In this document: in pieces, positions 1-64,000 of the stretch
Layout of the letters: each line of letters starts with the position of its first letter
How positions within the stretch are numbered: position 1 is the first letter of the stretch
IMG/VR virus record: IMGVR_UViG_3300048091_000424
DNA: 64,000 nucleotides
Strand: one strand, 5' to 3'
Origin: a virus
Lineage: Duplodnaviria; Heunggongvirae; Uroviricota; Caudoviricetes
Position numbers and translations under genes: made by a program
Notes under the pieces: generated by a model
What the model saw: only the letters and a program-made list of their open reading frames with translations
Told to the model about the DNA's origin: nothing
Database searches by the model: none

Positions 1-47
1 ACAAGACTGCGGAATGGGGTATTGACGACATTGGTCACAGCGTCGTC

Positions 48-557
48 ATGAAGCTTAATTATTTGCCGACTGTCCCGGTACCGAACAAGCGGTACATCAA
101 AGACACTCACAGCTTCGACGACCTGCTTTCTGCACCGCAGTCAATTCTTGGCCAAGTCGTCGAGGAACTCAAGGATGTGAGTGCTGAGGACTTCGCCCTC
201 GCCCACTTCTGTGCCTTCAAGCAAATTGAGAACCTGGGTTACCACCAACAAGATCTGAGCGGCTTTGATCCCAACCGCTTCGCGCTTAAAGTCATGCAGG
301 CTTATGAGGCATTCAGTACGCCGGTCGGCGTTTATGCCAACGTGGGCAAGCTTGAAATCGACGACATGGCCCGCGAGGGTGCCAAGGCCCTGGTGTCCTT
401 GCTGGTGCGTGAGCATGACTTTGATCACACCGTGTTCAAGAATCTACAATCGCGCAGTGTCGCGATCCTGGCCAGCGCCGGGCTCGACAAGTCCAGGTTA
501 CCGAAAATGAGCTACCAAGACCTTGGGCAGGTGTTCGGTGAAGATCTCGGGTTATGA
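48..557 (+). CDS. Hypothetical protein (169 aa), member of the C-terminal FxxDLGL-tail family
   Basis: ATG ORF from track; ends ...LGQVFGEDLGL-COOH; internal DFALAHFCAFKQ block resembles DFTLAHFTAMSK in the 16577..17983 product. Confidence 0.6.
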   Translation: MKLNYLPTVPVPNKRYIKDTHSFDDLLSAPQSILGQVVEELKDVSAEDFALAHFCAFKQIENLGYHQQDLSGFDPNRFALKVMQAYEAFSTPVGVYANVGKLEIDDMAREGAKALVSLLVREHDFDHTVFKNLQSRSVAILASAGLDKSRLPKMSYQDLGQVFGEDLGL

Positions 558-630
558 AATGTGACAATTAAGCATCTATGTTGCTTTGCGATGAATGCGC
601 CAGCTATGCTTGAGAAAAGAGGGGAATCCA

Positions 631-1482
631 ATGCCAATTAGTATCCGCGACGCTTTGAAAAACTGTGAAACCAGGGAAGCCAAGACTCCACTGTTCAGCC
701 TGGACAAGGTGAAGCCACTGGTGGTTCCAGTGACGCTGCTTGCCGTCGGCGCCGCGATCCCATTCGCGCCAGGCCTGGATTCCATGTTCCAGTCCATAGC
801 GGACGTCTCTCAACGGGTGGCTGAAAACACTACGCTGATTGCGCAAAAGCATACCTACCTCCTCTACGCCCTGGGCGGAATTTCCGGTACGGTTGGCCTC
901 ATGCTGTCTGGCGTTGGCTTACTTGAGCACCGCGATAGCCAGAAAGGCATAGAAAAAGCGAAGGGCAAAGAAATCATCGTCGCCACGCAAACCGCCTGGA
1001 CAAGCCTAACCCGCACCAACGATAACCTAGCTCTGCAGCTTGCGAACCGCAAGAACTGGCTGGCCAACACGCTGGGCGATAAGAGCGATCTGACCTCCGA
1101 CATCCTGGCGAATCATGGTCTTGATAAAAAGGATCATGCTGCAATGGCGGAACTTGGTCGTGCCTTCGTCTTTGGCACGCAATACGCCGTGGTCGGCGCC
1201 GATCTGCAAGGCATCAAGTTGGATGTCGACAGCTTGAGCAGCCACCCGAAGACGCAGAACGCCATTGCTGAAGGCATGCTCCAGTACTACAAGAGCAAAT
1301 CTGATGTACCAAACGCCTTGACCACCAGCTTGAAAAGCTTTGTTGGTTTAGAATCCAAGGACAACCATGTGGAACTCTTCCGGCTGGTCAGATCTGGACT
1401 GGAAGCTTTGCGTGACTTGCAGGTAGTGCACAAATCACAGGACAAAACTAGCGATCAGAGCGGCCCGAGCCACGGCATGTAG
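631..1482 (+). CDS. Hypothetical membrane-associated protein, paralogue of 1596..2477
   Basis: Track ORF 595..1482; internal ATG at 631 follows AGAGGGG Shine-Dalgarno; N-terminus IRDALKNCETREA matches IQSALRNVVSREA of next gene; hydrophobic segments; shared AFVFG/AYIFG and IAEGM/IIEGM blocks. Confidence 0.6.
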   Translation: MPISIRDALKNCETREAKTPLFSLDKVKPLVVPVTLLAVGAAIPFAPGLDSMFQSIADVSQRVAENTTLIAQKHTYLLYALGGISGTVGLMLSGVGLLEHRDSQKGIEKAKGKEIIVATQTAWTSLTRTNDNLALQLANRKNWLANTLGDKSDLTSDILANHGLDKKDHAAMAELGRAFVFGTQYAVVGADLQGIKLDVDSLSSHPKTQNAIAEGMLQYYKSKSDVPNALTTSLKSFVGLESKDNHVELFRLVRSGLEALRDLQVVHKSQDKTSDQSGPSHGM

Positions 1483-1595
1483 GGCTTAACCCCTCAAAAG
1501 AGAATCCCGATCTAGGTCGGGATTTTCTATTTCTGAACTGTATCTTTAGCCGAGTATTGCCAGCTAAGATAAAAGAAAAGAGAGAGGATCATCTT

Positions 1596-2477
1596 ATGAA
1601 TACCATCCAATCTGCCCTGCGCAACGTGGTTAGCCGTGAAGCAGAGCGCCTGAAGCAATTCGACTTCAGTAGCGAGAAGATGGATGACGCCATCCACCTC
1701 GTGATCCCCGGCATCTTGTGCGGCATTGCGCTGACCGCTTTAACCATTAAGGCGGGCGGCGTCACTGAGTTGCCGGCTTACACCGCCGCTCACCTGCAGA
1801 CCTGGAAAGATCAGGTCGTAAACTTCGCCATGCAAAACCAGACGGCGTTGACCGCTGCGGGTAGCGTGATCGCAGGTGGTGGTGCGGTCATGTTCCTGAA
1901 AGGTCTGAAGGAGGAAAACGATGAACTACGCGCTCGCTGGCGCCATGCGTTCAATCCGAAGGGCCACGGCGCCGCGTACATCAACGAGGTCGAACAGACC
2001 ACGGATAAGTTGTTGTCCACCCAGCAGAACGTAGTCCGAGAAGTAGCCAGACAAGAAAAATGGGCTGACTTCGCCCTAACGGATCTGAAAGTGACGAACT
2101 TGATGATCCTGCGCACCATGGGGTACGACGTCGCCGCTGATGACCAACTCGCCACCCTACAAGATGCTTACATCTTCGGCGTGAAAAAGGCCTGCGCGGA
2201 TGCCCTGGACACCAAGCGAGACATCATCAATGGCTTCGACCAGCCGAACTATCTGGTCGAGCGCTCCATCATCGAGGGTATGACGGAGTACTTCCGCGCC
2301 ACGGCGGTAAAAGAGCCTGGCCTGGCCGACAAGTTGAAGTTCGTGTTCTTCGGGGATGACGAGATTCTGAAGGATCGAACCAAGGCCTATCAGACGGCGC
2401 ATGCCGGCTACAAGGCGATCAAGAAGATCCGTACCATCACTCCGCAGGAAGCTTCAGCGGATGAGTTCAGCCTCTGA
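1596..2477 (+). CDS. Hypothetical membrane-associated protein, paralogue of 631..1482
   Basis: Track ORF 1557..2477; ATG at 1596 follows GAGAGAGGA; same architecture and conserved blocks as 631..1482. Confidence 0.6.
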   Translation: MNTIQSALRNVVSREAERLKQFDFSSEKMDDAIHLVIPGILCGIALTALTIKAGGVTELPAYTAAHLQTWKDQVVNFAMQNQTALTAAGSVIAGGGAVMFLKGLKEENDELRARWRHAFNPKGHGAAYINEVEQTTDKLLSTQQNVVREVARQEKWADFALTDLKVTNLMILRTMGYDVAADDQLATLQDAYIFGVKKACADALDTKRDIINGFDQPNYLVERSIIEGMTEYFRATAVKEPGLADKLKFVFFGDDEILKDRTKAYQTAHAGYKAIKKIRTITPQEASADEFSL

Positions 2478-2485
2478 CCAAAACG

Positions 2486-2510
2486 CCGCCCTCGCCTTGC
2501 GTGAGGGCGG
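2486..2510. terminator. GC-rich hairpin between convergent genes
   Basis: CCGCCCTC-N9-GAGGGCGG inverted repeat between stop of 1596..2477 (+) and stop of 2523..2798 (-); flanking A/T runs are weak. Confidence 0.5.
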
Positions 2511-2522
2511 TGTCCTTTAGGC

Positions 2523-2798
2523 TCAGGCCTCGATCTGAGCAATCTGATCGACGCAGTTTTCGACCACGCCAATGAACTCCATGACTGCCTCAATGTGCAG
2601 CGGGCTCGTGTCGGCCAACATCAGCACGATATCTTGCAGGTAAACGGCAACCCGATCATTCAGCCCACCCAGGGCGACCAAGTCTTCCTTCGGCAGCTTT
2701 TTCATCGAGAGCGTATTGAGCTTGGTGGCACCATCGTTCAGCTCAAGAATGAGCTTGGTGAGTTTTTCGCGAGCGATTGGGCTGAGATCTTCAGTCAT
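2523..2798 (-). CDS. Hypothetical protein (91 aa)
   Basis: ORF with protein-like composition; preferred over the overlapping + strand ORF 2595..2852. Confidence 0.5.
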   Translation of the reverse strand: MTEDLSPIAREKLTKLILELNDGATKLNTLSMKKLPKEDLVALGGLNDRVAVYLQDIVLMLADTSPLHIEAVMEFIGVVENCVDQIAQIEA

Positions 2799-2902
2799 GG
2801 AAAGGCCTTGGAGAGTTTATTGAACCACACCTCACAATATCTCCCTGCCTGACATCACTCAAGACAAATTTGTCTTCGTGATCCCATAACGATTTGCAAT
2901 AA

Positions 2903-3493
2903 TTGCCGCACTCATCTACGCGAGAGCTCATCGTGGTTGTTCTCAAAACGCTGCCTGCACTGATCCTACTCGCCTGCCTTCAGTTCTTCTCGCCTTCCCC
3001 GGCTGAGGCACAGACGCTCGACTGGAAAACCAACCTGTTGAACCAGGATCGCTGCCTTACGCTAACGCGGGTGAAGTCCAAAGAGACCCGGCGTTTTTGC
3101 TACTGGCGAAAAAACAGTGGCCTGGATCGCCAGGGCTACAGCATGGCCAACTGGATGCTCCGCGATGTGGACTACAACGCGGTTGTGTACATGGATCCCA
3201 CACTACTAGACACCTTGTTCATCATCCAACAGTGGTTGATCCTCGAAGGTCGCAATGGCGAAATTCATGTTCTTTCAGGTTACCGGACTCCGGAACACAA
3301 CAAACGCACGAAGGGGTCGGCGAAAAACTCGCAACACATGCGCGGAACGGCCACGGATCTGCACGTACCGGGCGTCTCTACAAAATTGCTTGCCGCGATG
3401 GGTCGGGTGATCGGCGCCGGTGGCGTGGGTATCTACATCAAAAACAATTTCGTCCATGTCGACACGGCAGGTGTTCGTGTCTGGGCCGGTTGA
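2903..3493 (+). CDS. Secreted peptidase M15A / DUF882 (YcbK/MepK-like) family protein
   Basis: N-terminal hydrophobic signal-like segment ending AEAQ; zinc-ligand pattern SQHMRGTATD ... FVHVD typical of M15 cell-wall peptidases; start uncertain (non-ATG in track; GTG near 2930 possible). Confidence 0.7.
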   Translation: MPHSSTRELIVVVLKTLPALILLACLQFFSPSPAEAQTLDWKTNLLNQDRCLTLTRVKSKETRRFCYWRKNSGLDRQGYSMANWMLRDVDYNAVVYMDPTLLDTLFIIQQWLILEGRNGEIHVLSGYRTPEHNKRTKGSAKNSQHMRGTATDLHVPGVSTKLLAAMGRVIGAGGVGIYIKNNFVHVDTAGVRVWAG

Positions 3494-3648
3494 ACACCCC
3501 TTTAATATATGAGCTTTCAACAATTTAATTGGGTGTAATACCCCATAGAAAGAGTCTAGCTTCCAAATACAGAACCGACGAATAACCTCAACTTTGTTCT
3601 CTAAGTAGTTGATTTGACTCTTTCTTATTGCAAGAATGCGGGAAATCT

Positions 3649-4164
3649 ATGCGCCATTTGTTTGCTGGACGGCCTCTATTAGTTGACCTGATCATGGTGA
3701 CTTACGGTTTCTACCTGGAGTATCTGTGTTTGATGGCCTTGCCTTCATACCTGATCTATCTCTGTCTTTACCAGATGCCATCCGAGGCCAAGCTCACTCA
3801 TTTCCTTGCTGAGAACAAGCTACGTTATTGCGATCAGGCGCAGCGGACTTACCCTTGGCGCATGGCCCTGTACAAAATCACACCTAAGACCTCCGGCACC
3901 GACTTGACGTTCCACTATGCATTGGAACTGAATGCAGGGCCCTGGTTTTGGCCGCGCTGGCGCAAAATCTTCGTCGCCAAGGCGGACACTGCCAATCACT
4001 TTCTAAAGAGTGTCCCCTCTTCACTGCGACCCCATATGCTGCCAGCCCAAAGAATTCCGAACCACGTGTACGTCGATGGCGTTCGCCAAAGTCTGCATAT
4101 GGGTGCATTCACCATTGGCCTAGTGCTGTTGTTGAACGTCAGCATTCTCTGGCTTTATTTCTGA
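3649..4164 (+). CDS. Hypothetical membrane protein
   Basis: Track ORF 3628..4164, first ATG at 3649; hydrophobic N- and C-terminal segments; no recognisable domain. Confidence 0.35.
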   Translation: MRHLFAGRPLLVDLIMVTYGFYLEYLCLMALPSYLIYLCLYQMPSEAKLTHFLAENKLRYCDQAQRTYPWRMALYKITPKTSGTDLTFHYALELNAGPWFWPRWRKIFVAKADTANHFLKSVPSSLRPHMLPAQRIPNHVYVDGVRQSLHMGAFTIGLVLLLNVSILWLYF

Positions 4165-4232
4165 GTCATCGGTCACGTAAAATTGACTGCTGGCTCGACC
4201 GCCTTTTTCAGACAAAATGACCTGAGGTTTTA

Positions 4233-4799
4233 ATGAGCATCAAACCAGACAAGTGGATCCGCCGCATGGCGCAGGAACACGGCATGATCGAGCCTTTCGT
4301 TGAGCGCCAGGTACGCGGCAGCGAAGATAGCCGCTTGATCTCCTACGGCGTGTCGAGCTACGGCTACGATGTACGCTGCACCACTCACTTCAAGGTGTTT
4401 ACCAACATCAATTCAGCAGTCGTCGATCCCAAGGCCTTCGATGAAGGCAGCTTCGTCGACGTTCACAGCGACGTGTGCATCATTCCACCGAACTCCTTCG
4501 CCTTGGCCAGCACCGTCGAATATTTCCGCATTCCGCGCAATGTGCTGACCGTATGCCTGGGCAAGAGCACCTACGCCCGCTGCGGCATTATCGTCAACGT
4601 GACGCCGCTTGAGCCCGAATGGGAAGGCCATGTGACTCTGGAGTTCTCCAACACGACCACGCTGCCGGCGAAGATCTACGCCAACGAGGGCGTGGCTCAG
4701 ATGCTGTTCTTCGAATCCGACGAAGACTGTGAAGTGTCGTACAAGGATCGTGGCGGTAAGTACCAGGGCCAACGTGGCGTCACCCTACCTCGCACCTGA
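4233..4799 (+). CDS. dcd: dCTP deaminase
   Basis: Full-length match by recollection to gammaproteobacterial (Pseudomonas-type) Dcd: [22 protein letters not shown]..., [31 protein letters not shown]..., 188 aa. Confidence 0.95.
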
Positions 4800-4811
4800 T
4801 ATGCACCCATG

Positions 4812-4840
4812 AAAAAGGACGAGCTTGCTCGTCCTTTTTG
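4812..4840 (+). terminator. Rho-independent terminator after dcd
   Basis: AGGACGAGC/GCTCGTCCT stem followed by TTTTT. Confidence 0.85.
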
Positions 4841-5132
4841 CTGCCTGCTACTCCACGGTCAAAGATTGTCGCTAAGCCATGGTGTAACTGATTTGTTTGG
4901 CTAGCCGCTGCCTAGCCTGCCACTACTTGCCTGTTATCGGCTGACCATGACGGGTGCCTCGCGGGCCTCTTCTGGTTTTTAAGAGCGAGGAAGCTTTTGC
5001 ACACTCTTGAATGCCAGAATTTCATATTTTACGAGCGTGAGGCATTCACACGCTCGTGGTCATTCTAGCTCCCTCCGATTTTCACCGTCAATTTATGCAC
5101 ATTAAATACTTTATGAATTTGCGAATGTTGAC

Positions 5133-5161
5133 TTGCATGTAAGCCTCCAGAGGCTTACAAT
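5133..5161 (+). promoter_or_regulatory. Sigma70-like promoter TTGCAT-N17-TACAAT whose spacer is a palindrome GTAAGCCT-CCAG-AGGCTTAC
   Basis: Hexamers and 17-nt spacing read directly; 8-bp inverted repeat 5139..5158 overlaps the -10; 66 nt upstream of the nuclease ATG. Confidence 0.45.
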
Positions 5162-5226
5162 TCATTCCATAGGGAGGCGGTTAAACGCTGTCCCAGATGG
5201 CTCAATTCGACAATTAATAGGAAAAA

Positions 5227-6120
5227 ATGATGAAACTACGGACACTTACAAGCAGCGTCGCGGTGGTATTGGCTATGGCCTGTTCTTCTGGCGAAGCCAG
5301 GAGCCTCATGGACTTGATCCCGTCCCCGTACCAGCAGGGTTCCCGCAGCGAACAGCATGAGTCGCGTCAAAGTTCGTTGAGCCAAAGCGAGGCGCTGTCG
5401 CTGTACTCCACCCGCCAGCAACAAAACTCGTTTGACGACTGCGCTGACAAGTTTCCGCAAAACCGTCCGATCTCGATGGCCAGTGTGTCGCCCAAGATGA
5501 AGCCGATGGCACTGTGCTCTGACAACTTCGCCGTCCTCTACTCGCAAACCAGCAAAACCCCGATGGTGGTGGTTGAGCGCCTGAACTCCGCCCTGCTGCG
5601 CGACGCCAAAGGCGAAGAACGCACCAACGCCTTCTACCCGGATCCGCGCATTCCTAAAGGCGCCCGTGCCGAGCTCTCGGATTACCGTGGATCGAACCTT
5701 GACCGTGGTCACCAGTCGCCAGCAGCGGATGCCCCGGATCAAAAGGCCATGGCGCAGTCGTTCGCCCTGTCGAACATGATCCCGCAAGACCCGAACAACA
5801 ACCGTAAAATCTGGAGCAAGGTTGAGAAGGACGTGCGCAAGTACGCCCAGCGCGTTGACGGTAACGTCTTCGTGTTCACCGGCCCGCTGTATGACCAAGG
5901 TTTCCAGACCATCGGTGAGAACAAGGTGTGGGTGCCTACCCGCCTGTTCAAGCTGGTCTACGACGAAAAGACACAACGTGCCTGGGCCTATGTACTGAGC
6001 AACGGTAACACGCCGATTCAGAAACCGATGGATTATGACAGCTTCGTCAAACTCACGGGCCTGCAGTTGCTGGGCAACCTGCCGGTCTCTGGCAGTGTAG
6101 GCCGCGTGACCTCGATCTAA
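5227..6120 (+). CDS. Secreted DNA/RNA non-specific endonuclease (NucA/EndoG-type)
   Basis: Signal/lipobox-like N-terminus (VVLAMACSSG); catalytic NLDRGHQSP motif and downstream SNMIPQDPNNN. Confidence 0.9.
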   Translation: MMKLRTLTSSVAVVLAMACSSGEARSLMDLIPSPYQQGSRSEQHESRQSSLSQSEALSLYSTRQQQNSFDDCADKFPQNRPISMASVSPKMKPMALCSDNFAVLYSQTSKTPMVVVERLNSALLRDAKGEERTNAFYPDPRIPKGARAELSDYRGSNLDRGHQSPAADAPDQKAMAQSFALSNMIPQDPNNNRKIWSKVEKDVRKYAQRVDGNVFVFTGPLYDQGFQTIGENKVWVPTRLFKLVYDEKTQRAWAYVLSNGNTPIQKPMDYDSFVKLTGLQLLGNLPVSGSVGRVTSI

Positions 6121-6236
6121 ATCGAGTCGGCTGAATATGGGTGGCCTCAGGGCCGCCCATTTTTGTTCACGTCCTTCGGATCTTCCAGGATGGCGCTACG
6201 CTTGAACCACAGACAATTTTGTTCAGGAAATACAGC

Positions 6237-6449
6237 ATGACCATGACATTGGTACAATTCGAGACCATCGTAACGGTGTTAGGCGGAACGCTTGATTGTC
6301 CATCCAATCTTGCTGCACGACGGGTCTTGGTAGATGGAGTGACCCAAGCTGACGCCATGCGTGAATGTGGCATCAAACGAGGCACGGTGAACAAGGCCGT
6401 ACGCCGCTATGAGAAAGTTCATGCAAGCCTTCTTGCCGCATACTGCTAA
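6237..6449 (+). CDS. Small helix-turn-helix protein (KorA/TrfB-like repressor?)
   Basis: Track ORF 6141..6449; ATG at 6237 after AGGAAA; segment VTQADAMRECGIKRGTVNKAVRRY looks like an HTH. Confidence 0.45.
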   Translation: MTMTLVQFETIVTVLGGTLDCPSNLAARRVLVDGVTQADAMRECGIKRGTVNKAVRRYEKVHASLLAAYC

Positions 6450-6597
6450 AACCCCAGAGAAGCCGGCAAGCGGGCCTCCTCAGCCACTCTCAGCGGCGCT
6501 GCGCAACAAATCCAAGCAGACTACCAAAAGAGCGACGAAGTCGCCTCAGAGCCACTACAAGGCGCTGATTGATTTCCAAAACTAACATTCAGACAAC

Positions 6598-6624
6598 AAA
6601 AAGCCGCTCCGTAGAGCGGCTTTG
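6598..6624. terminator. Bidirectional hairpin terminator
   Basis: AAAAA-GCCGCTC-CGTA-GAGCGGC-TTT between convergent genes. Confidence 0.7.
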
Positions 6625-6645
6625 GCAGTCCAGTTACCACCGGCG

Positions 6646-7413
6646 CTAATCGTGTTCGCCCTTAGTGTCACTGCCGTCAACGAACAACTGATACCGCTGA
6701 ATGATGGTGATGTTCAACGGCAGGCCCTTGGCCAGGCTTTCATCAAAATGACTCAGGGTGGATGGCGTGTACAGACCCTTGGTCTTTTCGAGGTACAGCG
6801 CCAGTTCTGCCCCGCTAATGTCTTTGACCAAGATCATGTTGATCAGTCGGTTAAATTCAAACACCTGCAGGGACAACAATCCGCTGACCACGACCACCCA
6901 GACCAACAGCATTACCGGAGCCGCCAATAGCACCGAAATCATCAAGAGGAACTGAATCAGCACGAACTTCGCAATGAAGAACAGGAACAAGCTGACTGAC
7001 ATTTTCTGCACATTCTTTTCGTCAAAGCCTTCCTTGTACAGCTTCACCAACTCCTGCCCCTGGAAGAGTGTGTAGATCAGCATCCCGAGGAAAGCAGGAA
7101 TCATCAATACCAGAATATTGGTCAGTTCAGTCCACGCCATCGAGCAGAACAACACCACCGCCGTGAGGCCCATCAACCCCACCAAACCTTTGCCAATCAG
7201 GTCGACATCGATCAGGCGCACCCGAGTCTCATTGATCGAGCGGCCAATAAGATCACTCAACACATGCTGAAAGTAGTCGATGTTCTTGTCGCGCACGCTC
7301 TGCAGCTGCGTGGCGGTCAGTGGCTGATTGTGTGGCATGAAGTGGTTGAAGCGGTTGCTCAGAATGAGGTCGAGCAGATAACCAACGAATAGCCGGTACA
7401 GAGATATCAGCAT
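6646..7413 (-). CDS. Multi-pass membrane protein
   Basis: 255-aa ORF with several long hydrophobic segments. Confidence 0.6.
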   Translation of the reverse strand: MLISLYRLFVGYLLDLILSNRFNHFMPHNQPLTATQLQSVRDKNIDYFQHVLSDLIGRSINETRVRLIDVDLIGKGLVGLMGLTAVVLFCSMAWTELTNILVLMIPAFLGMLIYTLFQGQELVKLYKEGFDEKNVQKMSVSLFLFFIAKFVLIQFLLMISVLLAAPVMLLVWVVVVSGLLSLQVFEFNRLINMILVKDISGAELALYLEKTKGLYTPSTLSHFDESLAKGLPLNITIIQRYQLFVDGSDTKGEHD

Positions 7414-7476
7414 GCTCTTGCTTTCCGTTTCGGGGGCGAATATGAATATCTTATCATGTGAAGATCGAAGGTATCT

Positions 7477-8361
7477 TCAAGATTCCAGTGAAAGTTCACC
7501 GATAAATTCGCGCCAGGCCACCTTGCCCACGGCATCGAATAACCTCAAGGCGTGACAGGCGTAGAGACCTGATGTTGAGAACGCATTAAGCTCAACGACC
7601 TTTGGCTCGCCGGCGAACAGGCCAACATCACAGGTGTACGCCAGGTCAACCTGCCACGGTAGTGCCGCGACCTGCTGTGCGACCTCAAGACACAGCTTAC
7701 TCACCACCGGATCAATACTGCGCTGCCCATTTACATGGTAGCGACTGCCGGTGACCACCTTCCCTTCGACAATGAAGAACCGGTATTCAGCGCGAATGCT
7801 TTGGGCTGGCGCAATCAATACACGGGTATCGTCTGTGACCGAGGTCAGTTGGCGAAGACTGTTGATCTCAACCCCTGCGGTTTCCTGTTCCAGGCATAGC
7901 CCGGTGAACGTCTTTCCTCCTGAGTCAGGTCGGACAAACAGGCGGCTGTCGCCGAAGAGTCGATATATCTGATCACGCCTGCGCACGAAATCACCGAACG
8001 GCAGGTACACCCCTTCTGCATTGCCCAGGAGCTCCAAGGGTAAGCGAGGCATGTAGTGGGAGCACGCCAGGCGATCCTTGGTGTAGTAGGCGCCGGGAAT
8101 GGCGTTTGAGTTACGCAGGCGCTGTTCAACGAACCCAATGCTGCCGTAGAGCACGATGCATTCATCGGCGCTGTAAGCTCGTAGGGGCTCTCTGTACGTA
8201 TCACGGCAGTACTCGGTCACCTCAACGGTGTAACCTAGCCTGCGCAGCGCCATGGGTAGCCTGACGTGGGGTGTGTCGGCGAGCATCCCCTGATCTATGA
8301 CAAAGGTGACCGAGCCACGGCCACGATTCGCCAAGGGTTGCGGCGGGATCACGGGGCGCAT
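7477..8361 (-). CDS. ATP-grasp domain protein (R2K-type/DUF4343-like)
   Basis: LFVRPDSGGKTFTG ... AEYRFFIVEGKVVTGSRY ... VVELNAFSTSGLY pattern typical of small ATP-grasp enzymes. Confidence 0.55.
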   Translation of the reverse strand: MRPVIPPQPLANRGRGSVTFVIDQGMLADTPHVRLPMALRRLGYTVEVTEYCRDTYREPLRAYSADECIVLYGSIGFVEQRLRNSNAIPGAYYTKDRLACSHYMPRLPLELLGNAEGVYLPFGDFVRRRDQIYRLFGDSRLFVRPDSGGKTFTGLCLEQETAGVEINSLRQLTSVTDDTRVLIAPAQSIRAEYRFFIVEGKVVTGSRYHVNGQRSIDPVVSKLCLEVAQQVAALPWQVDLAYTCDVGLFAGEPKVVELNAFSTSGLYACHALRLFDAVGKVAWREFIGELSLES

Positions 8362-8528
8362 TTTACAGCGTCCCGAGACACCCTATTCATTTCCGGCGTG
8401 GCAAACATCAGGCTGCCGACGAACACGACAGCCATTTCCTGACCCACACTGCAACCACCGGTGGCCGGCGTGCTACAGCCTGTGCAAGTCGCCAGAAACA
8501 GGCAACCCAAGAGAAAATGGCGCATCAT
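8349..8528 (-). CDS. Small putative lipoprotein (59 aa; below ORF-track cutoff)
   Basis: My translation: MMRHFLLGCLFLATCTGCSTPATGGCSVGQEM...; lipobox-like LATC; starts 6 nt after the stop of 8535..9278 and overlaps the ATP-grasp start by 13 nt. Confidence 0.45.
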   Translation of the reverse strand: MMRHFLLGCLFLATCTGCSTPATGGCSVGQEMAVVFVGSLMFATPEMNRVSRDAVKCAP

Positions 8529-8534
8529 GCCCCC

Positions 8535-9278
8535 TTAAATCAGCTTCAACCCAGCGGTTAGATGACTGATATTGTCCAGAAACTCGGGGCCGACCGCCAG
8601 CATTTTCACACCGTCCAGTTCAACCAGCGAGGTCGTCGAGCCCATGGCATCAAACTGACCCTGCAGGTCTAGCAATACCTCGTCCGTGGCCACACTCAAA
8701 GAAATCTTGGTGTACCCGTTTTTGATCCAGGAATCAAAAGCGATGTTGGTGTGGCTGGAGATCAGGAACTGCTTGAAGTCCGACTGCGTGTCCGGCTCCA
8801 GCATTTTTGCCATCTGACTCAGGCAACCGATGGCAGCCAGGGCGCAGACGGTTTCCTTCTTCATCGTTCTCGAACGGCTGAAAATGAAGTACTGCCGAGC
8901 TCTGCGTTCAGAGCCTTGTTCTGCGCAGTCGTATGGGGCGTCTTCCCATTTTTCGGAGAAGATCCCGTTGGCCGCGCAGGTGACGGTCTTAACGCCTTTG
9001 AATTCGGTCGCGCCGTTGTCAATGACCTTCTGACCGTCGTCGGCTTGGCCCATAAACGTCTGAACAGCAGCCTCCTCGACAACAAAGCCGAAGTCGACGT
9101 CTGGTGCAGCCAGGAAATTTGTGAGGGTGTTCATCTTCGCGTTGGACAAGCGCAGACCGTCTTTGCTCGGTCTCATGTGGCTGGCTAGCACTTTCATCGC
9201 GGCGTGGCCTGATTGGGAGGCCATCTTTCCCATGCGCATATTCAGATCGCTGCGCATTACGATCCTAAGCTTTCTCAT
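8535..9278 (-). CDS. PTH2-family peptidyl-tRNA hydrolase-like protein with large internal insertion
   Basis: N-terminus KLRIVMRSDLNMRMGKMASQSGHAAMKV resembles PTH2 (..[21 protein letters not shown]..); C-terminus WIKNGYTKISL...LAVGPEFLDNISHLTAGLKLI resembles the PTH2 C-terminal half; 247 aa versus about 115 aa for the domain. Confidence 0.6.
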   Translation of the reverse strand: MRKLRIVMRSDLNMRMGKMASQSGHAAMKVLASHMRPSKDGLRLSNAKMNTLTNFLAAPDVDFGFVVEEAAVQTFMGQADDGQKVIDNGATEFKGVKTVTCAANGIFSEKWEDAPYDCAEQGSERRARQYFIFSRSRTMKKETVCALAAIGCLSQMAKMLEPDTQSDFKQFLISSHTNIAFDSWIKNGYTKISLSVATDEVLLDLQGQFDAMGSTTSLVELDGVKMLAVGPEFLDNISHLTAGLKLI

Positions 9279-9411
9279 TTTTTCCGTATCAGGTGAAGTG
9301 CATCGCCGGTCATTCCGAGCGACTTAAGGCTGGCAATTTATCATCAATATTATATAACTGCAAGCGTTGCCTGCAGTTTCTCCAGGTTTTGTTGTGGGTA
9401 ATCACCTGACT

Positions 9412-9819
9412 CTACTCGATTGGCTTGGGCTTGGGCTTGGGTTTTGGCTTGCGCTTGGGCGTGCGTTCCTCACGTAGGTGATATTTCAAGTCCGTTTGGC
9501 GAGCGGCCACCAGCGCTGACAAAATTTCGGCATAGGTAAGTTTGTACTCGGTAATCACATCAACCAATTCATCGCCGACCTTCGTCGCCACGCTGGGCAG
9601 GGTAAATGTGGTTTTATCGAGGTCTTTCCAGGCGCTGCAAGCGTTCTTGATCGATAGATCATCGATGGAGGCGAGAATCCAAAACCGTTCAATCTGGTTA
9701 GAGATCATATACCCCTGATCGTAAGTCTCGACTTCCTTGATAGCCATGGCCTCTGCCCACTTCAAGCCGAAAATGCCGGAGGCCCGACTATGCAATCTTA
9801 TCCGTGAGTCAATTTCCAT
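9412..9819 (-). CDS. Hypothetical protein with C-terminal (KP)n tail
   Basis: 135-aa ORF ending RKPKPKPKPKPKPIE. Confidence 0.55.
   Translation of the reverse strand: MEIDSRIRLHSRASGIFGLKWAEAMAIKEVETYDQGYMISNQIERFWILASIDDLSIKNACSAWKDLDKTTFTLPSVATKVGDELVDVITEYKLTYAEILSALVAARQTDLKYHLREERTPKRKPKPKPKPKPIE
9421..9460. repeat. Imperfect hexanucleotide repeat (GGCTTG)n encoding the KP tail
   Basis: tggcttgggcttgggcttgggttttggcttgcgcttgggc read directly. Confidence 0.7.
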
Positions 9820-9949
9820 CGAGTTCTTCCGCGTGAGTTATGAGGTGGACTGTATGGTCGAATTGCCATCAAGTATTCAGACAAAATGCCGGGAAATCAA
9901 CCACGACTCAACCGTCACCCCCTACCAGCACCGCTCCACTGATACAGAA

Positions 9950-9976
9950 AACAAAAAAGCACCCCGAGAGGTGCTT
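9950..9976 (-). terminator. Rho-independent terminator for 9997..10389
   Basis: On the minus strand, a GCACC/GGTGC hairpin followed by TTTTTT. Confidence 0.75.
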
Positions 9977-9996
9977 TGGCTGAAGCGATGCCGGCC

Positions 9997-10389
9997 TTAC
10001 TGCTCAGGGCTGAGCGCTTTGGCCTTTTCAGCTTCCGATTTGTGCCTCATATAGGCGCTGGCCGCCTTGCTTTGCTGCTCGGGCGTGAGCATGCCCATGA
10101 CCCTGGTCTGGCGCTTTTTGGCGGCGTCCATATGCTCCTGGTTCATCGCAGCCTTGTCGTTGTCCGACAGCCTGCTAAGGTAGCGCATGTTAATTTCGTA
10201 GTGCGCCCGCATCTCTTCCTGGGTGGCGTCACTCAGAATCGAGGTTTGGTCATTGCTTAAACCCAGCTCTTGCTGAGCCTGCTGCACCATCTGAGCCGGG
10301 CTCGGAGCCCCGCCCTGGCCACCTTGGGCGGCCAACGCCAAGGACGGGACAGCCATGGACAGTGCAACGGCAAGCAGAACATTTTTCAT
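9997..10389 (-). CDS. Secreted LTXXQ-motif (CpxP/Spy-like) periplasmic protein
   Basis: Signal peptide MKNVLLAVALSMAVPSLALA; LTPEQQ and LSNDQT motifs; helical charged composition. Confidence 0.55.
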   Translation of the reverse strand: MKNVLLAVALSMAVPSLALAAQGGQGGAPSPAQMVQQAQQELGLSNDQTSILSDATQEEMRAHYEINMRYLSRLSDNDKAAMNQEHMDAAKKRQTRVMGMLTPEQQSKAASAYMRHKSEAEKAKALSPEQ

Positions 10390-10499
10390 GAAATACTCCT
10401 CAATGAATGTTGATCAATATGCTAGTCAGCATCTTCAATCGGTTCAAATGGTTAGATGTAAACGTTCGGTAAATTAAACACTGACGGGCAAAAACATTG

Positions 10500-10528
10500 T
10501 TTACAAATTGACAAAAGCATCATAGTAT
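10500..10528 (+). promoter_or_regulatory. Sigma70-like promoter TTTACA-N17-TAGTAT upstream of the sigma factor gene
   Basis: Hexamers and spacing read directly; 67 nt upstream of ATG 10595. Confidence 0.5.
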
Positions 10529-10594
10529 TTAGCCATCAACGTGCACCGAGAGATCATCGTGATCAACCCTGTCGTCGCCAAGGAAGCCAGCCCT

Positions 10595-11353
10595 ATGTCC
10601 ACTGAACCATACCTGCGGCCTGATCGCGACGACGTCCTGCAGAAGCTGGAAAGTTACCAGCAAACTGGCTGCCAGAAAACCCTGGCATGGCTGCTGAACG
10701 AACACCGGGACATGTGTTACAGCATCGCCTACCGGTACGATCATCGGTTTGAAGTGGACGATACCTTTCAGGACTGCATGGAAATTCTGATTCATGCCAT
10801 CCGGGATCACGATTTGACCGGGTCGTACCCATTCTTTTCGTACGCCTACACCCGCGTATCCCGTGAGGTTGCTCGCAAGAAAATCCGCCAATGGTCGATT
10901 GTCAGTGTTCCGGACAACCGAGAGCTACTAAAGGTCTTTCGCAAGGTCAACAAAATGGGGATTCCGGCTTACCCGTCAGATGCTAAAGCCAAAGAAGTCG
11001 CCGAAATTCTTGATGTCAAGGTTGAGTACGTTTTCGCCGCTGCGGCGCTTTACTATAAAAAACCGATGTCTCTGGACAGCGGCACTCATAGCGACGTGGT
11101 GAGGTCAACGCTCTATGACGATTCATGCTCTCCTGAGCGAATTGTAAGTGAGCAGGATTTTGAGGCCAAACGTACCGAACTCGCTCAGAGGATGATCGGT
11201 CGACTGAACGAGCGAGAGGCTCTGGTCATCCAGCTGCGACACTTGAACGAGCCACCTTTGAAGTTGCGTGAGGTCGGCGAAGAGCTGGGCATTACCGCAG
11301 CGCGTGTGCAGCAGATCGAAACCAAGGCCATGAAGATGATGATGGCGGCTTGA
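10595..11353 (+). CDS. RNA polymerase sigma-70 family factor
   Basis: ATG at 10595 after AAGGAAG; region-2-like FQDCMEILIHAIRDHD...FFSYAYTRVSREV; region-4.2 HTH LREVGEELGITAARVQQIETKAMKMM. Confidence 0.85.
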   Translation: MSTEPYLRPDRDDVLQKLESYQQTGCQKTLAWLLNEHRDMCYSIAYRYDHRFEVDDTFQDCMEILIHAIRDHDLTGSYPFFSYAYTRVSREVARKKIRQWSIVSVPDNRELLKVFRKVNKMGIPAYPSDAKAKEVAEILDVKVEYVFAAAALYYKKPMSLDSGTHSDVVRSTLYDDSCSPERIVSEQDFEAKRTELAQRMIGRLNEREALVIQLRHLNEPPLKLREVGEELGITAARVQQIETKAMKMMMAA

Positions 11354-11421
11354 CCGTCGGAGAAGACAGCAGGTCGACCAGAATGCCTGCTTCCCCTCCT
11401 TGTCTTTCCAGCGGCTTGCAG

Positions 11422-11440
11422 TGTCAATTTATGCTATAAT
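11422..11440 (+). promoter_or_regulatory. Recurrent motif TGTCAATTTA-N3-TATAAT (candidate element-specific promoter)
   Basis: Exact 10-mer plus -10-like hexamer, 29 nt upstream of ATG 11469. Confidence 0.5.
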
Positions 11441-11468
11441 TTGAGCAGTAAAAATCGAGGGTCTGATC

Positions 11469-12113
11469 ATGCTCGTTACCTCGCATCGCAATATTGAATT
11501 CACCATGGTGTGCGGGCACAAAGAGATTGTGTCTGACGCTATTCGCGGTTCTCGGCAGATGGCCGAGGAAAGGCGAAACCTGGCCAGCATGCTGTGCTCC
11601 ACATGCGTGAGGGTGCTTGAAGGCTGGCTTAAGGCCGATCATGGTCAGCAGGCCTACCCGATGGACTTCCCGGTGCTCAACGGCGCTTCGGATGCCCAGG
11701 TGAGGTTCGCCTCCGACATGCGCCTGAAAGAATTCAAGAAGTACGGCCCCATCATGCAAACCTTGAGCAAAGACAGCACCGAACTGGCCAAGTTTGCCTG
11801 GCGTGCCCTGTACATGTGCTTCATGGTCACCGATAGCCGCTACTGGCTGGACGAACGGAAGCGATTCAACCATCACGTTTGGGGCGGCGAGATCCAGCGC
11901 CTGATGAAGGAGCCTGGGTTCAGCGACCGTGTATCGTCGTCTTCGGCCTACGGTTTCTTTTACAACAGCCGCGCACGTGACTCGATCAGCTACTTCATGG
12001 CGATCAACCCGGCTTGCGATCTTCAGGGTAAAAACCTGCCATTGATGCGGTTCTGGACGAAGGAAATGTTCAAAACCACGGTGGAGGTAGAGGAAGACCG
12101 GCAGGCGAGTTGA
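11469..12113 (+). CDS. Hypothetical protein (214 aa)
   Basis: Protein-like ORF preceded by promoter motif; preferred over antisense ORF 11424..12194. Confidence 0.55.
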   Translation: MLVTSHRNIEFTMVCGHKEIVSDAIRGSRQMAEERRNLASMLCSTCVRVLEGWLKADHGQQAYPMDFPVLNGASDAQVRFASDMRLKEFKKYGPIMQTLSKDSTELAKFAWRALYMCFMVTDSRYWLDERKRFNHHVWGGEIQRLMKEPGFSDRVSSSSAYGFFYNSRARDSISYFMAINPACDLQGKNLPLMRFWTKEMFKTTVEVEEDRQAS

Positions 12114-12246
12114 AAGGTCGCCCCTTCCGCGCAGCGGGCTCGCTCCAAGGGATTGGAGCAATCTCCACGAACATTTCTGGCCAATTGACGGCATTCATAA
12201 TCAGCTGTAGATTTTGCGATCAAAATTGATTGAGGGGAATTTTTCG

Positions 12247-12642
12247 ATGTTTCGTCGTAAGCCAACATCCATCCACCCAGAACTCAACCGAGCTGCTGCC
12301 AAACGTGCCCGCACCTTCAACGTCGGCATGCTGAAAGTGGTAGCTATCGCAGTGGGTTCCTTGTTGGTCATTGGCGGAACGTGGGCCGTAGCCGAAATGA
12401 GCGCCTCAACGCCTGACCCGGCAAAGTTGCGCATGGCTGAACTCAAAGGGCGCTCTGTCGCCCATACGTTTATCATCGATGCCTACGAGCAGTGCATGGC
12501 GCCAAAAGATGCCAACCGCTACCGCTGCTTGAAGTCGACCGCTGACGCAGCCAAAACGAAGACCATGACCTCCTTCCAAATCATCGGGGTGTTCAAGGAC
12601 TACGGCATCAACATCAACGGCTCTGATTTCCCGGAAATCTAA
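12247..12642 (+). CDS. Small membrane-anchored protein, tandem paralogue A
   Basis: ATG 12247 after GAGGGG; one TM segment; AHTFIIDAYEQC...C block matches AHDQILTAYYQC...C in the next gene. Confidence 0.55.
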   Translation: MFRRKPTSIHPELNRAAAKRARTFNVGMLKVVAIAVGSLLVIGGTWAVAEMSASTPDPAKLRMAELKGRSVAHTFIIDAYEQCMAPKDANRYRCLKSTADAAKTKTMTSFQIIGVFKDYGININGSDFPEI

Positions 12643-12677
12643 GGCCAGTTGTACCTTTTGTGATTATGGAGAGTGGC

Positions 12678-13067
12678 ATGGACGAAACAAACGCTGCAGG
12701 AATCGAAACCACTGCCGTTAAGCACCCGGCGAAACTTCTGGACTGGAAGCCGAAGACCTTCGGGGACTTCCTGCTGGTCGGTGTCGGTGTACTGTTATTT
12801 GCCGGCTTGCTTTGGGCATACATTGCAGCAGGCCTTGATGGCGTCCGTACCCAGGAGCGCCTTGACGAGTTGAGGAGCCGATCACCCGCCCATGATCAGA
12901 TTCTGACGGCCTACTATCAGTGCACGGGGCGGATGCCGTCTGCACCCCTCTCCTGCCTTGGGTCTGTTTCCAAGGGTGCTGAGATGAGCGGGATCAAGCC
13001 TGAAGTGGTCAAGTCAGTGTTGGTCGACGCAGGAATTACGCCCCCATCCGAAGTCAAAGCCCCCTGA
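12678..13067 (+). CDS. Small membrane-anchored protein, tandem paralogue B
   Basis: ATG 12678 after GGAGAG; same architecture as 12247..12642. Confidence 0.55.
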   Translation: MDETNAAGIETTAVKHPAKLLDWKPKTFGDFLLVGVGVLLFAGLLWAYIAAGLDGVRTQERLDELRSRSPAHDQILTAYYQCTGRMPSAPLSCLGSVSKGAEMSGIKPEVVKSVLVDAGITPPSEVKAP

Positions 13068-13116
13068 ATGCTATCAGGGGCTCCGAGCAGAGCACCTGTG
13101 GAAAAGGAGATGAATC

Positions 13117-13467
13117 ATGCAAACGGACTACAACATAGGCGTAAAGCGCCTAAACGAGATCACCGCTTGCCAAAAATGCGGCAACAACGAGGTGAAGGAA
13201 AAACGCCAATGGGCATTGCACTCCTGCGGCCATTGGAACGAATCCGTTGAGTTCGTGTGCGGGGCTAAGTACGAATTCACGCCAAATTTCATGAAAGTCG
13301 GCCTGGCGAAAGTCTGCACCTACGACCCTGAATTCAAGGCTCGCCAGGAACTGACCACCTCCGTGAAGGCTGAGTTTTTTAAGCTGGCGGAGAAGCGCGG
13401 CATTCATCCAGAAGAGATGAAAAGCCTGAGGGACAAGCTCCAATACTGGTATCCCTCAAGCTGGTGA
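13117..13467 (+). CDS. Hypothetical Cys-rich (zinc-ribbon-like) protein
   Basis: AAGGAGA RBS; CQKCG ... HSCGHW ... C pattern. Confidence 0.55.
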   Translation: MQTDYNIGVKRLNEITACQKCGNNEVKEKRQWALHSCGHWNESVEFVCGAKYEFTPNFMKVGLAKVCTYDPEFKARQELTTSVKAEFFKLAEKRGIHPEEMKSLRDKLQYWYPSSW

Positions 13468-13470
13468 ACA

Positions 13471-15204
13471 CTAAAGGTAGGCTGACAACAGCGAGTCTAG
13501 GGGCTTTGAAACCTGGGCCTTAGCAACCTGAACCGTTTCGACAGGCTTCAGGTTGTAGTCGGCTGCCATGTCTTTGTAAACCGCAATCGATGCGTCGACA
13601 TCCGCTTGACTGGCAACCCCGGTGTACCTGGAGTAATGATTCTCCATCGTGGTGTGAATGTCCTCGGCCAATTTCATGGCCAACGGATCATCAGTGCGCT
13701 TGAACAGCATTTTCCTCGTCGCAGAAATCTCGCTCCACATCGCCTTCACTGCGGGTGTGAACATCGTATCCGAGTTAAGGCGCAACTCCCCAGGAAAATA
13801 GGTTCCATCCTTGGCCATGAAGTTCTTCTCCATAAGGAACTTGGCAATCTCCGGAATTTCTTCTTTGGTTTTCATATGGATCGCCGCAGGATCTATCTGC
13901 GGAAAAATCTCATCGAGTGCCCAAGCGGTTTTGTGCGCGTAGTCGTTTACCGTCGAGATTCGCATGGGGCGAATGAGGTCGGTGTACAAATCATTGGTGC
14001 CTGTTTCACGCATGTAATCCAGGCTGGCAACCAGGTCACCGAAGGTTTCCTCAAGGCTGCGTTGATAAGCCAGTTGCATATCAGACAGATCCCTGTCCCC
14101 AGCACCTGGTTGATCCAGCTGGAAGAAACAATGACCCCCTTCGTGTGATTTCATAAAGAAATCCCAAAGGTTTTTGTCTACTAGCATCTCCGGCATGTTG
14201 CTGAATTTGTAGAAATTACCGTCTTTTGTGACCGGGGCAATCTGGTGGTGGTGGACTATACAAAGTGCGCTCTCCGAGGCCTCACCAGGCTCAACCATTT
14301 GAGCTAGGCCTCCCACCTTGTCCGCTGTAAAACTGTCGATGGATTTCTGCAAGGTGTGATCACGGGCATAATTCTTAACCATCTGAATGCCGTCAAATTC
14401 GCCGAACTGGACAATCTTGCGTTCCGAGACCTTGTCCTTGGACAACACTGTTTCTATCGTTGGCCGCGATTGCAGGTCAACCAGACCAAATCCACTGGTG
14501 GTATTCGCAAACCCAGTGGCATAAATGCCGCCAAGAGTAATGCTGGCCAGCACCGCTGCCACCACCCCAAGCTTTAGACCCTTTTTCAGGTAAAGGGTCA
14601 GTGGCTTGTCCTTGAGTGCTTCCACGTCCACAGACGCCGGCGCCGAATCGACCATGGTCAGGAAGTCGCGGCTCTCTGCGCGGTTCTTGTCCACCCACTG
14701 TGATTCTGAAATTTCAGTTTTAACGCTGGTCAGCGACAGGCCTGGGTGGATTGAGGCACAAATTCTGCTGAAACCGCTGTTGAAGTGCTCCAGTGAACCG
14801 ATGTCGTGGCATGCACGCCTGGTCATTTCAACCAATCCGTCGCGAGCGTGCTCGCCGCCTAGCAACGACGTCAGGTCTTGCGCATACATCTCGCCCAGGT
14901 GATTGTTGATGCCACTGTGAAGCGGCTTATAGAGGCGCTCATTGTCGGTCAGCAGTGCACTGGTCAGCATCATGCCCTTTGACTTTGGGCTCAAAGCGTT
15001 CATGAACTCGAGTGATGGGTAGTTGATCTCGGGGTGACTTGCCGTAGCTGACAGGTCGACCAGGCTAGCCAAGACCGGTGAGTAGCCCGCCGAGTCGACG
15101 ACATCTTCAAGGCGAACCTGCCCAACCGCGTATCCGCTTAATGCACCCGACAAATGTAACTTCAGCGCTTCGTTAACCATGTTTTGGGATCTCCTTTCCG
15201 ACAT
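13471..15204 (-). CDS. Membrane-anchored protein with HExxH metalloprotease-type motif
   Basis: 577-aa ORF; one TM segment (LGVVAAVLASITLGGIYATGF); FMKSHEGGHCF contains H-E-x-x-H. Confidence 0.5.
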   Translation of the reverse strand: MSERRSQNMVNEALKLHLSGALSGYAVGQVRLEDVVDSAGYSPVLASLVDLSATASHPEINYPSLEFMNALSPKSKGMMLTSALLTDNERLYKPLHSGINNHLGEMYAQDLTSLLGGEHARDGLVEMTRRACHDIGSLEHFNSGFSRICASIHPGLSLTSVKTEISESQWVDKNRAESRDFLTMVDSAPASVDVEALKDKPLTLYLKKGLKLGVVAAVLASITLGGIYATGFANTTSGFGLVDLQSRPTIETVLSKDKVSERKIVQFGEFDGIQMVKNYARDHTLQKSIDSFTADKVGGLAQMVEPGEASESALCIVHHHQIAPVTKDGNFYKFSNMPEMLVDKNLWDFFMKSHEGGHCFFQLDQPGAGDRDLSDMQLAYQRSLEETFGDLVASLDYMRETGTNDLYTDLIRPMRISTVNDYAHKTAWALDEIFPQIDPAAIHMKTKEEIPEIAKFLMEKNFMAKDGTYFPGELRLNSDTMFTPAVKAMWSEISATRKMLFKRTDDPLAMKLAEDIHTTMENHYSRYTGVASQADVDASIAVYKDMAADYNLKPVETVQVAKAQVSKPLDSLLSAYL

Positions 15205-15260
15205 AATCTCATAGCCGCCTCATGTTGTTCAAAATCCTCGTTTGCATTACATAAAATGGT

Positions 15261-15279
15261 TGTCAATTTAGCCTATATG
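15261..15279 (+). promoter_or_regulatory. Recurrent motif TGTCAATTTA-N3-TATATG (TATAAT also at 15282)
   Basis: Exact 10-mer upstream of the RNA ligase gene. Confidence 0.45.
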
Positions 15280-15433
15280 CTTATAATGATGGCCATTCAT
15301 TCACCTAACCTTTTGCGAGTCGATCATTTGATCAATTCCATGACATTCGCCGGCAGGATCAACTGCCTCGTTTCAGCCTAGCGCCCTTCCCTCGCACATT
15401 TTTGCGGGCCCGGCGCCTGTAGAGATTGCGATC

Positions 15434-16462
15434 ATGAACACCCAATACCTTTTTGATGCCGAACAGTTCCGCGACGCCGTGTTCAAACGGGATCGACGTG
15501 TCTGTGTGTTTTGCTCGGCACCGGCTGAATCAGCCGCACACATCCTGGAATCCCAGCTGTGGGACGACGGCGGCCACTACCTGCAAAATGGCGCCAGCGT
15601 CTGCAGAGAGCACCGACTCGCTTTTGAAATGACACATCTGTTGCCTAAGCAAATTCGGATTGCTGCTCGTATCCCGGAAATACTGGTACCTCAGGACTAC
15701 TTTCCGACCACGCCCTATGACCACTGGGGCAACGAGATTTTGCACAATGGAATGCGTCTGCGCGGTGAGCTGTTTCTCGATGATAATGTCCAGCAGCTAC
15801 TGAGCCAGGGCCGCGTACTGGATCAGTTCACCTGGCAGGTGAAGTACCCAACCACCCCTCACCTACCATGGTCAGAAGGGATTCAGCGGGATGACCGCCT
15901 TCTGCGTGACGTGCTTCACTTCCTGGGTAAGCGCGTCGTCGTCACAATGAAGATGGATGGCGAAAACACCTCGCTTTACAGTGACTACATCCACGCTCGT
16001 TCGCTGGATTCAAGGCACCACGAATCTCGTGACTGGGTGAAAAACTTCTGGGCCAGATTCAAATGGCAAATCCCTGAAGGTTGGAGGATCTGCGGTGAAA
16101 ACCTGTTTGCCCAGCACTCGATCCGGTACAACGATCTGGTGAGCTACTTCAATGGCTTCTCGATCTGGAACGAACGCAACAAGGCGTTGGACTGGGATGA
16201 CACCCTGGGCTACTTCGACATCCTTGGGATCACCCCGGTCGAGGAAATCTACCGTGGCGTCTTTGACCAGAAGTTGATCCACACAGCCTACCTGGAAAAG
16301 TCAAAAGGCAAGGTGTGCGAAGGCTATGTCGTACGCGTGGAGGACGAGTTCGACTTCCGAGATTTCCGCCGTTCGGTGGCCAAGTTTGTCCGCAAAGACC
16401 ATGTGCAAACCAAAGATCACTGGATGACCAGTGAGATCATCCCCAACAAGCTGAAAGGTTGA
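15434..16462 (+). CDS. RNA ligase family protein with N-terminal HNH-like Cys/His module
   Basis: Nucleotidyltransferase motif I KMDGEN, CGEN, EGYVVR, KFVRKDH; N-terminus CVFC...AAHILE...GG...N...C..H resembles an HNH motif. Confidence 0.75.
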   Translation: MNTQYLFDAEQFRDAVFKRDRRVCVFCSAPAESAAHILESQLWDDGGHYLQNGASVCREHRLAFEMTHLLPKQIRIAARIPEILVPQDYFPTTPYDHWGNEILHNGMRLRGELFLDDNVQQLLSQGRVLDQFTWQVKYPTTPHLPWSEGIQRDDRLLRDVLHFLGKRVVVTMKMDGENTSLYSDYIHARSLDSRHHESRDWVKNFWARFKWQIPEGWRICGENLFAQHSIRYNDLVSYFNGFSIWNERNKALDWDDTLGYFDILGITPVEEIYRGVFDQKLIHTAYLEKSKGKVCEGYVVRVEDEFDFRDFRRSVAKFVRKDHVQTKDHWMTSEIIPNKLKG

Positions 16463-16576
16463 TCGCTGCACCACCAGCGGAGTTCGCTGCTTCGCTGTTT
16501 TCAGCGCCTGTTCCCTTGGACTTATTGCCATTAAATTGATATAAGATGGCATAACGAAATCACCAAGGATCTGGCC

Positions 16577-17983
16577 ATGTACATTCGCCCTAAACGCAAT
16601 CACCCTAACGCCGGCCCCCTGCTCACCCGCACCTTGATGCGCCGCGAGGGGTCGGCGTTTGATGCCGCGATTTTTCGTGACGACGGTGATCACTACGCTG
16701 AAGACATTAAGTTCGAGTATCTCCTCTACACGGTACCCTTCTGCCTTCAGCCTGCGTTATTTGGGATTTTTCTGGGCTTCTCCAAGCCGGCCATCACCCG
16801 ATTTTTGAGCCAGGCTGAAGTCAACCTGAGCGACATCGCAGGCCTGGCAACTGATGCGTTTGATCGCGCCGTCATGATTGCGGAAACCGGTGAAGAATTT
16901 ACCCTGTGGCAATTGCAGCGTTACCTGATCGAAGCCATGTCTGGTTGCCCGGTGCGAACCCACGCCATGATCAAGGAACTGCGGTCGAAAGAATTCAGCG
17001 GTAGCATCGGCGAGTCGCTGCTGCACTGTGAAGTACCCGCGTTGTGGGTTAGTAGCCGATTTGGTGGTGATGAGACCTTCACCATGCAGCGCCTACCAAA
17101 AAACATCAATCCAAACCTCTCTTACGAGAGCAATCTGGATATTCCCAATCACTCCTTTCCCGATCTTCTCCGTAGATCCGGTGTACTCAAAGATCAGTAC
17201 ATTCGCAAAGTCTTCGCCCTTCATGATTTCTACGAAGACCTGCTGATCAACCTCAGGGATGGGGAAGGATTAGCATTGCGCATCGTCAACAGCCTGGAGT
17301 TCCTCGATGACGATGAGGTCACCTCCTTTGCTTGGGGGCTGACCAATGCTGTGTTCATCCCAGACACCGACCGCATCGCGCCCCTGGGCGAAGAAAACAG
17401 TACCAATCCCCGTCCGTTGTTCCAGGTGCTGAAAACGCTGATCGAAGAGATGGAGTGCTTTGAGTCAGCCGACACGGTGACAGTAGCGCTCAACTACCTG
17501 CCAGCCGATTACATCGGCAACATTGACCGTGTGCAAGCGGACGAGCTCTACGCTCCTCTCCACGACTTCACCACGGTACTCAATCGTTTCTGTGAGGAAC
17601 TGCTAGAGCTTAATCCACTGGACTTCACCTTGGCCCATTTCACAGCCATGTCGAAGCTGCGCAATTTCCATTTTGCGGACTTCGAGCGGCCACGCCTGAG
17701 TAACACCTGCGTGCTGAGGCACGTAGCCTCCGCCGTTAAAGCTTTCAAGCCTTTTTTCAGCGAGGCGCCGACGCCGAAATGGGAAATCGACAAGCTGGTC
17801 GTGGCTTGCTGGAGGGACTTTGCTGACTTGTTCCGCGAGAAAGATTTTCGCCTCCTGTATGACGCGTCAGAGTTCATCTCCTCTGCGGTGCTCCCTATGA
17901 ACATGATCATGGAATATGACCGAAAATTCCCTGATCTGTGCGAGGATGACAAGAAAATATTGGCACGCTTCGAGGCACTTTAG
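16577..17983 (+). CDS. Hypothetical protein (468 aa), probable divergent relative of the tail family with degenerate C-terminus
   Basis: AAGGA RBS; C-terminal third resembles 48..557 (DFTLAHFTAMSK); ends ILARFEAL instead of FxxDLGL. Confidence 0.6.
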   Translation: MYIRPKRNHPNAGPLLTRTLMRREGSAFDAAIFRDDGDHYAEDIKFEYLLYTVPFCLQPALFGIFLGFSKPAITRFLSQAEVNLSDIAGLATDAFDRAVMIAETGEEFTLWQLQRYLIEAMSGCPVRTHAMIKELRSKEFSGSIGESLLHCEVPALWVSSRFGGDETFTMQRLPKNINPNLSYESNLDIPNHSFPDLLRRSGVLKDQYIRKVFALHDFYEDLLINLRDGEGLALRIVNSLEFLDDDEVTSFAWGLTNAVFIPDTDRIAPLGEENSTNPRPLFQVLKTLIEEMECFESADTVTVALNYLPADYIGNIDRVQADELYAPLHDFTTVLNRFCEELLELNPLDFTLAHFTAMSKLRNFHFADFERPRLSNTCVLRHVASAVKAFKPFFSEAPTPKWEIDKLVVACWRDFADLFREKDFRLLYDASEFISSAVLPMNMIMEYDRKFPDLCEDDKKILARFEAL

Positions 17984-18143
17984 ATCCTTTGAACTTGGGG
18001 TTTTCCACGTGCACAAGGATGAGCAGTGGATCACCTTCGAGGTCATTCAGGAGGATCTGAAGGGTCGCTGAGATACCGATGTGTATTATCTTGATTCCTG
18101 TATACAGCTAAACACAGAATAATATGAAATTCATATGAAGTTA

Positions 18144-18169
18144 ATAGGATAATAATATTATTATCCTAT
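18144..18169. promoter_or_regulatory. Perfect 26-bp palindrome ATAGGATAATAATATTATTATCCTAT (operator-like)
   Basis: Self-complementary by direct reading; a half-site copy ATAGGATTAAAAAATATTAT lies at about 18253..18272 next to TTGACC-N17-TACCAT. Confidence 0.6.
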
Positions 18170-18343
18170 GTATATCGAGTCATGAGTTACTAATTATCTT
18201 CAAGCTGATACTAGTGCAGTCATGGCTCTCGATGTAAAAATGTAAGTTTTTACATAGGATTAAAAAATATTATTTGATGTATTGACCTGCAAAAATCTCA
18301 TCATTACCATTTTATGAAGCTGAAGCTCATATAGGTAATCTTT

Positions 18344-20767
18344 ATGCAAGACTCTCATACGATAAAAATAGAAGCCGCTAAGAAGTCTATCGCCTCAGGA
18401 ATTTTCAACCTGAGCCACCTCGAAGACTTTCGGAGTGAATTTGATAACCTGAGTTGGAAGAAGCTCACTGCCTTCGGCGGTGAGAATATGAATGCCCTTT
18501 CCTCTTCTGACCAGGTTTTTATCAAGGATATTCTGGCCAAAGCCCTTGGGATTGATATTCAGGATTTGACACCTGACAGCTTGTTCAGCCCGCATAGGTC
18601 GTTACAGATTTTGCAGTCCATCAGAGTCGGCCAACCCGTACACGAGTTAATGTGGGAGCTATCAGTAGAGGCCAAGAGATACATCGATCATTTGATACAT
18701 GCTCATGGTGAGGAAAAACCAGTTTTTAAATTCCTGGTCGGAAACCCTGGTTCAGGGAAGACGACCTTTAGAAATCTGCTGCAATCTAAACTAGATCCGA
18801 GTTCTCCAATCATCCATAACACATTTGGCGCACAAACGACTGGGAACACTATTCACCTTGCGTGTGCATTCCTGTTCGATAAGGTAATGATTGATTCAGC
18901 GGCGAAAAAACTAAAGGAAACGAAGCTTCGTGATGCGCGGGCCTACGGGAATATAAAGAAATACGCAATGTCCCACAATTACTATCAGGTGCTGTCTCCT
19001 TTATTTGGCTACGCTGAATCAGATAAAGATGGATCGCTGGCCGAATTTGTTAATGAATATCACAACGCCGTGAACTGTTGGATTAAGAAAGACACAGTTG
19101 GAGAACTTAAATCACTTCAAAGACATTATGGTGAACCCTGCGAGGTAATGCCTAGACCAAAAGAGTCGAATTCAATAAACTTTACTGCACAGATAATGAG
19201 TTTCTATAGCAAGATCGGACTTTATCCGGTTTGGTTAATGGACGAGTTCGAGGCTCACGAATCTCTTTACCGCGCTTATAGAATTAAAGTTTTGGACTAT
19301 TTCCGTGGGTTCTTTGACATTTTATCTGACCCGAGTTCTAAAGGCTTCTGCCTGATTTTCTCCACTGAAGCTGGCATGCACATCATTGATAGCTATCCAG
19401 CTTTAAGTGACAGACTCTCTTCTGGTAAGTATTTTTCGCTCACTCAAGCCATCTGGAGGCTGTCGGCACTAGATAAATGGAATAATGAGTATGCAATCAA
19501 GGTCATAAAGGAGTTGTACCACGCATCAGCTCAAATTGACGATATTTCTGAGGCTGTAGATAGAGCCATAAGCGAACTTGGTGGTGAACTTGACCTTGTA
19601 TTGAACAGAGAGTTCAACAAGGAAGTCGCTAGAAATCGTTTGACCCCAACTGTGACTGGCCTACTTGATCCACTATCTGAACCAGACTCGACAATAAAAA
19701 CAGACATCAAGAAAATCGCCGACAAAATTAAGTCGATTGAAGCCGCTGCAACTCAAGTGACTCGTGCTTGTTATGAACCAGAAATGGAAAACATTAAATC
19801 ACCAACTAGTGACCAGCAACACGCTGGTAACCTAGTCTTAGCTAAGGAAAATTACGACCCTACAGCAGCTGTTGTATTGATGGAGTATGCTGCCGGCAAG
19901 GATCGTAACCGTGATCCGTTCGAAGACGATCCATTCGGTGATGATCAGTTAGTAGAATCTTCAGAAGATGATGACTTCGACAGTTTTGATGGGTTCGAAC
20001 TGCCAAACCTGTACGCAAGTGATTATCGAGGTGAAGCTGATTTTATTGAATACCTAATTAGCTTCGAACATAACATCACCAATATTACAGTCGACAACTT
20101 GAGACCGCAGCAAATCAAGGAAAGTTCAATATTCAACTTCTTTGCGCGTAACAAGCACAAACACTCAGCCAAGTGGCCGGCACAACTGCAATTTAATAAA
20201 AAACCTCTAGAGTTTTCTGGCGAGCTAAATAGTAGTGATTTAAAATTCATTATCAGCGATTTCGAAAAATCCAGGTCACCCTCAAGCCTGGCTAAGAAAT
20301 ACGCAAGGTTTCGTGATTTGGGTGGCCGTTACGAAAACCTTCCATTGCAAATTCAGACTGCGATAGAAGATAAACTACCAGAAATCAACAAGCAATTTAA
20401 CTTCAACCTTAATCTTATTTTATCAGCTGTGGCGAGCGACCACCTCCTACCAACGGTTAAGATAACAGACCTGAAAAGGATACAGTCGGATGGAGACAAC
20501 ATAATCTCTATCCAAGGTCAGTCAGTCACACAACTCGTTCGGTGGAATGTGTTTGAGACGCTGTCTCTTACCAGATCACTTGTTTATGCCTACGCGTTCA
20601 ACTCAGGATATTTCCCACCTGATGCAGAGGTGGATGAGTATGTCCTTGAATGGCACGAAAAATTGGGGATGACGAAAATTACGCCAGATCGAAATGGGGT
20701 TTTCTTCTACTCGAAAGATGGCCTATGGGATAAGGAACTCCAGAATATCCGTAATACGTGGGAATGA
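18344..20767 (+). CDS. Large P-loop NTPase (807 aa) in an AT-rich island
   Basis: Walker A FLVGNPGSGKTTF, Walker B-like VWLMDEFE; acidic linker DPFEDDPFGDDQLVESSEDDDFDSFDGFE; composition visibly AT-richer than the flanks. Confidence 0.8.
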   Translation: MQDSHTIKIEAAKKSIASGIFNLSHLEDFRSEFDNLSWKKLTAFGGENMNALSSSDQVFIKDILAKALGIDIQDLTPDSLFSPHRSLQILQSIRVGQPVHELMWELSVEAKRYIDHLIHAHGEEKPVFKFLVGNPGSGKTTFRNLLQSKLDPSSPIIHNTFGAQTTGNTIHLACAFLFDKVMIDSAAKKLKETKLRDARAYGNIKKYAMSHNYYQVLSPLFGYAESDKDGSLAEFVNEYHNAVNCWIKKDTVGELKSLQRHYGEPCEVMPRPKESNSINFTAQIMSFYSKIGLYPVWLMDEFEAHESLYRAYRIKVLDYFRGFFDILSDPSSKGFCLIFSTEAGMHIIDSYPALSDRLSSGKYFSLTQAIWRLSALDKWNNEYAIKVIKELYHASAQIDDISEAVDRAISELGGELDLVLNREFNKEVARNRLTPTVTGLLDPLSEPDSTIKTDIKKIADKIKSIEAAATQVTRACYEPEMENIKSPTSDQQHAGNLVLAKENYDPTAAVVLMEYAAGKDRNRDPFEDDPFGDDQLVESSEDDDFDSFDGFELPNLYASDYRGEADFIEYLISFEHNITNITVDNLRPQQIKESSIFNFFARNKHKHSAKWPAQLQFNKKPLEFSGELNSSDLKFIISDFEKSRSPSSLAKKYARFRDLGGRYENLPLQIQTAIEDKLPEINKQFNFNLNLILSAVASDHLLPTVKITDLKRIQSDGDNIISIQGQSVTQLVRWNVFETLSLTRSLVYAYAFNSGYFPPDAEVDEYVLEWHEKLGMTKITPDRNGVFFYSKDGLWDKELQNIRNTWE

Positions 20768-20780
20768 CCTTCTCTTAGGC

Positions 20781-20806
20781 AAAAAACCGCCCCCTTCGGG
20801 GGCGGT
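20781..20806. terminator. Strong GC hairpin after the NTPase gene
   Basis: AAAAAA-ACCGCCCC-cttcg-GGGGCGGT; the A-run precedes it, so the U-tract is better on the minus strand. Confidence 0.7.
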
Positions 20807-20910
20807 CTATTGCGCATCCTGGGAAATTTCGAGGCCCAGAAAAGCAACTTTGACGCAGGAATGACGCGCCCCATAAACTGGGGTATGGCAACGTATTTTG
20901 AGTCCAACCC

Positions 20911-21516
20911 ATGCGCAAGCTGCCCAACTTGAAAGATCGGTTTTTCTACCACGGATCCCCGTGCTCCATTGATGTCTTCGACTACAAGTTCGCCGAGAAC
21001 GGGCAGGGATTTGGCTTTTACTTCACCACGGATAAATCCGGCGCCGCAGGCTTTTGCTCCGAAAACCCCATCACCAAGGCGGCGGGGTTACCTTTCGTCC
21101 CGACACTTCACAAAGTCCGCCTAAAGGTAGAAAACCCACTGGGTCACCAGCATGTCCAGGCGCTGACGAAGGCCCAATGCCGGGAGATCATTAAACGCGC
21201 TCCAAACCTCGAGGAAAGGCTCTGGAACACCTGGGATGTCGATAGCCTCGGTGCAGACAAAGCGCTGGATGAGGCAGCCAAGCTCTTTAGCGGCAAGGAT
21301 TGCATCCTCATCAGTACACTCAACCAAATCGCCAACGAATTCTTTGAGGGCGAGATGGGGGCGCTCAGCTCTGCCCTGCGCGACGTGACTGGTTACGACG
21401 GCTTGATCCGCACATGCGGTAAAGATGTGACGATCATGGCCTGGTTCCCTGACCAGGTCGAAATCGTGTCTCGCATCGACCCAGCTCTCGAACTGGATGA
21501 GGCGCCTGCACCATGA
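20911..21516 (+). CDS. Hypothetical protein; possible ADP-ribosyltransferase-like (ART-PolyVal-type) enzyme
   Basis: FYHGS...GFGFYFTT...GYDGLIR...AWFPDQVEIV recalls the H-Y-E ART pattern of polyvalent-protein ARTs (from memory, unverified); stop overlaps next start (ATGA). Confidence 0.5.
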   Translation: MRKLPNLKDRFFYHGSPCSIDVFDYKFAENGQGFGFYFTTDKSGAAGFCSENPITKAAGLPFVPTLHKVRLKVENPLGHQHVQALTKAQCREIIKRAPNLEERLWNTWDVDSLGADKALDEAAKLFSGKDCILISTLNQIANEFFEGEMGALSSALRDVTGYDGLIRTCGKDVTIMAWFPDQVEIVSRIDPALELDEAPAP

Positions 21517-22634
21517 GTGACACTACCCCAAGCGCCTTCGACCAGTTGGTAAAAATCCGCGTTGAAATCCGCAAGCATTGTAAGTCTCAGACTGGCGGCG
21601 ATCCGATGGACGTCTACGACCTCCTGTCCGACTACTGTGACATCTTGGAGCGCCTGGCCACCCAGCGGCAATATTCGGTCATGGCCACGGCCATGGATCG
21701 CCTCAACACCGTCGCTGAAGATTTGTTTCAGCGTCCGCACATGGTGCCGGTGATCGCCGATTTGTTTTTGGAGCGCCTCCCCTTTAGTCACCGCACGGTA
21801 TTCAACCTCGCTGGAAGTTTGACCGGCGTGCTGCGTGAAAACCTGTCGCAACTTGCTGTCGAAAACCTCATAGCCCACGAGGCATTTCTTTCAGATAGGG
21901 ATGAGCATCTCGCAGGTGGCGTTATCCGAAATCTGCTGCGCTATTGCGATAGTCCAGCACCGGCTTTGCAGTACGCGCAGTCGATCCTGCCCCTGTTCAA
22001 TAGTAAGACGTCGGGTTTTGAGTCAGTCCTAAGCGCCATACTCGACAGTAGAACATTGAAAAATATGCCTCATGAGAAATTCCAGCCTTTGGTGGAATGG
22101 GTGTCAGAGCTCGATGTTCTTACCTTGTGCCAAGGGCTAAAGCCGGGCTATGCCACGAAAGAGAGAGTCGCCATCTTCCGCGAAGCGGGCTTACCTCTTC
22201 TCGCCGATGGCCTCTACTATAAAAACAACCAGGTGAACGCTCGGGAGATGATCGAAATCCATAGGCGAACAGGCCTTAAACCCGACGCGGCATACCTTGA
22301 TCAATTCTTCGGCCAGGGTAAAACCCCTGAGGCGAGGGAGCTTCGCGAGCTGCTGAAGTATTCTTTGGCAGTTGAGAACGTTTTCCCACTGGACTGGGAG
22401 GGAATCAAAGCACCGTGGGTCACCAGCTCCCTGGTAGATGCTTTTGCCCGCCTCGAGCAGATGGGTGTAAGACCCCGCTCTCCTGAGGAATGCGAACCGC
22501 TGATTTCACAGTTGGGCGATCACCTTAGAAGCTCGGAAAACATGGACTCGCTGCTCAACAAAAAGACTAAGCCATACCTGCAGATCTCCCATAAATTTAA
22601 CGGCAAGCTGTTTGGCCTAGAACTCGGCCTTTAG
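21513..22634 (+). CDS. FxxDLGL-tail family protein (373 aa), subtype A
   Basis: Ends KLFGLELGL; shares LLKYSLAVENVFP and PRSPEECEPLIS with 25072..26253. Confidence 0.75.
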   Translation: MSDTTPSAFDQLVKIRVEIRKHCKSQTGGDPMDVYDLLSDYCDILERLATQRQYSVMATAMDRLNTVAEDLFQRPHMVPVIADLFLERLPFSHRTVFNLAGSLTGVLRENLSQLAVENLIAHEAFLSDRDEHLAGGVIRNLLRYCDSPAPALQYAQSILPLFNSKTSGFESVLSAILDSRTLKNMPHEKFQPLVEWVSELDVLTLCQGLKPGYATKERVAIFREAGLPLLADGLYYKNNQVNAREMIEIHRRTGLKPDAAYLDQFFGQGKTPEARELRELLKYSLAVENVFPLDWEGIKAPWVTSSLVDAFARLEQMGVRPRSPEECEPLISQLGDHLRSSENMDSLLNKKTKPYLQISHKFNGKLFGLELGL

Positions 22635-22644
22635 GGAATTTTCA

Positions 22645-23841
22645 ATGTCAAACCAAATTGCCCGTGATCTGACGCAAGCCGCACAAGCGCTGATCCGAAC
22701 CGTGAACGGCACCAATCCGGGCGAAGATGTTCTGCACCAACAATTATGGGATCTGGCTAATGCGTGCCATCTGGCCAAGCAAAATGACAGCCTCAATCTC
22801 CTGGCGCGTGCTCACCAGGCGGTAAAGGAAACGACACGAGGGTTCATGAACCTGGTCACACGTCGTGGATGTCCCGATGTCATCGCTCAGTACCTGGAGT
22901 TGTTTCCTCTCCATGAGCAATACGCTGAGGAGTTTTTGCAGATCATTCACGAATCGGAGTGTCTCAATGCGGCAGATAAGAGCCGCTTGCTTGGGGATCT
23001 GGTCGACAATGTTATCAAGCATGAAACCTTCACCGTGAAAAATCAGTTTGGGGGCACCGACTTCTACGACGCCCGCAAGTTTCTGGTGATGAATCTGAAT
23101 GGCTTCGAATTCGAAGAGGGCAAAAGCCTCGACTCCACGCCGCTTGGCAAATTCTGTACGAATCTCTGCGAGATCCGAAACGATGCCGCCGCCATCATAA
23201 TCACCACGTTGAACACGGCGGAAAGTGCCCGGTCGGCCAATGCGGCTGTTGGATACAAAGCTCTAGGATATTGGTTCAATGGTCATCAGCCGGATCTGTT
23301 TTTGGGTGTGATGCGCAACAATCCGTCTGACTACAATACCTTTAACATTGTGCAAACAACGAGGGATACGCTTGAGGCGCCCTACCTCGCCGCTTGCCTC
23401 AATATGCGTTCAATCGATCCTGATTTTGAGATCCTGATCGAAGGCCTTAAAACCTATGAACTCAGGGTTGATGAGACCTTTAAACGCACGATGGCGTACG
23501 ACTCTGATGGAGAGTCAATGCGAACTCTTTCTGAGGGAACTCTGGAGACATTGATCGCATACTCACTCACCGTCGAACATGTCTTGCCCCACGCCATACA
23601 GACTGTTGGGACGAAGTACGACCTCATCACAGCATTGGTCAACGCCGGTCGAGAAGTGGCGAAGCCCGAGTACCAGGCGTTTGATAGCAAAGCCAGGGCT
23701 CAAGAGGTCGTCGACTTTGTAATGGACAGGGTCACCGGGAAAGAGGACTTCTCCCAGATGGAGACCAGTTGGCTACTGCCGTATGCTCAAAAGAACCTTA
23801 CCTACCTCAAGCACGCGTTCAGTCGTGACCTAGGATTGTGA
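22645..23841 (+). CDS. FxxDLGL-tail family protein (398 aa), subtype B
   Basis: Ends NLTYLKHAFSRDLGL; collinear with 23882..25069. Confidence 0.75.
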   Translation: MSNQIARDLTQAAQALIRTVNGTNPGEDVLHQQLWDLANACHLAKQNDSLNLLARAHQAVKETTRGFMNLVTRRGCPDVIAQYLELFPLHEQYAEEFLQIIHESECLNAADKSRLLGDLVDNVIKHETFTVKNQFGGTDFYDARKFLVMNLNGFEFEEGKSLDSTPLGKFCTNLCEIRNDAAAIIITTLNTAESARSANAAVGYKALGYWFNGHQPDLFLGVMRNNPSDYNTFNIVQTTRDTLEAPYLAACLNMRSIDPDFEILIEGLKTYELRVDETFKRTMAYDSDGESMRTLSEGTLETLIAYSLTVEHVLPHAIQTVGTKYDLITALVNAGREVAKPEYQAFDSKARAQEVVDFVMDRVTGKEDFSQMETSWLLPYAQKNLTYLKHAFSRDLGL

Positions 23842-23881
23842 AATGTCTACCCGCCACCCATATCAACGAAGGAACGGATAA

Positions 23882-25069
23882 ATGACAACTCTGACGAGTA
23901 GACTCGCCACAGCGACCAAGGCTTTGCAATCCAGCCTAGAGCTCCGACATCCTTCCCCCGAGGTGTTGATGCAGCAACTGCACGACCTGGCGGAGATCGG
24001 GTATCAAGCCCATGGCACATTCAGCGTCAACCTCTTGGCAAAGCTTGATGGTGCGTTGAAGGACTGCACGCGAGGGCTGATGAGCAACCTGGAACGCAAC
24101 GAACATCCCGAAGTCATCGAGCTATTCCTTCAGCTGTTTCCTGTAAACGACCATTACGTCGTTGAGTTTATGGAAACAATCTGTCGTTGCGGGACTCTGG
24201 ACATAATTGAAAAAAGGAACCTGAGGGAGAAGCTGATTGCCAATGTGATCAATCATGAGACCTTGGCCACCTATGGTCGCGACGCCATCCTGAACCATAG
24301 CGCCGCGATAAACTTCATAGAGGCCAGCATGGACGGGTATGGCGATGGCGGCGAATCAGCTACTGTCGACAAGGTCTTCACTGACTTTTTCAAGTCAATC
24401 GTGCAGACACGATACGAGGGTGCCAATGTGCTTATGCGTGCGCTAAGCGCCAAAGAAGCCAATCCAGGCATCACCAAGCTGGACGGGTGGAAAAAGCTCA
24501 AGGCATGGCTCCTGGACAATGAACAGTTCGTAATCAGTTGCGTGCTAGCCAACGGGATGTCGGATTACAATTCCGCATCCAGCATCCTGCATGCTCAAAA
24601 TAGCTTGGGCTTACCTCACCTGGCCGCTGCCTTGAACCTACGGTCTTCAGATCCAATTTTGAAGGTTCTGGTTGAGGGTCACACCATCTATGGTTTGTCA
24701 GTGGATGAAAGCTTCATGCAGGGTATTGGCCTTACCGACGGTGGAACCCAGCGCAAGTTTGATCATCTTACCCTCGAGTGTCTCCTCGCCTACTCCTTGA
24801 TGATAAAACCCATTTTGCCTGACCCGCTGGAGCCCAAGGCCGCGAACAGCTTGGTTGAGTCTCTTTGCGCGGCTGCCAACATAGTTACTTTTGAGCAGTA
24901 TGAGAGGTTTGACTGCAAACCTAACGCTCAAGCGGTTGTCGACTTTGTGATGGAACGTGTGACCGGAAAAGAGAATTTTGCCCTGCTCGAAGACAGCTGG
25001 CTGCGCCCTTACGCCGAGAAGAACCTGACCTACTTGAAACACGCGTTCACTCGCGATTTGGGATTGTGA
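23882..25069 (+). CDS. FxxDLGL-tail family protein (395 aa), subtype B
   Basis: AAGGAA RBS; ends NLTYLKHAFTRDLGL; AQAVVDFVMERVTGKENF matches AQEVVDFVMDRVTGKEDF. Confidence 0.75.
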   Translation: MTTLTSRLATATKALQSSLELRHPSPEVLMQQLHDLAEIGYQAHGTFSVNLLAKLDGALKDCTRGLMSNLERNEHPEVIELFLQLFPVNDHYVVEFMETICRCGTLDIIEKRNLREKLIANVINHETLATYGRDAILNHSAAINFIEASMDGYGDGGESATVDKVFTDFFKSIVQTRYEGANVLMRALSAKEANPGITKLDGWKKLKAWLLDNEQFVISCVLANGMSDYNSASSILHAQNSLGLPHLAAALNLRSSDPILKVLVEGHTIYGLSVDESFMQGIGLTDGGTQRKFDHLTLECLLAYSLMIKPILPDPLEPKAANSLVESLCAAANIVTFEQYERFDCKPNAQAVVDFVMERVTGKENFALLEDSWLRPYAEKNLTYLKHAFTRDLGL

Positions 25070-25071
25070 TT

Positions 25072-26253
25072 ATGCCCACTCAGAACGCCCTACCCCCCAT
25101 TGTCCGTGACATCAGCCGGTACAATGACTTGCTCACAATCAATAATGAGTTGTACCGATTGGTTGTGACTGATGACCCGGATCCGCTCCTCGTTCACGCG
25201 CTGATGGTCGACTTCATTCAGGGAATGGATGACCTTGCGACCCAGCGCCTGCATGTCCTGGTGGGGAAAGCAGCCGCGATGATGGATGTGACCATTCTGG
25301 ATCTGTTCAAGCGTCCGGCAATTGCTGAAGTCATTTCTGAGTTGTACTTCCAACATTTTCAGGCACCGATTCGTCTGGTGTTCAGTATCGCTGCCGGGCC
25401 GGAAGGCCAACTGCTGACGGATGCATATAGCGATGAGCTGCGTGATGCTTTGGTGGCTCGGGGCGTCGAGAACTTGATCGCCTACGATGCTTTTACCACT
25501 GACACCGACCAGCATCTCATGGATTCGTTGATCATCCACATTCTTCGACTTAGCGAGCAAACTCAGCCAGCAGTGGACTTGTGCGACGCTATTGTGGGAC
25601 GTCGTAATGACAAAAAAGCAGGCATCGATGTCATATTTTCAGCGGTTTACATCGCCATCCAGGACGCAAAATATAAACCCGACGCTACCAGGCCTTTATT
25701 GGCTTGGATGCAGGGCAGGCAAGCTGATTTGGTCAACCAGATGGTCAATACCAAGCAGGGAATTTGGATGGCTATGGAACTGACTGACTTTTTTCAAAGC
25801 AACGGGCTGCAAGATCTTGCGGATCGCTGGTACCTTCGCTCCAGCTACTTGGATTTTCAGCGTTTGTACGCCATTCATCAGCGCTGTGGCTTGAAACCTG
25901 ATCAGGATTATCTGCAGCAATTCATCGCTGCCGATTGCAGCCCATCCATTAAGCTACTGGGTGACTTGCTCAAGTATTCGCTTGCAGTCGAAAATTTTAT
26001 CCCTGACGCCAGTAAACTCACCTTCAAGCCGACCTGGGTCACCAAATCCTTGGTGGATGCCTTCAACACCTTCCGCGAAATGGGCATTGAACCCCGCTCA
26101 CCAAAAGAGTGTGAGCCACTGATTTCCCTTTTGGCTGGGCATTTGAAAAGCGAAGAAACCATGACTCCCCTAATGGCCAAGGAAATCCAGCCCTACATCG
26201 CGATCTCGAATAGCTTCCAGACTAAAATGTTCGGCATGGACTTGGGTCTGTAG
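25072..26253 (+). CDS. FxxDLGL-tail family protein (about 393 aa), subtype A
   Basis: Track ORF 25066..26253; ATG at 25072; ends KMFGMDLGL. Confidence 0.75.
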   Translation: MPTQNALPPIVRDISRYNDLLTINNELYRLVVTDDPDPLLVHALMVDFIQGMDDLATQRLHVLVGKAAAMMDVTILDLFKRPAIAEVISELYFQHFQAPIRLVFSIAAGPEGQLLTDAYSDELRDALVARGVENLIAYDAFTTDTDQHLMDSLIIHILRLSEQTQPAVDLCDAIVGRRNDKKAGIDVIFSAVYIAIQDAKYKPDATRPLLAWMQGRQADLVNQMVNTKQGIWMAMELTDFFQSNGLQDLADRWYLRSSYLDFQRLYAIHQRCGLKPDQDYLQQFIAADCSPSIKLLGDLLKYSLAVENFIPDASKLTFKPTWVTKSLVDAFNTFREMGIEPRSPKECEPLISLLAGHLKSEETMTPLMAKEIQPYIAISNSFQTKMFGMDLGL

Positions 26254-26311
26254 GCCACCACACAAAAAGGGCCATGTAAATTTTTCTGGCTTAAGAATTA
26301 CGGAGTTAACA

Positions 26312-27514
26312 ATGTCAACTGATCCATTTGCCCGGCTCGAAAACATCAACCCCGGCATGGGCCGACAAGCCATGTGCGATGCCATCGTGGATGTCGGCAA
26401 GGCCCTTGAGGCAGCGCTACCAGCGTACGGCAGGATCACCTTGATCTCGCTGAGTCAGCAGATATTACAACTGCGCACGGAGCTGCTGGAAGCATTCCCG
26501 CTGATGGAGGATCCTGCCCCGTACCTGGCGCTGATTTCAGCCCTTCCGCTTGATATGAAGGCAGCACACCAGCTGACCTATGATTTTGGCAAGCTTGGTG
26601 ATGATCCCGGTCATGGGCCGGTGCTTTTTGAATTGACCCGTGCGCTGGTGGATAACTTAAAACGCAACAATACCCTCGAGCGCGAGGCTGAATTTTTCAA
26701 GCACTCACACACCCCTCGGGCAGCTGGAGATATCGTGTGGACAACCACCGATTTTGAAAGGGATTTTGATGACTTTGCTTACCTCCTGCTGGATAGTCAG
26801 GCGAAAGACCCACACTGCTGCCTCGACCTGGTCGAGCACGTATTTTCTTTTTCCATCAATTGCCGCGACCTCAATCTTCAAGGAGGCTTGCTAACGGCAA
26901 TGCTGGCCCTCAACACGACATTCAACCATGAATCCGCATGCTGGCCAGCCGTGAAGCAATGGCTCAAGACCCACGAAGATCGGGTCTGCACGAGCTTGTT
27001 GAGCCAAGGCTGGAGCCGACAATTCAAACCGGAGCTGGCCCAGAAGGCCTTGGCACTTGGCTACCCGAAACTGCACAATGCGATAGTGCTCCGCAGTTGC
27101 CGGCACAATGAAAGCAACTTTCTGGCGCTTAAGCGGTTCCACGGGATCGATCCCGATCAAACCTGCTACGACATCATCTTGAAAAATCATCGTGACGAGG
27201 CCTGTGGAGCAGACAGCACGAGTCTTACAGCCTTGTTGGCGCACGCCCTGGTGTACGACCACCAGATCCCGGAAGACTGGATGATCAAGGCTTCAGACTC
27301 ACCGCTGAAATTGCTGGATAGCGCATATCAGGAAGTCAAAAAGAATGGCTTAGTGCCATCCATTGACAAACTCCACGACTTGTTTGAGAAGTCCTTACGA
27401 AAGTTGCGTAATGATCGAGATTTGACGTGGCTGGAGTCGTCAATATTTGCCCCATTTCTCCGTCAGTCATTGGCCTATCAGGCTGAGCGCTTCGGGCAGG
27501 ATTTAGGCCTTTAG
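26312..27514 (+). CDS. FxxDLGL-tail family protein (400 aa), subtype C
   Basis: GGAG RBS; ends ERFGQDLGL. Confidence 0.75.
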   Translation: MSTDPFARLENINPGMGRQAMCDAIVDVGKALEAALPAYGRITLISLSQQILQLRTELLEAFPLMEDPAPYLALISALPLDMKAAHQLTYDFGKLGDDPGHGPVLFELTRALVDNLKRNNTLEREAEFFKHSHTPRAAGDIVWTTTDFERDFDDFAYLLLDSQAKDPHCCLDLVEHVFSFSINCRDLNLQGGLLTAMLALNTTFNHESACWPAVKQWLKTHEDRVCTSLLSQGWSRQFKPELAQKALALGYPKLHNAIVLRSCRHNESNFLALKRFHGIDPDQTCYDIILKNHRDEACGADSTSLTALLAHALVYDHQIPEDWMIKASDSPLKLLDSAYQEVKKNGLVPSIDKLHDLFEKSLRKLRNDRDLTWLESSIFAPFLRQSLAYQAERFGQDLGL

Positions 27515-27592
27515 TCCTATAATTCACTTGTATTGACTACAAGTCCATGAGCGATATACTTAGGTTACTTTTATTACGCCTGGATCAATACC

Positions 27593-28108
27593 ATGAGTTG
27601 GATTGAAAAACCGAGGCTGGAACGTAAGGCTGAAGTTGAACAGATGTTTCAACGCCTGGAAGAGGAGTCGCCAGATCGTTTCTGGATCTCCAATGACCAG
27701 GACGGGCCCGACACCCAGCTGATGAACATCATTTTGCCGTTGGTGGAAACCGACGCAATCTACTACATCACGATGATGACGGCCCAGCTCAAAGCAGCCC
27801 GCCTGATCGCCTACGACTTGGGGCAACTGCCCGGCGAGATGCTCGCCATCACGCCTAGCCTTCTCGACCGCGTCGGCATTGTGGGTGAAGAGATTTTTGC
27901 GCTCAACACCAACCATGAGACTGGCATCGGCCTGGAAATCGTCCTCGATGAGCCGGGTCTTACCCATCAGATCATTGACGACGTTCTCCTCCGCTTCATT
28001 GATGGCGGTGAGATGCCGCTGCCAACCCGCAAGATCTATGCACTGGATCTGGCGAAGCGCTTAGCCAAGGCACGTGAAGAGAAGCAACACGCACTGTACC
28101 CTCTTTGA
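27593..28108 (+). CDS. Hypothetical acidic protein (171 aa)
   Basis: ORF preceded by TTGACT-N16-TATACT at about 27535..27562; preferred over antisense ORF. Confidence 0.5.
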   Translation: MSWIEKPRLERKAEVEQMFQRLEEESPDRFWISNDQDGPDTQLMNIILPLVETDAIYYITMMTAQLKAARLIAYDLGQLPGEMLAITPSLLDRVGIVGEEIFALNTNHETGIGLEIVLDEPGLTHQIIDDVLLRFIDGGEMPLPTRKIYALDLAKRLAKAREEKQHALYPL

Positions 28109-28173
28109 TAAAATAAAAAGGTGTACTGAAGTACTGTTTTATCCATAAAAACAATAACAAAGGATAATTCGTT

Positions 28174-28662
28174 TTGAACTCGCAATTGCATTTGATCGCT
28201 GCTTTCGGGATCCAGGGTCAGGTCGGATTGAAAAACTCCAGCCCCTGGAACATCCCAGCAGAGCAGCAACACTCGACTGAAACGATTGCAAACGCGACCG
28301 TGATCATGTGCCTCCCGACGTTTCAATCGCTTGGCTATGCGTTGCCGAAGCGTCGAAACATTGTCGTGACGGATGAAATCGGCTTTTTGCCTGGATGCGA
28401 GGTGGTCACCACCATCGAACAGGCGCTCGAGCTGGTCAAGCATGATCGACGTGTTTATGTAATCGGCGGCGTGCCACTGTGGAGCCAAGCACTGGCCCAT
28501 GCCACCCATTTGGTGTTGAGTGAGGTCAACTACAACGGCGAGGCCGACACCCTGCTGCCTGAGCCTTTCTTCACCCGTGTGCGCAGCGAGTTTCGCTTGA
28601 ACCATCTGCGGCATCAGGAAGAGTTCACGGCAACCTACTGGATAAGACATGGTCACCGCTAA
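28174..28662 (+). CDS. folA: Dihydrofolate reductase
   Basis: LIAAFG...PW.IP......T....VIM...TF.S....LP.R.NIV...; VYVIGG; about 160 aa; TTG start after AAAGGA. Confidence 0.8.
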   Translation: MNSQLHLIAAFGIQGQVGLKNSSPWNIPAEQQHSTETIANATVIMCLPTFQSLGYALPKRRNIVVTDEIGFLPGCEVVTTIEQALELVKHDRRVYVIGGVPLWSQALAHATHLVLSEVNYNGEADTLLPEPFFTRVRSEFRLNHLRHQEEFTATYWIRHGHR

Positions 28663-29152
28663 CACCGCTGAAGCTCAACCGAATCCCCGCCGCTTGCTCC
28701 ATTTCATCGCCTGCGGCTTCGGCTCCGGGCTGATGCGCCCCGCTCCTGGTACTTGGGGTAGCTTAGCGGCTATCCCCTTTATCCTGGCTCTCCAGGGGCT
28801 CTCTACGCCGGTTTATACATTGATCCTTTTCTTAGCCACTTTGTTTGGCATTTGGGTTTGCCAGCGTGTGTCCGAGGATCTTGGCGTTGACGATCACCCA
28901 GCCATTGTTTGGGATGAATTTGTCGGCATGGGCTTTGCCCTGATCTGCCTGCCAGCAGAACATCAATTCCTGGGCGCAGCCCTGGGCTTTGGTTTGTTCC
29001 GCTTTTTCGACGTCGTGAAGCCAGGCCCGGTGGGCTGGCTGGACAGAAATCTAAGGGGCGGCATGGGCATCATGCTTGATGATGTTCTCGCGGGTATTTT
29101 TGCAGGCGTCTGCCTCCAACTGGCATTCTTTGGTTGGGCCTGGATGATTTAG
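28649..29152 (+). CDS. pgpA: Phosphatidylglycerophosphatase A
   Basis: PGTWGSLAAIPF, DHPAIVWDEFVGM, FRFFDVVKP, GMGIMLDDVLAG; overlaps the folA stop. Confidence 0.9.
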   Translation: MVTANTAEAQPNPRRLLHFIACGFGSGLMRPAPGTWGSLAAIPFILALQGLSTPVYTLILFLATLFGIWVCQRVSEDLGVDDHPAIVWDEFVGMGFALICLPAEHQFLGAALGFGLFRFFDVVKPGPVGWLDRNLRGGMGIMLDDVLAGIFAGVCLQLAFFGWAWMI

Positions 29153-29170
29153 TCACCAGCCACTAACTAT

Positions 29171-29713
29171 TTAGTGCAATGATTGTATAATGACTTTCGA
29201 GTATGGAGTTTTTGTAACATGAATAAAGCCAGAGACGGCTGACACTAATTTTATAAAGTTTGGATGTGTTATAGTATCTTTTGGCAATTCATTATAAAGT
29301 TCCATGAGTCTACATGAAACATTAAACGGATCAGGCAACTGCAATGGATCTTTATCCAAAAATGTTACCTTCCCGCTCTCAATAGTATATCGCCGTCCTA
29401 CAACATATGCTTTTCTCTTCTTTGACACAATAGCCGCAGATATCCAATTTACTCCGTCGCCACCATTATCGCTATACGAATTGGATGAATTATTCTCGAC
29501 AACTAAGTAAGCATCAGGATTTAATGTGCTTATTACTGCATTTGCGTAGGTGACATAAAGAGGACTAGGTTTTAATAATAGAGGAGAATAGCCGTCATTA
29601 AATAAAAGATGACAAGACACCGACACCGACCTTCCTTCAAGTAAGTCTTTGGAGACTTTAGAAAGCAAGATAGTGACGATTGGCATATAAAACATAAAGC
29701 CCATCCACTGCAC
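29171..29713 (-). CDS. Hypothetical protein (180 aa) in a short AT-rich patch
   Basis: ORF with N/S/K/I-rich composition unlike neighbours; no recognisable motif. Confidence 0.45.
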   Translation of the reverse strand: MQWMGFMFYMPIVTILLSKVSKDLLEGRSVSVSCHLLFNDGYSPLLLKPSPLYVTYANAVISTLNPDAYLVVENNSSNSYSDNGGDGVNWISAAIVSKKRKAYVVGRRYTIESGKVTFLDKDPLQLPDPFNVSCRLMELYNELPKDTITHPNFIKLVSAVSGFIHVTKTPYSKVIIQSLH

Positions 29714-29840
29714 TCATATCCGCTTGGTTTGACGCCACGATACCCTCTGCAGAAGGTAACATCAAGACGCCACCTTTCCTGGGCGACGCGCCACAAGGGC
29801 CGGGCCAGCCCTAGGTGGCTTTGACCTGATCACAGGATTC

Positions 29841-31406
29841 TCACAAGCCTAGGTCATTGGCGAAAGCGTGGCCGATCACCTTCAATGGAAGGTGGGGCAA
29901 GACCAGAGATTTCTCTAGTCCACCTTTGGACGTTATGGTGTTGAATTGCTGGATTGACTTAATATTGGCGCCAATTTCACTGATAGACAATGCGTTCAGT
30001 TTTACAATCTCAGCCATTATCTCAGGGTCTTTGTCGGTCACCGCATGTTTGATTACATGAAAAATAAGTTCTGATACTTTTCGCTTGGCCTGATCGCTTT
30101 CCGGGAAGGATCCCAGGAGCATTTTTGCATAAGCCATCCCACATCGACCCCTGGAATTCGTATGTGTGATCCCATATTCGAACCGTTCCAACAAGAACTC
30201 CAAGAATTCCTGCTTGGCATCCTCATTCAACAAGTTAACCCAGCGCTTCAATTTTCTTGTCGTTGCCAAGGAATTGGAGTCGCTGCATTCGGCGGAATAA
30301 TCTCTGCACCATAGAATAATACTGTCAACAGTAGAAACTTCTCGCAGAAGGTCAGCGCAGGAAGGATTTGCGGCCAACTTATCGAACCAATCTTCGTCCC
30401 ATTCAAACGCGTGCTCATTGAGCATCATGCGCAAAGGAGTCATTTCGGAACCGTCTCTGATTGCGAGTAACTCAGGTATGGGCGCGGGATTGTAATCCCA
30501 ACTAACCGCTGAGGCTAAAATACAGGACGCCAACTCCAAATGATTATCCGCAATAACCTGTCTGCCAAGATAACTGCCAATGAGTTGCTGTCGGCTGATG
30601 TCGTCGAGCACGTACAACCCGTACCTGAAATTCCGACGTGAAAAATCATCTCCAGTTAGCGTGAAGGCACGTGAAAAGCCGCCATAGGAGAGGTCGTACA
30701 GGGTGGCATCGGTGAAACGTTTGATGGAGGCGCCCACCATCTCTTGATCGAGCACGCCGGCGAGTACCATCAGCATGGGTATGCGACACAGACTGCCCTC
30801 GCCGGTTTCCAGGTTCTTGTAGGCCTTGGTTACCTTGAATTGGCTGCTAAACGGTTTGGAGTATTTTGAGCCTGGTCGTTCGCAGCGTTTGATGCCACGA
30901 ACCCATTCTTGAACCCAGGTGTCTAGATGCAACTCGTCCTGCAAAATGATCGGGACAATCCGTCCGGCCAGTAGCATCTGCCCATCCATAGTGCTGCTGT
31001 TACGACCAGGCATCGCGTCGCACTGCTTTAAGATGTTGACCTGTTCAAGCGGGGTGTATCGGTTGTTCAGTGCCTTGACGGTGTGCGGCAGCCAGATGAA
31101 GTAGCTGGTCATTTCCATGTGATGGATCAGATGGCTTAACAGCGCAATGCTGTCAGAAGAATTATCTGAGGTAAGGAAGATCCTCTTCCATTCGATCCGC
31201 TGATCCGCAATCAGCTCCGCGACCTCTTCATCACTGAACCATGGCCAGTAAAATTCAGTGTGCGCCTGGCTGGTGCTAATCAGCTCATCGATGGCCTTAC
31301 GCTTTACGAAGATTTCTTCGCCAGCGAGATCTTGCTCTTCGATATGCATCAGCAGTGGCGTAATGAACCGCTCTCGCACGTCAGCGGGCTTCATGATGGT
31401 TGTCAT
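29841..31406 (-). CDS. FxxDLGL-tail family protein (521 aa)
   Basis: Ends VIGHAFANDLGL; start overlaps upstream stop (ATGA). Confidence 0.75.
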   Translation of the reverse strand: MTTIMKPADVRERFITPLLMHIEEQDLAGEEIFVKRKAIDELISTSQAHTEFYWPWFSDEEVAELIADQRIEWKRIFLTSDNSSDSIALLSHLIHHMEMTSYFIWLPHTVKALNNRYTPLEQVNILKQCDAMPGRNSSTMDGQMLLAGRIVPIILQDELHLDTWVQEWVRGIKRCERPGSKYSKPFSSQFKVTKAYKNLETGEGSLCRIPMLMVLAGVLDQEMVGASIKRFTDATLYDLSYGGFSRAFTLTGDDFSRRNFRYGLYVLDDISRQQLIGSYLGRQVIADNHLELASCILASAVSWDYNPAPIPELLAIRDGSEMTPLRMMLNEHAFEWDEDWFDKLAANPSCADLLREVSTVDSIILWCRDYSAECSDSNSLATTRKLKRWVNLLNEDAKQEFLEFLLERFEYGITHTNSRGRCGMAYAKMLLGSFPESDQAKRKVSELIFHVIKHAVTDKDPEIMAEIVKLNALSISEIGANIKSIQQFNTITSKGGLEKSLVLPHLPLKVIGHAFANDLGL

Positions 31407-32485
31407 AGCCCGAGGTCAGCCGAGAAGGCGCCGCCAAGCGCTTCTACGCTGAAATCTCGTTTATCCAGGCGATCCAAGTCAATACCCGGAATGGCGTTCA
31501 GCAGATCGAAGTCCTGAAGGGTCTTGAGTCCTGTTGCCAAAGCCTTCGCGTCCATCTGATTGAAGTACTTCGCATAACTCACGCCCGCCAGATGTGCGCG
31601 CCCTACTCCCAAGGCCAGGCCCACACTGTCACCCAAAGCCAGATCAGCTCGTATGCCTTTCATGAGTTCTGACTTGAATGCGTTCATGCGATCATCAGTA
31701 TCCAGCAGCAACTGCAACAGGTGCTCGGCATGATCACTGTCGAATGCACCCTCCAAGCGCTCTTTGAGAAAACCGGCCAGGCGGTTGATGAACGAAGGCC
31801 CTGGGTTATCGTCTGTTGAGGACGTCGCCAACTGTAGGTCAAGGAATAACGCTTTGCTGTTCTCGTCGTACTCCCGTCCCATCAGGCTGCCCAACAGGGC
31901 GTCATCCAGGAAGGTCATAAAGGGCGGCGCAGTCTGCTCATGCGCGGTCACACGCCGCAACTCACCAACGAGTCGATAAGCATTACAGTCAAGACTGGTG
32001 GCCGCCTGGCCGAGCTCACTCAAACCATTCTTTACCAGCAGGTTAGGAGCAGCGCGGCCAAGGCCTTCCATGAGCGACTTTGCGATGCTCGAAAGTGCTG
32101 CAGGGCTTACCGGGTCGGTCGATGAAGCAACAGAACGCAGCAGTGAACGCGCAGAGAAGCCGGCAGACTTGGTCAGGCCTTTGTCCATATCCGCAAGGCC
32201 CAGCGATGAGCCCACCACAGGAGTCAGAGGCTTGACGAGATCCGCGTTCAGGCTTGCTGCAGCGACATCCAGTTGATGGTAATCACAGGACACTTTGAAG
32301 AGGATCGGTACAGTGATATCGAAGTGGCCGGTGAGCGCGGCCAACTCCGTCTGAACCAAAGAAGTGGGCAGACCTGTCGTCAGGCCACCCCCTTCGGATA
32401 AAAACGAAAATACTGCCTGGTTCAGCGCGTTCAGTGAGTCTTCAGGAAGCGCCTCGTTTACTGGATTTGACATTGGATTTGCCAC
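31403..32485 (-). CDS. FxxDLGL-tail family protein (360 aa)
   Basis: Ends ALGGAFSADLGL. Confidence 0.75.
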   Translation of the reverse strand: MANPMSNPVNEALPEDSLNALNQAVFSFLSEGGGLTTGLPTSLVQTELAALTGHFDITVPILFKVSCDYHQLDVAAASLNADLVKPLTPVVGSSLGLADMDKGLTKSAGFSARSLLRSVASSTDPVSPAALSSIAKSLMEGLGRAAPNLLVKNGLSELGQAATSLDCNAYRLVGELRRVTAHEQTAPPFMTFLDDALLGSLMGREYDENSKALFLDLQLATSSTDDNPGPSFINRLAGFLKERLEGAFDSDHAEHLLQLLLDTDDRMNAFKSELMKGIRADLALGDSVGLALGVGRAHLAGVSYAKYFNQMDAKALATGLKTLQDFDLLNAIPGIDLDRLDKRDFSVEALGGAFSADLGL

Positions 32486-33005
32486 TCTTCGTCGTCATCC
32501 CGGCCTTAGCTGCGCTCAAGCCAGCTGGGGTCACTCGGGCGGGCTGCGCCTGGTGTTCGGGGTGCTTAGACAGCCAATTACTAATCACCAGCTTAACATA
32601 GGGCTGGAAGGCCACGTAAACAGGCCGATTGAAAATCCCCCAGCTAAGCACTGTAAAGCGCCGGTGCTTATCAAGGTCAATGTCGCACCCACATTCATCG
32701 CGCAGGCGACCTATCCAGGTTTGGGCGCTGAGCTTGCTGACACCCATCATCTGGCCAAGCAACTCGCCCGTGACGATGTTTTGTAGCCCCTCGATGAGCA
32801 TCAGGAACAGGCACATGTCCATGCTGCTGAAGCGCGAGGCTCGAGGCAGTCCGTATTCGTTTAGGTAGCTATTGCCATCACCATCTACAAAAAGGAGGGC
32901 TTTCTTGACTTTGAAGGCAATCGCCTGATTCTCAACGCCGGTATAGGAGCGAATCAGCTCATCCATCTCGGCGGATTGTAGGAAAGCTATCGGGTCGATT
33001 GTCAT
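32442..33005 (-). CDS. Hypothetical protein (187 aa), possible HTH, basic C-terminal tail
   Basis: First gene of the minus-strand operon 33005 to 29841; GELLGQMMGVSKLSAQTWIGRLRDE segment is HTH-like. Confidence 0.5.
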   Translation of the reverse strand: MTIDPIAFLQSAEMDELIRSYTGVENQAIAFKVKKALLFVDGDGNSYLNEYGLPRASRFSSMDMCLFLMLIEGLQNIVTGELLGQMMGVSKLSAQTWIGRLRDECGCDIDLDKHRRFTVLSWGIFNRPVYVAFQPYVKLVISNWLSKHPEHQAQPARVTPAGLSAAKAGMTTKSGKSNVKSSKRGAS

Positions 33006-33125
33006 GGTGACTTTTCCTAAGGTTTGATTTTGAGTCCGAGCCTTTTCTGTCTGGGGTCTCGCTTTCTGTCAGTATAGCCATACTATACTCGAAAATCCAG
33101 CCACCAACAAAACAATGACATTCTA

Positions 33126-33154
33126 TTGACACCTTTTTTGGTGGCCAGTAGACT
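33126..33154 (+). promoter_or_regulatory. Sigma70-like promoter TTGACA-N17-TAGACT for tRNA cluster 1
   Basis: Hexamers and spacing read directly; 18 nt upstream of tRNA-Asn. Confidence 0.6.
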
Positions 33155-33171
33155 TGATCTTGCAAGGCCAT

Positions 33172-33247
33172 TCCGTGATAGCTCAGTCGGTAGAGCATCG
33201 GACTGTTAATCCGAGTGTCCCTGGTTCGAGTCCAGGTCACGGAGCCA
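33172..33247 (+). tRNA. tRNA-Asn(GTT)
   Basis: Hand-folded cloverleaf: acceptor TCCGTGA/TCACGGA, anticodon arm TCGGA-CTGTTAA-TCCGA, TTCGAGT T-loop, encoded CCA. Confidence 0.9.
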
Positions 33248-33259
33248 GCCTTACGCACT

Positions 33260-33346
33260 GCCCGAATGGCGAAACTGGTAGACGCATGGGACTTAAAATC
33301 CTCTGCTCGAAAGGGCGTCCCGGTTCGACTCCGGGTTCGGGCACCA
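33260..33346 (+). tRNA. tRNA-Leu(TAA), class II
   Basis: Acceptor GCCCGAA/TTCGGGC, loop CTTAAAA, long variable arm, encoded CCA. Confidence 0.85.
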
Positions 33347-33356
33347 AGAATTCAAA

Positions 33357-33440
33357 GCCGAAGTGGTGGAATTGGTAGACGCGGCTGATTCAAAATCAGT
33401 TGCCTACGGCGTGCGGGTTCGAGTCCCGCCTTCGGCACCA
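33357..33440 (+). tRNA. tRNA-Leu(CAA), class II
   Basis: Acceptor GCCGAAG/CTTCGGC, loop TTCAAAA, long variable arm, encoded CCA. Confidence 0.85.
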
Positions 33441-33448
33441 AACAAGAA

Positions 33449-33476
33449 AGGCCCAGCATATGTCTGGGCCTTTTTC
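33449..33476 (+). terminator. Rho-independent terminator after tRNA cluster 1
   Basis: AGGCCCAG-catatgt-CTGGGCCT followed by TTTTT. Confidence 0.85.
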
Positions 33477-33504
33477 ATTTTACTGCGCCCTGGATGTCGT
33501 CATC

Positions 33505-33717
33505 ATGAAACGCCTGTTTAGTCTGTTGTCCGAGCTTACGCGCCCTGCCCCACAACCAAACCTGGAAGGTCGCATCGAACCTACCGTGCCACGGCACATA
33601 GCAGCCTCACCCTTCGAAATGGCCTCAGATGAGCTGGCCAGAGATGGCGCCCGTCGCTTCAGCAATATCGATCAATTACGCGACAGAGTGAAGGGAACGC
33701 TTAGTCCCAATAATTAA
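33505..33717 (+). CDS. Possible small protein (70 aa)
   Basis: In-frame ATG within track ORF 33400..33717, downstream of the tRNA/terminator; no clear RBS. Confidence 0.25.
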   Translation: MKRLFSLLSELTRPAPQPNLEGRIEPTVPRHIAASPFEMASDELARDGARRFSNIDQLRDRVKGTLSPNN

Positions 33718-33741
33718 TTTCAAATATTTTTAAAATTGCTG

Positions 33742-33771
33742 TTGACAGTGTTTCAGGATTAGTTCTATCTT
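33742..33771 (+). promoter_or_regulatory. Sigma70-like promoter TTGACA-N18-TATCTT upstream of micro-ORFs and tRNA cluster 2
   Basis: Hexamers read directly. Confidence 0.5.
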
Positions 33772-33803
33772 AGCTACATCACTAGTTCAACCGAGTTTTT
33801 GAC

Positions 33804-33896
33804 ATGACCACTTTCACTCAACGCGATGATGCACGGCAGCAGGACGAACGTCCTGATATCTGCTCGCGTGATGAACGCTCTGTCAAAACTTTCTAG
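33804..33896 (+). CDS. Leader-peptide-like micro-ORF 1 (30 aa, 12 of 30 residues D/E/R)
   Basis: My translation: MTTFTQRDDARQQDERPDICSRDERSVKTF; internal hairpin CAGGAC-GAAC-GTCCTG at 33840..33855. Confidence 0.35.
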   Translation: MTTFTQRDDARQQDERPDICSRDERSVKTF

Positions 33897-33908
33897 CATC
33901 TCAGATTT

Positions 33909-33970
33909 GAGGGCTAGACGCCCTCTTCTGCTAAAACAGCCGGGGGCCCAAACCTCCGGCTTTTTGTTTT
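33909..33970 (+). terminator. Hairpin (GAGGGC-tagac-GCCCTC) plus intrinsic terminator (AGCCGGGGG-cccaaa-CCTCCGGCT-TTTTTGTTTT)
   Basis: Inverted repeats and U-tract read directly; terminator stem 33938..33961. Confidence 0.7.
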
Positions 33971-33983
33971 AAGGATTTCTATC

Positions 33984-34061
33984 ATGGCTACTTACACTAA
34001 CTTCGCTGACCGGACTGATCGTGACGAACGTCGCGATGAGCGCGAGTGCCTGACTGTCTAG
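33984..34061 (+). CDS. Leader-peptide-like micro-ORF 2 (25 aa, 12 of 25 residues D/E/R)
   Basis: My translation: MATYTNFADRTDRDERRDERECLTV; AAGGA RBS 10 nt upstream; internal hairpin 34018..34037 centred on GACGAACGTC. Confidence 0.4.
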   Translation: MATYTNFADRTDRDERRDERECLTV

Positions 34062-34072
34062 TGCCGTGATAC

Positions 34073-34128
34073 GGGGCTAGAAGCCCCCAGACCGACGAAC
34101 CGGGGGCCATGGCTCCCGGTTTTTTTTG
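34073..34128 (+). terminator. Hairpin (GGGGC-tagaa-GCCCC) plus intrinsic terminator (ACCGGGGG-ccatgg-CTCCCGGT-TTTTTTT)
   Basis: Same two-hairpin layout as unit 1, with compensatory base changes; ends 12 nt before the first tRNA of cluster 2. Confidence 0.7.
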
Positions 34129-34139
34129 AGTGTTATTTT

Positions 34140-34215
34140 GTCCCTCTCGTCTAATGGCTCAGGATATCTGGTTCTCAACCAGGTGATTGGGGTTCGAGTC
34201 CCCAGAGGGAAACCA
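34140..34215 (+). tRNA. tRNA-Glu(CTC)
   Basis: Glu-type body GTCCCTC-TC-GTCT...; anticodon arm TCTGG-TTCTCAA-CCAGG; G1/A72 mismatch; encoded CCA. Confidence 0.75.
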
Positions 34216-34292
34216 ATTAGTGGTCATTGCCAGGTTAGAGGCGATGCCAGCAAGGAATAAAGCGCTCATTAAGGTGAGTGTCAAGTTTACAA

Positions 34293-34368
34293 GGCCCGTT
34301 AGCCAAGTTGGAAAGGTACGTGACTGTCTATCACGCATGCAGGGGTTCGAGCCCCCTACGGGTCGCCA
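34293..34368 (+). tRNA. tRNA with anticodon GTC (Asp by anticodon), non-canonical loop CUGUCUA (U37), Gln-like D-arm
   Basis: Acceptor GGCCCGT/ACGGGTC, D-arm GCC-AAGTTGGAAA-GGC, anticodon arm CGTGA-CTGTCTA-TCACG, encoded CCA. Confidence 0.65.
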
Positions 34369-34413
34369 CTTAGTTACACTTTTCGAAACTGAAAAGTGTG
34401 TTTTAAAAGTTAC

Positions 34414-34489
34414 GCTCCATTCGTCTAGCGGCCTAGGACGGAGGGTCTTCGCCCCTCTAACACCGGTTCGAATCCGGTATGGAGAACCA
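34414..34489 (+). tRNA. tRNA-Glu(TTC) with C33 (loop UCUUCGC)
   Basis: GCTCCAT-TC-GTCT-AGCGGCCTA-GGAC; arm GAGGG-TCTTCGC-CCCTC; G1/A72 mismatch; encoded CCA. Confidence 0.7.
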
Positions 34490-34529
34490 GTTATAGCTAC
34501 ACGTTTTATAAAGGTTTATAAGTTACAAA

Positions 34530-34604
34530 GGCCCGTTAGCCAAGTTGGAAAGGCATATGACTGTCTATCATACATCAGGGGTTCGAGCCCCCTACGGGTC
34601 GCCA
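34530..34604 (+). tRNA. Second copy of the GTC tRNA with loop CUGUCUA
   Basis: Anticodon stem TATGA/TCATA versus CGTGA/TCACG in copy 1, i.e. compensatory changes that preserve pairing. Confidence 0.65.
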
Positions 34605-34652
34605 TTTAAGTTGCACTCTGATGCATTTCAAAGTGTTGGTTTTAATAGTTTT

Positions 34653-34728
34653 GTTCCATTCGTCTAGTGGCCTAGGACAGAGGGTCTTCACCCCTCAAAC
34701 GCCGGTTCGAGTCCGGTATGGAACTCCA
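34653..34728 (+). tRNA. tRNA-Glu(TTC) with C33 (loop UCUUCAC)
   Basis: Acceptor GTTCCAT/ATGGAAC fully paired; arm GAGGG-TCTTCAC-CCCTC; encoded CCA. Confidence 0.7.
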
Positions 34729-34812
34729 ATTTTGTTCGTTGTGTGGAGTAATTTCTGTGTCGGCAATCGAAACATAGACACAATTAAAGCTGTCACTTTG
34801 GACACAAAACAC

Positions 34813-34890
34813 GGTTTGTTAGCTCAGCTGGATATGAGCGCCGGCTTGTCACGCCGGAGGTCGCGGGTTCGAGCCCCGTACAAACCGCCA
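34813..34890 (+). tRNA. tRNA-Asp(GTC), canonical
   Basis: Acceptor GGTTTGT/ACAAACC; arm CCGGC-TTGTCAC-GCCGG; GGTCGCGGGTTCGAGCCCCGT as in bacterial tRNA-Asp; encoded CCA. Confidence 0.9.
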
Positions 34891-34896
34891 CTTACC

Positions 34897-34973
34897 GCTT
34901 CTGTAGCTCAACTGGATAGAGCAGCGCCCTACGAAGGCGAAGGTTAGAGGTTCGAGCCCTCTCAGAAGCACCA
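34897..34973 (+). tRNA. tRNA-Arg(ACG)
   Basis: Acceptor GCTTCTG/CAGAAGC; loop CTACGAA; encoded CCA. Confidence 0.9.
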
Positions 34974-35004
34974 TTTCAAACGCCTGGCTCACCCCAGACG
35001 ATCT

Positions 35005-35083
35005 ACCCCAGTCGCCAAACTGGATTAAGGCACCGGTCTTCGAAACCGGTCATGTGCAAGTTCGAATCTTGCCTGGGGTACCA
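35005..35083 (+). tRNA. tRNA-Arg(TCG), Gln-like D-arm
   Basis: Acceptor ACCCCAG/CTGGGGT; arm CCGGT-CTTCGAA-ACCGG; T-arm GCAAG-TTCGAAT-CTTGC; encoded CCA. Confidence 0.75.
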
Positions 35084-35178
35084 CCTTCTCGTCGCCTGTC
35101 CAGAAGCCACAATTGATTCCTTCGGTCAGCGTTGAAAATTAACTGGACAGGTGACTGCCAACTGGGTTTTTGGCAGCA

Positions 35179-35760
35179 TCAATGCTCCCACCACTTCGAC
35201 TTCGGTATGGCCGGATTCATCAGTCGGATTCGGTTTACCATCCCACCCGTCACATGCGAGTCCAGGAAGGTTAGAGGGTATTCCTTTCCCTTCAGCCACA
35301 GGGTTAGATTATACGTTGGGTTCCGGTAACCACTCCTCCCCGTCTGAGCTGTCTCGATCAACTCTGCGGGAACAATGGCGATACGAGCCGAAAAACGCTC
35401 GTAATACACGACAGCTCCGAGATCAAAGCACAAAAGAAGGTTTTTATCCCTGCCACGCCGTTCGGGGTCGCCGCTTAGCAGGTCACCCAGCACGAAATCA
35501 GCTCTTTTGCTGTGCAAATAAAGCCATTCGCTGACGGCGTAGATCCCCACCAGAATAATGGCCAGGGATAGCTCTGAAGCCACGGCGGTCAGCAGCCCGA
35601 CGACGCCCACCGCCCAGCGCCAGCGAAGTGTTACGAGACGCATCTGCTGCTTAAAATCAGCAAAGTACGCATCCGGAAGATCGTAGGTCACCACGCTCCT
35701 CGCGCCGGCGCCCTGATCCAAGGCTTTCGCCAACACACTGCTCAGCGATGTATCTGACAT
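35179..35760 (-). CDS. Hypothetical membrane protein (193 aa)
   Basis: Two adjacent hydrophobic helices; last gene of the minus-strand SPFH operon. Confidence 0.55.
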   Translation of the reverse strand: MSDTSLSSVLAKALDQGAGARSVVTYDLPDAYFADFKQQMRLVTLRWRWAVGVVGLLTAVASELSLAIILVGIYAVSEWLYLHSKRADFVLGDLLSGDPERRGRDKNLLLCFDLGAVVYYERFSARIAIVPAELIETAQTGRSGYRNPTYNLTLWLKGKEYPLTFLDSHVTGGMVNRIRLMNPAIPKSKWWEH

Positions 35761-35819
35761 ATCGATCCCCCAAGTGCGTCTTCCTACTGAGGCCTGCGAA
35801 TGCTGCCGTCAGGGCGAAC

Positions 35820-36272
35820 CTATTTGGATGTTGCGGAAGTTAGCAGCCCTATCGCTTGAAGCTCCGCCTTGACTGCAGCCTGGAAAGCATCCGTCTTGAC
35901 GGTGCTCAGGTTAAGAATTTTCTCCGCGCAAGCTTCGTCGCTGAGTTCTTGGTACACAATCACTTTGGCAGCCACAAAACTCTTTGCCGCCACCACCACA
36001 CGCTCAGGATTGGTCGGATCGAAACCTTTCACCGCCATAGCCAGCAAGTACATGCCCAGCGTAAACACAAGGGCAATGGGCGCCATCATGCAGATCACAA
36101 GCGTAACAAGCGCCTCTGGCTTTGCGCCATTCAGCAATGCCTGGAGGGTCACTGCCTCAAAAGCCCTGTGTCCAAAAAAGAAACAAACCGTGGAGAACAA
36201 CACCAATAGCACGCCATAAACCAAATTCCCGAATGCTGCATTTTTTTGCACGTCAGCTTTGCTCATCATCAT
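35820..36272 (-). CDS. Hypothetical multi-pass membrane protein
   Basis: Track ORF 35820..36323; ATGATGATG at 36272 after GAGG; hydrophobic segments. Confidence 0.55.
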   Translation of the reverse strand: MMMSKADVQKNAAFGNLVYGVLLVLFSTVCFFFGHRAFEAVTLQALLNGAKPEALVTLVICMMAPIALVFTLGMYLLAMAVKGFDPTNPERVVVAAKSFVAAKVIVYQELSDEACAEKILNLSTVKTDAFQAAVKAELQAIGLLTSATSK

Positions 36273-36323
36273 TGCCTCAAAAGGTCGTGCGGAGAACGGG
36301 GGCCGACGCCGGCCCCCATGCAA

Positions 36324-37262
36324 TCATTCATTGACTGATATGGTGGGTGTAGCGGCCTTCTCACTGATCATCACGGTCAGCAAGTTGGTCACGAGCGTGG
36401 CTTTTTGCGACTCGGTGAACTCGACCGTAGGGCCATGATCGCTTTCTTCACCCAGTTGCTTGATCACCTGACGTACCAGGGGTACGGAAGCATCCAGGAT
36501 CGCAGTACGGGCCGAGACCATCGCGCTCGCCTGCTGGCGCAGAAGCATCAAGCCAGCGATCTCCTGCGCATACGCAATATTGCTCAACCGGACATCGAGT
36601 ACACGAATACCGATGATGAACAGCTTCTTCTGGATCTTCTCCCGCATTTCATTCGCGATTTGTTCGGAGTTCTGGCGAAGGCAGGTTTTATCCGTCTTCT
36701 CCTTCATCTCCGCATCCGACAGATCGAATGGGTAGATCGACACCGATTCACGCAGGACGACTTCCATGGCATTGGCGACGATTGAATCCGGGTCATCGGC
36801 GTTAAAAATGTAGGACTCAGGGTTTACCACCCGATAGTTCAAGACAGCGCCAACGGTGATTGGACGTCCATCACTGTCGGTCATTTTAACGCTGGCCGTG
36901 GTTAGGGTCTTGGCTTTCAGACTGACCCTGGAACCGTCCATGAAGGGGTTAATCCAGAAAAAACCACTATCGAGCGCCGAGCCTTTCCGAGTGCCGAAAA
37001 ACGTCAGCACCACCGATTCGTTCGGGTTGATCTGCGTGAATCCACTCCACGACAGCATGAGTACAATCAGTGCCAGCGGGCACGCAAAGTCATAAATGTC
37101 GCCGATAAGATACGCGTGACTGCCATCAGCACGAATACCGTAGCCAATGAACGGCATGTAGATGATGCAGGCCAATGCCAGGATCATCACCAATACCATG
37201 GCACCACCGTTGAAGGGGGTGTAGCGTCGGATTTCATGCTTATGGTCTTGCTCTTGTTCCAT
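36324..37262 (-). CDS. SPFH/band-7 (stomatin-prohibitin-like) domain membrane protein
   Basis: N-terminal TM helices followed by an SPFH-like core and the A/Q-rich helix IAYAQEIAGLMLLRQQASAMV. Confidence 0.75.
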   Translation of the reverse strand: MEQEQDHKHEIRRYTPFNGGAMVLVMILALACIIYMPFIGYGIRADGSHAYLIGDIYDFACPLALIVLMLSWSGFTQINPNESVVLTFFGTRKGSALDSGFFWINPFMDGSRVSLKAKTLTTASVKMTDSDGRPITVGAVLNYRVVNPESYIFNADDPDSIVANAMEVVLRESVSIYPFDLSDAEMKEKTDKTCLRQNSEQIANEMREKIQKKLFIIGIRVLDVRLSNIAYAQEIAGLMLLRQQASAMVSARTAILDASVPLVRQVIKQLGEESDHGPTVEFTESQKATLVTNLLTVMISEKAATPTISVNE

Positions 37263-37435
37263 GAAAAGTACCTATGTGAATGAAGGTTACAGCCGCAGCT
37301 GGCTCGCTTTGCACAACTCACAAACTATACCGATATATTGACACTGCGACAAACAACATGCCTGTGACACTGGCGCCAGCCAGACCGCGTGCGTCACACT
37401 TAAATATCGTCGCAATCACTTCAGGCTGCCGCAGC

Positions 37436-38308
37436 ATGACCCCGGATTATCGCCAGCTCTCTGATGAGGATCTTCTGGATCTTGTGCTCTACGACAAGAT
37501 CGAGGTTCAGGACATTCCGCCAGCCAGAATGACTCGATCTTTCATACTCGAGGGCTCCCGGCAATTGCAGCGGTTTACCAAGAAGCTCACCCCGGAGCAA
37601 TTCACTCCGGAAGTGCAGACGATTGAGATCGAGCATTTACTCAAATCGCTTAGTTTTGTGGAGCTGGCCACGCTTCCCGAGAAGGCCGGTTACGCTGTGG
37701 TCGCCAGGCTGTATTTGAAGCGGTTCTCGGACAACATTCATGAAATACATCCGTCCTACCTGACTGATGATGACATCCAGACCGCCATCCTGAAAAATCC
37801 TGACTTGGTGAAATTACACAACCCTGCTCTCTTTGTTGCTGCACTCACACCGGCCCTGGCCAATCAACTGATTGAACATGACATTGCCAAGATCGATATG
37901 GTCGACCCATGGGTCATCACCGACGAATCTCTAAAGGCCGGCATTCACAAGAGGCCGCTCCGACTCCCCCATTTCGGAAAAGGCGAAGCGTTTCGACGCC
38001 TCATGGCTTTGCTCAAAACTGGATACTGGCCAGATCCAGACAACAACATCTGGATTACCTACCACAAACCCAGGACAGTGGCTGAGGCCGTAAAGAACAG
38101 ACTGGCTGACCACAATCAGCTGGCTGATATAACTCTACTCGATGCATATCTTTGCATTCAGCCGCTGACGTCTCTGAAGCTTCACGTGAGCAACAATGAG
38201 CTCCTCTTGCGCCTGATGCCCTGGTATCCGAAAGAAGAGGTGCTATCGACCTTCAAGGAGAACCTGGTGGTGGTCGGCGATGTGTTCAAAGCAGACCTCG
38301 GTCTCTAA
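37436..38308 (+). CDS. FxxDLGL-tail family protein
   Basis: Track ORF 37280..38308, start uncertain (ATG 37358 or 37436); ends VVGDVFKADLGL; GYWPDPDNNIW matches SGYWPEHWHDI in the next gene. Confidence 0.7.
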   Translation: MTPDYRQLSDEDLLDLVLYDKIEVQDIPPARMTRSFILEGSRQLQRFTKKLTPEQFTPEVQTIEIEHLLKSLSFVELATLPEKAGYAVVARLYLKRFSDNIHEIHPSYLTDDDIQTAILKNPDLVKLHNPALFVAALTPALANQLIEHDIAKIDMVDPWVITDESLKAGIHKRPLRLPHFGKGEAFRRLMALLKTGYWPDPDNNIWITYHKPRTVAEAVKNRLADHNQLADITLLDAYLCIQPLTSLKLHVSNNELLLRLMPWYPKEEVLSTFKENLVVVGDVFKADLGL

Positions 38309-38326
38309 CCAAAAAGGATTTTCCCG

Positions 38327-39277
38327 ATGACCGACGCGCACGAAAGCTATGACCACTACGATTACGAACCGTCGCCATTTGAGACCAAACCAAAGGGTGA
38401 CTGGACTGACCAGGACTACGCCGATGCTTTGGGTGAGCAGAAAATCGTCTGGAATGAGATTCCTGGGTCATTCAGAACCAGCACAGTCTACCAGGTGGCC
38501 GTGACTCAGGATCGTACGTTGTACGGGCAAATACCGAAGGATCATCTGAACACCGAAATTCAGCTGAATGCGATCCGAACTTTCCCCGCGTTGTTCGCTG
38601 AGCAGAAGTTCTTTAACCCAAAGCTCTGCGATAACTACTACACCCTGGCGTGCGCGGCGGTCGCGACTGACGCCCAAAATATCTACGAGGTCAGCATTCA
38701 GTGCATTGATCGTCGTCTAGTGAGCGAGGCCATCCTCACCCAGCCGACCGTGGTGTACCACCTGTGGCAAAGATCGGAAGAACTGTGCAAAGAATTGGTG
38801 GATCAAGCCTTCGTCGAAGAGGCGGCTATCGATAACCTCAGCTGCATAGTCCTGCACAAATCGTTTAAGGGCAGAAACTACCTCGCTGACTTCCCTCTCC
38901 CGGATGAGGTTCTGATCAAAGCCGTCGAGGCACAACCGAAGAAAGCACGCTTGCTCGCAGAACTTGGCAGGGAGGGACTGCTCACTGAAATGATCAGGTC
39001 TGGCTACTGGCCTGAACACTGGCATGACATATCCAGGCCACAAGACCTGGATGCAGGCATTACGGCGTTCATCCGGAACAAGGAATCTGCAATTCAGCGA
39101 GCCTACTACAAGGCCTACATCAACCAGTGGCCATCGAGTGAAGTCATTCCCCTGATGCTCAACTGGCCGAGGAAAAACTACCTCCCGGACTTGTTCCCCA
39201 AGGAGGAATTGTTTGACGTGTTCAAGGGCGATCTGCAGACCCTGGGCAAATGGTTCAGCGAAGACCTTGGACTGTAA
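38327..39277 (+). CDS. FxxDLGL-tail family protein (316 aa)
   Basis: AAAGGA RBS; ends LGKWFSEDLGL. Confidence 0.75.
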   Translation: MTDAHESYDHYDYEPSPFETKPKGDWTDQDYADALGEQKIVWNEIPGSFRTSTVYQVAVTQDRTLYGQIPKDHLNTEIQLNAIRTFPALFAEQKFFNPKLCDNYYTLACAAVATDAQNIYEVSIQCIDRRLVSEAILTQPTVVYHLWQRSEELCKELVDQAFVEEAAIDNLSCIVLHKSFKGRNYLADFPLPDEVLIKAVEAQPKKARLLAELGREGLLTEMIRSGYWPEHWHDISRPQDLDAGITAFIRNKESAIQRAYYKAYINQWPSSEVIPLMLNWPRKNYLPDLFPKEELFDVFKGDLQTLGKWFSEDLGL

Positions 39278-39673
39278 TCATTTACGCAGGATGAGCCAGG
39301 CCACGACCAGCAGCACGACGGCGAGGACTTTGACGCTCGTCTTCACCTCCCAGGGATTAATGGGCTTAAACCTCTCCTGAGAGGCCTTGCCGGCCCCTTC
39401 CCTGTCTGCACCATTACTCTGACCGAACACCTTTCTCCCCTCCAGCGCTTTCTGCTGGTACAGCTTGGTGTCATAGCTCATGCGCTTCTGAGGATCCATC
39501 AGCGTGGTGTACGCCAAGTTGAGCATGGTCATGACACGCACCGCCTCAGGCGAACCTTGATGGCGGTCAGGATGGTGCCGCTGAGCCAGACGCTTGAAGG
39601 CAGTCCTGATCTCAGTGGTCGTCGCGTTTTGGCTCACTCCGAGCCGGTCGTAATGCGTAATGGTGTGTTCCAT
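39278..39673 (-). CDS. J-domain (DnaJ-like) protein with C-terminal transmembrane anchor
   Basis: YDRLGVSQNATTTEIRTAFKRLAQRHHPDR contains the HPD motif; C-terminal VLAVVLLVVAWLIL. Confidence 0.9.
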   Translation of the reverse strand: MEHTITHYDRLGVSQNATTTEIRTAFKRLAQRHHPDRHQGSPEAVRVMTMLNLAYTTLMDPQKRMSYDTKLYQQKALEGRKVFGQSNGADREGAGKASQERFKPINPWEVKTSVKVLAVVLLVVAWLILRK

Positions 39674-39712
39674 AGGGGTATCATCGTGCTAATTGTTCGT
39701 AGGGTGTCTGCC

Positions 39713-40441
39713 TCAGGGTGTTTCCAGGGTTAACGTAGAACTCTCGTACGTTTCGTTGCTGTTCATCTCGACCAAGGTCAGGAAACCGTGCTGCTCGGGG
39801 TAGCAGACGCCGGTGTCGATGTAGCAGATATTGCCAAGCCTTTGTCGACTTTTAAGGGACGTGTGACCAACAAATAATATGTCTAAATTGCCTATCGTTT
39901 TGTTGTACCTGTCAACACGCCATACGGTCGATTCAGCCAAATGACTCCCCCTCAATAACTCGGGAGAGTAGTGGCTGATTTCCAGAACGAAATCATCCCA
40001 ATCATCCATAGGACATTGTGCGTGCACGATCCCAAATCGACGCCCATCTTGAGCTTCCACCTCGATAGCCAAGGGTAATCGCTGAAACGCGTGAATGATT
40101 GCCGCTCGGGTACCGGATGGCAGTTCATAGAACCAGGCTCCGCCATGATTGACATGCCTCTGCCGACGGCCTTGCAGATCTACGCCTGCAGCAATACACA
40201 TCAGATCGTGGTTGCCAATAACCGCATGCACCCAGGGTTTGGCCAGCCATTCGAGAACTTTTATGGAGAATGGGCCACGGTCGACCAGATCGCCGGCGAG
40301 AAACAAGCGGTCTTTTTCCGGGTCAAAACTGACATGCTCTAGCAGCGCTTCCAGTTCACAGAAATGCCCATGGACATCACTGGCAATGAAGTCTCGGCCA
40401 CGCGTGTTTTTTGAGAACTTGAGGTAGTTTTTATTGGTCAC
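39713..40441 (-). CDS. Ser/Thr protein phosphatase (lambda PP/PrpA-type metallophosphoesterase)
   Basis: DVHGH, GDLVDRGP, GNHD, VHAQ, GHT motifs; GTG start at 40441 after GAGGA (track start 40465). Confidence 0.85.
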   Translation of the reverse strand: MTNKNYLKFSKNTRGRDFIASDVHGHFCELEALLEHVSFDPEKDRLFLAGDLVDRGPFSIKVLEWLAKPWVHAVIGNHDLMCIAAGVDLQGRRQRHVNHGGAWFYELPSGTRAAIIHAFQRLPLAIEVEAQDGRRFGIVHAQCPMDDWDDFVLEISHYSPELLRGSHLAESTVWRVDRYNKTIGNLDILFVGHTSLKSRQRLGNICYIDTGVCYPEQHGFLTLVEMNSNETYESSTLTLETP

Positions 40442-40619
40442 GCGAGGCCATCCTCGACAACTCACAACCGCTATCGGGATGGGCCATCAATCAACTTACG
40501 ACAGCATTGAACCTGCAGGACGAAACGCCGCAAGGGACTCAACAAACTGGAGAGAAGAAGTTGACACAGGTAACCGACTTCGGAGGAGATTTTTGATGGC
40601 CCAGGTTAACACTTATTAT

Positions 40620-40660
40620 AGACAAAACAAAGTCTTAAGCGGACTCTTAACATCCGCTTA
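40620..40660 (-). terminator. Hairpin terminator after 40694..41005
   Basis: TAAGCGGA-N9-TCCGCTTA, followed on the minus strand by a T-rich tract. Confidence 0.55.
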
Positions 40661-40693
40661 GATGGAGGGGCAAATCGATGGTTTTACAGTCGG

Positions 40694-41005
40694 CTATTCA
40701 TTAGCGCACAAGAACTCGAGGCATCCTATCAACCAGAAAAATGCACCCCAGGCAGCAATTGATCCAACACACTTAAGGGCAAGAATTGCCCACTCACCCA
40801 GTGTTTGGTCTGCTAGAACAGGGACTTGCAGGAAAAAGTTAACCACGGCGATCACCAAAATGACCAACGAGGTCGGCACCGCAATCATCACGAAGCGACC
40901 CACTTTATTCAGGCGTGGCTCACGCAGTCCGCATTGGCAGTAAGGACAATGCTGCGGGTCATTGCGTAATTCTGTCTTGCATTCCGGGCAGGTAACAGTG
41001 GCCAT
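40694..41005 (-). CDS. Zinc-ribbon membrane protein (103 aa)
   Basis: CPECKTEL...CPYCQC followed by two hydrophobic helices. Confidence 0.6.
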   Translation of the reverse strand: MATVTCPECKTELRNDPQHCPYCQCGLREPRLNKVGRFVMIAVPTSLVILVIAVVNFFLQVPVLADQTLGEWAILALKCVGSIAAWGAFFWLIGCLEFLCANE

Positions 41006-41073
41006 GGGAAAATCACCTGAGTGGTTTCCCTTATTAACAACTATTCACGCTCATTAGTCAATTGTCCGTATAG

Positions 41074-41098
41074 CAAAAAGCCGCCATCTGGCGGCTTT
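41074..41098 (-). terminator. Rho-independent terminator after 41108..41692
   Basis: AGCCGCC-atct-GGCGGCT, with TTTTT on the minus strand. Confidence 0.8.
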
Positions 41099-41107
41099 AG
41101 ATGATGC

Positions 41108-41692
41108 TTAATGCGTCAACTCACCGCGAATCGTGTCGATTCGACCGAGCAGTCCTTCAAGGGGATAGCCCTCTTCAATCAAGCGGGACACATCGCCCTT
41201 CAACGAGAGAACGTGTGAGGAGGCTGAATTCAGTTTTTTAGCCACGTCACGATCTTTGGTGTGGGCGTAAGACGCACCCAGGTCGGGACGAATATCAAAC
41301 GGCTGAACCTTCAGCAGGTTGGCCAGGGAGACCAGTACCGATTGCGTCAGCGGGCGCTTGCCGTTCAAAGCAATGGTCAAGTTGGAGCGATCAACCCCAA
41401 TGTTTTTGGCCGCCGCGCAACGAGTGATGCGGTTGGAGCGCTGATACAATGCCCAGGCGCCAACTAGACGCTCCCAAGTTTCGCGGTCAGAGCCTTTGAC
41501 GGCGACGTCGATGGGCGTTTTAAGAATTTCTTCACAAGCTTTGATGATGGCTTTGCCGAAAAAACGCAGGTTTTCATGCTGTCCCGGCATCTTGAGCGGT
41601 TCGAGCTCGCGCAGGTAACTATTCTCTGGCAGCCGACTCCAAATGCCATCCAGCAGCTGCCCCAAATTAGGCTTGGTGGGCTTTCTCGCCAT
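41108..41692 (-). CDS. XRE-type helix-turn-helix domain protein (194 aa)
   Basis: ITRCAAAKNIGVDRSNLTIALNGKRPLTQSVLVSLANLLKV is a typical Cro/C1 HTH. Confidence 0.6.
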   Translation of the reverse strand: MARKPTKPNLGQLLDGIWSRLPENSYLRELEPLKMPGQHENLRFFGKAIIKACEEILKTPIDVAVKGSDRETWERLVGAWALYQRSNRITRCAAAKNIGVDRSNLTIALNGKRPLTQSVLVSLANLLKVQPFDIRPDLGASYAHTKDRDVAKKLNSASSHVLSLKGDVSRLIEEGYPLEGLLGRIDTIRGELTH

Positions 41693-41773
41693 GTTAAACA
41701 GGCCTCCCTTGTGAGTGGGCCGCGAATGCAGTCGTGGCTGGGTTACGAGTGGAAAAGTAAGTGATCATCGAGT

Positions 41774-42175
41774 TCACTGCTTTGGTGCTCCCTGGTTAGG
41801 TTCAGGGTTGCAGTTCGGAATGACGACATCCCCTTCCACCAGCCCCATACGGGAAAATTCTTTGAAGACGCATCGCTTGGCTTGCGGCTCGAAGTAGGAC
41901 ACCCACAGTGAATCTTCTTTCCAGGTGGCGCCGAGGAACTGAGCATTGGTGGGGAGCTCAACGGTAAGCGTGCCCCCGAAGCGGCGAGCGACTGTGTTTC
42001 CCAGGTAGAACTGCCAGAAACTCCAGCCGACGACGCCGACCAACAGCGCTGAGCAGAAGGCCTTGCCCAGACGAGTCAACTGACTGCCGCTTGCGTACTG
42101 TAAGACAACGAAACCCACGAGGCCCATAACCACCAGCAACGCGATGAAATAGACGTAAATAGCCATAAATACCAA
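41774..42175 (-). CDS. Hypothetical membrane protein (133 aa)
   Basis: Two N-terminal TM helices; preceded by promoter motif at 42219..42237. Confidence 0.55.
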   Translation of the reverse strand: MVFMAIYVYFIALLVVMGLVGFVVLQYASGSQLTRLGKAFCSALLVGVVGWSFWQFYLGNTVARRFGGTLTVELPTNAQFLGATWKEDSLWVSYFEPQAKRCVFKEFSRMGLVEGDVVIPNCNPEPNQGAPKQ

Positions 42176-42218
42176 CGTAACAGTGAGCCCCCTCCTTGGC
42201 GGAGGGTATCTAGCCGGA

Positions 42219-42237
42219 AATATACCTTAAATTGACA
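42219..42237 (-). promoter_or_regulatory. Recurrent motif TGTCAATTTA-N3-TATATT (minus strand)
   Basis: Exact 10-mer; 44 nt upstream of start 42175. Confidence 0.5.
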
Positions 42238-42276
42238 AAAATATGAAATCGGTTTTTCCGCTAACCGTCCAGGGCC

Positions 42277-42651
42277 TCAGGCCATGTCCAGCAGATCGGC
42301 ATGCACACTGTCCCACTGCTCTTTTGCCGTTTTGCGCAGGGTTGCGCTAGTCACGGCGGCAAAGGTGTTCAGCGATTCTTCCAGATCCAACGGCGGTATC
42401 CGGCGCACCCGATTCAGCGACACCCAGAAGGCATCCAGGGCGTCGAGGTTGAACTCCCCCGCGTCTTCCACATCCAGGGCGGACTCTGGATCATCCAATG
42501 CCTCATGCCACGGGTACAGCTCCCCGTCGATAATAAGATCGCAGCACACTTGCTCGTCCACCAGGCGGGCGCGCTGCATCACCAGCCAACGGCCACAGCA
42601 TTCATAGCGGACGTCGGTATCCTGGGTAGGCACTGGAATCGGTTGACTCAT
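42277..42651 (-). CDS. Hypothetical acidic protein (124 aa)
   Basis: ORF with D/E-rich composition; preferred over + strand shadows. Confidence 0.5.
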   Translation of the reverse strand: MSQPIPVPTQDTDVRYECCGRWLVMQRARLVDEQVCCDLIIDGELYPWHEALDDPESALDVEDAGEFNLDALDAFWVSLNRVRRIPPLDLEESLNTFAAVTSATLRKTAKEQWDSVHADLLDMA

Positions 42652-42872
42652 GTTCAGAATCCTTCTTGGAATTAGGTGCCAGGTCAGGCCTCCCGGTGTT
42701 GGGTGGCCGCCCCGCTGTGTTTGTTACCAACCTGACAGCGCTTGGAGCCACGGCGGGCGATATTGCGCTCAAGGGATAGCTCTGACAGTACAAACAGATA
42801 TCGCCGCTAGAACGGCCACGGGGGAGCTTCAAGCCGGCCTGCCTGCGGCGATCCGGAGATACGACTTCTCTC

Positions 42873-44021
42873 TTACGCCACGCCCACGGCTTCACTCACT
42901 CCCGCCGTCGGCAACATTACCGCTTTCGACCACGAGAACAATCGGCGTCCGATCTGAGGCGTCGGCAACTCGCCAATGCTCTGACCTTTAGACGCGTGCA
43001 GCTTCAACCACAGCCACGGCAGGTTAACCCCGCACAGCAGACTAAGGCCCAGGCCATCACTGAAGCGTGGGCTGGCGCTGAGCACCTTACAGCGACCCTC
43101 GCTGTCGAGCTTGAATTTGGCGTTGAACAAACCGGAAAATCCAAATTCACGGACGATTATTTGCAGCTGACGGCGCAGCTCCGGGTTGTCGACAATTAAC
43201 TCACCCTCCTCCTCGCCTTCCGGTTTCTGGCGAGCGACGTAGGTCACCAGCTGACCTTTCCACGCCAGGCAATCCACGGAGAATTCTTGGCCAGGCAGGT
43301 ACTCCATCACGATCCAGTTATTGGCGGCGCCGGCTTTGATCGAAGCCTGGTGCGCCAGCAAACCGAAATCAGGGAAGCGCATGACCTTGTTCTCGGGAAA
43401 GAACAGTTGCTGGTGTGGATCAGGGTGGTCGTCGAAACGGTAGAACGCTTTGCCGAGTAGCCGATTGGACGGTTTTGCGCACACGGCTTTAAGTTCGTCC
43501 GGAACAGCCACCATGCGTGTTTTGATGGTCGCCACGCTGTCATTCAACTGGGTCTCATAGTCGTCGTTCCAGATCAGCCAGGCCGGCACCATGTCGCCAT
43601 AGTAGGCCTGCTCAAGCCGGTGGTAGAACTCAGCCTTAACGTCGAGCACCGCCAGTTCCTTTGGCGAGCAGCTGTACAGCAACTCCACGCCGATGGCCCG
43701 GAAGTCTTCACGGCGCTCGATCATCGCTGCATAGAAACGACTGACGACGATACAGTCGATGCCATGCTCGGCGGCATAGCCCAGGGCCCAGTCAGTGTAA
43801 TCCTGCGCCGAAATGCTCGAAGCTTCGACCGCGACCTGGTCAGCCAGGGTGAAACCGATGAAGTTCGGATTGTGGTGCGTCACATGGATTTGTTGCAGAA
43901 TACGCTCGCTTTCATGGAGCATCGACTCATGTTGCTTGATGGACTGAATGGCTTCGGCGATCACTGCCATTCCGTCGTTGAACCAGACCTTGAGCTTCAC
44001 GTACACCACACCCTGAGCCAT
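42873..44021 (-). CDS. ATP-grasp enzyme (382 aa)
   Basis: WIVMEYLPGQEFSVDCLAWKG...VARQK...GLFNAKFKLD...KVLSASPRFSDG follows the ATP-grasp_4/CPSase-like pattern. Confidence 0.65.
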   Translation of the reverse strand: MAQGVVYVKLKVWFNDGMAVIAEAIQSIKQHESMLHESERILQQIHVTHHNPNFIGFTLADQVAVEASSISAQDYTDWALGYAAEHGIDCIVVSRFYAAMIERREDFRAIGVELLYSCSPKELAVLDVKAEFYHRLEQAYYGDMVPAWLIWNDDYETQLNDSVATIKTRMVAVPDELKAVCAKPSNRLLGKAFYRFDDHPDPHQQLFFPENKVMRFPDFGLLAHQASIKAGAANNWIVMEYLPGQEFSVDCLAWKGQLVTYVARQKPEGEEEGELIVDNPELRRQLQIIVREFGFSGLFNAKFKLDSEGRCKVLSASPRFSDGLGLSLLCGVNLPWLWLKLHASKGQSIGELPTPQIGRRLFSWSKAVMLPTAGVSEAVGVA

Positions 44022-44108
44022 AAAATATGGGCGGATGGTACGTAGCAGATTGATAAACTGTCAATATATACGTATTGTTTCAAGGGGTTAAACACACCTC
44101 ATTCATGC

Positions 44109-44792
44109 ATGGAGAAGGCGGTGAACAAGGCTTGCAGCGTCAGCAAAATAAAGACAGCGACATTGTCATTTACCGCATCACCCCCTGTGGGGATGTCCGT
44201 GTGCACAGAAAGCCAGGAAGAATACCGTCAGCGCCTGAACACCATCATCAAATGGGAAGTGGCCCAGTATTTCGATACCGGCAAGAAAGAACCGGCAAAC
44301 TGGGGACAGTTTAGCCTCCAGCGCAGCATGGTATTTCCCGTCCACAAAGGAACCACCGCCTACTCCTATCAGGGAAAAGGCCTAATCCACGCCTATGATC
44401 TGAGCATGCTCAAGCCGGCGTTGATGAAAACCAAGGGAAAGAAGCTGAAGGATTATCAGGAGGCTGTAGACCGATTCACTCGCGTCGTAAGCACTCTATC
44501 CGTCAATGACCTTCATGAGCTGAAGATCCACTACCAGGGTGACCTGACGCTCGCACTCAGAGTGAAAGACAGGCAACTCCATTGGATTACCGGGGAAGAA
44601 ACCCACGAGACCCTCACCTTCCAGGACTCGGAAACCGCTGAAGGCCTGATGACCGCGTTGGAGCAATACGGGGAAACTGGCGAGATCGATGATGCCTACA
44701 CGATGTTCATGCTAACGCCATTCGATCTGCACAAATCGGAGATGAACCTCAATCAGAGGGGCCGACTGTTCGCCATCGATCTTGGGCTTTGA
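44109..44792 (+). CDS. FxxDLGL-tail family protein (227 aa)
   Basis: Ends RGRLFAIDLGL; start uncertain. Confidence 0.65.
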   Translation: MEKAVNKACSVSKIKTATLSFTASPPVGMSVCTESQEEYRQRLNTIIKWEVAQYFDTGKKEPANWGQFSLQRSMVFPVHKGTTAYSYQGKGLIHAYDLSMLKPALMKTKGKKLKDYQEAVDRFTRVVSTLSVNDLHELKIHYQGDLTLALRVKDRQLHWITGEETHETLTFQDSETAEGLMTALEQYGETGEIDDAYTMFMLTPFDLHKSEMNLNQRGRLFAIDLGL

Positions 44793-44853
44793 ATCGTCTC
44801 AGGAAATTGTGGTGTATTCCAAGTTGACGTGTACCAAATGACAATACATGTAA

Positions 44854-44882
44854 TTGACTCTTTCTTGCTGTCACTTTAATAT
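44854..44882 (+). promoter_or_regulatory. Sigma70-like promoter TTGACT-N17-TAATAT
   Basis: Hexamers and spacing read directly; 29 nt upstream of ATG 44911. Confidence 0.6.
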
Positions 44883-44910
44883 CACTCACATAACTCCAGG
44901 AGTGTTAGTG

Positions 44911-46038
44911 ATGGATGCGGATTTTCTAAAGGCGATAGAAGCCGAGCGGGCCAAACAAGAAAGTTTCCAAAATGCTGTCGCAGCGGAAGCGGCCAAGCAG
45001 CAAAAAGTGGTCAATGGCAAGCTGCTCAACTACCGCTCAATCTGGTTCATGTTTATGGTGCTGGTGTTTGCGCCAGCCTGGTTCCTGGCTTCCAGTGTTG
45101 AGGGCATTTCCTTCGGCCTTGCCGTCGATGTCGTGCACGCCGGGCTTGAGGGCCTGTACTTCCCCGGCTGGCTCGCCAGCCTGGTCAGCTACCCTGTGAC
45201 CGCGATGGCAACCCTGATTCCAGGATCGAGCAGGTCGGCCTATTGGGCCGTGTACATGGTCTTTTCATCCTTCAGCGTGGTCATCTTTTTTGTGTATTTC
45301 ATGCTGGTTGAGCCCCCGAACTACCGGAGGATGAAGTTCGAGGCCGACCCGCTGTGGGAAGAGAAACTTCTCGTCAAGTACCCGGTTCCCAGTAAACTGA
45401 GACCGGTTTCTTTCAGCAGCATGATCGTCTTCCTGATCCTCTCTTCGCTGTTCGGGGAAGTGGTGTCCGGCTACAACCGAGATCCGCTGGCTGACACTTA
45501 TGTTGGCTCCATCTACCTCATCGACAAGAATCGCAACGAGACGCCACTCCGGGCCACCATCAAACTGGACATGATCGATCCTGGCTACATCTACGATAGA
45601 AAGCCCGGTGTGAATACTCGCAGCTGGCACATCGAATTCAGCGGTGAAGACCTGCCCATGCTGAAATCCATCGGGATCGATGAAAAGTTCTTCAAAGGTA
45701 ATGTCGACTTCGATGGCTATGGCAGCGTGGTCTGCTCTGCGAGTATCGGTACCGCGCAGTATTACGTGCCAAGCTTCCTGGGCGGGACGATCTTGCTGAT
45801 CCGCAATCACTATGTGAATGCTCCGGACAGATACTCCGACTACAAGTGCCCGGAAAACATGCACTTCGGCCTTGAAAACTTGAACCAGGGTCATTTCGCC
45901 ATCGCGGACATTTCAAAGAAATACATCATTGCCGCGAAAATCGAGCGCGATTCCCGGTTTAGCTGGATCCAGCGCAAAATTATGGAATATCGCTATCAGA
46001 AGATCGGCACGAACTTCTTTGACCGAAGGAACCGATAA
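44911..46038 (+). CDS. Membrane protein; C-terminal domain paralogous to 61623..62288
   Basis: AGGAG RBS; several TM helices; ERDSRFSWIQRKIMEYRY matches ERDSRVSFIQRMVMRMRF. Confidence 0.65.
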   Translation: MDADFLKAIEAERAKQESFQNAVAAEAAKQQKVVNGKLLNYRSIWFMFMVLVFAPAWFLASSVEGISFGLAVDVVHAGLEGLYFPGWLASLVSYPVTAMATLIPGSSRSAYWAVYMVFSSFSVVIFFVYFMLVEPPNYRRMKFEADPLWEEKLLVKYPVPSKLRPVSFSSMIVFLILSSLFGEVVSGYNRDPLADTYVGSIYLIDKNRNETPLRATIKLDMIDPGYIYDRKPGVNTRSWHIEFSGEDLPMLKSIGIDEKFFKGNVDFDGYGSVVCSASIGTAQYYVPSFLGGTILLIRNHYVNAPDRYSDYKCPENMHFGLENLNQGHFAIADISKKYIIAAKIERDSRFSWIQRKIMEYRYQKIGTNFFDRRNR

Positions 46039-46056
46039 GCCTTCCTGATTGATGCG

Positions 46057-46086
46057 AAAAGCCCGCTTCGATGCGGGCTTTTTTTA
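46057..46086. terminator. Bidirectional rho-independent terminator
   Basis: AAAA-GCCCGC-ttcgat-GCGGGC-TTTTTTT. Confidence 0.85.
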
Positions 46087-46125
46087 TGCGTGTTTGGGTG
46101 GTTGAATCCTAGAAATTTGTGCCAG

Positions 46126-46350
46126 CTACTTTGGCTTTTTACCGCTCTTGTGCACCAGGCGCTCGCTAATTTCGGTCGTCGAGTAGACCGTGGCGAAGTC
46201 AGCATCCCAGTGATTCGAGCAGTCGAAGTGGCCCTGGCCCTTCAGGCCGCTGGCATCGACCAACCCTTCGTACCAAAATCCGATCATCCACTCCTCCGAG
46301 CCTTCCGGGCGGATCCAGTAATATCCGGAATCACGCACATTGTCAGTCAT
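46126..46350 (-). CDS. Small hypothetical protein (74 aa)
   Basis: ORF overlapping the upstream gene by 8 nt. Confidence 0.5.
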   Translation of the reverse strand: MTDNVRDSGYYWIRPEGSEEWMIGFWYEGLVDASGLKGQGHFDCSNHWDADFATVYSTTEISERLVHKSGKKPK

Positions 46351-46567
46351 TGGCCGCCACCTTTTCGCGCTCTACCTGGGCGAGGTAAGCAGTAAAACCT
46401 TTAATTTTCTCTTCAACCCAGCTGTCTGGCGTCTCAGCATCCAGAGATCCGCCGTTGGTGAAGTACCAGTCGGCGTATTCCCAGCCGGCGAGATAGTCTT
46501 CTGTGCAGTCTGCCGGGGGCGATTTCTGAAGCTGGTGTAGAGGCAGCGTCTTGGCAGCGTTAGACAT
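46343..46567 (-). CDS. Small hypothetical protein (74 aa)
   Basis: ORF; W/Y/E-rich. Confidence 0.5.
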   Translation of the reverse strand: MSNAAKTLPLHQLQKSPPADCTEDYLAGWEYADWYFTNGGSLDAETPDSWVEEKIKGFTAYLAQVEREKVAAND

Positions 46568-46655
46568 GGCGAAATCCCTTTGTGTCGTTCGGTGCAGATG
46601 AATGCACAGACTGTATGCCTCTAGAGGTTAATCGTCAAGGGAGTACCAAGAAATG

Positions 46656-47963
46656 CTATAGCTCGGGTGCGCTAGGATCGAGTGTGGTTTTTCCGAACTC
46701 GACCCATTTGACTTTGGAGACACCTTTCAGCGCCACCTCATCATCCGGAAAACCATCAACCGCAGTTAGGCCGGACACCTCAAAAGGAAAGAGGCCAGCA
46801 CAAGGCGCCACGCCCTTATACGGGTCGTGCGGGTCTCGCCAGTAAACACCGGAGATGACCTCAGGGAATTTTTCCTTGGCCCATTCAATAATCGCAAATT
46901 CCACACCAATGATGTCGTGCGGACGAAAACCATGCCTGGCCAACAATTCAGAGGTACCCACCTGGATGCAGGCCTGCGACAGCGTTTTATCATCACCCTC
47001 CTCCATTTCGGCCTCAGCGTCCTCTCGGGTTTTGTAGCTGTAGCTTTGAACGCCATCCATCTCGTCGTCGTACCAACTGAGACTGAAAATCGTCCGAGGT
47101 TCCAGCAAACCCTGGGCAATCCCCCATTCGGTTATTTCTTGCTTCAGCGCTTCAGCAGTCGACGTCATGGGATCGAGGATCGAATACAAGTCTAGCAGCG
47201 TTGTGCTGTCTGCCTTGAGGTGGAGCTTCTTACCGCCGAATTTGGAGATACGCTGCCAAGCTTCAGGACAGGCAGACATGGAGAATAGATTCCCTTCGTA
47301 GCTTGTCCCTCGCTCGAACTTATGACTGGCGTCGAGGGATCCCCAGTGCCAGAGCGAAGCCACTTTGATTACTGGGATCTTAGATCCTCCGGGTATTGAA
47401 GCCACTGGAGAAGAAGACCCTGACGAGAGTGCCTGTCCAACTGAAATGAAGTTTTCCTGAATGAAGTCAGCAATGATCGAGAAGTCTTCAAGGGCGATCT
47501 CTGCAGACGATTCATCGCAGCCAGAGATGCCATACAACTCGTCCACTTCCATAAGCCTGGCACTGCATGGCTGACGTGTAATCCCGCTCCAGAACGCCAC
47601 CGCCGCCTCTATGGTGTGAACACCATTGGCATCAAGGATCAGTTGGGCTGCGCTGTTGTACAAGCCACTGTGCACCGGCATCCCAGCGTCATCGACAATG
47701 GCAATCACCGCTTCCTGGCTCAGCGCATCAGCCAGTCCGATGGTTAGGTCGTGGCACGAGCCATGCGCCAGCTCCATCACTGCGGACTCAATCGAGGCGT
47801 TTTTCTCGCTGTAAGTCTCGGAGAGCTTCGCGAAAGCTTGCGTGTCTTCGATGGGTAAATCGAACGCTTTCACCGCGCCGGCAAGAAACTTTTTGGCGAA
47901 ATCAATACCAGTACTCATTGCGGCCTCTTTCCACGGAAACTCAAGAAACGCCGGCAGAGCCAC
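46656..47963 (-). CDS. Hypothetical protein (435 aa)
   Basis: Long ORF with protein-like composition; no motif recognised. Confidence 0.6.
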   Translation of the reverse strand: MALPAFLEFPWKEAAMSTGIDFAKKFLAGAVKAFDLPIEDTQAFAKLSETYSEKNASIESAVMELAHGSCHDLTIGLADALSQEAVIAIVDDAGMPVHSGLYNSAAQLILDANGVHTIEAAVAFWSGITRQPCSARLMEVDELYGISGCDESSAEIALEDFSIIADFIQENFISVGQALSSGSSSPVASIPGGSKIPVIKVASLWHWGSLDASHKFERGTSYEGNLFSMSACPEAWQRISKFGGKKLHLKADSTTLLDLYSILDPMTSTAEALKQEITEWGIAQGLLEPRTIFSLSWYDDEMDGVQSYSYKTREDAEAEMEEGDDKTLSQACIQVGTSELLARHGFRPHDIIGVEFAIIEWAKEKFPEVISGVYWRDPHDPYKGVAPCAGLFPFEVSGLTAVDGFPDDEVALKGVSKVKWVEFGKTTLDPSAPEL

Positions 47964-48027
47964 TGCCTGCCGGCCATTTCTCTATGGTAACGAAGGAGCT
48001 CAACGAATGGCGAACAGCATAAACCGC

Positions 48028-48285
48028 TCAGTTGAATCGAATGACTTCTCCCCTGGTCAACTGCCGATGAGATTCCAGGGCGCCAGCATCGCTGCGTTTG
48101 GGATTATCAGGCTGGTAGTGCCGGGCCTTCTCTGGATCGTTCGTCCAGCAGAACGAATGACCATAGCCAGTGGCGTACGAACTACCTTTCAGGTACTTGC
48201 CACGCTTCTTGATGGTGTACAACGGTGCTTTTCTGTCCATTGCGTTCGACATGGTGGGCTCCAGATTATTTCGATCAAAAAGCAA
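48028..48285 (-). CDS. Small hypothetical protein (85 aa)
   Basis: ORF in the same orientation as its neighbours. Confidence 0.45.
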   Translation of the reverse strand: MLFDRNNLEPTMSNAMDRKAPLYTIKKRGKYLKGSSYATGYGHSFCWTNDPEKARHYQPDNPKRSDAGALESHRQLTRGEVIRFN

Positions 48286-48413
48286 TATGGCTCAGGTTTG
48301 CCAGAATGCAAGAAATGGCGAAGTTCGCAGTCAATTATTTAACAATATTGCCGGCCTAGTCTTTGGCCGGAATATCAGGAACAACAGGGCAAGGGCCTTG
48401 GCACCCTACCCCG

Positions 48414-49820
48414 TTAACGCCCTGGCCCGAAGTCAGTTTCCGGCTGCTCCTTGAGAAAGCGACTAACCGCATCGCGACGAGCTGTCCTCACCGCCGTCTT
48501 GGCAGCCTCCAGAATCAACGCCTTATCCGGTGTCCGGTTCCTTGCAATGGCCCGTGCCTCTTCCTTCGCCATGGTGGCCTGCATGATCGGGCCTGGCTTG
48601 ACCGAACTCACCGCTTCCATGGCGCTCAGCAGGTAAGCTCCCTGCAGATACGTTTCTGGCCTTTTGGTCGAACCATCCTTTTGACGAATACGTCGGCCAA
48701 AGTTATCCGCTGCGCACATCGTCGCCACATCCCCTAAAAAGGCCTTGTCGTGGCGCTGAATTCGATCAAGGTCAAGGCGCTCATATAGCGCCTGAAGGCC
48801 CTGGCGACCTGCTGACGAAATGCGGTGTACTTCTTGATGGGTCAACGCACATTTGTGCACAAAGTACTGGATTTCAGACGGCATCTTGATGCGGGCGGCC
48901 AGCGTGTCAAGAAGCCCCTCAAAACGTTCTACATTTTCGTGCCCATGGTGATGGCCACGAACGGAGCCGTCCGCGTACCACAGCAAATCGGCTGGTGTCT
49001 TGATCTTGCCCAGGTCATGGAGCAAAGCAGCCATGCGAATCCGCAGAGAGCTCGCCGTTGAATGGCCCGTCGTTAGCTTGGCCGCTTCATCGAGAACCAT
49101 CTTGGTATGGATCCAGACATCACCCTCGGCGTGGTAATCATCCCGCTGTGGAACGCCCTTCATCTGCTCCAGTTCAGGGAACAGGACTTTCAGCGCCCCA
49201 CAGGCATCCAGCACATCAAAATAGACGTGTGGGTTGGGTGTCAGCATCGCCTTCTCGGTTTCTTTCCAAATCCGTTCTGGCTTGATGTTGGGCTTGCCGC
49301 TCGGCGTCGTTGGATTGAGCATCCCTTTGGACGTCATCTCAGTCATCAGAGACATGGTCTCTGGCGCCACAGAGAAGTCGTACCTTGCCGCGAAGCGGGC
49401 TACGCGCAGAATGCGCAACGGATCCTCAGCAAAGCTCGGGCCGACATGCCGCAGCGTGCGATTTTGAAGGTCTTGTTGGCCGCCGTAGGGATCGAACACC
49501 GTTCCGTCATCCAGCTCGGCCATGGCGTTGATGGTGCAATCCCGGCGCCCAAGATCTTGCTCCAGCGTGATGCCTTCCCACTTGTACTTGAAGTCGTTGT
49601 AACCATCACCGGTGCTGATTTCCGAGCGGCCAAGGGCGTACTCGTCGCCGGTTTCTGGGTGCAGAAAGACCGGGAAATCCCCGCCCACCTGGGTAAAGCC
49701 GCGACTCAACATTGACTCCGGTGATTCGCCGATCACCACATAGTCGATATCCGTGGGCTCAAGGCCAAGCAGCCTATCCCGGACACAACCCCCCACTCTG
49801 TAGCACTTCTCAAATGTCAT
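48414..49820 (-). CDS. cca: CCA-adding tRNA nucleotidyltransferase with HD domain
   Basis: ATG 49820 after GGGAGGA; YRVGGCVRDRLLG...DIDYVV head motif; HD motif AALLHDLGK. Confidence 0.9.
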   Translation of the reverse strand: MTFEKCYRVGGCVRDRLLGLEPTDIDYVVIGESPESMLSRGFTQVGGDFPVFLHPETGDEYALGRSEISTGDGYNDFKYKWEGITLEQDLGRRDCTINAMAELDDGTVFDPYGGQQDLQNRTLRHVGPSFAEDPLRILRVARFAARYDFSVAPETMSLMTEMTSKGMLNPTTPSGKPNIKPERIWKETEKAMLTPNPHVYFDVLDACGALKVLFPELEQMKGVPQRDDYHAEGDVWIHTKMVLDEAAKLTTGHSTASSLRIRMAALLHDLGKIKTPADLLWYADGSVRGHHHGHENVERFEGLLDTLAARIKMPSEIQYFVHKCALTHQEVHRISSAGRQGLQALYERLDLDRIQRHDKAFLGDVATMCAADNFGRRIRQKDGSTKRPETYLQGAYLLSAMEAVSSVKPGPIMQATMAKEEARAIARNRTPDKALILEAAKTAVRTARRDAVSRFLKEQPETDFGPGR

Positions 49821-49930
49821 AGGCCTATATCCTCCCTGACGGGTACCAAGTGCGTGTGTCTTACGCACGCGCTCACATGTTAAATTCAAGTATGACTCAC
49901 GCCGCAACGGCAAAGAAGAGATTCTCGTGC

Positions 49931-51289
49931 ATGGACAACACCTTCCTCGGGCAATATTACCCAGCAGCCTCTGATCGTGAGCGCCGAGCCCTGGCCGAGA
50001 GGATCAGACACATCTCTGATGAAGATCGAGCCGCCCTGTTCAATGACCTGTCGAAAATGTCCGCTGATACCCTATTCTACTTCGTTGAGGGTATGACTCA
50101 GGCTCAGGCATTACCGCACCTGGTCACCATGGCTATCGAATCCAGGCCAACTTTAACGGGTTTCAACTACAACAACACCCTCTCCATGATCAACTTGGCG
50201 CTAAAAACCCCTTTCGACGAAAAATTCGACAAGGCCGCTGCCGTCTCGGGCGTTGCTAAGCTGATCAAAGGGTATGTGCACCGCACCAACATGAACCTCA
50301 TCGAAGGTATCTCAACGTCGCTGACGAAGGAATCGATAACCCTCTTGTCGGGTCATCACGAGATCGACGCGGCATTTGTTGAACACCTCGGGCGTGCATT
50401 AACTAAAAAACCAAGTTTCGCGCAGACCCAAAACATCATTTATGGCCTGCGTGATCTTGATATTCCACTCTCGTTCGCAACCTTCCTCGTTACGATCAAG
50501 GAGCCTGAGCAATACGCCATTCGTTCGAACCTCTTAAACGACTTTTACCACGGCAATGCCTTGACGCCCGCCTACATCAAAACCATTCGTGCCGAGTTGG
50601 GCGATGACGTTCTGATTAACCTGGCCAGGTTGAACATTAACGAAAAGAAAGCCGGCCTCACATCCTTCAACTGGATAGTGAGTGAATTGACAGAAGCGGT
50701 TGTGATCAACCAGGCCACCCTGGATCAGCAGCTTGCAGCTTCTATCAAGGCGAAAAAGGCCTGTGATTTTTTCAGCGACATTCTGGCGGGAACCAAAGGC
50801 TCTGGGATCTACGAACAATCTGCCACGTTTGTGTTGAACAACCTGGCTACCCTCATCAAGCACGAAAAACTGGCACCGAGTGAATCTTTTGCCTACTTTG
50901 CCAGGGATTCAAAACGGGGCCAGGAGCTGGTAAGCGTTTACCTGGACAAAATAGCGTCCATGATTTCGGGGCTGGATGATTTCCGCGATGTGAACCCTGA
51001 GCATCGCTTCGACGCTAAGGCCAATACCCAAGGCGCGGTGTTGAGCGAGGTGTTCAACATTCGCTATGAGCTGCCTGAAGCTCGGGACATCAAAACCTGG
51101 CGCAACGCAACCATCCGGGCTATCACCACCACTGGTGTGCTGGAGTTTGCCGAGAGCCTAGCCGACATCCATGAACCAGCTGCGATGGCGATCTACAAGG
51201 ACATGGGCACCGTAGCGAACCGAGATGAAATCCTGAAGAAGTTCATGAAGATTCGCCAGGTCGCGTTCTGTTCCGACTTAGGTATGTGA
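49931..51289 (+). CDS. FxxDLGL-tail family protein (variant ...AFCSDLGM)
   Basis: ATG 49931 gives MDNTFLGQYY, parallel to MQNTFLGENF of the next gene; collinear paralogues. Confidence 0.75.
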   Translation: MDNTFLGQYYPAASDRERRALAERIRHISDEDRAALFNDLSKMSADTLFYFVEGMTQAQALPHLVTMAIESRPTLTGFNYNNTLSMINLALKTPFDEKFDKAAAVSGVAKLIKGYVHRTNMNLIEGISTSLTKESITLLSGHHEIDAAFVEHLGRALTKKPSFAQTQNIIYGLRDLDIPLSFATFLVTIKEPEQYAIRSNLLNDFYHGNALTPAYIKTIRAELGDDVLINLARLNINEKKAGLTSFNWIVSELTEAVVINQATLDQQLAASIKAKKACDFFSDILAGTKGSGIYEQSATFVLNNLATLIKHEKLAPSESFAYFARDSKRGQELVSVYLDKIASMISGLDDFRDVNPEHRFDAKANTQGAVLSEVFNIRYELPEARDIKTWRNATIRAITTTGVLEFAESLADIHEPAAMAIYKDMGTVANRDEILKKFMKIRQVAFCSDLGM

Positions 51290-51320
51290 AACATCCCCCA
51301 ACCACGAAAGAGACGTAAGC

Positions 51321-52667
51321 ATGCAGAACACCTTCCTCGGGGAAAATTTCACTCTCCCAGCATTTTCAGAAAAGGCGCTGCTGGGAGAAAGAATCAAGAA
51401 TATGACCGCCGAAGAGCGGACTTACCTTGAAAATGACCTGGCGGCCATGAGTGCTGAAGCTGTGTATCACATCGTCTCCCAAATGGCTGTCGCCACCCGT
51501 CTGCCAAATCTGGCCAGTGCGGCTGTAGCCTCTCGCCCTGTGCCCACGGGTTTTTGCTTTAATCACACCTTGTCGATGCTCAATTACGTCCTGGTCAATC
51601 AGGATGAAGAGGAGTTTGACGCCGACCAAGCGCTCCTCGACGCCGCTAGCCTGATCAAAGGCTATCAGCACCGGACGAACATGAACCTGCTGGAAGAAGT
51701 TTCATCCCAGGTGACCAAAAAGTCGAAGGCGTTGATGGCCGGGAACGCAGGCATCGACGAAGCCTTTGTCGAACACCTTGGCCGAGCGCTGGAGAAAAGG
51801 TTAGTTTTCAGCAAAGCGGAAGGCATGATCGCCGGCCTATGTGAACTAAACCTTCCCCAGTCACTTAAATGCGTACTGGCTGCCTTCAAGGCGTCAGAGC
51901 ATGTGCACCTCCTCCATACAACACTCCAGGATTTGTACACAAAGGACGCGCTCAACCCGGCTTACATCGAAGTGGTGAGGTCTGTGTTGGGCGACCAGAG
52001 CTTGATCAGCCTGGCCAGGACGCACCTGAATGACAACTCTGGGCAGAAGTCTTTTGTTTGGCTACTGGAAGCATTTTCAGAGAAGACACTGCTCGATCAC
52101 CTTACCCTGGGTGATCATCTGGAATATTCGATCAAACTGAAGAAGCCCTGTTTCTTCTTCAACAGCATTCTGAGAGGGAACAAAGAGCTAGGTCTTCTCC
52201 AGAATACTGGGAACTTTGTGTTGGACAACCTCGCGGTTTTGGTCGCGAGCGAAGCATTTCCGCCTAGCGATAAGCTGGTCGAGTTTGCCATCGAGCAAGG
52301 ACGCGGCGCCGAATTGGTTAGTCTGTATCTGGACAATATTCGGGCACAGATCACTCGTATGGAGGATCGTGTTCACGCCGAAGATCGTTTCGATTCGATA
52401 GGCGCCACACCGGGCCAGGTGTTGAATGAAGTCCTCAAGAATCGCTATAGCATTGAGGCTCCGGAGATTACCCGGTGGCGTGATGCGACCATCCGAGCCG
52501 TCATCAAAATTGGCGTGCTGGAGTTTCAGACGGTACTGGCTGACATGAACGAGGAGCTGGCCACCACCCTTCACAAGCAAATTGGTAATGCGCCGAACCG
52601 TATGGAAATTCTGGAGAAGTGCCTCAAGATTCGGCAGGTCGCGTTCAGCCACGACCTGGGCTTGTAG
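51321..52667 (+). CDS. FxxDLGL-tail family protein (448 aa)
   Basis: Ends KIRQVAFSHDLGL; paralogue of 49931..51289. Confidence 0.75.
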   Translation: MQNTFLGENFTLPAFSEKALLGERIKNMTAEERTYLENDLAAMSAEAVYHIVSQMAVATRLPNLASAAVASRPVPTGFCFNHTLSMLNYVLVNQDEEEFDADQALLDAASLIKGYQHRTNMNLLEEVSSQVTKKSKALMAGNAGIDEAFVEHLGRALEKRLVFSKAEGMIAGLCELNLPQSLKCVLAAFKASEHVHLLHTTLQDLYTKDALNPAYIEVVRSVLGDQSLISLARTHLNDNSGQKSFVWLLEAFSEKTLLDHLTLGDHLEYSIKLKKPCFFFNSILRGNKELGLLQNTGNFVLDNLAVLVASEAFPPSDKLVEFAIEQGRGAELVSLYLDNIRAQITRMEDRVHAEDRFDSIGATPGQVLNEVLKNRYSIEAPEITRWRDATIRAVIKIGVLEFQTVLADMNEELATTLHKQIGNAPNRMEILEKCLKIRQVAFSHDLGL

Positions 52668-52681
52668 CGAGTCGCTGGCAG

Positions 52682-53236
52682 TTACGCGCCCTGCTCAGCT
52701 GCCCGTCGCTCATCCCCTTCTCGTAGCCATTGCGCTACCGTCTCAGGGTCTTCAAGACGCATGAAGACTTTTACGTTGACCGAAGCGATGGTTTCCTTCC
52801 TGCCGAGCAGCACGTCGATAAACCATTGGCCTTTTTCGCCGTGCTTGGCCACATAGGCGGCTTCGATATCTTCAGGTACGGTCACCACCAGCCCTTCCTT
52901 TCGAGCGAACGCGAGGTTGGGATACATCGGCTCCAAGTCTTCCAAGACTCGGATGGCAACCTTCTCAAAATCACCCAGCCGCTTCCAGACTTTTACGATC
53001 ACCGATAAGTTGGCATCCTTTCTGCCGAGCAACACGTCGATGAACCCCTGGGCCTTCTCGCCGTGCTTGGCCACATATTCGGCTTCGATGTGTTCCGGCA
53101 CGGTCACCACAAGCCCTGCCACGCGAATATAGGCAAGGTTGGAAGACATGGGCGACAAGGCCTCCAACACATGGAGGGAGACCTGGGTTTCTACCGATGG
53201 AAGCTCGTCAACGCGCTGTGCAGGTACCGTATGCAT
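52682..53236 (-). CDS. Hypothetical protein made of two tandem 74-aa repeats
   Basis: aa 24-97 and 98-171 align (GLVVTVPE.IEA.YVAKHGEK.Q.FIDVLLGRK). Confidence 0.6.
   Translation of the reverse strand: MHTVPAQRVDELPSVETQVSLHVLEALSPMSSNLAYIRVAGLVVTVPEHIEAEYVAKHGEKAQGFIDVLLGRKDANLSVIVKVWKRLGDFEKVAIRVLEDLEPMYPNLAFARKEGLVVTVPEDIEAAYVAKHGEKGQWFIDVLLGRKETIASVNVKVFMRLEDPETVAQWLREGDERRAAEQGA
52724..53167 (-). repeat. Intragenic tandem duplication (2 x 222 nt)
   Basis: Derived from the protein self-alignment above. Confidence 0.6.
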
Positions 53237-53277
53237 GGGGCTCTCGAATAGTCAGTGAATGTCATTGGTGATCCGGT

Positions 53278-53712
53278 CTACAACGAAAAATCCGGATGTT
53301 CCATCTTCAGGTAAACGCTTTCGTCTATTTTTTTAACCCTGTCTTCAAGCTGCTCAAGCGTAAGAATCTCCCCCAACGGTGGGCGCATCCCCCATTTCTT
53401 GGTTTTGTGGCTGAAGCCAATGGCCGCGTAGAAGTCCCACAGCGATGCCTGAAGAAAATGGGGATCGTCGCGCCAGTCATACACGTAGTCTTCACGCTTT
53501 TTCCGCTCCGCTTCCATACGGGCAACCAGGCGTAGCGGCTCGAAAATAACTGACAGGTCTTCCGTAAAGTCACGACTGCCAAACCAACCGATACTGGTCA
53601 AGGCTCGGTAATCACTGCGATTTGGATCGGCCTCAAGCGGAAAACGATGGATCTCAAGTCCTTCGCCGATTAAGACCGTGGCCTGATACCAGTTAAATTG
53701 GCCTTTGCGCAT
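53278..53712 (-). CDS. Hypothetical protein (144 aa)
   Basis: ORF in an operon with 53723..54757. Confidence 0.55.
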   Translation of the reverse strand: MRKGQFNWYQATVLIGEGLEIHRFPLEADPNRSDYRALTSIGWFGSRDFTEDLSVIFEPLRLVARMEAERKKREDYVYDWRDDPHFLQASLWDFYAAIGFSHKTKKWGMRPPLGEILTLEQLEDRVKKIDESVYLKMEHPDFSL

Positions 53713-53722
53713 TCAACTCCCC

Positions 53723-54757
53723 TCAACGCTTTTCGAGCAACGCCCGCATCGCCACTCCAAGGTCGCAGAACTGCCCCTTGGCGCTCTCCGTACGGCCCTT
53801 AGCCCAGGCGTCAAAGACAAACGCTTCACGGTGGTAGTCTTCCAGCATACGCATGTCCCCAGAAAGCCCATAGCTCAGGCGGGATTGCTCAGCACGCTCT
53901 CCAATCTCCACCTGGTGCCGGCGTAGCGGAGTTCCGAACAGCGGCAGACCCAGCTCAATGGCCTTGGATGACCACAACATGTCGTATTGGGTGATGATCA
54001 GTGGTGCAGCCTCGGCAATCGACTCAATGCTGTACCCATCGGTGAAGGCTTCCTCAGGGGAAATCATGACAAACCCATCACCCCACAGCGACTGCCCCTT
54101 TTCCATCAGCTCAGGGGTGTTCACATGCCGGGTGTCCCAGATCGCCAGCACCTGACCTTTGAAGTCCTTCTTGCCGACGCCCGCCAAATCCGGAGCAACT
54201 CGCAGGATCAACCCGGTACGATCACGGTCGAGGCTTTTGGCTGCAAAAACGACGCCGGGCTTGTCGATGAGCTGACCCGCAGTTCTCCCTGTGATGTTGT
54301 GTAGCCAATGCTCCAGCTCTGGGAATGAGGACTCCTTCGGCCAGTCTTTCACATCAGCAATCAATTGACTGTCACCGACCTGAATCACTCTGATGTTTTC
54401 CAGGACAGCCACCAGCATGGCGCTGTGGGCGCCGGAGGCCACAATGGCATCAGGCTTGAGTTTGCGCAGGAGTACAGACCAGGATTGATAAATGGTCTGC
54501 CGAAGGGTCGGATCCGTCCAGCCAGCGTTGTGCAGGTGGCGCCAAGGGCCTTCTGCGACGTGATTGGTTTGGATCTTGACCGTTACGGTTGAATAGACCT
54601 TGTCAACCCAGGTCAGGTCGACATCCGGGAGGTTGTTGTTAGTCGCCAGGATGATTCTGACGCCTTCGAACTGAGCCCTCAGCGCCTGCGCACAACACTT
54701 AAGCTGGTGCAGGGATTGCTGAGCAGGGCCCTGTTCGTAGATGAACAATACACGCAT
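53723..54757 (-). CDS. GT-B-fold glycosyltransferase-like protein (GT1/MGT-like?)
   Basis: MRVLFIY N-terminus, KPDAIVASGAHSA, C-terminal ...SSKAIELGLPLFGTPLRRHQVEIGERAE resembles the nucleotide-sugar binding region of GT1 enzymes. Confidence 0.45.
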   Translation of the reverse strand: MRVLFIYEQGPAQQSLHQLKCCAQALRAQFEGVRIILATNNNLPDVDLTWVDKVYSTVTVKIQTNHVAEGPWRHLHNAGWTDPTLRQTIYQSWSVLLRKLKPDAIVASGAHSAMLVAVLENIRVIQVGDSQLIADVKDWPKESSFPELEHWLHNITGRTAGQLIDKPGVVFAAKSLDRDRTGLILRVAPDLAGVGKKDFKGQVLAIWDTRHVNTPELMEKGQSLWGDGFVMISPEEAFTDGYSIESIAEAAPLIITQYDMLWSSKAIELGLPLFGTPLRRHQVEIGERAEQSRLSYGLSGDMRMLEDYHREAFVFDAWAKGRTESAKGQFCDLGVAMRALLEKR

Positions 54758-54783
54758 GATCCAACCTCTTAGTCTGTTGCCAT

Positions 54784-54802
54784 CATACGCGATAAATTGA
54801 CA
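54784..54802 (-). promoter_or_regulatory. Recurrent motif TGTCAATTTA followed by TCGCGTATGAT (minus strand)
   Basis: Exact 10-mer; 27 nt upstream of start 54757; the -10-like element is less clear. Confidence 0.4.
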
Positions 54803-54841
54803 GGTTAACCAGGTTGCGAGTTAACCGTGTTGCTTTGCCTT

Positions 54842-55252
54842 TTAAGCTGTGCGCCGCTCACTGGTTTTAGGAATGTCCTTCAACGGATATTTCTCGGACA
54901 ACACCGCTGGAGCGAGACTCAACAACTTAAGGATCGTATGCAGGCTCTTGTAGTCCCAGACCAGGTTGACATCATGGTTGGGGGTTTCCATGCAGGTTAC
55001 GCCTACCATTGCAGCCGACTCTTGGGCCGTTCCAGCGTTCTCAAGCATCAATAGAGTGCTGAATTTCGCTTTCAGATCCTTGTGCAGCATCTTGGCCATG
55101 TCGACTGACAAGTTCGCCGCCGTCACGTCATGAACCTGCTTGTAAGGGTTTTCCACTTTGATGACAGCAATCGGGCCATTTGCCGTGGGTACCGGCCACA
55201 ACAACGTCGCCGTAACGCCGACCTTAGTAGGCACACGATATTCTTTGGTCAT
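54842..55252 (-). CDS. Hypothetical protein (136 aa)
   Basis: Track ORF 54842..55390; internal ATG 55252 avoids overlap with the upstream gene. Confidence 0.5.
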   Translation of the reverse strand: MTKEYRVPTKVGVTATLLWPVPTANGPIAVIKVENPYKQVHDVTAANLSVDMAKMLHKDLKAKFSTLLMLENAGTAQESAAMVGVTCMETPNHDVNLVWDYKSLHTILKLLSLAPAVLSEKYPLKDIPKTSERRTA

Positions 55253-55338
55253 GGCAATAGCGATCCTGAATAATTGAGAGTTACATGCATACACAGACAC
55301 GAGCAAAAACGAACCAGGCCCCTTCGGGGAAGGATCGA

Positions 55339-56277
55339 CTAGTTGAAGTATACGGGGTACCAGACCTGCCGGCCATAGTCGAAATTCCACTTCTGCCTTA
55401 ATTCAACCGTGTCTGCAGCATTTATATACGAAGGGCCCGTGGCGTCGACTATCAAGTAGCGTTTTCCGTCTTTGATGTAGGCCAATTCGTCAGGAACTTC
55501 AGGCATTTCTACCGCCGAGACGATGTGTTCTTTGTCCGGCAAAAGCACCAAAAATACCGAGCGGTTCGGATACATCTTTTTTAACAAACCGGCCATGTAG
55601 ACCTGTTTGCTCTCGCAATCCCCTTGCTTCTCCACCAGCATTCGGATGGGCGTCAGCATGCCAAACTCGTTGTTCTGAAGGGCGTCGTAAGGGATCGACT
55701 GGAGAAAATTGAGCCGGTCGTTGATCATCTGCGATTGCGTTTTACCGGGGTCTCGCCGCTGAAAGAACTGATGGGTGACACCTATGATGTCGGCATAGTC
55801 GAGGATGATGTCCTCGTAGTTGATGATCAGCTCTTTCAGCTCCTGGTCATAACGGTAGTAGGTGATCGGGCGCAGCTCGTCGAACGCGCCATCGATGTAA
55901 GCTTTGACCTTGAGATAGGCCTCCTTGGCCATGGCTTCACTGCCCTCCCTGTAGGTGTAACTGATCTCGTAGGATTCGCCAAAGGTTCTGAGACTCACTT
56001 GCACATCAGCCGAAGAGAGTTGCTGGGACAGGATCTTGGCTTCGTCCATGACCTTATCTCGCAATTGTTCATGGCCATACATGTCTCGGCCAGCTGTCAT
56101 GGCTATGCGCATCCTGGACTCACCGATAGTAAGGCCAAAATGCTGCGTCTCCCCCGCCTCGTCTTTCCACCAGTGCTCTAGGTAGTAAGGCTCTGCCTGA
56201 CTGTGGCCAGCGAAGACCAAGTTGATTACTAGGGGCAAAAGGAGTTTCGTGAAGTGTCGGCGCATGATAATAGACAA
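55339..56277 (-). CDS. Secreted protein, possible transglutaminase-like cysteine peptidase
   Basis: Signal peptide ...LVFAGHSQA; ordered GDCES ... EHIVSAV ... IVDATG resembles a Cys-His-Asp triad. Confidence 0.45.
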   Translation of the reverse strand: MSIIMRRHFTKLLLPLVINLVFAGHSQAEPYYLEHWWKDEAGETQHFGLTIGESRMRIAMTAGRDMYGHEQLRDKVMDEAKILSQQLSSADVQVSLRTFGESYEISYTYREGSEAMAKEAYLKVKAYIDGAFDELRPITYYRYDQELKELIINYEDIILDYADIIGVTHQFFQRRDPGKTQSQMINDRLNFLQSIPYDALQNNEFGMLTPIRMLVEKQGDCESKQVYMAGLLKKMYPNRSVFLVLLPDKEHIVSAVEMPEVPDELAYIKDGKRYLIVDATGPSYINAADTVELRQKWNFDYGRQVWYPVYFN

Positions 56278-56365
56278 CGATCTAATATTGGGCGTGTTCG
56301 CCAGATACTTAGATTATCTCAATACGAGACTGACAATACACATGAATTGTTAGTTTGCTCGGTGG

Positions 56366-56392
56366 ATAAAAACCCCGGCCAGGCCGGGTTTC
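56366..56392 (-). terminator. Rho-independent terminator (minus strand)
   Basis: CCCGG/CCGGG hairpin, followed on the minus strand by TTTTT. Confidence 0.7.
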
Positions 56393-56415
56393 GTAGTTTT
56401 TAACCGGTCAGACGG

Positions 56416-57733
56416 TTAAGGCGCCGTACCATCCCAGTAATGCAGCGGCACCTTCGGCCCTGTGGAGGCCAACCAGCCTGTTCTCCCGCCAATCAAGGTC
56501 GTCACCGCATGGTTGCGCACAAACCCGACGTGCTGGGCCGCCAGCAACGCTGCGTCGCGAATAAGCGGTGTAATCGAGCTCGCGGACTGGAAAAGCGGCG
56601 TCAAATGACGACTGGCGGACTGGTAATACCCGAGGTGCTTGCGGCGGTACTTGGAGTATTGCGCAAAAATCGCGGGCCAGTGCAACACTTGGGGCTCCTC
56701 CGCGATCTCGCGTTCGATGATGACCTCGGCAATAGACATGGCGTCCACCAGGCCCATGTTGGCGCCCTGCCCCAGTTGTGGGCTCATCGAGTGCGCACAA
56801 TCACCGATGGCCAACACCCTGCCGCAATGCCAGCCAGGCATCTCGATGTCGGTGTAGGTGGCCAGGGAAAATTGATCCTCCGACTGCAATTGCTCCAACA
56901 AGGGATTGACGTGGGTGCCCACCAGGGCTCTGACGTCGCGCTTCCAACCGTCCAGTGACCCACTCGACCCAAAGAGGCCGTGGCCGTATTCAACAGGTCG
57001 GCTCCAAAACAGGCTGCACAGCCGCTGCGTGTTATTGGCAGCTTCGCCTATCGGCATGATTCCAAACATCTGCCGGCTCTGCTTGTACCATTGGCGCAGA
57101 ACGCTTTCGTTCAGGCGGTCTGGCAGCTCGACCGTCGCCCACAAGGCACCCCCACGTATAAGGCTTCGCCCGGTGCTGGATTGATGACTTGTATTGCAGC
57201 GTGGAGTTACGCCCGCTTGCGAGGATCAACGCGTCGTATTCGGATGAAATCTGCCGGGTTGCAACGATGCTGTCTAACACGGATTGGCTGGCCGGGGACG
57301 GATTGCGCTCCGTAAGCGTGATCTCGATCACTTCAGCACTGACAAAATCACTGACATTAACCCCGAAGAAGAACTTCACGCCGCAGCGCTTGGCTTCTTC
57401 ATACAACACCTCGAGGAGAACACTGCGATGAATGCCCAGGCCGTGTGCCCCACGCTTCCAGTGTTCATACCGGGTATCGAGAATCAGTCGCTCACCGAGC
57501 TTGGAAGTGCCCAGCACGCCCTTGAGTGGAGCGCCCTTCCTCAGGCATTGATCCAACAGCCCCAATTCGTGAAGAACAGCCATCCCGGACGGTTGCAACA
57601 TGATTCCTGAACCGACCGCCTCGAGCGTAGATGCCCGCTCAAGGACATGAACTTCCAGGCCTGAACGTTTGAGGAAAATTGACGTGGCAATCCCTGCCAC
57701 CCCAGCGCCAACAACTGCTATGGCCATACGCAT
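56416..57733 (-). pseudogene. FAD-dependent monooxygenase interrupted by a +1 frameshift
   Basis: N-terminal ORF (57032..57733) has VVGAGVAGIATS; C-terminal ORF (56416..57144) has IGDCAHSMSPQLGQGANMGLVDA; frames meet at a run of five C at 57149..57153. Confidence 0.7.
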
Positions 57734-57781
57734 TCCTTTTCGGGGGATCTGATCGCGTCTAAATTACACAGATTTGCGGAA

Positions 57782-57812
57782 ACAAAAAAGCCCGGACATG
57801 TCCGGGCTTCTC
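57782..57812 (-). terminator. Rho-independent terminator after the TerD gene
   Basis: AGCCCGGAC-at-GTCCGGGCT, with TTTTTT on the minus strand. Confidence 0.85.
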
Positions 57813-57827
57813 TGACGACGAGCGTGA

Positions 57828-58421
57828 TTACAGCGCGGACTTCACCGCTGCGATCATGTCAGTAACGACGTTGCCAGGGGTCGCCTTGGCCAGTGCAATG
57901 ACCTTCCAGCCGCCAGCTACACGCTCCAGCGCGGCCATAACCATCCCGGTATTGTTACCCTTCTCGGAGATGTTCATGAACGTAAGCTTGGTCTTGCGGC
58001 CCGCTTCCATGTCATAGATGGAGCAGTGGGCGTTTTCGACCTCGTTAAAGGTCTGATTACGAAACGAGTTAACTGTGAAAACCAGGTACTTGGCCCGTGG
58101 GTTCAAACGATCCAGATCGACATCGATGGTCTCGTCATCGCCGTCGCCGGCGCCGGTCAGGTTGTCACCGCCGTGACGGATGGAGCCACAGGCGCTGATC
58201 TTGTTGCGGAACCAGATCGTATCGAGCAGTTGTTTGTCGTCATCCAGCACCAAGCAGGATGCATCCAGGTCGATTTCCTTGGCTGTACCACCAAAACCAA
58301 GAAAACCTTTGGACTTCGCCGGATCCCAACCCAGGCCCATGGCGATTTTGGACAGCGGCAGGCCATTAGGCTTGGACAGGCTTACACGATCACCTTTCGA
58401 AAGACTGACTACGTTACTCAT
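57828..58421 (-). CDS. TerD-family stress protein
   Basis: VSLSKGDRVSL..., DLDASCLVLD, calcium-site motif GDNLTGAGDGDDETI. Confidence 0.9.
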   Translation of the reverse strand: MSNVVSLSKGDRVSLSKPNGLPLSKIAMGLGWDPAKSKGFLGFGGTAKEIDLDASCLVLDDDKQLLDTIWFRNKISACGSIRHGGDNLTGAGDGDDETIDVDLDRLNPRAKYLVFTVNSFRNQTFNEVENAHCSIYDMEAGRKTKLTFMNISEKGNNTGMVMAALERVAGGWKVIALAKATPGNVVTDMIAAVKSAL

Positions 58422-58479
58422 AAAAATGTTCCCTTTTTGAGAAAAGAAGCCGGCAGCAAGTGCGTGCCGGCATTAGCAG

Positions 58480-59073
58480 TTAGCCCGCGACCAGACCGAC
58501 TTCCTTCAGGACGCCCTGCAGGCCATCACGGTAACCCTGGCCGACAGCACGAACTTTCCAGGCGTTGCCTTCACGGTAGATATCGGCCATCACGACTCCG
58601 GTCTCTGGCTTGTAGTCTTCGGTGAGGGAGAAACGGATCAGGGTTTTGCCGGTGTCCATATCGTCGATATGGAACACAGCGGTGGGCACCTGACCGAAGT
58701 CGTGGCCGCGCTCTTTGGCTTCGTGGATGCTTACCACATAGCGCAAAATCGAAACGGTTTCAGGCAGGCGTGCACGCTTGAAGGTGATTTGTTCATCGTC
58801 ACCCTCACCTGCGCCGTCCAGGCTGTCCTTACCACACTTGAGGGAGCCGCACGCCGATTCCGGGTTGCCATAGAAAATGAAGTTCTTGGCGCCGTGGCAT
58901 TTGCCGTTGGCATCGAGCATCAGCACGCTGGCGTCCAGGTCGAATTTATGGCCGTTGACCGGTTCCTTTGGTGCATCCCAGCTCAAACCCACGCGCAGGT
59001 TTTGCAGATCATCGGCACGCTTGGTCAAGTCCACAAATTGGTCTTTGGAAAGATTTACGATCATATCGCTCAT
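58480..59073 (-). CDS. TerD-family stress protein
   Basis: FDLDASVLMLD, GKDSLDGAGEGDDEQI. Confidence 0.9.
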   Translation of the reverse strand: MSDMIVNLSKDQFVDLTKRADDLQNLRVGLSWDAPKEPVNGHKFDLDASVLMLDANGKCHGAKNFIFYGNPESACGSLKCGKDSLDGAGEGDDEQITFKRARLPETVSILRYVVSIHEAKERGHDFGQVPTAVFHIDDMDTGKTLIRFSLTEDYKPETGVVMADIYREGNAWKVRAVGQGYRDGLQGVLKEVGLVAG

Positions 59074-59149
59074 GGAAATTACCCTATCAGACAGTGAATT
59101 AAATGGTGTGAATTGGCGGGGCCTAATTGCGGCCCCACCGAGTGGCCAG

Positions 59150-60175
59150 TTAGGCCGTTACCGGAGCTTTGCTCTCTTCAGCCTTTTTGTGGCGGAAGGA
59201 AGAAAAGATCGCCAGGGCAATCAAGACTGCGCCAGCCAGACCGGTGAACATCTCTGGCACGTGCATGAAGTTGTGGCAGAGCATGATTGCAGCCAGGACA
59301 CCGATGGCGTAGTGAGCGCCGTGCTCCAGGTAGACCAGTTCAGCCAGTACACCAGCACGAACCAGGTGGATCGTGATCGAACGCACGAACCAAGCGCCGA
59401 TGGCCAGACCCAGCATGATGATGATCGGGTCATTGCTCATCGCGAAGGCGCCAATCACACCGTCCAACGAGAAGGACGCATCAACGACCTCAAGATAGAG
59501 AAAACTCATGAACCCACCGCGCTTGATAGTTTCCGTCACTGCCTCGCCAGTGTCTTTGTCTTCGAAGGCGTTCTTCAGCAGACCCATCACGAAGTACAGA
59601 GCGATACCGAAGACGCCGGCGAACAAGAACGTGCCAACCTTGCCTGCTTCAATACCCATGGACACGCTAATCAGGACAACCAGGGCCACAATCGAGCTCA
59701 TCGTCTGGTGCTCGCCAAAGCGGCCCATAAGACGCTCTACGCCACCCAGCCAGTGGTGTTCTTTTTCGGAGTCGAACAGGAAGTCGAGGAAGATCATCAG
59801 CAGGAACATGCCGCCGAATGCGGTAATCGCGGTGCTCGCTTCGTCCAGGTGTTTGGAGTACGACGCGGTGTCATTGAACACCATGTTGGCCGTTTCCATG
59901 AAGCCCAGGTTGGCGGTGACTGCAACGATGAGCACCGGCAGTAGCAAACGCACGCCTACCACTGCAATCAAGATACCCAGCCAAAGGAACAGGTTCTGCC
60001 AAAAAACACTCATATTTTGGAGGATTTTAGCGTTGAACACGGCGTTATCAAAGCTCACGCTCACTTCAAGCACGCCCAGGATCGCGACGATGAAGGCACC
60101 TTCCACCCCATGGAAGTAGTAACCCAGACAAATACCGATGATGGCGACCAGCGCCGACGTCCAATAATTTCGCAT
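59150..60175 (-). CDS. TerC-family/DUF475 integral membrane protein
   Basis: ATG at 60175; multi-TM; paired motifs EVSVSFDNAVF and VDASFSLDGVIGAFA. Confidence 0.8.
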   Translation of the reverse strand: MRNYWTSALVAIIGICLGYYFHGVEGAFIVAILGVLEVSVSFDNAVFNAKILQNMSVFWQNLFLWLGILIAVVGVRLLLPVLIVAVTANLGFMETANMVFNDTASYSKHLDEASTAITAFGGMFLLMIFLDFLFDSEKEHHWLGGVERLMGRFGEHQTMSSIVALVVLISVSMGIEAGKVGTFLFAGVFGIALYFVMGLLKNAFEDKDTGEAVTETIKRGGFMSFLYLEVVDASFSLDGVIGAFAMSNDPIIIMLGLAIGAWFVRSITIHLVRAGVLAELVYLEHGAHYAIGVLAAIMLCHNFMHVPEMFTGLAGAVLIALAIFSSFRHKKAEESKAPVTA

Positions 60176-60410
60176 TGCCAAACCTCTAGTTTTAGGAAGC
60201 GAGGCGAGACACCGGTAGGAGCCCTTTCTCGACTTTTGAGTGAGTGGAGTAGCCCCGAGCATTCAATCCGATAGGATCGGTACTGGGCCAGAGCCAAACG
60301 CGAGAGGGATTATTGCGAATATTGACGACTTGTCAATACATGTGGAATGTTTTTATGGCGTTTTGATGCCAGCCTGCCGAACAGTGGTGCCCGGCAGGAG
60401 GTGCGATAGG

Positions 60411-61457
60411 TCAATCGATGTCAGACGGTGAGCGCGGATTGCGAACTCGGCGGCTGTTTGCTTCACGCTTTTTCCGGACAGATTCAAAAGCTCGCCAGAT
60501 CGACATCGCTGCCAACGTCTGAGCGCAGTTAATGCGCCTGTCGTAGCCACCTTCGTACAGTCCGTCCTCAGTGATCCGTTTCACATCACGAATCAATTTG
60601 GTATTGGGAACGATGTTCTCTTCCAGGTCGAAGGTGCCGTAGTACACCTCGCACATGCCAGAGATCATGTGGCTGTCAGGGCGCATCTCACCGATCTTTT
60701 CCAGGCCACGGAGTGGCAGGCCGGTCAATTCCTGCAAGACAATCGCGGCAGCGGTTTCACGGTTGTGCATTTTCGACGCCGGCACCCGTGGAAACTCGAG
60801 CACGTGCAGACTGTCAATTTCACTGAATCGTTCCACCATGAGGAAATGTCCATCACGTGGATCATGCATGAGAATGATCGCGGTCTTCCCGTCCGGGTAG
60901 CGCATCACGTACTGATATTTGGGCCCAACAACAATTTCAAAGCCAGGCCCCTCCAGCACCACATCGCCTGGACGGCTGGAGCGCTTCTGCCCTGCCATCG
61001 AATCATTGCCCTGCAGGCGCCTAAGGAGTGTGCTGATGCTTTGTTCGATAATGACAGTGAGGTTGGCATGGCTCTGCACCGCTGACGGTGACAAGGCCTT
61101 GTTAACGTCCTTTACACCTGGGAGGGTCATCAGGTAGCTCTCAAAGGCCACTTGAAACTGAGTGCCGATTGATTGTGCCCGTAAATACTCAATATCAAGG
61201 AGTTGCCGAAACTTGTTGAGACCACTACTCACATCGGTACGGTGCCAGGGGTGGATCTCGCACATCAGCTCCAGTAATTGGCTTAGTGATTTAAGCCAGT
61301 GTTCACCCAGGTCGGGGATCTCATAAATCGGGCTGGAGAAGAGTTGATACAACGCCGAGGAACTGAAATTATTCAGCATGAAATCAAGGCGTTCTTCAGG
61401 CGTAGCGATGGCCATCAATGTGGCTTCAGCAGATACATTTGGCATGGTTATACCCAT
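60411..61457 (-). CDS. Protein with degenerate Nudix-like domain (348 aa)
   Basis: LEFPRV-x8-RETAAAIVLQELTGL approximates the Nudix box but lacks the REx2EE glutamates. Confidence 0.4.
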   Translation of the reverse strand: MGITMPNVSAEATLMAIATPEERLDFMLNNFSSSALYQLFSSPIYEIPDLGEHWLKSLSQLLELMCEIHPWHRTDVSSGLNKFRQLLDIEYLRAQSIGTQFQVAFESYLMTLPGVKDVNKALSPSAVQSHANLTVIIEQSISTLLRRLQGNDSMAGQKRSSRPGDVVLEGPGFEIVVGPKYQYVMRYPDGKTAIILMHDPRDGHFLMVERFSEIDSLHVLEFPRVPASKMHNRETAAAIVLQELTGLPLRGLEKIGEMRPDSHMISGMCEVYYGTFDLEENIVPNTKLIRDVKRITEDGLYEGGYDRRINCAQTLAAMSIWRAFESVRKKREANSRRVRNPRSPSDID

Positions 61458-61561
61458 TCCTATTTTTCTTATTGATTTATAATGACAAAATTCACGAAGA
61501 AAACAATCTATTTGTTGTCAATTGAATGCAGAAAAAACATTAAAAAAAGATGCACCATCAA

Positions 61562-61589
61562 TTGACACACGGTAAAGGCCAGGTATACT
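61562..61589 (+). promoter_or_regulatory. Sigma70-like promoter TTGACA-N16-TATACT
   Basis: Hexamers read directly; 34 nt upstream of ATG 61623. Confidence 0.6.
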
Positions 61590-61622
61590 GACACCAAGAA
61601 CGTCAAATCTTGGAGAACGACG

Positions 61623-62288
61623 ATGAAAATCCGTAGCTTTAGTACCGCAGCTGCTGTGGTCGTGACCGTCTTGGTGGTCATCGAGATCTTTTTAGGTTTT
61701 GCTCGCAACCCATTGGATGACCGCTGGGTGGGTAAAGTCGAATTGGTGACCATTTCCAAGGTTAAGCCACTCGACGTCACCATGACCTATGAGATGCTCG
61801 ATCCAGGTTTCGTGATGAACATTCGTCCAGACGTTACCCGTCCTGGCGTGAGGATCACCTACGAAGGGCCAGATGCTGACGTCCTGCGTAAAATGAACAT
61901 CAAGCCTGAATTGTTTGCCAGCCCGGATCGGTGGAAATTCAGCCAGGGCTACTGCAACCTCCATGTCGAGAAGAAGTTGGCGTGGCAGGGAACCAGCTAC
62001 CTCGGTGGCCCAGAAGTCAACATGTACGCAATGCGTTACCAGACCGAGCCGAAAGATCCGTGCGAGACCTACGAGCTTGGCGTGGTTGACTTTAACCACC
62101 TCGACTTCAAAATCTTGCGTCCTGGTGAAGGCCAGTACAGCATGAACGGTATCAGTCTGAAAGACATGGTTCATGTGTCGCTGGAGCGTGATAGTCGCGT
62201 AAGCTTCATTCAACGGATGGTTATGCGGATGCGGTTCGGATGGTGGCTTGAACAACCAACTTTCCAGAAAGATGGTTCAAACACCTGA
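61623..62288 (+). CDS. Membrane-anchored protein, paralogue of the C-terminal domain of 44911..46038
   Basis: N-terminal TM; shared blocks MLDPGF/MIDPGY and ERDSRVSFIQR. Confidence 0.65.
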   Translation: MKIRSFSTAAAVVVTVLVVIEIFLGFARNPLDDRWVGKVELVTISKVKPLDVTMTYEMLDPGFVMNIRPDVTRPGVRITYEGPDADVLRKMNIKPELFASPDRWKFSQGYCNLHVEKKLAWQGTSYLGGPEVNMYAMRYQTEPKDPCETYELGVVDFNHLDFKILRPGEGQYSMNGISLKDMVHVSLERDSRVSFIQRMVMRMRFGWWLEQPTFQKDGSNT

Positions 62289-62306
62289 CGATTAACGTAG
62301 GTAAAC

Positions 62307-62336
62307 AAAAGCCCTGGCATGCCAGGGCTTTTTTAT
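62307..62336. terminator. Bidirectional rho-independent terminator
   Basis: AAAA-GCCCTGGC-at-GCCAGGGC-TTTTTT between convergent genes. Confidence 0.85.
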
Positions 62337-62345
62337 TGTGTGAAT

Positions 62346-63665
62346 TTACAACCCAAGGTCTTTGCTGAAGGCTTTGCCCAAATCCTTTGTTGCCAGATAC
62401 TTGGTGTAGTAGCTGGAGTCGTCAAACTCAGTTATAAGTTGTGCGCGCCCCTTCGCATTTAACGTTGACACGCAATACTCCCAATCAATCAAATCCTTTG
62501 CGATTGACAACACTCTTTTTACCGAATCAGATTGCATTTTATCACTACGCCCATTGAGCAAAGTAATAAAGACCTGGCCGATCAACTTTTTTTGCACAGC
62601 TGGATCAAGAGCCGACCCCCAAACTTTACCGATGAGATTAAACATCTCATTAGGGATTTGAGCTGCAGAGGCTTTTTGTGTTGGAACACCGAAACATTGC
62701 AGCGCTATTGAGCTTTTTTGACTGAGTGTTTCAATCAACTGCTCAGCGGAGGCATGGAGTGCCTCACTCATCACCTTACGGATTACCGGCACATGGTAGC
62801 CTTTCCGATCTTTCGGCAGGGCGTCATCATAATGGCCAAAGCGATTTCTGATGCGTGATGGTCTGTCATCAGGTTCATCACTAATGCTCTTGAACAACGC
62901 ATAGCGCTGCAGCCATGCCTTCACCTCTGGGGCGTCGTTACCTGGGTGCATTTTGAAGCCAAGATAATTAGGCTCTCCCTCGGCAGCGTTAATGGCCATT
63001 GGGAGGCGTTCCAGAAGGTTCAACTCAGCACCATAGCGACTGGCCTTCACAGTGTCTGGAGACAGCACCCCTTCCAACGCCTTGTAAATGATCTTCGCCT
63101 CTGCCGGCTCGAACAGTGCCGCCACGAGGTTAAATAACTTGCCCGTCCTGAACCCATTCTCGAGATGATCCGAGCGTACACCCCGGTTATCTTCATCCCC
63201 ATGAACCTCTAAATGACTACCGTATTCACGGATAAATTGTCTCAAGAAGAGGTGATCTGGATGGGGCGGTTGCCGCCAGACGCCATCCCTGTCCAGCCAA
63301 CTACTGGACTCGTAACAAAGACCAGTAAGGAGGAGCCAGAATTCATCCGCCTTTAGCGCTTCGAGAAAGAACCTGAAGTCATCTGCTGACAACAGATCTG
63401 GTCGTGAAAAAACTTCCAATTCGCGGGGTGCTTGCGCCATATTGTGGCGCTGTACCTGAAAACGAACTTCGTTACCTTGGCGCTCCTGAATGGCATACAC
63501 CAGAGGGCCAATCGGTTCGACAAATTCACCCGCCTTTTCCATGGCGTTTAATTTTTTACGAAACTCAATGAACGGCGGACTTTTGCGGGGCAACTCAGGC
63601 TGTTTTTGTTCCACGATCAGGGCTCCTAGGCTATTGATCCAGGTTAGCACTGCCGCAACGGTCAC
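62346..63665 (-). CDS. FxxDLGL-tail family protein (up to 439 aa)
   Basis: Ends DLGKAFSKDLGL; start uncertain (GTG 63614 after TAGGAG is an alternative). Confidence 0.7.
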   Translation of the reverse strand: MTVAAVLTWINSLGALIVEQKQPELPRKSPPFIEFRKKLNAMEKAGEFVEPIGPLVYAIQERQGNEVRFQVQRHNMAQAPRELEVFSRPDLLSADDFRFFLEALKADEFWLLLTGLCYESSSWLDRDGVWRQPPHPDHLFLRQFIREYGSHLEVHGDEDNRGVRSDHLENGFRTGKLFNLVAALFEPAEAKIIYKALEGVLSPDTVKASRYGAELNLLERLPMAINAAEGEPNYLGFKMHPGNDAPEVKAWLQRYALFKSISDEPDDRPSRIRNRFGHYDDALPKDRKGYHVPVIRKVMSEALHASAEQLIETLSQKSSIALQCFGVPTQKASAAQIPNEMFNLIGKVWGSALDPAVQKKLIGQVFITLLNGRSDKMQSDSVKRVLSIAKDLIDWEYCVSTLNAKGRAQLITEFDDSSYYTKYLATKDLGKAFSKDLGL

Positions 63666-63712
63666 CTCAAACGACCGGAAGCATCCCTCCCCGTTTTAAT
63701 CACCCCCTTGCC

Positions 63713-64000
63713 CTACGCGGTCGGGAAACGCGGCACGATGTTCAACGGACTATCCCAGGGGCTGCCGGTGCAGCGACCACGGTCATGCGGACGGTTGTAG
63801 CGCCAGGCGCCATCGCTAAACCGCGCACACTCATAACCTCGCAGCTTGTCCGAAAGCTCAGTACAGATAACCTCTTCACCGCCGAGCGTGATGCAACGAT
63901 CCCCCAGCTCAAAAGCCATGGAGCCCTTCATCCCATTCTCCGGTGTTACGCCGGCGATCTCCAACATTCCGAGCGGAGTGCTCATTTCCGACTGGTTCAT
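63713..64000 (-). CDS. Hypothetical protein (95 aa or longer; touches the window edge)
   Basis: ORF whose ATG lies exactly at the window end; may extend upstream. Confidence 0.4.
   Translation of the reverse strand: MNQSEMSTPLGMLEIAGVTPENGMKGSMAFELGDRCITLGGEEVICTELSDKLRGYECARFSDGAWRYNRPHDRGRCTGSPWDSPLNIVPRFPTA

Follow-up and report, generated by a model that had tools for sequence, protein, structure and literature searches.

The window analysed here, a stretch of 64,000 nucleotides about 99% identical to the 1.06-Mb plasmid of Pseudomonas serbica IT-P366, carries on its + strand a cluster of eight tRNA genes (34140..35083), which ARAGORN and Rfam agree in identifying as Glu-CTC, Asp-GTC, Glu-TTC, Asp-GTC, Glu-TTC, Asp-GTC, Arg-ACG and Arg-TCG. 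Upstream of this cluster lie two leader units in tandem, paralogous from the start codon through the terminator, behind a single sigma-70-type promoter (TTGACA-N18-TATCTT, 33742-33771, + strand, score 10/12) that drives the whole leader-tRNA unit. Apart from this promoter, no promoter-like site was found on the + strand between 33154 and 35531, including the positions before and inside the tRNA cluster. Directly 5' of the -35 hexamer, an A/T-rich block can be read from the sequence (AAATATTTTTAAAA, 33722..33735, + strand), which we take to resemble the UP element of stable-RNA promoters. The first tRNA begins 12 nt past the U tract of the second terminator, and the genes downstream of the leaders in the window are tRNAs only, with no biosynthesis, transport or synthetase gene among them. 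When the region 33778-34135 was folded, a free energy of -140 kcal/mol was obtained (z = -6.6), and 0 of 100 shuffled sequences were equally stable. The window contains two copies of the motif joining a post-stop hairpin to a terminator arm, where 0 are expected, and the arrangement therefore exceeds what chance would produce. A preceding sequence-only reading had proposed the promoter, two micro-ORFs, the hairpins, the terminators and the eight tRNAs, and all of them were confirmed where it had placed them.

The first leader ORF (33804..33896, + strand) encodes MTTFTQRDDARQQDERPDICSRDERSVKTF, in which Asp, Glu and Arg account for 12 of the 30 codons. Codon 25 is the last one for D/E/R, after which the ORF closes with the tail SVKTF and UAG as stop, and its ribosome-binding site consists only of a weak Shine-Dalgarno (SD) sequence (GAG). 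The second ORF (33984..34061, + strand) encodes MATYTNFADRTDRDERRDERECLTV with 12 D/E/R residues in 25 codons, the last one at codon 21 ahead of the tail CLTV and a UAG stop; it is preceded, 8 nt upstream, by AAGGA (33971-33975). All Arg codons in both ORFs are CGN without exception. Two features that attenuators require are present, namely a short ORF between the promoter and the tRNAs, whose translation is inferred, and an enrichment in codons cognate to the genes downstream.

The same module was found in eight Pseudomonas megaplasmid lineages, comprising 14 leader units and 65 tRNAs: the window, pPL1, two metagenome contigs, one Logan contig (assembled from a public sequencing run), the FeN3W plasmid, pBASL58 and pMPPla107. 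All 65 tRNAs located 3' of such leaders are specific for Asp, Glu or Arg. The promoter-leader-tRNA module is intact although the upstream neighbours differ between lineages, and in 8/8 lineages the -35 TTGAC is invariant and A/T-rich blocks align 5' of it. A blastn search of plasmids with the leader returned pPL1 only; distant members were found by means of a structural DNA pattern and a search seeded with the tRNA cluster of one lineage, L041, while a 70-aa upstream ORF, for which only two homologue clusters exist, yielded one extra locus. About 25 matches of the structural pattern per collection were single matches without tRNAs nearby and were dropped as chance. A search of the phage collection gave a tRNA-Asn match only, and the tRNA-Glu(CTC) pattern in viral contigs was rejected since it identified jumbo-phage tRNA clusters rather than Asp/Glu/Arg clusters; in the only jumbo-phage upstream region inspected (L035) there was no comparable leader. 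It should be kept in mind that the 14 units represent approximately six independent sequence types, so that the statistics given below overstate independence.

The distance between terminator and first tRNA, read from the sequences, is about 6-18 nt in L041, FeN3W and pBASL58, pMPPla107 being the exception with a gap of about 100 nt. The possibility that the tRNA cluster has its own promoter had been raised as an objection to regulation by the leaders; no promoter-like site was found between the terminators and the tRNAs when the window and the relatives were scanned. For two further tRNA clusters of these plasmids, a promoter lies immediately upstream and the leader is absent.

The codon bias of the ORFs is conserved and is specific to their reading frame. 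In the 14 pooled units, D+E+R make up 169/368 residues (46%) in the leader frame versus 5% and 18% when the same DNA is read in the two remaining frames, and versus a background of 18% in the long ORFs of the window, whereas Lys is nearly absent (1/368 vs 5%). Indels within the ORFs are of 24, 9 and 3 nt, that is, in frame, versus 1-2 nt outside the ORFs. The orthologues of the first ORF retain start, frame and stop, the one in pPL1 carrying a 24-nt in-frame duplication, and those of the second ORF show the 9-nt and 3-nt in-frame indels. Start codons are preceded by SD-like purines. Asp and Glu replace one another between related leaders, while positions other than D/E/R as well as the N- and C-terminal residues drift, and outside the D/E/R core non-synonymous changes equal or outnumber synonymous ones. 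In 12/14 units a tail of 4-5 non-D/E/R codons precedes the stop. L041 is the sole cluster with a tRNA-Arg(TCT) gene and also the sole one with AGA codons in its leaders (2/12 vs 0/61, Fisher p = 0.025). It had been asked of the relatives whether they conserve only hairpins or also the frame and the D/E/R bias; both frame and bias are conserved in the 14 ORFs of the eight lineages.

A highly charged peptide could also act by itself, in that the nascent chain would destabilise or arrest the ribosome, so that Mg2+ or another condition, and not tRNA supply, would be sensed. Intrinsic ribosome destabilisation has been described for mgtL. The charge of the peptides and a recurrent C-terminal C-x-x-x-stop are in favour of this explanation. 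Nevertheless, we consider it very improbable, given that the D/E residues alternate with Arg without forming acidic runs, and that sequence and length (17-38 aa) vary while the codon class is kept. In addition, it leaves the exclusive presence of Asp, Glu and Arg tRNAs downstream unexplained.

In each unit, five RNA segments can adopt two mutually exclusive folds. In unit 1 (all positions on the + strand), segment 1 is the 5' arm of a helix that we call X (UCUAGC.UCUCA, 33892..33903) and includes the stop codon. Segment 2, defined from predicted folds, is the 3' arm of helix X (UGAGG GCUAGA, 33908..33918); its positions 33909-33914 double as the 5' arm of a post-stop hairpin, B, while 33915-33918 constitute the UAGA loop of the latter. 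Segment 3 (GCCCUC, 33920..33925) may pair either with segment 2, giving the anti-antiterminator hairpin B, or with segment 4, giving the antiterminator AT. Segment 4 (GGGGGC, 33942-33947) lies within the 5' arm of the terminator (33938..33947), whose 3' arm (33953-33961) completes a 9-bp stem with 7 GC pairs and is followed by the tail TTTTGTTTTA, arm and U tract together spanning 33953..33970. Unit 2, also on the + strand, is built likewise: segment 1 (UCUAGU.CCGU, 34057..34067) includes the stop codon, segment 2 (ACGG.GCUAGA, 34071..34081) shares nucleotides with hairpin B, namely with its 5' arm and its loop (34073-34082), and segment 3 (GCCCCC, 34083..34088) is either the 3' arm of hairpin B or the 5' arm of the antiterminator. 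Its segment 4 (GGGGGC, 34102-34107) belongs to the 5' arm of the intrinsic terminator (34097..34127), an 11-bp stem with arms at 34097-34107 and 34112-34122 and a U8 tract ending at 34127. The sequence-only reading had missed the antiterminator, in which the stop-codon region and the side of hairpin B with the UAGA loop form helix X, and the 3' arm of the hairpin is freed for the 5' arm of the terminator.

These elements are maintained in the relatives. The terminator pairs are 100% kept (13 units), and the terminator hairpins of the relatives have energies of -14 to -22 kcal/mol and are followed by U6-U8; a simple terminator scan overlooked clear terminators in three relatives, which were revealed by folding. 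Segment 3 lies 24-27 nt from the stop in 12/14 units. Hairpin B has loops of differing sequence (UAGAC, UAGAA, UAAGC, UAGC, UAAAC, UAAAU), each matching its partner in the stop-codon region. As for the hairpins noticed in the window, those inside the ORFs (33840-33855 and about 34016-34037) and those after the stop codons (UAGAC and UAGAA loops) are all present in the minimum-free-energy fold. The sequence-only reading had emphasised the ORF-internal hairpin centred on D-E-R codons, a view that holds only in part: the hairpin exists in the window and was rejected as a conserved element, as its position varies in relatives and the z values of the ORF region versus shuffles range from -2.4 to +1.0. 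Runs of GAY and CGN codons are partly self-complementary, and yield such hairpins.

It had also been suggested that folding should reveal mutually exclusive structures, and this was the case. When the switch region was cut before the 3' arm of the terminator, the minimum-energy fold was helix X plus antiterminator in 14/14 units, while the full-length switch region folded into the terminator in 14/14 units. Both alternative folds covary. X+AT is 89% paired and 9 of its pairs are changed on both sides; its covariation score is 0.377, while shuffles score 0.176 and slid partners do not exceed 0.09. B+T, where T is the terminator, is 92% paired and its score is 0.385 versus 0.184. In an unedited MAFFT alignment, 78/78 cells of the outer X helix are paired and 2 pairs covary, and the AT pairs are preserved via CG, UG and UA variants. 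Nevertheless, inner X and AT were aligned manually so as to agree with the structure. RNAalifold recovers B+T on automatic alignments; when applied to an automatic alignment of the truncated sequences, it found hairpin B only and did not recover X+AT. The mutual exclusivity of antiterminator and terminator has to be read with this reservation.

Could the units simply be independent genes for small proteins or small RNAs, each with its own terminator, the tRNAs being transcribed through a constitutive leak without any sensing? A good intrinsic terminator closes each unit, and among the peptides M-x-T-F/Y recurs at the N terminus, as does a Cys that precedes the stop by four to five residues. 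We regard this explanation as unlikely. The excess or parity of non-synonymous changes outside the D/E/R core is unlike the evolution of a functional peptide, and six leader peptides searched against the Pfam and NCBIfam profiles at E <= 1 matched 0 families. Moreover, the helix into which the stop codon is built covaries and is in competition with the anti-antiterminator, a device that would be needless for a plain gene with a terminator. Finally, in the window, L041, FeN3W and pBASL58 the tRNAs follow 6-18 nt past the terminator without a promoter, pMPPla107 with its longer gap being again the exception.

The dependence of the fold on the position of the ribosome is a prediction of a masking model, which uses thermodynamics as a proxy for a kinetic process. 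With the A site on the D/E/R codons, segment 3 is predicted to pair downstream, forming the antiterminator, and with the A site on the tail or the stop it is predicted to pair upstream, forming B. The expected switch was obtained in about 9-11/14 units and was robust to footprints of 9, 12 and 15 nt. It was absent in unit 1 of the window, where the antiterminator stays, and in unit 2 of pMPPla107; in pBASL58 no switch was seen, B always forming once the long upstream RNA was included. A leader without translation is predicted to read through. For the full transcript of unit 1 at equilibrium, the probability of the terminator was about 0.98 at every masked ribosome position, and therefore the switch must operate kinetically, like that of classical attenuators. 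The barrier for passing from X+AT to the terminator fold was estimated at 8-19 kcal/mol, an upper bound obtained from direct paths only.

Taken together, the most plausible interpretation is that the leaders exert ribosome-mediated attenuation on the tRNA operon and thereby place tRNA supply under negative feedback. The proposal of the sequence-only reading that they are leader-peptide attenuators of a tRNA operon is thus supported by the computational checks, without any experimental evidence so far. In this model, a transcript starting at the strong promoter at 33742 would have to pass two intrinsic terminators in order to reach the eight tRNA genes. The read-through fold would combine the pairings of segment 1 with segment 2 and of segment 3 with segment 4, and the termination fold those of segment 2 with segment 3 and of segment 4 with segment 5. 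A ribosome moving fast through the D/E/R codons would reach the end of the ORF and cover segment 1; B would then form just outside the ribosome, followed by the terminator, and transcription would end. If charged Asp, Glu or Arg tRNAs were scarce, the ribosome would be delayed on those codons, leaving segment 1 free, so that X and AT would form first and RNA polymerase would enter the tRNA genes. The new tRNAs would speed up translation of the leader and turn the operon off, closing a negative feedback on decoding capacity, and two units in series should sharpen the response. The response of read-through to tRNA supply and its physiological purpose are inferred, as is the translation of the ORFs, since no expression, ribosome-profiling or 3'-end data exist.

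Some further considerations weigh against attenuation: host tRNAs decode the same codons, extra tRNA would be futile in amino-acid starvation, and read-through is the prediction for a leader without translation, the first ORF having only its weak SD.

One alternative accepts the switch itself. According to it, the terminators would be coupled to translation in general and would report overall translation capacity or transcription-translation coupling, the D/E/R bias being incidental or structural. This is supported by the fact that the switch hinges solely on segment 1 being covered, by the self-complementarity of the GAY/CGN runs, which gives the ORF-internal hairpins, and by the predicted read-through of the untranslated leader. 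Yet the bias is frame-specific (46% versus 5% and 18%), leaves out Lys, survives D/E swaps and in-frame duplications, and corresponds to the exact three specificities of the 65/65 downstream tRNAs in 8 lineages. Furthermore, the hairpins inside the ORFs lack both conservation and significance, and the element is missing from other tRNA clusters on these plasmids. General coupling thus appears unlikely.

Another alternative is that the leader binds uncharged tRNA directly through codon-like loops, in the manner of a T-box riboswitch. GAA and GAC triplets do occur within hairpin loops of the window. Nonetheless, neither the T-box family (RF00230) nor any other Rfam family matched, whether gathering or permissive thresholds were used; only tRNAs and chance matches were retrieved. 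The hairpin B loop varies in step with the stop-codon region and not as a specifier codon would, the conserved UGGN bulge is absent, and a conserved translated ORF would be superfluous. This possibility can be practically discarded. The covariance models of the Rfam leader families (Thr_leader, His_leader, Leu_leader, Trp_leader and others) did not match the leaders either, the only weak match being Thr_leader (E = 3.4) on the opposite strand in an upstream terminator (33442-33513).

Ribosome-mediated transcription attenuators of amino-acid operons are well known from the trp, his, leu, thr, pheA and ilv leaders. The attenuation model proposed here shares with them a short ORF rich in regulatory codons, an intrinsic terminator, an overlapping antiterminator, a choice between the two that is set by ribosome position, and read-through upon slow decoding, and the chain of alternating hairpins resembles that of the his leader (A:B, C:D, E:F versus B:C, D:E). 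However, the targets here are the tRNAs themselves and not biosynthetic enzymes, three amino acids would be sensed together through interleaved codons, and the regulatory codons are located upstream of segment 1 and not within it, segment 1 containing the stop codon. In addition, for a leader that is not translated the prediction is read-through instead of super-attenuation, the units form a tandem pair, and no Rfam leader family matches. Members of this class are not known to regulate other than amino-acid biosynthesis, transport or synthetase genes. Closest in purpose is the pheST attenuator of E. coli (pheM leader), which controls phenylalanyl-tRNA synthetase. There too a component of the decoding machinery is subject to leader-peptide attenuation with feedback on charged-tRNA supply, but the target is a protein, the amino acid is a single one and the location is chromosomal, whereas here it is a tRNA gene cluster on megaplasmids. 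T-box riboswitches likewise use a terminator/antiterminator switch to sense the state of a specific tRNA and control genes of the aminoacylation pathway; their characteristic traits (direct tRNA binding by a specifier loop, a conserved T-box sequence, absence of an ORF, a mainly Gram-positive distribution) are not found here.

The megaplasmids pMPPla107 and pBASL58 carry 44-54 tRNA loci per plasmid, which have been suggested to offset tRNA depletion or a mismatch in codon usage (PMC6482414). Those clusters belong to the same replicon family as the module described here, and the words 'leader' and 'attenuat' do not appear in that text. Our analysis shows that leader units lie upstream of the Asp/Glu/Arg cluster in both pBASL58 and pMPPla107. 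Bacterial tRNA genes are generally regarded as controlled mainly at the promoter, via growth rate and the stringent response, and to our knowledge there is no transcriptional mechanism for codon-specific feedback on individual tRNA species. The claim that attenuation of tRNA genes had not been described held in the literature searched, where no earlier description was found; most older subscription papers were outside its scope, and absence is not proof.

A bolder reading, towards which we lean only slightly, is that the element represents a portable, self-regulating tRNA supply module of megaplasmids of the pMPPla107 family, with a strong promoter of the stable-RNA type and one or two micro-ORFs measuring the decoding speed of Asp, Glu and Arg codons, and with an RNA switch that incorporates the stop codon, so that the tRNA genes would be transcribed only when exactly those codons are read slowly. 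If this were true, it would be the first example both of leader-peptide attenuation acting on tRNA genes and of a closed feedback loop in which the decoding speed of specific codons governs the transcription of tRNA genes. The hypothesis is directly testable; published papers report that pMPPla107 has been transferred experimentally to other Pseudomonas hosts. Attenuation of the tRNA genes, if confirmed, would provide a compact natural sensor of specific tRNA supply, useful for synthetic biology. It would also mean that attenuation has been put to use in regulating the decoders themselves, that a mobile element can tune the tRNA pool of its host on demand, and it would address how megaplasmids and large phages express their own tRNA genes without a constant cost.

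A promoter sequence, TTGACA-N18-TATCTT at 33742-33771, is the only plus-strand promoter-like match within 33154-35531 of the window. It is followed on the same strand by two short ORFs, ORF1 (33804-33896) with 30 codons and ORF2 (33984-34061) with 25, the latter preceded by AAGGA 8 nt upstream. In each of them 12 codons specify Asp, Glu or Arg (D/E/R), and the Arg codons are CGN without exception. A terminator scan placed terminator-like hairpins with U tracts at 33938-33961 and 34097-34122, also on the plus strand, and a run of eight plus-strand tRNA genes starts 12 nt beyond the second of these U tracts (34140-35083; Glu-CTC, Asp, Glu-TTC, Asp, Glu-TTC, Asp, Arg-ACG and Arg-TCG), on which ARAGORN and Rfam agree. 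The leader region folds much more stably than its shuffles (z = -6.6), and its two units can be aligned from the start codon through the terminator. The layout proposed in the sequence-only reading, namely a promoter, two micro-ORFs, terminators and a Glu/Asp/Arg tRNA run, held in all its parts.

The window shares about 99% identity with a 1.06-Mb plasmid of Pseudomonas serbica IT-P366, and the homologous locus on pPL1 of P. silesiensis was recovered by blastn. A neighbouring 70-aa ORF gave access to one short contig from the Logan assembly of a public sequencing run; the metagenome contigs L049 and L041 were reached via a structural DNA pattern, and the FeN3W plasmid, pBASL58 and pMPPla107 by searching with the L041 tRNA cluster as seed, for a total of 14 leader units in eight lineages. 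The units occur as tandem pairs in the window, pPL1, the lineage L004, L049, L041 and pMPPla107, and singly in FeN3W and pBASL58. While the genes upstream of the module vary among lineages, a TTGAC -35 element with a preceding A/T-rich block is present in every module, and all 65 tRNAs found downstream of the leaders across the eight lineages are specific for Asp, Glu or Arg, their number and order differing from module to module. In the window, L041, FeN3W and pBASL58 the tRNAs begin 6-18 nt past the terminator with no promoter between. Leaders are absent from two other tRNA clusters, the Asn-Leu-Leu cluster of the window and the Leu-Leu-Met cluster of pBASL58, each of which has a promoter immediately upstream.

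Two units deviate from the common pattern. L049 unit 1 has an in-frame TAA 9 nt ahead of the conserved UAG (L049:2130-2122, minus strand). Unit 2 of pMPPla107 has an earlier in-frame UGA (L072:2728-2730), a different stop-region helix and about 100 nt between terminator and first tRNA; it is possible that this unit is degenerating or diverging. A simple terminator scan missed perfect or near-perfect hairpin-plus-U6 terminators, folding at -14 to -22 kcal/mol, in L071, pMPPla107 (L072) and L041 unit 1, and therefore negatives from that scan alone cannot be trusted.

The Asn-GTT, Leu-TAA, Leu-CAA operon of the window (33126-33475) has its own promoter, TTGACA-17-TAGACT at 33126, no leader ORF, and a bidirectional terminator at 33445-33475; the pBASL58 Leu-Leu-Met cluster (L002:4999-5318) shows the same build. 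Between this operon and the leader promoter lies the conserved 70-aa ORF (33505-33717), for which a set of 5.8 billion proteins yielded just two clusters of homologues; it matches no Pfam family, and its sole profile match was a weak, sub-threshold one to an arginyltransferase model (E = 0.025). Elsewhere, the GC content of positions 18001-20000 is 0.417, versus about 0.52-0.55 in the rest of the window.

When full unit 1 was folded with a ribosome masked at each codon in turn, the terminator was always retained, with a probability of 0.98. An alternative fold was revealed by folding transcripts truncated ahead of the terminator 3' arm. The model predicts five segments (1, the stop-codon region; 2, its partner; 3, the 3' arm of the post-stop hairpin; 4 and 5, the two terminator arms) and two mutually exclusive folds. 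In one, segments 1 and 2 form helix X and segments 3 and 4 an antiterminator (AT); in the other, segments 2 and 3 form the anti-antiterminator hairpin B and segments 4 and 5 the terminator T. In the outer part of X, UCUAGC of the stop-codon region pairs with GCUAGA, which consists of the end of the hairpin 5' arm and the conserved "UAGA" loop, and an inner stem completes the helix; in AT, the hairpin 3' arm (GCCCUC or GCCCCC) pairs with GGGGGC of the terminator 5' arm. The sequence-only reading had named the post-stop hairpin and the terminator without an antiterminator, which is added by the present folding. For the isolated switch region, the truncated RNA had X+AT as its minimum-energy fold in 14 of 14 units, and the full-length fold contained the terminator, again in all 14. 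For a direct path leading from X+AT into the terminator fold, a barrier of 8-19 kcal/mol was estimated; this value is an upper bound, yet it is compatible with kinetic trapping for as long as termination takes.

Both folds are supported by covariation in a structural alignment of 13 units, in which inner X and AT were aligned by hand; the leader units represent about six independent sequence types. For X+AT, the paired fraction was 89%, nine pairs were changed on both sides and the covariation score was 0.377, compared with 0.176 for shuffles and at most 0.09 for slid partners, while B+T was 92% paired with a score of 0.385 versus 0.184. Inner X occurs in at least four distinct stem sequences and outer X as UCUAG/CUAGA, CUUAG/CUAAG, UUUAG/CUAAA and GCUAG/CUAGC; in an unedited MAFFT alignment, all 78 cells of outer X were paired, and two of its pairs covaried. 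Hairpin B had a seemingly conserved loop in the window because that loop pairs with the stop-codon region. One position covaries over four segments (segment 2 A/G with segment 3 U/C, segment 3 U/C with segment 4 G/A, and segment 4 with segment 5 C/U) and backs both folds. RNAalifold on an automatic alignment recovered B+T and did not recover X+AT. A T-box-like riboswitch has little support and is all but excluded, as Rfam returned no match and the loops vary in concert with the stop region.

All 14 units keep the D/E/R-rich frame open, and ORFs in alternative frames of these units show no conservation. Pooled leader peptides consist of D, E and R to 46% (73 R, 61 D and 35 E among 368 residues), versus 5% and 18% in the two other frames of the same DNA and 18% in the long ORFs of the window. 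Lys occurs once in the 368 residues, versus 5% expected, and therefore the bias is towards exactly these three amino acids and not towards charge in general. Indels measure 24, 9 and 3 nt within the ORFs and 1-2 nt in non-coding parts. Between orthologues, non-synonymous changes are at least as many as synonymous ones; residues of the D/E/R core are retained or replaced within the set (D by E, E by D), while both ends of the peptide vary freely. A leader in which the codons are important and the peptide is not would be expected to show this pattern, and sensing of the nascent peptide itself has little support and appears very unlikely. AGA codons are confined to the two L041 leaders (2/12 versus 0/61 elsewhere, p = 0.025), and L041 is the only cluster that also has tRNA-Arg(TCT), a small hint that matching may extend to the codon level. 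That the ORFs are independent small genes with leaky terminators is unlikely: this reading leaves the stop codon inside a covarying competing helix unexplained, and it fits poorly with how the peptides evolve and with the short, promoterless terminator-tRNA spacing in four lineages, pMPPla107 having the longer gap.

In 12 of 14 units, the last D/E/R codon is followed by four to five non-D/E/R codons before the stop, and the stop codon lies 24-27 nt upstream of segment 3, also in 12 of 14. Ribosome footprints of 9, 12 and 15 nt were masked codon by codon on truncated transcripts. In this model, with the A site on D/E/R codons segment 3 pairs downstream as antiterminator, and with the A site on the last three to five codons or the stop it pairs upstream as hairpin B, freeing the terminator arm. 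The switch was clear in window unit 2, both pPL1 units, L004 unit 2, L049 unit 2, FeN3W and pMPPla107 unit 1, and partial in both L041 units, L004 unit 1 and L049 unit 1, with the same outcome for all three footprints. No switch was obtained for window unit 1, for pBASL58 with long upstream RNA included, or for pMPPla107 unit 2 with its early UGA. The start of hairpin B lies about 13-15 nt downstream of the first base of the stop codon; by the usual extent of a ribosome footprint, this is just beyond a terminating ribosome. A general sensor of translation coupling would also account for the switch, but we consider it unlikely since the frame-specific, Lys-free and tRNA-matched composition is left unexplained.

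Some observations concern the tRNA genes themselves. Two of the three window tRNA-Asp(GTC) genes (34293-34368 and 34530-34604) carry a U at position 37, within the anticodon loop CUGUCUA, although this position is almost always a purine in tRNAs; the third (34813-34890) has the usual UUGUCAC loop. The CUGUCUA loop also occurs in the FeN3W (L070) and pMPPla107 copies, and those of pPL1 and L049 have G37. In pPL1 the third tRNA-Asp is an internally deleted remnant (L001:4728-4785), so that the cluster has seven intact tRNAs. ARAGORN found five Glu, three Asp and three Arg tRNAs in pMPPla107 (NZ_CP031226.1, about 908.3-909.4 kb), contrary to the statement in PMC6482414 that this plasmid lacks Glu and Asp tRNAs; in that paper the tRNA counts of pMPPla107 and pBASL58 are swapped between text and table. 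A 21-nt pattern from plasmid tRNA-Glu(CTC) matches tRNA-Glu genes in ten IMG/VR viral contigs (L031-L040), seven of them of 59-488 kb and one (L035) with five consecutive tRNA-Glu genes, and hence a kinship between plasmid and phage tRNAs is hinted at as a possibility.

In its inferred mode of action the leader resembles those of trp, his, leu, thr, pheA and pheST. It satisfies the structural criteria for such leaders, while that of ribosome position is only partly supported. Because of its anatomy it differs from trp-type leaders in two respects: its regulatory codons lie upstream of segment 1 instead of within it, and in the absence of translation it is predicted to allow read-through rather than to super-attenuate. 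No curated RNA or protein family matches it. What it would regulate is tRNA genes, a target not known for any member of the trp/his-type class. The paper on the pMPPla107/pBASL58 family discusses many tRNA loci (PMC6482414), and a term search of it found no mention of leaders or attenuation. Full-text searches gave no account of tRNA-gene attenuation; since older literature is thinly covered, the absence of a precedent is probable and not certain.

The leader-peptide attenuator interpretation of the sequence-only reading is thus supported by folding and comparative evidence, and ribosome-mediated attenuation of tRNA genes with negative feedback is the likely mechanism; it is an inference that the ORFs are translated and that the switch responds to tRNA supply, as is its physiological role. 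When the D/E/R track is decoded fast, the ribosome would sit on segment 1, B and T would form and transcription would end; when it is decoded slowly, X and AT would persist and the polymerase would proceed into the tRNA genes, with tandem units multiplying the discrimination. Since the products decode the leader's own track, the circuit would constitute a negative feedback on Asp/Glu/Arg decoding capacity.

Follow-up and report, generated by a model that had tools for sequence, protein, structure and literature searches.

Leader-peptide transcription attenuators control amino-acid operons and pheST, with trp, his, leu, thr and pheL/pheM as the types. In these systems regulatory codons are strung together in a short ORF that precedes an intrinsic terminator, and the position of the ribosome sets mutually exclusive pairings such that a stall leads to read-through. 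One cited example of a leader-peptide attenuator is pheL (PMC3082878). The switches predicted here share this layout, but they regulate tRNAs and their regulatory codons are the codons read by those tRNAs. They also differ in that three amino acids are sensed together, two attenuators stand in tandem, five pairing segments are involved with the stop codon lying within region 1, and read-through is predicted for untranslated RNA.

Two further described systems are close to the locus. The Pseudomonas megaplasmids pMPPla107 and pBASL58 carry 54 and 44 tRNAs, respectively, and tRNA-depletion cost or codon bias has been offered as the explanation (Smith et al. 2019, PMC6482414). They are elements of the same kind as the one described here, with a homologous Glu/Asp/Arg array and leaders, whereas the published study (Smith, Leligdon and Baltrus 2019; PMC6482414) concerns tRNA counts and codon supply, and loop variants, G1·A72 mismatches and attenuators are absent from its text. 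For phages, the general hypothesis is that tRNAs of mobile elements escape nucleases (PMC10264068). Phage tRNAs, including those of T5, resemble the plasmid genes in being mobile-element tRNAs with a normal anticodon and anticodon-arm changes relative to the host isoacceptor. That such tRNAs stay intact when host tRNAs are cut is a proposal in general and has been shown for T5, in which two substitutions in tRNA-Lys give resistance to AriB (PMC12409363). In contrast to T5, the carrier here is a conjugative-type megaplasmid, the changes hit U33, purine 37, the 1:72 pair and the discriminator, the genes sit behind predicted leader-peptide attenuators, and resistance is a proposal.

The carrier element and its tRNA array

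The analysis covered a stretch of 64,000 nucleotides (the window; IMG/VR record IMGVR_UViG_3300048091_000424). A reading of the sequence alone had placed its tRNAs on a mobile element, which holds: judged by sequence matches, the carrier is no phage but a Pseudomonas megaplasmid of ~1.06 Mb, a relative of pMPPla107. The window matches Pseudomonas serbica strain IT-P366 plasmid unnamed1 (1,059,468 bp, labelled plasmid). Identical sequences are present in one isolate genome, two JGI metagenomes and two SRA assemblies, which rules out an assembly artefact. From 20 window proteins we obtained 23 tblastn matches to pPL1, pMPPla107 or pBASL58, and the window shares homologs, rough synteny and homologous tRNA arrays with these three plasmids, of which pPL1 belongs to P. 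silesiensis G3. The features of the pMPPla107 type are all found: a ~1 Mb Pseudomonas replicon, GC content below that of the host, many tRNAs, and common gene content and order. A phage origin was rejected because the source plasmid record and its relatives are megaplasmids. A DNA search of the phage collection with the window matched single tRNAs only, and the neighbouring 521-aa ORF had no protein match. On the side of a phage stood the many orphan ORFs of the window, a few PHROG hits and the CCA enzyme described below. This plasmid and pPL1 form, by sequence comparison, a diverged branch that is the sole carrier of C33 tRNA-Glu within the plasmid family.

tRNA genes were called with ARAGORN and the Rfam tRNA covariance model RF00005 (gathering score 29). 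Both programs place five odd genes at the positions and in the register obtained by hand folding (Table 1), with Rfam scores of 43.8-56.2 bits. The megaplasmid nature of the element, the leader-peptide attenuators, and the wide occurrence of U37-A38 as a virus-type tRNA-Asp were absent from the sequence-only reading.

Table 1 Features of the Glu/Asp/Arg tRNA array and its upstream region (window coordinates)
Feature	Position	Strand	Description
Separate upstream operon	33126..33475	+	promoter-like site, tRNA-Asn(GUU), tRNA-Leu(UAA), tRNA-Leu(CAA), terminator; without leader
Promoter-like site	33742..33771	+	TTGACA, 18 nt, TATCTT; consensus scan, 10/12 matches; precedes leader region
Leader ORF 1 (putative)	33804..33896	+	MTTFTQRDDARQQDERPDICSRDERSVKTF, stop; Asp/Glu/Arg 12/30 residues; binomial P = 3.6e-3
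Switch 1 (predicted)	33891..33966	+	region 1 UCUAGC (with stop codon), region 2 GCUAGA, hairpin GAGGGC/GCCCUC, terminator
Leader ORF 2 (putative)	33984..34061	+	MATYTNFADRTDRDERRDERECLTV, stop; Shine-Dalgarno AAGGA at 33971-33975
Switch 2 (predicted)	34057..34131	+	region 1 34057-34062 (with UAG), region 2 GGCUAG, hairpin GGGGCU/AGCCCC
tRNA-Glu(CUC)	34140..34215	+	loop UUCUCAA, G1·A72, A73, encoded CCA; ARAGORN, Rfam
tRNA-Asp(GUC) variant 1	34293..34368	+	loop CUGUCUA (U37 A38), 3-bp Gln-like D stem, G73
tRNA-Glu(UUC) variant 1	34414..34489	+	loop UCUUCGC (U32 C33 G37), G1·A72, A73
tRNA-Asp(GUC) variant 2	34530..34604	+	loop CUGUCUA; anticodon stem with two double compensatory changes relative to copy 1
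tRNA-Glu(UUC) variant 2	34653..34728	+	loop UCUUCAC (U32 C33 A37), G1-C72, U73
Canonical tRNA-Asp(GUC)	34813..34890	+	loop UUGUCAC; ARAGORN, Rfam
tRNA-Arg(ACG) and tRNA-Arg(UCG)	34897..35083	+	canonical loops; 3' end of Glu/Asp/Arg array

Folding, conservation and distribution of the odd tRNAs

The five genes form a cloverleaf whose stems measure 7/3-4/5/5 bp, whose anticodon loop has 7 nt and whose T loop reads GTTCRA; they depart from three rules. The U33 rule is broken by C33 at 34414 and 34653, where both programs keep U32-C33, as the hand folding had it; the remaining three odd genes have U33. The purine-37 rule is broken by U37 at 34293 and 34530, where both programs likewise keep U37-A38; the Glu genes have A37 or G37. 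Pairing of 1:72 (Watson-Crick or G·U) is broken by the G1·A72 mismatch, present in the folded genes at 34140 and 34414 as originally described. Alternative registers of the loops, including a shifted stem (anticodon CUU) and 9-nt loops, were tried by hand folding and rejected; in no case does a 5-bp stem enclose a loop of 7 nt. The canonical tRNA-Asp(GUC) noted at 34813 is present as well. For comparison, Pseudomonas chromosomal tRNA-Glu has loop CUUUCAC, G1-C72 and G73, and the plasmid Glu genes differ from it at 32/33 and at the acceptor end (A72-A73 or U73 versus C72-G73). The Asp variants differ from the tRNA-Asp of the host at 37/38. In eukaryotes, the cytoplasmic initiator tRNA-Met is functional although position 33 holds C and not U; it is an initiator working in the ribosomal P site, whereas the plasmid genes are bacterial-type elongator tRNA-Glu.

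The genes are much more conserved than their surroundings. They are 80-97% identical to their pPL1 counterparts (97% for Glu(UUC) variant 1 at 34414), while the short spacers are 43-73% identical and the neighbouring proteins 46-84%, mostly 50-65%. All 20 stem pairs are kept in each of the 7 Asp-variant and 10 Glu sequences, with compensatory changes in 10 pairs of the Asp-variant alignment (n = 7) and 14 pairs of the Glu alignment (n = 10). Within the window, the anticodon stems of the two GUC variants differ by two double changes (CGUGA/UCACG versus UAUGA/UCAUA), as had been pointed out. The odd positions are conserved along with the stems. Both pPL1 Glu(UUC) copies have the UCUUCGC loop, and G1·A72 is kept in pPL1 Glu(CUC), pPL1 Glu(UUC) copy 1 and pBASL58 Glu(CUC); between Glu(CUC) and its pPL1 ortholog, 6:67 and 7:66 covary while G1·A72 stays. 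The CUGUCUA loop occurs in all three pMPPla107 Asp genes, and the anticodon arm of Asp variant 1 is identical in pMPPla107 copy 1. The argument for selection on the fold rather than decay thus stands, given intact stems, compensatory changes and odd positions that are conserved or recur in mobile elements.

These observations bear on whether the genes act in translation at all. Read as pseudo-tRNAs or tRNA-like elements, they would serve another role, such as integration sites or processing signals. The broken U33, R37 and 1:72 rules would suit such a reading, as would the Rfam scores of the Glu variants, the lowest in the cluster (43.8-52.4 bits), and the published annotation of pMPPla107, which credits that plasmid with neither Asp nor Glu tRNAs (PMC6482414). 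We consider it highly improbable, as the stems are intact with compensatory changes, CCA is encoded, the genes far exceed the spacers in conservation, the D arms are of GluRS type, the AspRS set of G73, G10 and anticodon is there, and the upstream leaders employ cognate codons. A genuine pseudogene in the same array also looks different: the pPL1 ortholog of the canonical tRNA-Asp has ~21-22 nt deleted, including the anticodon arm, while both pPL1 variant Asp copies are intact. Sequence and fold point strongly to five functional tRNAs, which would be expressed from the array.

To place the odd bases, we searched genomes and viral and metagenomic contigs. The loop-specific pattern for C33 tRNA-Glu gave 49 matches in 185,579 species genomes, with a real tRNA only at this plasmid; the UCUUCGC tRNA-Glu also occurs in four IMG/VR contigs on other backbones. 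Exact-sequence patterns of the Asp and Glu variants had no match in IMG/VR, and looser loop-centred patterns did. U37-A38 tRNA-Asp is found in at least 86 viral contigs with many backbones. Aeromonas phages Aeh1 and phiAS5 and many uncultured viral contigs share the tRNA-Asp(GUC) with loop CUGUCUA (U37 A38) and G73; they differ from the plasmid genes in backbone and in that no upstream leader was found at the scanned loci. This U37-A38 feature appears to have gone unremarked in the literature, and a literature search on C33 or U37 in phage tRNAs returned nothing relevant.

In samples of 120 loci, among unselected tRNA-Asp, U37-A38 is found in 9/95 viral and 1/67 metagenome genes (P = 0.047), and a pyrimidine at 37 in 13/95 and 2/67 (P = 0.026). 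Across isotypes, 20 of the 957 viral tRNAs sampled have Y37 and 14 of these 20 are Asp. Non-U33 bases make up 4.9% of the viral sample versus 0.8% (2/246) of bulk metagenome tRNAs, and C33 in viral tRNAs (~5%) is spread over many isotypes. Because the odd bases are rare in the bulk metagenome sample (non-U33 2/246; Y37 4/246; G1·A72 0/147 among sampled Glu tRNAs), their occurrence here exceeds chance expectation.

The array might be a matter of supply only, feeding the translation of a lower-GC 1 Mb plasmid, with attenuators that match supply to demand and odd bases that are near-neutral in redundant genes. The window has a GC content of ~53% (range 0.50-0.57) and balanced codon use (GAA 0.51, GAT 0.49, UUA+UUG 0.24 of Leu), and depletion cost or codon bias is the account put forward for pMPPla107 and pBASL58 (PMC6482414). 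Position 37 toggles between copies, being U in the Asp variants of this plasmid and of pMPPla107 and G in those of pPL1, and G37 (34414) or A37 (34653) in the two Glu(UUC) copies; in these alignments it looks like a relaxed site. The scatter of viral C33 over many isotypes could mean weaker constraint on redundant genes, and every loop in pBASL58 is canonical. Against this, C33 and G1·A72 are unchanged relative to pPL1 over a distance that leaves neighbouring proteins ~55-65% identical, U37-A38 turns up on dozens of backbones with no relation to one another and is nearly limited to tRNA-Asp, the decayed pPL1 copy is the canonical Asp and not a variant, and C33 tRNA-Glu is absent from the cellular genomes scanned. 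We regard supply alone as a rather unlikely explanation of the locus.

Leader peptides and terminators upstream of the array

Based on consensus scans and thermodynamic folding with ribosome masks, the Glu/Asp/Arg array is predicted to follow a promoter and two tandem leader-peptide attenuators whose leader codons are those that the array decodes, an arrangement conserved in four plasmids. The promoter-like site is conserved in pPL1, and both pMPPla107 and pBASL58 have a TTGACA box in the corresponding position. In leader ORF 2, Asp, Glu and Arg take up 12 of 13 consecutive codons (GAC, GAT, GAA, GAG, CGG, CGT, CGC; P = 5.2e-4). The pPL1 orthologs contain in-frame insertions, of 24 nt in leader 1 and of 9 nt in leader 2, the latter adding Asp-Arg-Glu. 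Over the seven leaders in the four plasmids, Asp+Glu+Arg amount to 40-59% (P 2e-5 to 4e-3 each), and indels are in frame. An intrinsic terminator lies between leader and tRNA genes in 7/7 instances (folding energies between -32 and -46 kcal/mol in the segments tested, then a U run). The terminators were folded one by one, as the plasmid groups differ in alignment register and column-wise covariation was of no use.

In this plasmid, the terminator of switch 1 is at 33938-33961 and is followed by a U run; that of switch 2 is at 34097-34122 and is followed by U8. Equilibrium folding of the whole leader always forms the terminator, so that it is uninformative on attenuation and the attenuator model depends on co-transcriptional kinetics. 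We therefore folded RNA truncated before the 3' arm of the terminator, with ribosome masks. These co-transcriptional folds contain a mutually exclusive antiterminator that depends on ribosome position. For switch 1, masking codons 6-27 gives the antiterminator and masking codons 28-31 the GAGGGC/GCCCUC hairpin; in switch 2, an antiterminator can form between GCCCCC (34083-34088) and GGGGGC (34102-34107). Among the six homologous switches, 91% and 94% of cells are paired, versus 33-67% with the partners slid. Compensatory changes affect 3 + 1 pairs, in 1:2 (C-G to U-A, A-U to G-C) and in 3:4 (C-G to U-A), the statistics being modest at n = 6.

The proposed mechanism runs as follows. As long as reading of the Asp, Glu and Arg codons is fast, the ribosome would get to the leader UAG and mask region 1, and the terminator would form. 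When these codons are read slowly, the ribosome would stall upstream and the stop-codon region would pair with region 2; the C-rich strand thereby freed would take up the terminator's 5' arm in a duplex, and transcription would continue into the tRNA genes. The five odd tRNAs, the canonical tRNA-Asp and the two tRNA-Arg would thus stand behind one promoter and two tandem attenuators as an on-demand source of Glu, Asp and Arg decoders. Judged by anatomy and folding, the array tRNAs are probably under attenuation control, which would act in vivo through ribosome stalling.

A scan of ~420 loci for the layout of leader, terminator and cognate tRNA turned it up in this plasmid family alone, apart from an ambiguous case in a phage (L176), and a literature search found no description of leader-peptide attenuation of a tRNA operon. 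As far as we found, this would be the first proposed tRNA operon controlled by ribosome stalling at the codons of its own tRNAs. Decoding capacity would then be under direct feedback, and the locus would offer a way to study how the translational cost of a 1 Mb plasmid is kept down.

Charging, decoding and tRNA-targeting nucleases

The GluRS identity set of bacterial tRNA-Glu consists of U11-A24, U13·G22, a 4-nt variable region and U35-C36, together with G1-C72, U2-A71 and A37. Read from sequence and alignment, the Glu genes have U11-A24, U13·G22, the 4-nt variable region and U35-C36, and their D arm, GUCUAG.GGCCUAGGAC, agrees in type with that of Pseudomonas chromosomal tRNA-Glu. G1-C72, U2-A71 and A37 are all present at 34653; the gene at 34414 has G1·A72, C2-G71 and G37, and that at 34140 has G1·A72. 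In P. aeruginosa, AspRS is of the non-discriminating type. For bacterial tRNA-Asp, the AspRS set is G73, G10, G34-U35-C36 and C38 (PMC9976931). Both Asp variants carry G73, G10 and G34-U35-C36. C38 is missing in both (A38), as it is in the pPL1 and pMPPla107 copies. Because A38 replaces a listed bacterial AspRS determinant (PMC9976931), the Asp variants may be charged more poorly.

The Gln-like D arm of the GUC copies is as described from the sequence (3-bp stem, GCCA/AGGC). A Gln or Glu identity for these tRNAs was nonetheless rejected, since they lack the G36/U38 and U11-A24 set and carry G73, G10 and GUC. The earlier alternative of an altered amino-acid identity is unlikely in view of the GluRS D-arm set in the Glu genes and of G73, G10 and G34-U35-C36 in the Asp genes. 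Decoding of Glu and Asp in the usual way is part of our best explanation, whose overall probability we place a little under even: selected, working tRNAs in an attenuated array, with odd bases for staying usable under tRNA attack.

The flanking changes might instead tune decoding without any nuclease, by repelling or redirecting host enzymes that modify the loop or by adjusting the ribosome affinity of tRNAs for GAN codons. Candidate modifications are m2A37, glutamyl-queuosine on tRNA-Asp and mnm5s2U34 on tRNA-Glu. Positions 32, 33, 37 and 38 are textbook sites of tuning and modification determinants. U37 is specific to Asp, where the strong C36-G pair would make a stacking purine at 37 least needed. 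C38 is itself a tRNA-Asp determinant (PMC9976931). Tuning leaves the acceptor-end changes of the Glu genes unexplained, and there is no sign that avoiding such modifications benefits a plasmid; we hold it to be improbable.

In our best explanation, the odd flanking bases would let the Glu and Asp copies go on serving when tRNA-targeting enzymes from the host, rival elements or competing bacteria cut or modify the tRNA-Glu and tRNA-Asp of the host. RloC naturally cleaves tRNA-Glu and tRNA-Gln both before and after the wobble base, and the RloC and PrrC cleavage sites are 33/34 and 34/35 (PMC3874168, PMC3458546). Cas13a prefers tRNA-Lys, Glu, Gln and Thr (PMC11042736). CdiA-CT NC101 acts on tRNAs whose discriminator is G73 and cleaves them between C72 and G73; its best substrates are tRNA-Asp and tRNA-Glu, and a G-to-A change of the discriminator protects from it (PMC5737660). 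The plasmid Glu genes are of mobile-element origin and differ from host tRNA-Glu at or beside the known RloC/PrrC (32/33) and NC101 (72/73) sites. Escape, which had been suggested for these loops, fits RloC, Cas13a and CdiA-CT NC101 by analogy. The idea holds in part: the odd positions lie at or beside the cleavage sites of enzymes that attack tRNA-Glu, but U33C leaves cleavage by gamma-toxin unaffected, this being the one anticodon nuclease tried on U33C (PMC2275089). On the tRNA-Glu anticodon stem-loop, a change at either 37 or 38 by itself is enough to stop cleavage by gamma-toxin (PMC2275089).

Other observations count against evasion. The pBASL58 loops are canonical, and a canonical tRNA-Asp coexists with the Asp variants in the window. 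As the Asp variants retain U33-G34-U35 and C72-G73, colicin-E5-type and NC101-type enzymes should, from the sequence, still accept them as substrates. That the variant bases serve to evade tRNA-targeting enzymes is, by analogy, a tentative proposal to which we give somewhat less than an even chance; insensitivity to nucleases, above all, is something we infer from where the changes fall. If the proposal is right, the counter-defence role of mobile-element tRNAs would reach from phages to megaplasmids, and the near-universal U33 and purine 37 would be dispensable in working elongator tRNAs. UCUUCRC tRNA-Glu and YUGUCUA tRNA-Asp would then be two signatures that mark mobile-element tRNAs and point to further tRNases.

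An extension of this proposal, which we consider doubtful, is that the locus forms a self-contained 'backup decoder' circuit, in which the two attenuators would sense Asp, Glu and Arg codons that are read slowly, for example once an anticodon or acceptor-end nuclease has cleaved host tRNA-Glu, Asp or Arg, and induce tRNAs that U32-C33, U37-A38 and A72-A73 or U73 would turn into poor substrates. In a bolder version, a nuclease encoded elsewhere on the same megaplasmid would make the cell depend on the plasmid tRNAs. We know of no tRNA-targeting nuclease in the host strain. None was detected among the ~67 window proteins with Pfam, PHROGs, PADLOC or NCBIfam, and PADLOC and NCBIfam gave no anticodon nuclease or defence gene near the array; a low-GC 807-aa P-loop protein of the window has only a weak BrxD match (E = 0.005). 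The window also encodes an RNA-ligase-domain protein, which had no match among PDB sequences, a PTH2-domain protein, and a CCA-adding/repair enzyme whose closest relative (50%) is from a Pseudomonas jumbo phage.

The variant tRNAs and the plasmid that carries them

ARAGORN identified 11 tRNA genes in the window (33172-35083, + strand), all of which exceed the 29-bit gathering threshold of the Rfam tRNA covariance model. For five of them, the loop register obtained by hand folding in the sequence-only reading was matched by both methods. As claimed there, C occupies position 33 of two Glu(UUC) loops and U position 37 of two Asp(GUC) loops, and Glu(CUC) and the first Glu(UUC) have a G1·A72 mismatch. 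The D arm of the Asp variants, described as Gln-like, is in both a 3-bp tRNA-Gln-type stem; their anticodon stems differ by two compensatory double changes, and a canonical tRNA-Asp (loop UUGUCAC) is indeed present at 34813. Sequencing error is excluded because the same tRNA sequences recur in one isolate assembly, two JGI metagenomes and two SRA assemblies. The observation on the five tRNAs is confirmed.

Features of the tRNA array, its leader region and RNA-end enzymes in the window
Feature	Coordinates	Strand	Details
Promoter-like site	33742-33771	+	before leader 1
Leader ORF 1	33804-33896	+	MTTFTQRDDARQQDERPDICSRDERSVKTF; then hairpin and intrinsic terminator
Leader ORF 2	33984-34061	+	Shine-Dalgarno AAGGA; MATYTNFADRTDRDERRDERECLTV; then hairpin and terminator
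tRNA-Glu(CUC)	34140-34215	+	loop UUCUCAA; acceptor end G1·A72, A73
tRNA-Asp(GUC) variant 1	34293-34368	+	loop CUGUCUA; G1-C72, G73
tRNA-Glu(UUC) variant 1	34414-34489	+	loop UCUUCGC; G1·A72, A73
tRNA-Asp(GUC) variant 2	34530-34604	+	loop CUGUCUA; G1-C72, G73
tRNA-Glu(UUC) variant 2	34653-34728	+	loop UCUUCAC; G1-C72, U73
PTH2-domain protein	8535-9278	-	
RNA_ligase-domain protein	15434-16462	+	N-terminal 166 aa without assignment
Lambda-phosphatase-like metallophosphoesterase	39713-40465	-	
Multifunctional CCA-adding/repair enzyme	48414-49913	-	HD domain

At first the window looked phage-like, with many orphan ORFs and few PHROG hits, and the nearest relative of its CCA-adding enzyme is from a Pseudomonas jumbo phage. 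A phage origin was ruled out by an exact-protein match and genome scan, which place the window on plasmid unnamed1 of Pseudomonas serbica strain IT-P366 (NZ_JAQIYM010000090.1; 1,059,468 bp). A diverged relative in PLSDB, the 1.17 Mb plasmid pPL1 of P. silesiensis, spans 95% of the window tRNA region at 79% identity; the Pseudomonas megaplasmids pMPPla107 and pBASL58 are more distant. Based on tblastn against portions of these three plasmids, 20 window proteins have matches, with identities of 46-84% to pPL1 and 25-59% to pMPPla107 or pBASL58. The latter two were previously reported to carry 54 and 44 tRNA genes, for which codon supply was suggested and the loops were not discussed (PMC6482414).

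Maintenance, identity and distribution of the variants

The paired differences between the Asp anticodon stems had been taken to indicate selection on the fold rather than decay, and comparison among the plasmids supports this. The tRNAs are 80-97% identical to those of pPL1, compared with 43-73% for the short spacers and mostly 50-65% for flanking proteins. Based on RNAalifold, all 20 pairs of the Asp variants are held in all seven sequences from three plasmids (10 pairs with compensatory changes), and all 20 Glu pairs in all ten sequences (14 with compensatory changes). Both Glu(UUC) genes of pPL1 have the UCUUCGC loop, and G1·A72 is retained in its Glu(CUC) and first Glu(UUC), the remainder of the acceptor stem covarying; the mismatch also occurs in Glu(CUC) of pBASL58, where all anticodon loops are canonical. 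CUGUCUA is found in all three Asp genes of pMPPla107. The Asp variant loops of pPL1 are CUGUCGA and AUGUCGA, thus position 37 is not fixed. Genuine decay does occur in the pPL1 array and differs in appearance from the variant tRNAs: the ortholog of the canonical Asp gene (window 34813-34890) has lost ~21-22 nt including the anticodon arm (about 5760-5810 of pPL1 piece L066) and receives no ARAGORN call, and both adjacent variant Asp genes are intact. These patterns argue that the odd tRNAs are maintained, not decaying, and that pseudogene status is unlikely.

Altered amino-acid identity had been offered as an alternative. The Asp variants have A38 where C38 is a listed AspRS determinant (PMC9976931), but they also have G73, G10 and G34-U35-C36, and the Glu genes have the GluRS-type D arm (U11-A24, U13·G22) and 4-nt variable region of Pseudomonas chromosomal tRNA-Glu. 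These features make recoding for a different amino acid unlikely; charging of the variants is possibly somewhat less efficient.

A pattern for proteobacterial-type tRNA-Glu with loop UCUUCRC gave 49 matches in 185,579 species-representative genomes, the sole real tRNA being the P. serbica plasmid match. In IMG/VR the same pattern retrieved tRNA-Glu(UUC) with UCUUCGC from four viral contigs (three distinct sequences, with differing acceptor and T arms, located in unrelated tRNA clusters). A pattern for U37-A38 or G37-A38 recovered at least 115 tRNA-Asp with highly diverse backbones from IMG/VR, and the cultured Aeromonas phages Aeh1 and phiAS5 have the same kind of tRNA-Asp. An unselected estimate was made from IMG/VR and bulk metagenome samples using a pattern blind to positions 37 and 38. 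U37-A38 occurs in 9 of 95 distinct viral and 1 of 67 metagenome tRNA-Asp (Fisher P = 0.047), and a pyrimidine at position 37 in 13/95 and 2/67, respectively (P = 0.026). Across the IMG/VR (L072-L306) and metagenome (L307-L426) sample loci, pyrimidine 37 is nearly limited to tRNA-Asp, which accounts for 14 of the 20 cases among 957 viral tRNAs. Bases other than U33 are present in 47/957 (~5%) viral-locus tRNAs and 2/246 (~0.8%) metagenome-locus tRNAs; the viral cases are mostly C33, as C32-C33, in many isotypes. Among 147 sampled Glu tRNAs, G1·A72 is absent and the most frequent acceptor type is G1·U72 with A73. U37-A38 is a widespread virus-type tRNA-Asp, and C33 recurs in a minority of mobile-element tRNAs. 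A literature search found no paper remarking on either in such tRNAs. Mobile-element tRNAs with altered anticodon arms were already known; new are their extension to megaplasmids, the changes at near-universal tRNA positions, and the coupling to a putative, apparently undescribed tRNA-operon attenuator.

Leader peptides and predicted attenuation

Separating the Asn-Leu-Leu operon from the Glu/Asp/Arg array are ~700 nt that are 78% identical to pPL1, a coding-region-like level, and that include two short leader ORFs. The second terminator stops a few bases 5' of tRNA-Glu(CUC). In leader 2, Asp, Glu and Arg make up 12 of 13 consecutive codons. The leader codons GAC, GAT, GAA, GAG, CGG, CGT and CGC are exactly the set decoded by the five downstream anticodons (GUC, UUC, CUC, ACG and UCG); AGA and AGG, 20% of Arg codons in window genes, are absent from both leaders. 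Both leaders are present in pPL1, lengthened in frame by 24 nt and 9 nt; the 9-nt insertion encodes an extra Asp-Arg-Glu. There are two leaders in pMPPla107 (MNTFAFERFDERREDRDDRPCACI and MSIDICSLDRRDEREDR) and one in pBASL58 (MNTFAQERFAERRDDRDDRTCAFV), and after every leader of the three relatives come the same kind of hairpin and terminator, then Glu/Asp/Arg tRNAs.

Because the terminator forms in every equilibrium fold, transcripts were ended just 5' of the terminator 3' arm and folded with a 31-nt ribosome mask. With the A site at codons 6-27 of leader 1, the stop-codon region UCUAGC is predicted to pair with GCUAGA, freeing GCCCUC for pairing with GGGGGC of the terminator 5' arm. At codons 28-31 the mask covers the stop-codon region, and GCCCUC instead joins GAGGGC in a hairpin, which leaves the terminator arm free. 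Leader 2 shows the same contrast between a ribosome at the stop codon and one stalled at codons 12-17 or 21; stalls at codons 9 and 19 give other long-range folds instead. Across six homologous switches (the hairpins and terminator after each leader), pairing reaches 91% in the two 'on' helices (33-61% with slid partners), where three pairs are compensatory, and 94% in the 'off' hairpin, where one is. Given only six sequences, these counts are supportive of the attenuator model, not conclusive.

As in classical leader-peptide attenuation, a stall at regulatory codons would lead to read-through; unlike it, read-through is predicted for untranslated RNA of the plasmid leaders as well. A literature search turned up no tRNA operon described as under leader-peptide attenuation, and among ~420 loci scanned there was no other clear case of a leader-attenuated tRNA array. 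On the minus strand of viral contig L176 (1600-2130), an ORF end with four successive CAA (Gln) codons precedes a strong intrinsic terminator, beyond which lie three genes for tRNA-Gln(UUG) and an ORF resembling GlnRS, with the motif HLGHAKS. These Gln codons apparently close a longer ORF, and the locus is an ambiguous candidate for a Gln-sensing attenuator.

Possible roles and neighbouring genes

The variant tRNAs on the megaplasmid are conserved and functional-looking, and conserved Asp/Glu/Arg leaders with terminator/antiterminator anatomy lie upstream. We infer that slow reading of Asp, Glu and Arg codons would cause the array to be made on demand and, more tentatively, that under attack on host tRNAs the variant bases might keep the plasmid tRNAs usable. 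Escape from host anticodon nucleases, an idea from the literature that the sequence-only reading saw these loops as fitting, is plausible and agrees with published work but is unproven. The variant positions fit known tRNA-cutting enzymes. Cutting of the tRNA-Glu stem-loop by gamma-toxin is abolished by single changes at 37 or 38, not by U33C (PMC2275089). CdiA-CT NC101 cleaves G73 tRNAs between C72 and G73; its best substrates are tRNA-Asp and tRNA-Glu, and a discriminator G-to-A change protects (PMC5737660). The host type is C72-G73, whereas position 73 is A or U in all three Glu genes of the plasmid and position 72 is A in two of them. Cas13a prefers tRNA-Lys, Glu, Gln and Thr (PMC11042736), and T5 tRNA-Lys resists AriB via two substitutions (PMC12409363). 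Counting against escape, no tRNA-targeting nuclease was identified among the window proteins, the Asp variants retain the bases recognised by E5-type and NC101-type enzymes, position 37 drifts between U and G, and one relative, pBASL58, has fully canonical loops. C33 across many isotypes may reflect relaxed constraint.

The RNA- and tRNA-end enzymes of the window suggest tRNA repair capacity, and the plasmid family duplicates much translation-rescue machinery. pMPPla107 has its own tmRNA (tag ANNDNFDAPVALAA) adjoining smpB (2337-3266 of piece L427, record 837336-838265), and a serS gene beside Leu tRNAs.

Converging on the array end is a 193-aa ORF (35179-35760, -) without a family match, the most conserved locally at 84% identity in pPL1; its neighbours are at 50-65%. 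An 807-aa P-loop protein (18344-20767, +), with weak matches to AAA_22 and BrxD only, lies in a low-GC island (0.417 at 18-20 kb, ~0.53 elsewhere) that looks like a separate acquisition. Five successive paralogous ORFs (21513-27514, +; 373-400 aa, 21-37% identity), none with a family match, follow, and runs of ~380-aa hypothetical proteins likewise occur beside the Leu tRNAs of pMPPla107 and pBASL58. A sigma-70-family factor and a Ter-type stress cluster (ATPgrasp_Ter, a TerD-like protein and DUF475/TerC) are encoded at 10541-11353 (+), 42873-44021 (-) and 58026-60262, and are common to the window plasmid and pMPPla107. One of 47 smaller window ORFs has an ART-PolyVal ADP-ribosyltransferase domain match.

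Follow-up and report, generated by a model that had tools for sequence, protein, structure and literature searches.

The Ter system was first described about three decades ago. Its working mechanism is still unclear (PMC8779313, PMC12054061). Resistance to tellurite, phage and colicin is lost on insertion into terZ, terC or terD but survives insertion into terE or terF (Whelan 1995, as cited in PMC12054061). On a Pseudomonas megaplasmid, terC and terD form the minimal resistance set, a toxic combination when neither terZ nor terA accompanies it (PMC8779313), and TerB is essential in the minimal operon of E. coli pTE53 (PMC8123226). TerC of Klebsiella pneumoniae affects zinc, manganese, tellurite and phage plaque size (PMC12054061). 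TerD binds Ca2+ (Pan 2011, as cited in PMC8123226), and proteins of the TerC family export Mn2+ and metalate exoproteins (PMC12096827), activities demonstrated within the clan only for Bacillus subtilis MeeF and MeeY and E. coli Alx.

The window, which is the whole stretch of 64,000 nucleotides (64 kb) that was analysed, contained a DUF475 membrane protein gene followed by two TerD genes (Table 1). This trio is an ordinary, well-conserved member of the known Ter kind and no new kind of system, and its composition matches terZ, terC and terD, the genes needed in the published genetics. The classical terZABCDEF cluster of IncHI2-type plasmids and E. coli O157 islands (plasmid pE5_001 was used for the comparison) shares with it a TerZ-type protein (48%), a TerD-type protein (42%) and a TerC-clan membrane protein. 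Both clusters are plasmid-borne, and relatives of both are linked to ATP-grasp, PRTase, StiP and lyase genes. Unlike the classical cluster, the trio has DUF475 and not TerC as its membrane protein, runs in the order C-D-Z where the classical order is Z-A-B-C-D-E, and is without TerA, TerB, TerE, TerF, TerW, TerX and TerY; the candidate regulator at the trio locus is a Cro-type HTH protein, whereas that of the classical cluster is TerW. Searches of the window with tblastn gave no match for TerB, TerW, TerY1, TerY2 or DUF4236 of pE5_001, and TerA, TerE, TerX and TerF of the same plasmid matched only the two TerD genes. The parts of the TerY-P triad (vWA, PP2C and kinase) were absent from the window ORFs scanned.

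Table 1 Features of the Ter locus and of related genes and signals in the window
Feature	Coordinates	Strand	Evidence
TerZ-type TerD paralogue, 197 aa	57828..58421	-	PF02342 E 3.8e-38, dN/dS 0.106
TerD/TerE-type TerD paralogue, 197 aa	58480..59073	-	PF02342 E 5.7e-59, dN/dS 0.092
DUF475/TerC-like integral membrane protein, 341 aa	59150..60175	-	PF04332, PF03741 and NF010613 matches; dN/dS vs pPL1 0.083
Intrinsic terminator of operon	57780..57814	-	14-bp stem and U tract; -23.1 kcal/mol, z = -3.95
Hairpin with U-rich tail between TerD genes	58440..58471	-	-19.6 kcal/mol, z = -3.75
Intergenic RNA hairpin after DUF475	59115..59139	-	-22 kcal/mol, z = -2.69; no U tract
5' untranslated leader	60176..60302	-	3' half, ~70 nt including GAGG ribosome-binding site, almost invariant vs pPL1
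Sigma-70 promoter of operon, TTGACA-16-AATAAT	60309..60336	-	11 of 12 consensus positions
Operator-like palindrome TATTGAC-N5-GTCAATA	60320..60338	.	overlaps -35 hexamer and spacer of ter promoter
Second palindrome copy	44048..44066	.	minus strand TATTGACAGTTTATCAATC; 27 nt upstream of ATPgrasp_Ter start
ATPgrasp_Ter, sole surviving enzyme of the Ter-associated biosynthetic module	42873..44021	-	PF15632 E 2.5e-28
Small membrane protein, homologue of penultimate pMPPla107-type Ter-cluster gene	41774..42175	-	43% identity to L104 20070-20435
Cro/C1-type HTH protein, homologue of last pMPPla107-type Ter-cluster gene	41108..41692	-	37% identity to L104 20432-21007
Conserved downstream neighbour, 312 aa, signal-peptide-like N-terminus	55339..56277	-	homologues after TerD pair in relatives
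Upstream neighbour, predicted ADP-ribose-pyrophosphatase-like Nudix fold, degenerate Nudix box	60411..61457	-	structure prediction and Foldseek

The window was collinear over its full length with the Pseudomonas silesiensis plasmid pPL1 at 75-80% (about 78%) nucleotide identity, and orthologues of its genes were carried by pMPPla107, pBASL58 and the FeN3W plasmid. It contained 11 tRNA genes, and tRNA arrays are a trait described for the pMPPla107 family (PMC6482414). The window is assigned to the backbone of a pMPPla107-family Pseudomonas megaplasmid of ~1 Mb. The original prediction had placed the trio on a mobile replicon, either a phage or a megaplasmid; pPL1 synteny upholds the megaplasmid, whereas the phage reading was dropped, with no phage DNA match found for the window. 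An identical DUF475 protein was also present on a contig of 1,077,129 bp named Pseudomonas serbica in NCBI. The suggested comparison of neighbourhoods, made with pPL1, pMPPla107, pBASL58, FeN3W and five metagenomic relatives (L102-L106 among the names used), showed DUF475 with two TerD genes in all of the family members examined (10 of 10), so the trio is not absent from most relatives. In pMPPla107, pBASL58, FeN3W, pPL1 and Polaromonas pPNAP04, it was orthologous, in the same order and with the same promoter position. The identity of DUF475 was 93% to pPL1 and 58-59% to pMPPla107, pBASL58, FeN3W and Polaromonas pPNAP04.

Both TerD proteins exceeded the PF02342 cut-off of 25.3 bits, with 58480..59073 covering positions 1-185 and 57828..58421 positions 3-179 of the 187 in the profile, and both aligned with the solved TerD structures 2KXT and 3IBZ (E 1.5e-42 for 58480..59073 against 2KXT, the K. 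pneumoniae TerD). In the 2011 work of Pan et al. the DLDAS/GDN-type motif is said to form the Ca2+ site of TerD, and the calcium segment was defined here as DLDAS plus GDN(R/L)TG(E/A)GDGDDE. One paralogue, TerD(b), has IDLDAS and GDNLTGAGDGDDE; the counterparts in TerD(a) are FDLDAS and a variant, KDSLDGAGEGDDE, that retains the acidic positions. Each paralogue aligned without gaps to 2KXT or 3IBZ. Both proteins carry predicted calcium-binding sites of this type. The claim of two TerD paralogues with intact calcium-binding motifs was borne out by the profile matches and by the presence of both quoted motifs, GDNLTGAGDGDDETI and GKDSLDGAGEGDDEQI. The two are not interchangeable, however, being of the TerD/E type and the TerZ type. 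The protein at 58480..59073 had 42% identity to classical TerD, 37% to TerE and 34% to TerZ (150, 130 and 90 bits), and that at 57828..58421 had 48% to TerZ and 32% to TerD, with scores of 164 bits for TerZ, 100 for TerE and 89 each for TerX and TerD. In comparisons with the second TerD encoded by DUF475 operons of Oxalobacteraceae the latter also reached 167-192 bits, and the order of D-type then Z-type is retained in these chromosomes.

The ORF 59150..60262 matched PF04332 (DUF475) with E 3.3e-97 and 326 bits over profile positions 1-291 of 293, and partially matched PF03741 (TerC) with E 1.4e-15 and 57.9 bits (cut-off 27.8); the protein scored 390.5 bits against NF010613 (cut-off 385). Together with the SFDNA and SFSLDG motifs, these matches agree with the DUF475/TerC-type membrane protein originally described. 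The start is placed at the ATG at 60175, which has a GAGG ribosome-binding site, and not at 60262. This was already the end coordinate in the original prediction; the in-frame ORF upstream of 60175 (to 60262) is not conserved in pPL1, and DUF475 of pMPPla107 is annotated from the equivalent MRN... start. The AlphaFold model was all-helical (pLDDT 80, pTM 0.79). The two polar motifs, LEVSxSFDNAV and YLEVxDASFSxDG, belong to blocks that do not vary among homologues from plasmids, phages and chromosomes, with E37, S39, S41, D43, N44, D232, S234, S236 and D238 unchanged in 38 homologues, and hhalign of the two motifs against each other gave a weak match (E 0.024 over 15 columns). Similarity to classical TerC of pE5_001 was absent at BLAST level and was a motif-level match only in hhalign. 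Neither a solved structure nor a structural analogue of the protein was found, and no functional study of any DUF475 protein was found in the literature. Bacillus subtilis MeeF (formerly named YceF; PMC12096827) and MeeY, and E. coli Alx, are likewise TerC-clan membrane proteins with paired conserved polar motifs. They belong to PF03741 whereas DUF475 is PF04332, and their genes are controlled by riboswitches or sigma factors whereas the trio locus has no riboswitch in Rfam. DUF475 does not strictly need TerD, because among 79 DUF475 genes on chromosomes 31 lack any TerD within 10 kb.

The three genes, found on the minus strand as originally predicted, form a single operon in the order DUF475, TerD/E-type and TerZ-type, with intergenic gaps of 76 and 58 nt. 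The operon promoter is the site previously given as TTGACA-N17-ATAATC, which reads the same sequence with a 17-base spacer. In the alignment with pPL1 this block is conserved and its flanks diverge, and a near-consensus promoter was present at the equivalent place in 10 of 10 family members checked. The leader had no Rfam match and its folding was not unusual (z = -0.67). The stem of the hairpin after DUF475 is retained in pPL1, where C-G has become T-A, a compensatory change, and G.U has become A-U. The partial hairpin reported between the terD genes was located at 58471..58449 on the minus strand, followed by UUCUUUUCU; its stems are identical in pPL1, while loop and flanks differ, and it is possibly a partial terminator or an mRNA stabiliser. 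The strong terminator expected at the operon end was also recovered, with none of 200 shuffles folding as well and only one loop base differing from pPL1.

Relatives showed what else belongs to such a locus. In pMPPla107, pBASL58, pPNAP04 and metagenomic relatives the trio is followed by genes for ATP-grasp, PRTase_2/TRSP, a hypothetical protein, StiP/PELOTA and a C-C lyase, the ATP-grasp lying one or a few genes downstream in pMPPla107, pBASL58 and the metagenomic relatives. The pMPPla107-like clusters of the metagenomic relatives L104 and L106 go on to genes for a TerB-like protein, vWA and a small membrane protein, and their last Ter-cluster gene is an HTH gene. The Pfam family names match the Ter-associated biosynthetic module, which Anantharaman, Iyer and Aravind in 2012 reportedly described as ATP-grasp, PRTase_2/TRSP, HAD, StiP/PELOTA and C-C lyase. 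The window and pPL1 both have an FAD monooxygenase and a further ~11 kb of genes between the trio and the ATP-grasp; the monooxygenase, which adjoins the trio, is frameshifted. ATPgrasp_Ter lies 14 kb from the trio. It has 42% identity to the ATP-grasp adjoining the pMPPla107 trio and a dN/dS of 0.074, and its family, PF15632, is named 'ATP-grasp in the biosynthetic pathway with Ter operon'; the suggested link between Ter and ATP-grasp holds for this gene, which sits just downstream of the trio in relatives. The HTH protein also matched L106, and in 4 of 4 family members matches to HTH_3, HTH_26 or HTH_31 fell on the same residues; those of pPL1 and L106 exceeded the Pfam cut-off. The PRTase, StiP and C-C lyase (HpcH-like) gave no tblastn match in the window or in the 173 kb that surround the locus in pPL1, and the whole series from PRTase through vWA, including the TerB-like gene, is absent from both. 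When the pMPPla107 PRTase was searched against plasmid records, pPL1 was not in the best 15 of the 2,560 records matched, though matches down to 33.5% identity were listed. The trio is the remainder of a larger, family-wide Ter cluster after gene loss and not an autonomous minimal unit by design. The minimal three-gene Ter module proposed earlier stands as one operon, from whose cluster most of the customary companions have been lost.

The window, pPL1 and FeN3W each have a perfect copy of the operator-like palindrome at the ter promoter, and the spacer bases differ between the three; five further relatives have it with 1-2 mismatches. At no more than 1 mismatch in 12 positions, 3 sites were present in the window against 0.16 expected. 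The copy upstream of ATPgrasp_Ter is kept in pPL1, L102, L104, L106 and pMPPla107 and is perfect in FeN3W, and all five perfect copies in 325 kb of family sequence are at Ter promoters. The evidence for reading the palindrome as an operator is moderate, because the right arm is degenerate in pMPPla107 and lost in L106 and the left arm is merely the -35 hexamer. The HTH protein is the likely candidate for its binder. A more tentative reading, which we consider unlikely, is that the trio makes up a self-contained regulon together with the ATPgrasp_Ter orphan and the gene of the Cro-type HTH protein, controlled through TATTGAC-N5-GTCAATA, in which the core would work without the predicted metabolite and without TerB and the ATP-grasp would have another role linked to the core.

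Taken as a whole, it is reasonably probable that the locus encodes a Ter-type system of membrane stress response in the form of its genetically minimal core. DUF475 would be a TerC-like inner-membrane protein that moves or hands over Mn2+, Ca2+ or Zn2+ (a putative specificity) through its two-motif polar core. The two soluble beta-sandwich TerD proteins would dock on its cytoplasmic face by a putative contact and respond to Ca2+ or another metal by tuning or restraining it, with the TerZ-type subunit presumably preventing the toxicity of a lone TerC and TerD pair. The sigma-70 promoter would drive the operon, and the overlapping palindromic operator, shared with the promoter of the displaced ATPgrasp_Ter, would be bound by the Cro-type HTH protein, a candidate from the end of the truncated Ter cluster. 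The output may be buffering of envelope, metal and oxidative stress in megaplasmid-bearing cells, with tellurite or metal resistance, and possibly colicin or phage resistance, as the predicted laboratory readout.

Two other functions were weighed against the stress-response core. In anti-phage defence or superinfection exclusion, the latter suggested in the original prediction beside membrane-stress buffering during takeover, the trio would sense the ion leak from phage DNA injection or a competitor element and block or abort infection, to the benefit of the cell that carries the megaplasmid. Phage inhibition by the classical cluster requires terZ, terC and terD and deletion of terC in K. pneumoniae enlarges plaques, yet the effect of TerC is mild, with plaque size changed and plating efficiency not for 7 of 8 phages (PMC12054061). 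DUF475 with TerD was found in ~40 phage records, jumbo phages included, and PHROGs places the DUF475 family in the category 'moron, auxiliary metabolic gene and host takeover'. In Acinetobacter phage ME3, Caulobacter phage CcrPW, Klebsiella phages phiKp34-like and 05F01, and Rhizobium and Ralstonia jumbo phages, DUF475 (37-48% identity) lies beside TerD in a large mobile genome, often with vWA and PRTase genes; these sets differ from the trio in coming from virion-forming phages and in content and order (vWA-DUF475-x-TerD-x-PRTase-HAD-PRTase in ME3). A restriction-modification and integrase island is inserted within the Ter locus of FeN3W, but the trio surroundings are conserved plasmid backbone with hypothetical genes and not a defence island. 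The defence models of PADLOC-DB 2.0 matched neither the trio, the ATP-grasp, the Nudix-like protein nor the other neighbours, apart from a chance-level Csn2 match (E 0.0037) to 55339..56277, and the nearest homologues on chromosomes, in methanotrophs, Oxalobacteraceae and Streptomyces, are widespread and present in single copy. A defence role is improbable on this balance. Metal delivery is doubtful as well: DUF475 would, like Bacillus MeeF and MeeY, give Mn2+ or Ca2+ to secreted or envelope proteins encoded by the plasmid while these are translocated, the TerD proteins would be metal donors or sensors in the cytoplasm, and stress resistance would be a side effect. The gene of Bacillus MeeF presumably shares an operon with TerD homologues, which would favour this, and conserved genes with signal-peptide-like N-termini flank the trio (55339..56277, and a ~150-aa protein in relatives). 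Besides metalating exoenzymes, MeeF and MeeY interact with SecYEG (PMC12096827), but DUF475 stands outside TerC proper and no metal-dependent domain was recognised in the flanking proteins.

That the trio is a decaying remnant, useless since the loss of the biosynthetic genes and simply not yet deleted, is very improbable. The missing PRTase, StiP, C-C lyase, TerB-like and vWA genes and the frameshift in the adjacent FAD monooxygenase fit such decay, but the trio genes are under strong purifying selection against pPL1 (dN/dS 0.08-0.11 at dS of about 0.6-1.2), as is the orphan ATP-grasp. The promoter, ribosome-binding sites, hairpins and terminator are intact and conserved, and several independent assemblies contain identical copies. 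An arrangement of DUF475 and then two TerD genes, with no other searched Ter-associated gene within 10 kb, is moreover stable in ~10 Oxalobacteraceae chromosomes.

If the less likely reading of a self-contained regulon is right, the natural deletion of the PRTase, StiP, lyase, TerB-like and vWA genes would show that the Z-C-D core is independent of TerB and of the predicted nucleoside-like metabolite. The DUF475-type core would then be a portable unit of megaplasmids and jumbo phages that controls ion homeostasis of the host envelope, and pMPPla107-type Pseudomonas plasmids, already used experimentally, would offer a compact system for solving Ter. Ter clusters are usually large and redundant, and the locus here is naturally pared down to a TerC-like, a TerD-type and a TerZ-type protein with one enzyme and a candidate regulator. 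It belongs to a plasmid family handled in the laboratory and is therefore a possible small test-bed for asking whether TerD gates a TerC-like transporter, what the TerZ-type protein does and whether the predicted metabolite pathway is dispensable.

Other neighbours gave a mixed picture. The original prediction noted two ATP-grasp genes, a PPP phosphatase and a Nudix-like gene in the window, comparative genomics having linked TerD and TerC to ATP-grasp, phosphatase and nucleotide-modifying genes. The genes are real, but the second ATP-grasp (7477..8361) is of the R2K clade and unrelated to Ter, and neither it nor the calcineurin-type phosphoesterase (39713..40465) is a recognised partner. For 60411..61457 a Nudix fold was indeed predicted (model pLDDT 81; Foldseek against PDB Nudix ADPRases E 6e-9, TM 0.65-0.76), but its Nudix box is degenerate and it stands beside the trio in only part of the family: it adjoins or is near DUF475 in pPL1 and pMPPla107, whereas in pBASL58 and FeN3W no copy was found in the 8 kb around DUF475. 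Only 40 members of its family are known, on contigs that reach ~1 Mb, and its link to the Ter module is uncertain. The protein at 55339..56277 had no Pfam, NCBIfam or PHROGs match, and its homologues follow the TerD pair in one or two copies in pMPPla107, pBASL58, FeN3W and L102-L106. Directly upstream of DUF475, a protein of ~150 aa with a signal-peptide-like N-terminus was observed in pMPPla107, pBASL58 and FeN3W.

The original prediction of a DUF475/TerC-type gene with two TerD genes, together with their promoter, hairpin and terminator, was borne out in every detail, and all quoted motifs were found. The three genes form one minus-strand operon in the order DUF475, TerD(a), TerD(b). A phage origin of the window was rejected, as megablast against 50,697 phage records gave no match. 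The window is collinear with the 1.17-Mb plasmid pPL1 of Pseudomonas silesiensis at ~75-80% nucleotide identity, and the megaplasmids pMPPla107 and pBASL58 gave patchy matches; the predicted mobile replicon was confirmed, specifically as a megaplasmid. Members of the pMPPla107 megaplasmid family have been described as carrying large tRNA sets (PMC6482414), and the tRNA array of the window is typical of that family. A DUF475 protein identical to that of the window was found on a 1,077,129-bp contig and bears the name Pseudomonas serbica in NCBI, and identical loci were found in several JGI and Logan assemblies.

The trio was found in the same order in pPL1 (DUF475 93% identical), in pMPPla107, pBASL58 and the Pseudomonas sp. 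FeN3W plasmid (58-59%), and in five more metagenomic relatives (57-85% identity), so that the module is not absent from most of its relatives. The dN/dS against pPL1 was 0.083 for DUF475, 0.092 for TerD(a) and 0.106 for TerD(b), with dS of 0.6-1.2. In FeN3W (CP136011.1, 909.6 kb to 27.9 kb across the record start), a ~28-kb island carrying two integrases and a type I restriction-modification system splits the operon between DUF475 and the TerD pair.

Features of the Ter locus and of other parts of the window
Feature	Position	Strand	Details
DUF475	59150..60175	minus	341 aa from ATG 60175; DUF475 match 3.3e-97, secondary TerC match 1.4e-15
TerD(a)	58480..59073	minus	197 aa; TerD match 5.7e-59
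TerD(b)	57828..58421	minus	197 aa; TerD match 3.8e-38
Promoter TTGACA-16-AATAAT	60336..60309	minus	11/12 consensus positions matched; transcription start predicted near 60302
Hairpin without U tract	3' of DUF475	minus	-22 kcal/mol, z = -2.69
Hairpin with U-rich tail	between the two TerD genes	minus	-19.6 kcal/mol, z = -3.75
Terminator hairpin	57814..57780	minus	14-bp stem and U tract; -23.1 kcal/mol, z = -3.95
Palindrome TATTGAC-N5-GTCAATA	60320..60338		overlaps ter promoter
Second palindrome copy	44048..44066		27 nt upstream of ATPgrasp_Ter start
Third operator-like site TATTGACTACAAGTCCATG	27531..27549		promoter-like context TTGACT-16-TATACT, upstream of 27593..28108
Gene following the TerD pair	55339..56277	minus	homologue of extended-cluster gene
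ATPgrasp_Ter	42873..44021	minus	PF15632 at 2.5e-28; dN/dS 0.074
Small membrane protein	41774..42175	minus	43% identical to extended-cluster homologue
HTH protein	41108..41692	minus	Cro-type; 37% identical to extended-cluster homologue
tRNA array	33172..35083	plus	11 genes: Asn, Leu x2, Glu x3, Asp x3, Arg x2
Peptidase_M15	2903..3493		phage-like enzyme set
dCTP deaminase	4233..4799		phage-like enzyme set
Non-specific endonuclease	5227..6120		phage-like enzyme set
R2K-clade ATP-grasp	7477..8361		phage-like enzyme set
PTH2 peptidyl-tRNA hydrolase domain protein	8535..9278		phage-like enzyme set

The DUF475 start at ATG 60175 was preferred over an ORF extended to ATG 60262 because GAGG lies just before it, the equivalent start (MRN...) is annotated in pMPPla107, and the upstream start codon is missing in pPL1, the nearest relative. 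All three operon hairpins (3/3) were preserved in pPL1 despite diverged loops and flanks, and the stem after DUF475 carried a compensatory C-G to T-A change between the window and pPL1. The yybP-ykoY Mn2+ riboswitch is frequent at TerC genes. In the DUF475 leader, no riboswitch was matched by Rfam at the gathering threshold or at E up to 10, the weak matches (E up to 10) falling only on the terminator, and the folding energy of the leader was unremarkable. A second conserved inverted repeat, GTTGCC-N5-GGCAA(T/C), lies just 3' of the -10 in the DUF475 leaders of the pMPPla107-like and pBASL58-like plasmids (pMPPla107, L002 7957..7973; pBASL58; FeN3W). The window and pPL1, whose leader is longer, lack this repeat, which might act as a second operator or as a hairpin in the 5' mRNA. 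Antisense ORFs within the module (e.g. 58877..59944, plus strand) were treated as by-products of composition, since it is the minus-strand frames that match the domains and have a low dN/dS.

The trio had been taken for a minimal three-gene module; its gene identities stood and its independent design did not, because biosynthetic genes that follow the trio in relatives are gone from the window, which makes it the reduced state of a bigger cluster. In pMPPla107, pBASL58, Polaromonas pPNAP04 and three metagenomic relatives (L104-L106), the trio continues into ATPgrasp_Ter, PRTase_2/TRSP, a hypothetical gene, StiP/PELOTA_1 and C-C_Bond_Lyase, and the pMPPla107-like clusters of L104 and L106 then add a weakly TerB-like gene, a vWA-TerF-like gene, a small membrane protein and a Cro-type HTH gene. 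The Pfam families of this extended cluster are reportedly those of the Ter-linked pathway of Anantharaman et al. 2012, for which a nucleoside-like metabolite was the predicted product. Only four homologues of the extended cluster are kept in the window. The PRTase, StiP, lyase, TerB-like and vWA genes had no match in the window nor in 173 kb of pPL1 around the locus, and pPL1 was not among the best 15 of 2,560 plasmid records matching the pMPPla107 PRTase query.

A chromosomal survey of 79 DUF475 loci, in which TerD and other Ter-associated genes were sought within 10 kb, showed TerD in 44 loci and none in 31; in 12, DUF475 was followed immediately by two TerD genes. The DUF475-TerD-TerD arrangement was stable in ~10 chromosomal species, the other Ter-associated genes searched for not being found within 10 kb. 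An FAD monooxygenase gene lies directly 3' of TerD(b) in the window and pPL1 and is missing there in the metagenomic relative L102 (85% identical). In the window (56416..57733, minus strand) it is in two frames through one extra base by a GGGGG run near 57140; it is single-frame in pPL1, intact (436 aa) on Logan contig SRR23073773_392, and split likewise in two JGI assemblies (L017, L018). Two explanations fit the split: a pseudogene that is truly polymorphic, or a sequencing error in the homopolymer.

The scattered Ter genes share an operator-like palindrome. The copy at the ter promoter was perfect in the window, pPL1 and FeN3W, with five differing spacer bases and DUF475 only 59% identical; it had 1-2 mismatches in five more relatives, was degenerate in pMPPla107 and was lost in L106. 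A copy upstream of ATPgrasp_Ter was also found in pPL1, L102, L104, L106, pMPPla107 and FeN3W (perfect in the last), and one upstream of the StiP and lyase operon in FeN3W (perfect) and L105. All perfect copies (5/5) in the 325 kb of family sequence were at Ter promoters, and a few weaker copies were at other promoters too. The window holds 3 sites that depart from the motif in no more than one of 12 positions, against 0.16 expected. Because the left arm coincides with the -35 hexamer, independent information comes from the right arm alone. The Cro-type HTH gene at the cluster end would be the obvious candidate for encoding the binder of the palindrome.

A PgpA phosphatidylglycerophosphatase gene (28649..29152) comes after the gene downstream of the third operator-like site. 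In FeN3W, genes of phospholipid synthesis (CDP-alcohol phosphatidyltransferase, acyltransferase and CdsA) directly follow the TerD pair. The third site near PgpA and the FeN3W lipid genes hint that Ter and membrane lipids may be connected.

Two ATP-grasp genes, a PPP phosphatase and a Nudix-like gene had been proposed as Ter company. Their identities held, as did the Ter link of one ATP-grasp, ATPgrasp_Ter. The second ATP-grasp is of the R2K clade and 50 kb away, and the phosphatase is a calcineurin-type enzyme, whereas Ter clusters have the PP2C or HAD type; neither was retained as a Ter partner. The protein upstream of DUF475 (60411..61457, 348 aa) had no Pfam match, and its model (pLDDT 81) predicted a C-terminal Nudix fold of the ADP-ribose-pyrophosphatase type (Foldseek E 6e-9). 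Only one of the three catalytic glutamates of the Nudix box is kept across 33 homologues, and the family has only 40 members. The gene adjoins DUF475 only in pPL1, lies within ~3 kb of it in pMPPla107, and was not seen in the 8 kb on either side of it in pBASL58 and FeN3W. It is near DUF475 in only part of the plasmid family, and its protein is only a tentative candidate for an obligatory partner or regulator of the module.

Judged by sequence identity to the classical cluster pE5_001 (terZ-A-B-C-D-E), the two TerDs are of different kinds. TerD(a) is of the TerD/E type (42% identity to TerD, 37% to TerE and 34% to TerZ), and TerD(b) is of the TerZ type (48% to TerZ and 32% to TerD). Both align to solved structures of Ca2+-binding TerD, and in both the DLDAS and GDN..GDGDDE segments stay in register. 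The same order downstream of DUF475, D-type first and Z-type second, recurs in Oxalobacteraceae chromosomes (Pseudoduganella and Massilia; L033, L075, L038), where the operon consists of DUF475, a D-type TerD, a 231-aa product whose sequence suggests an AIM24-like protein and a Z-type TerD, and is a recurrent four-gene variant of the DUF475-TerD core. No TerA, TerB, TerW, TerY or DUF4236 was found in the window, and no BLAST-level similarity was found between DUF475 and the classical TerC of pE5_001. The hhalign comparisons gave motif-level matches only, both for an internal duplication of DUF475 (E 0.024) and against the classical TerC profile (E 0.0027), and were set aside as too weak beyond the Pfam result.

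In R478, tellurite, phage and colicin resistance are abolished by insertions in terZ, terC and terD and not by insertions in terE and terF (summarised in PMC12054061). On a Pseudomonas citronellolis megaplasmid, terC and terD are the minimal tellurite-resistance pair and slow growth, which terZ or terA restores (PMC8779313). TerC-family proteins of Bacillus act in Mn2+ export and metalation of exported proteins (PMC12096827), K. pneumoniae TerC influences Zn, Mn, tellurite and phage plaque size (PMC12054061), and TerD binds Ca2+ (PMC8123226). The published genetics agrees closely with the gene content of the trio. On the basis of it and of the TerC and TerD functions, DUF475 is proposed to be a cation-handling unit in the membrane, with the D-type and Z-type TerDs as cytoplasmic partners that would respond to Ca2+ or metal. 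The Z-type TerD would restrain toxicity, and the output would be buffering of envelope, metal and oxidative stress. Sequence analysis establishes which genes these are, how the operon is built and how well it is conserved; the ion, the DUF475-TerD contacts and the phenotypes of the trio are inferred.

A dedicated anti-phage or exclusion role, as raised in the original prediction, is possible: DUF475 and TerD sets occur in ~40 phage records and the DUF475 family is placed under host takeover in PHROGs, but no PADLOC model matched and the context of the trio is not a defence island. Exoprotein metalation, as with MeeF and MeeY, has no known client here and is nevertheless compatible with the locus, whose flanking genes encode proteins with signal-peptide-like N-termini. 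The low dN/dS of the trio genes and the intact signals of the operon contradict a decaying relic. The added value of the locus is modest and consists of a natural reduction to a Z-C-D-type core and the shared operator motif.

Elsewhere in the window, an SPFH/Band 7 membrane-scaffold gene (36324..37262, minus strand), another envelope-associated gene, adjoins the tRNA array. A phage-like enzyme set spans 2903..9278. Five ORFs in a row (373-400 aa), none with a Pfam match, come after an ART-PolyVal ADP-ribosyltransferase gene (20911..21516), the whole spanning 20911..27514 on the plus strand. A CCA-adding tRNA nucleotidyltransferase (PolyA_pol and HD) adjoins two paralogous ORFs of 448-479 aa without a family match (48414..52667), and pPL1 has three tandem paralogues of these ORFs. 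A 394-aa protein (44854..46038, plus strand) and a 221-aa protein (61623..62288, plus strand), the latter from the gene next upstream of the Nudix-like one, both lack a family assignment. They are probably paralogues, since the C-terminal half of the 394-aa protein matches the pPL1 orthologue of the 221-aa protein (L001 14281..14928; 26% identity, E 2e-19).
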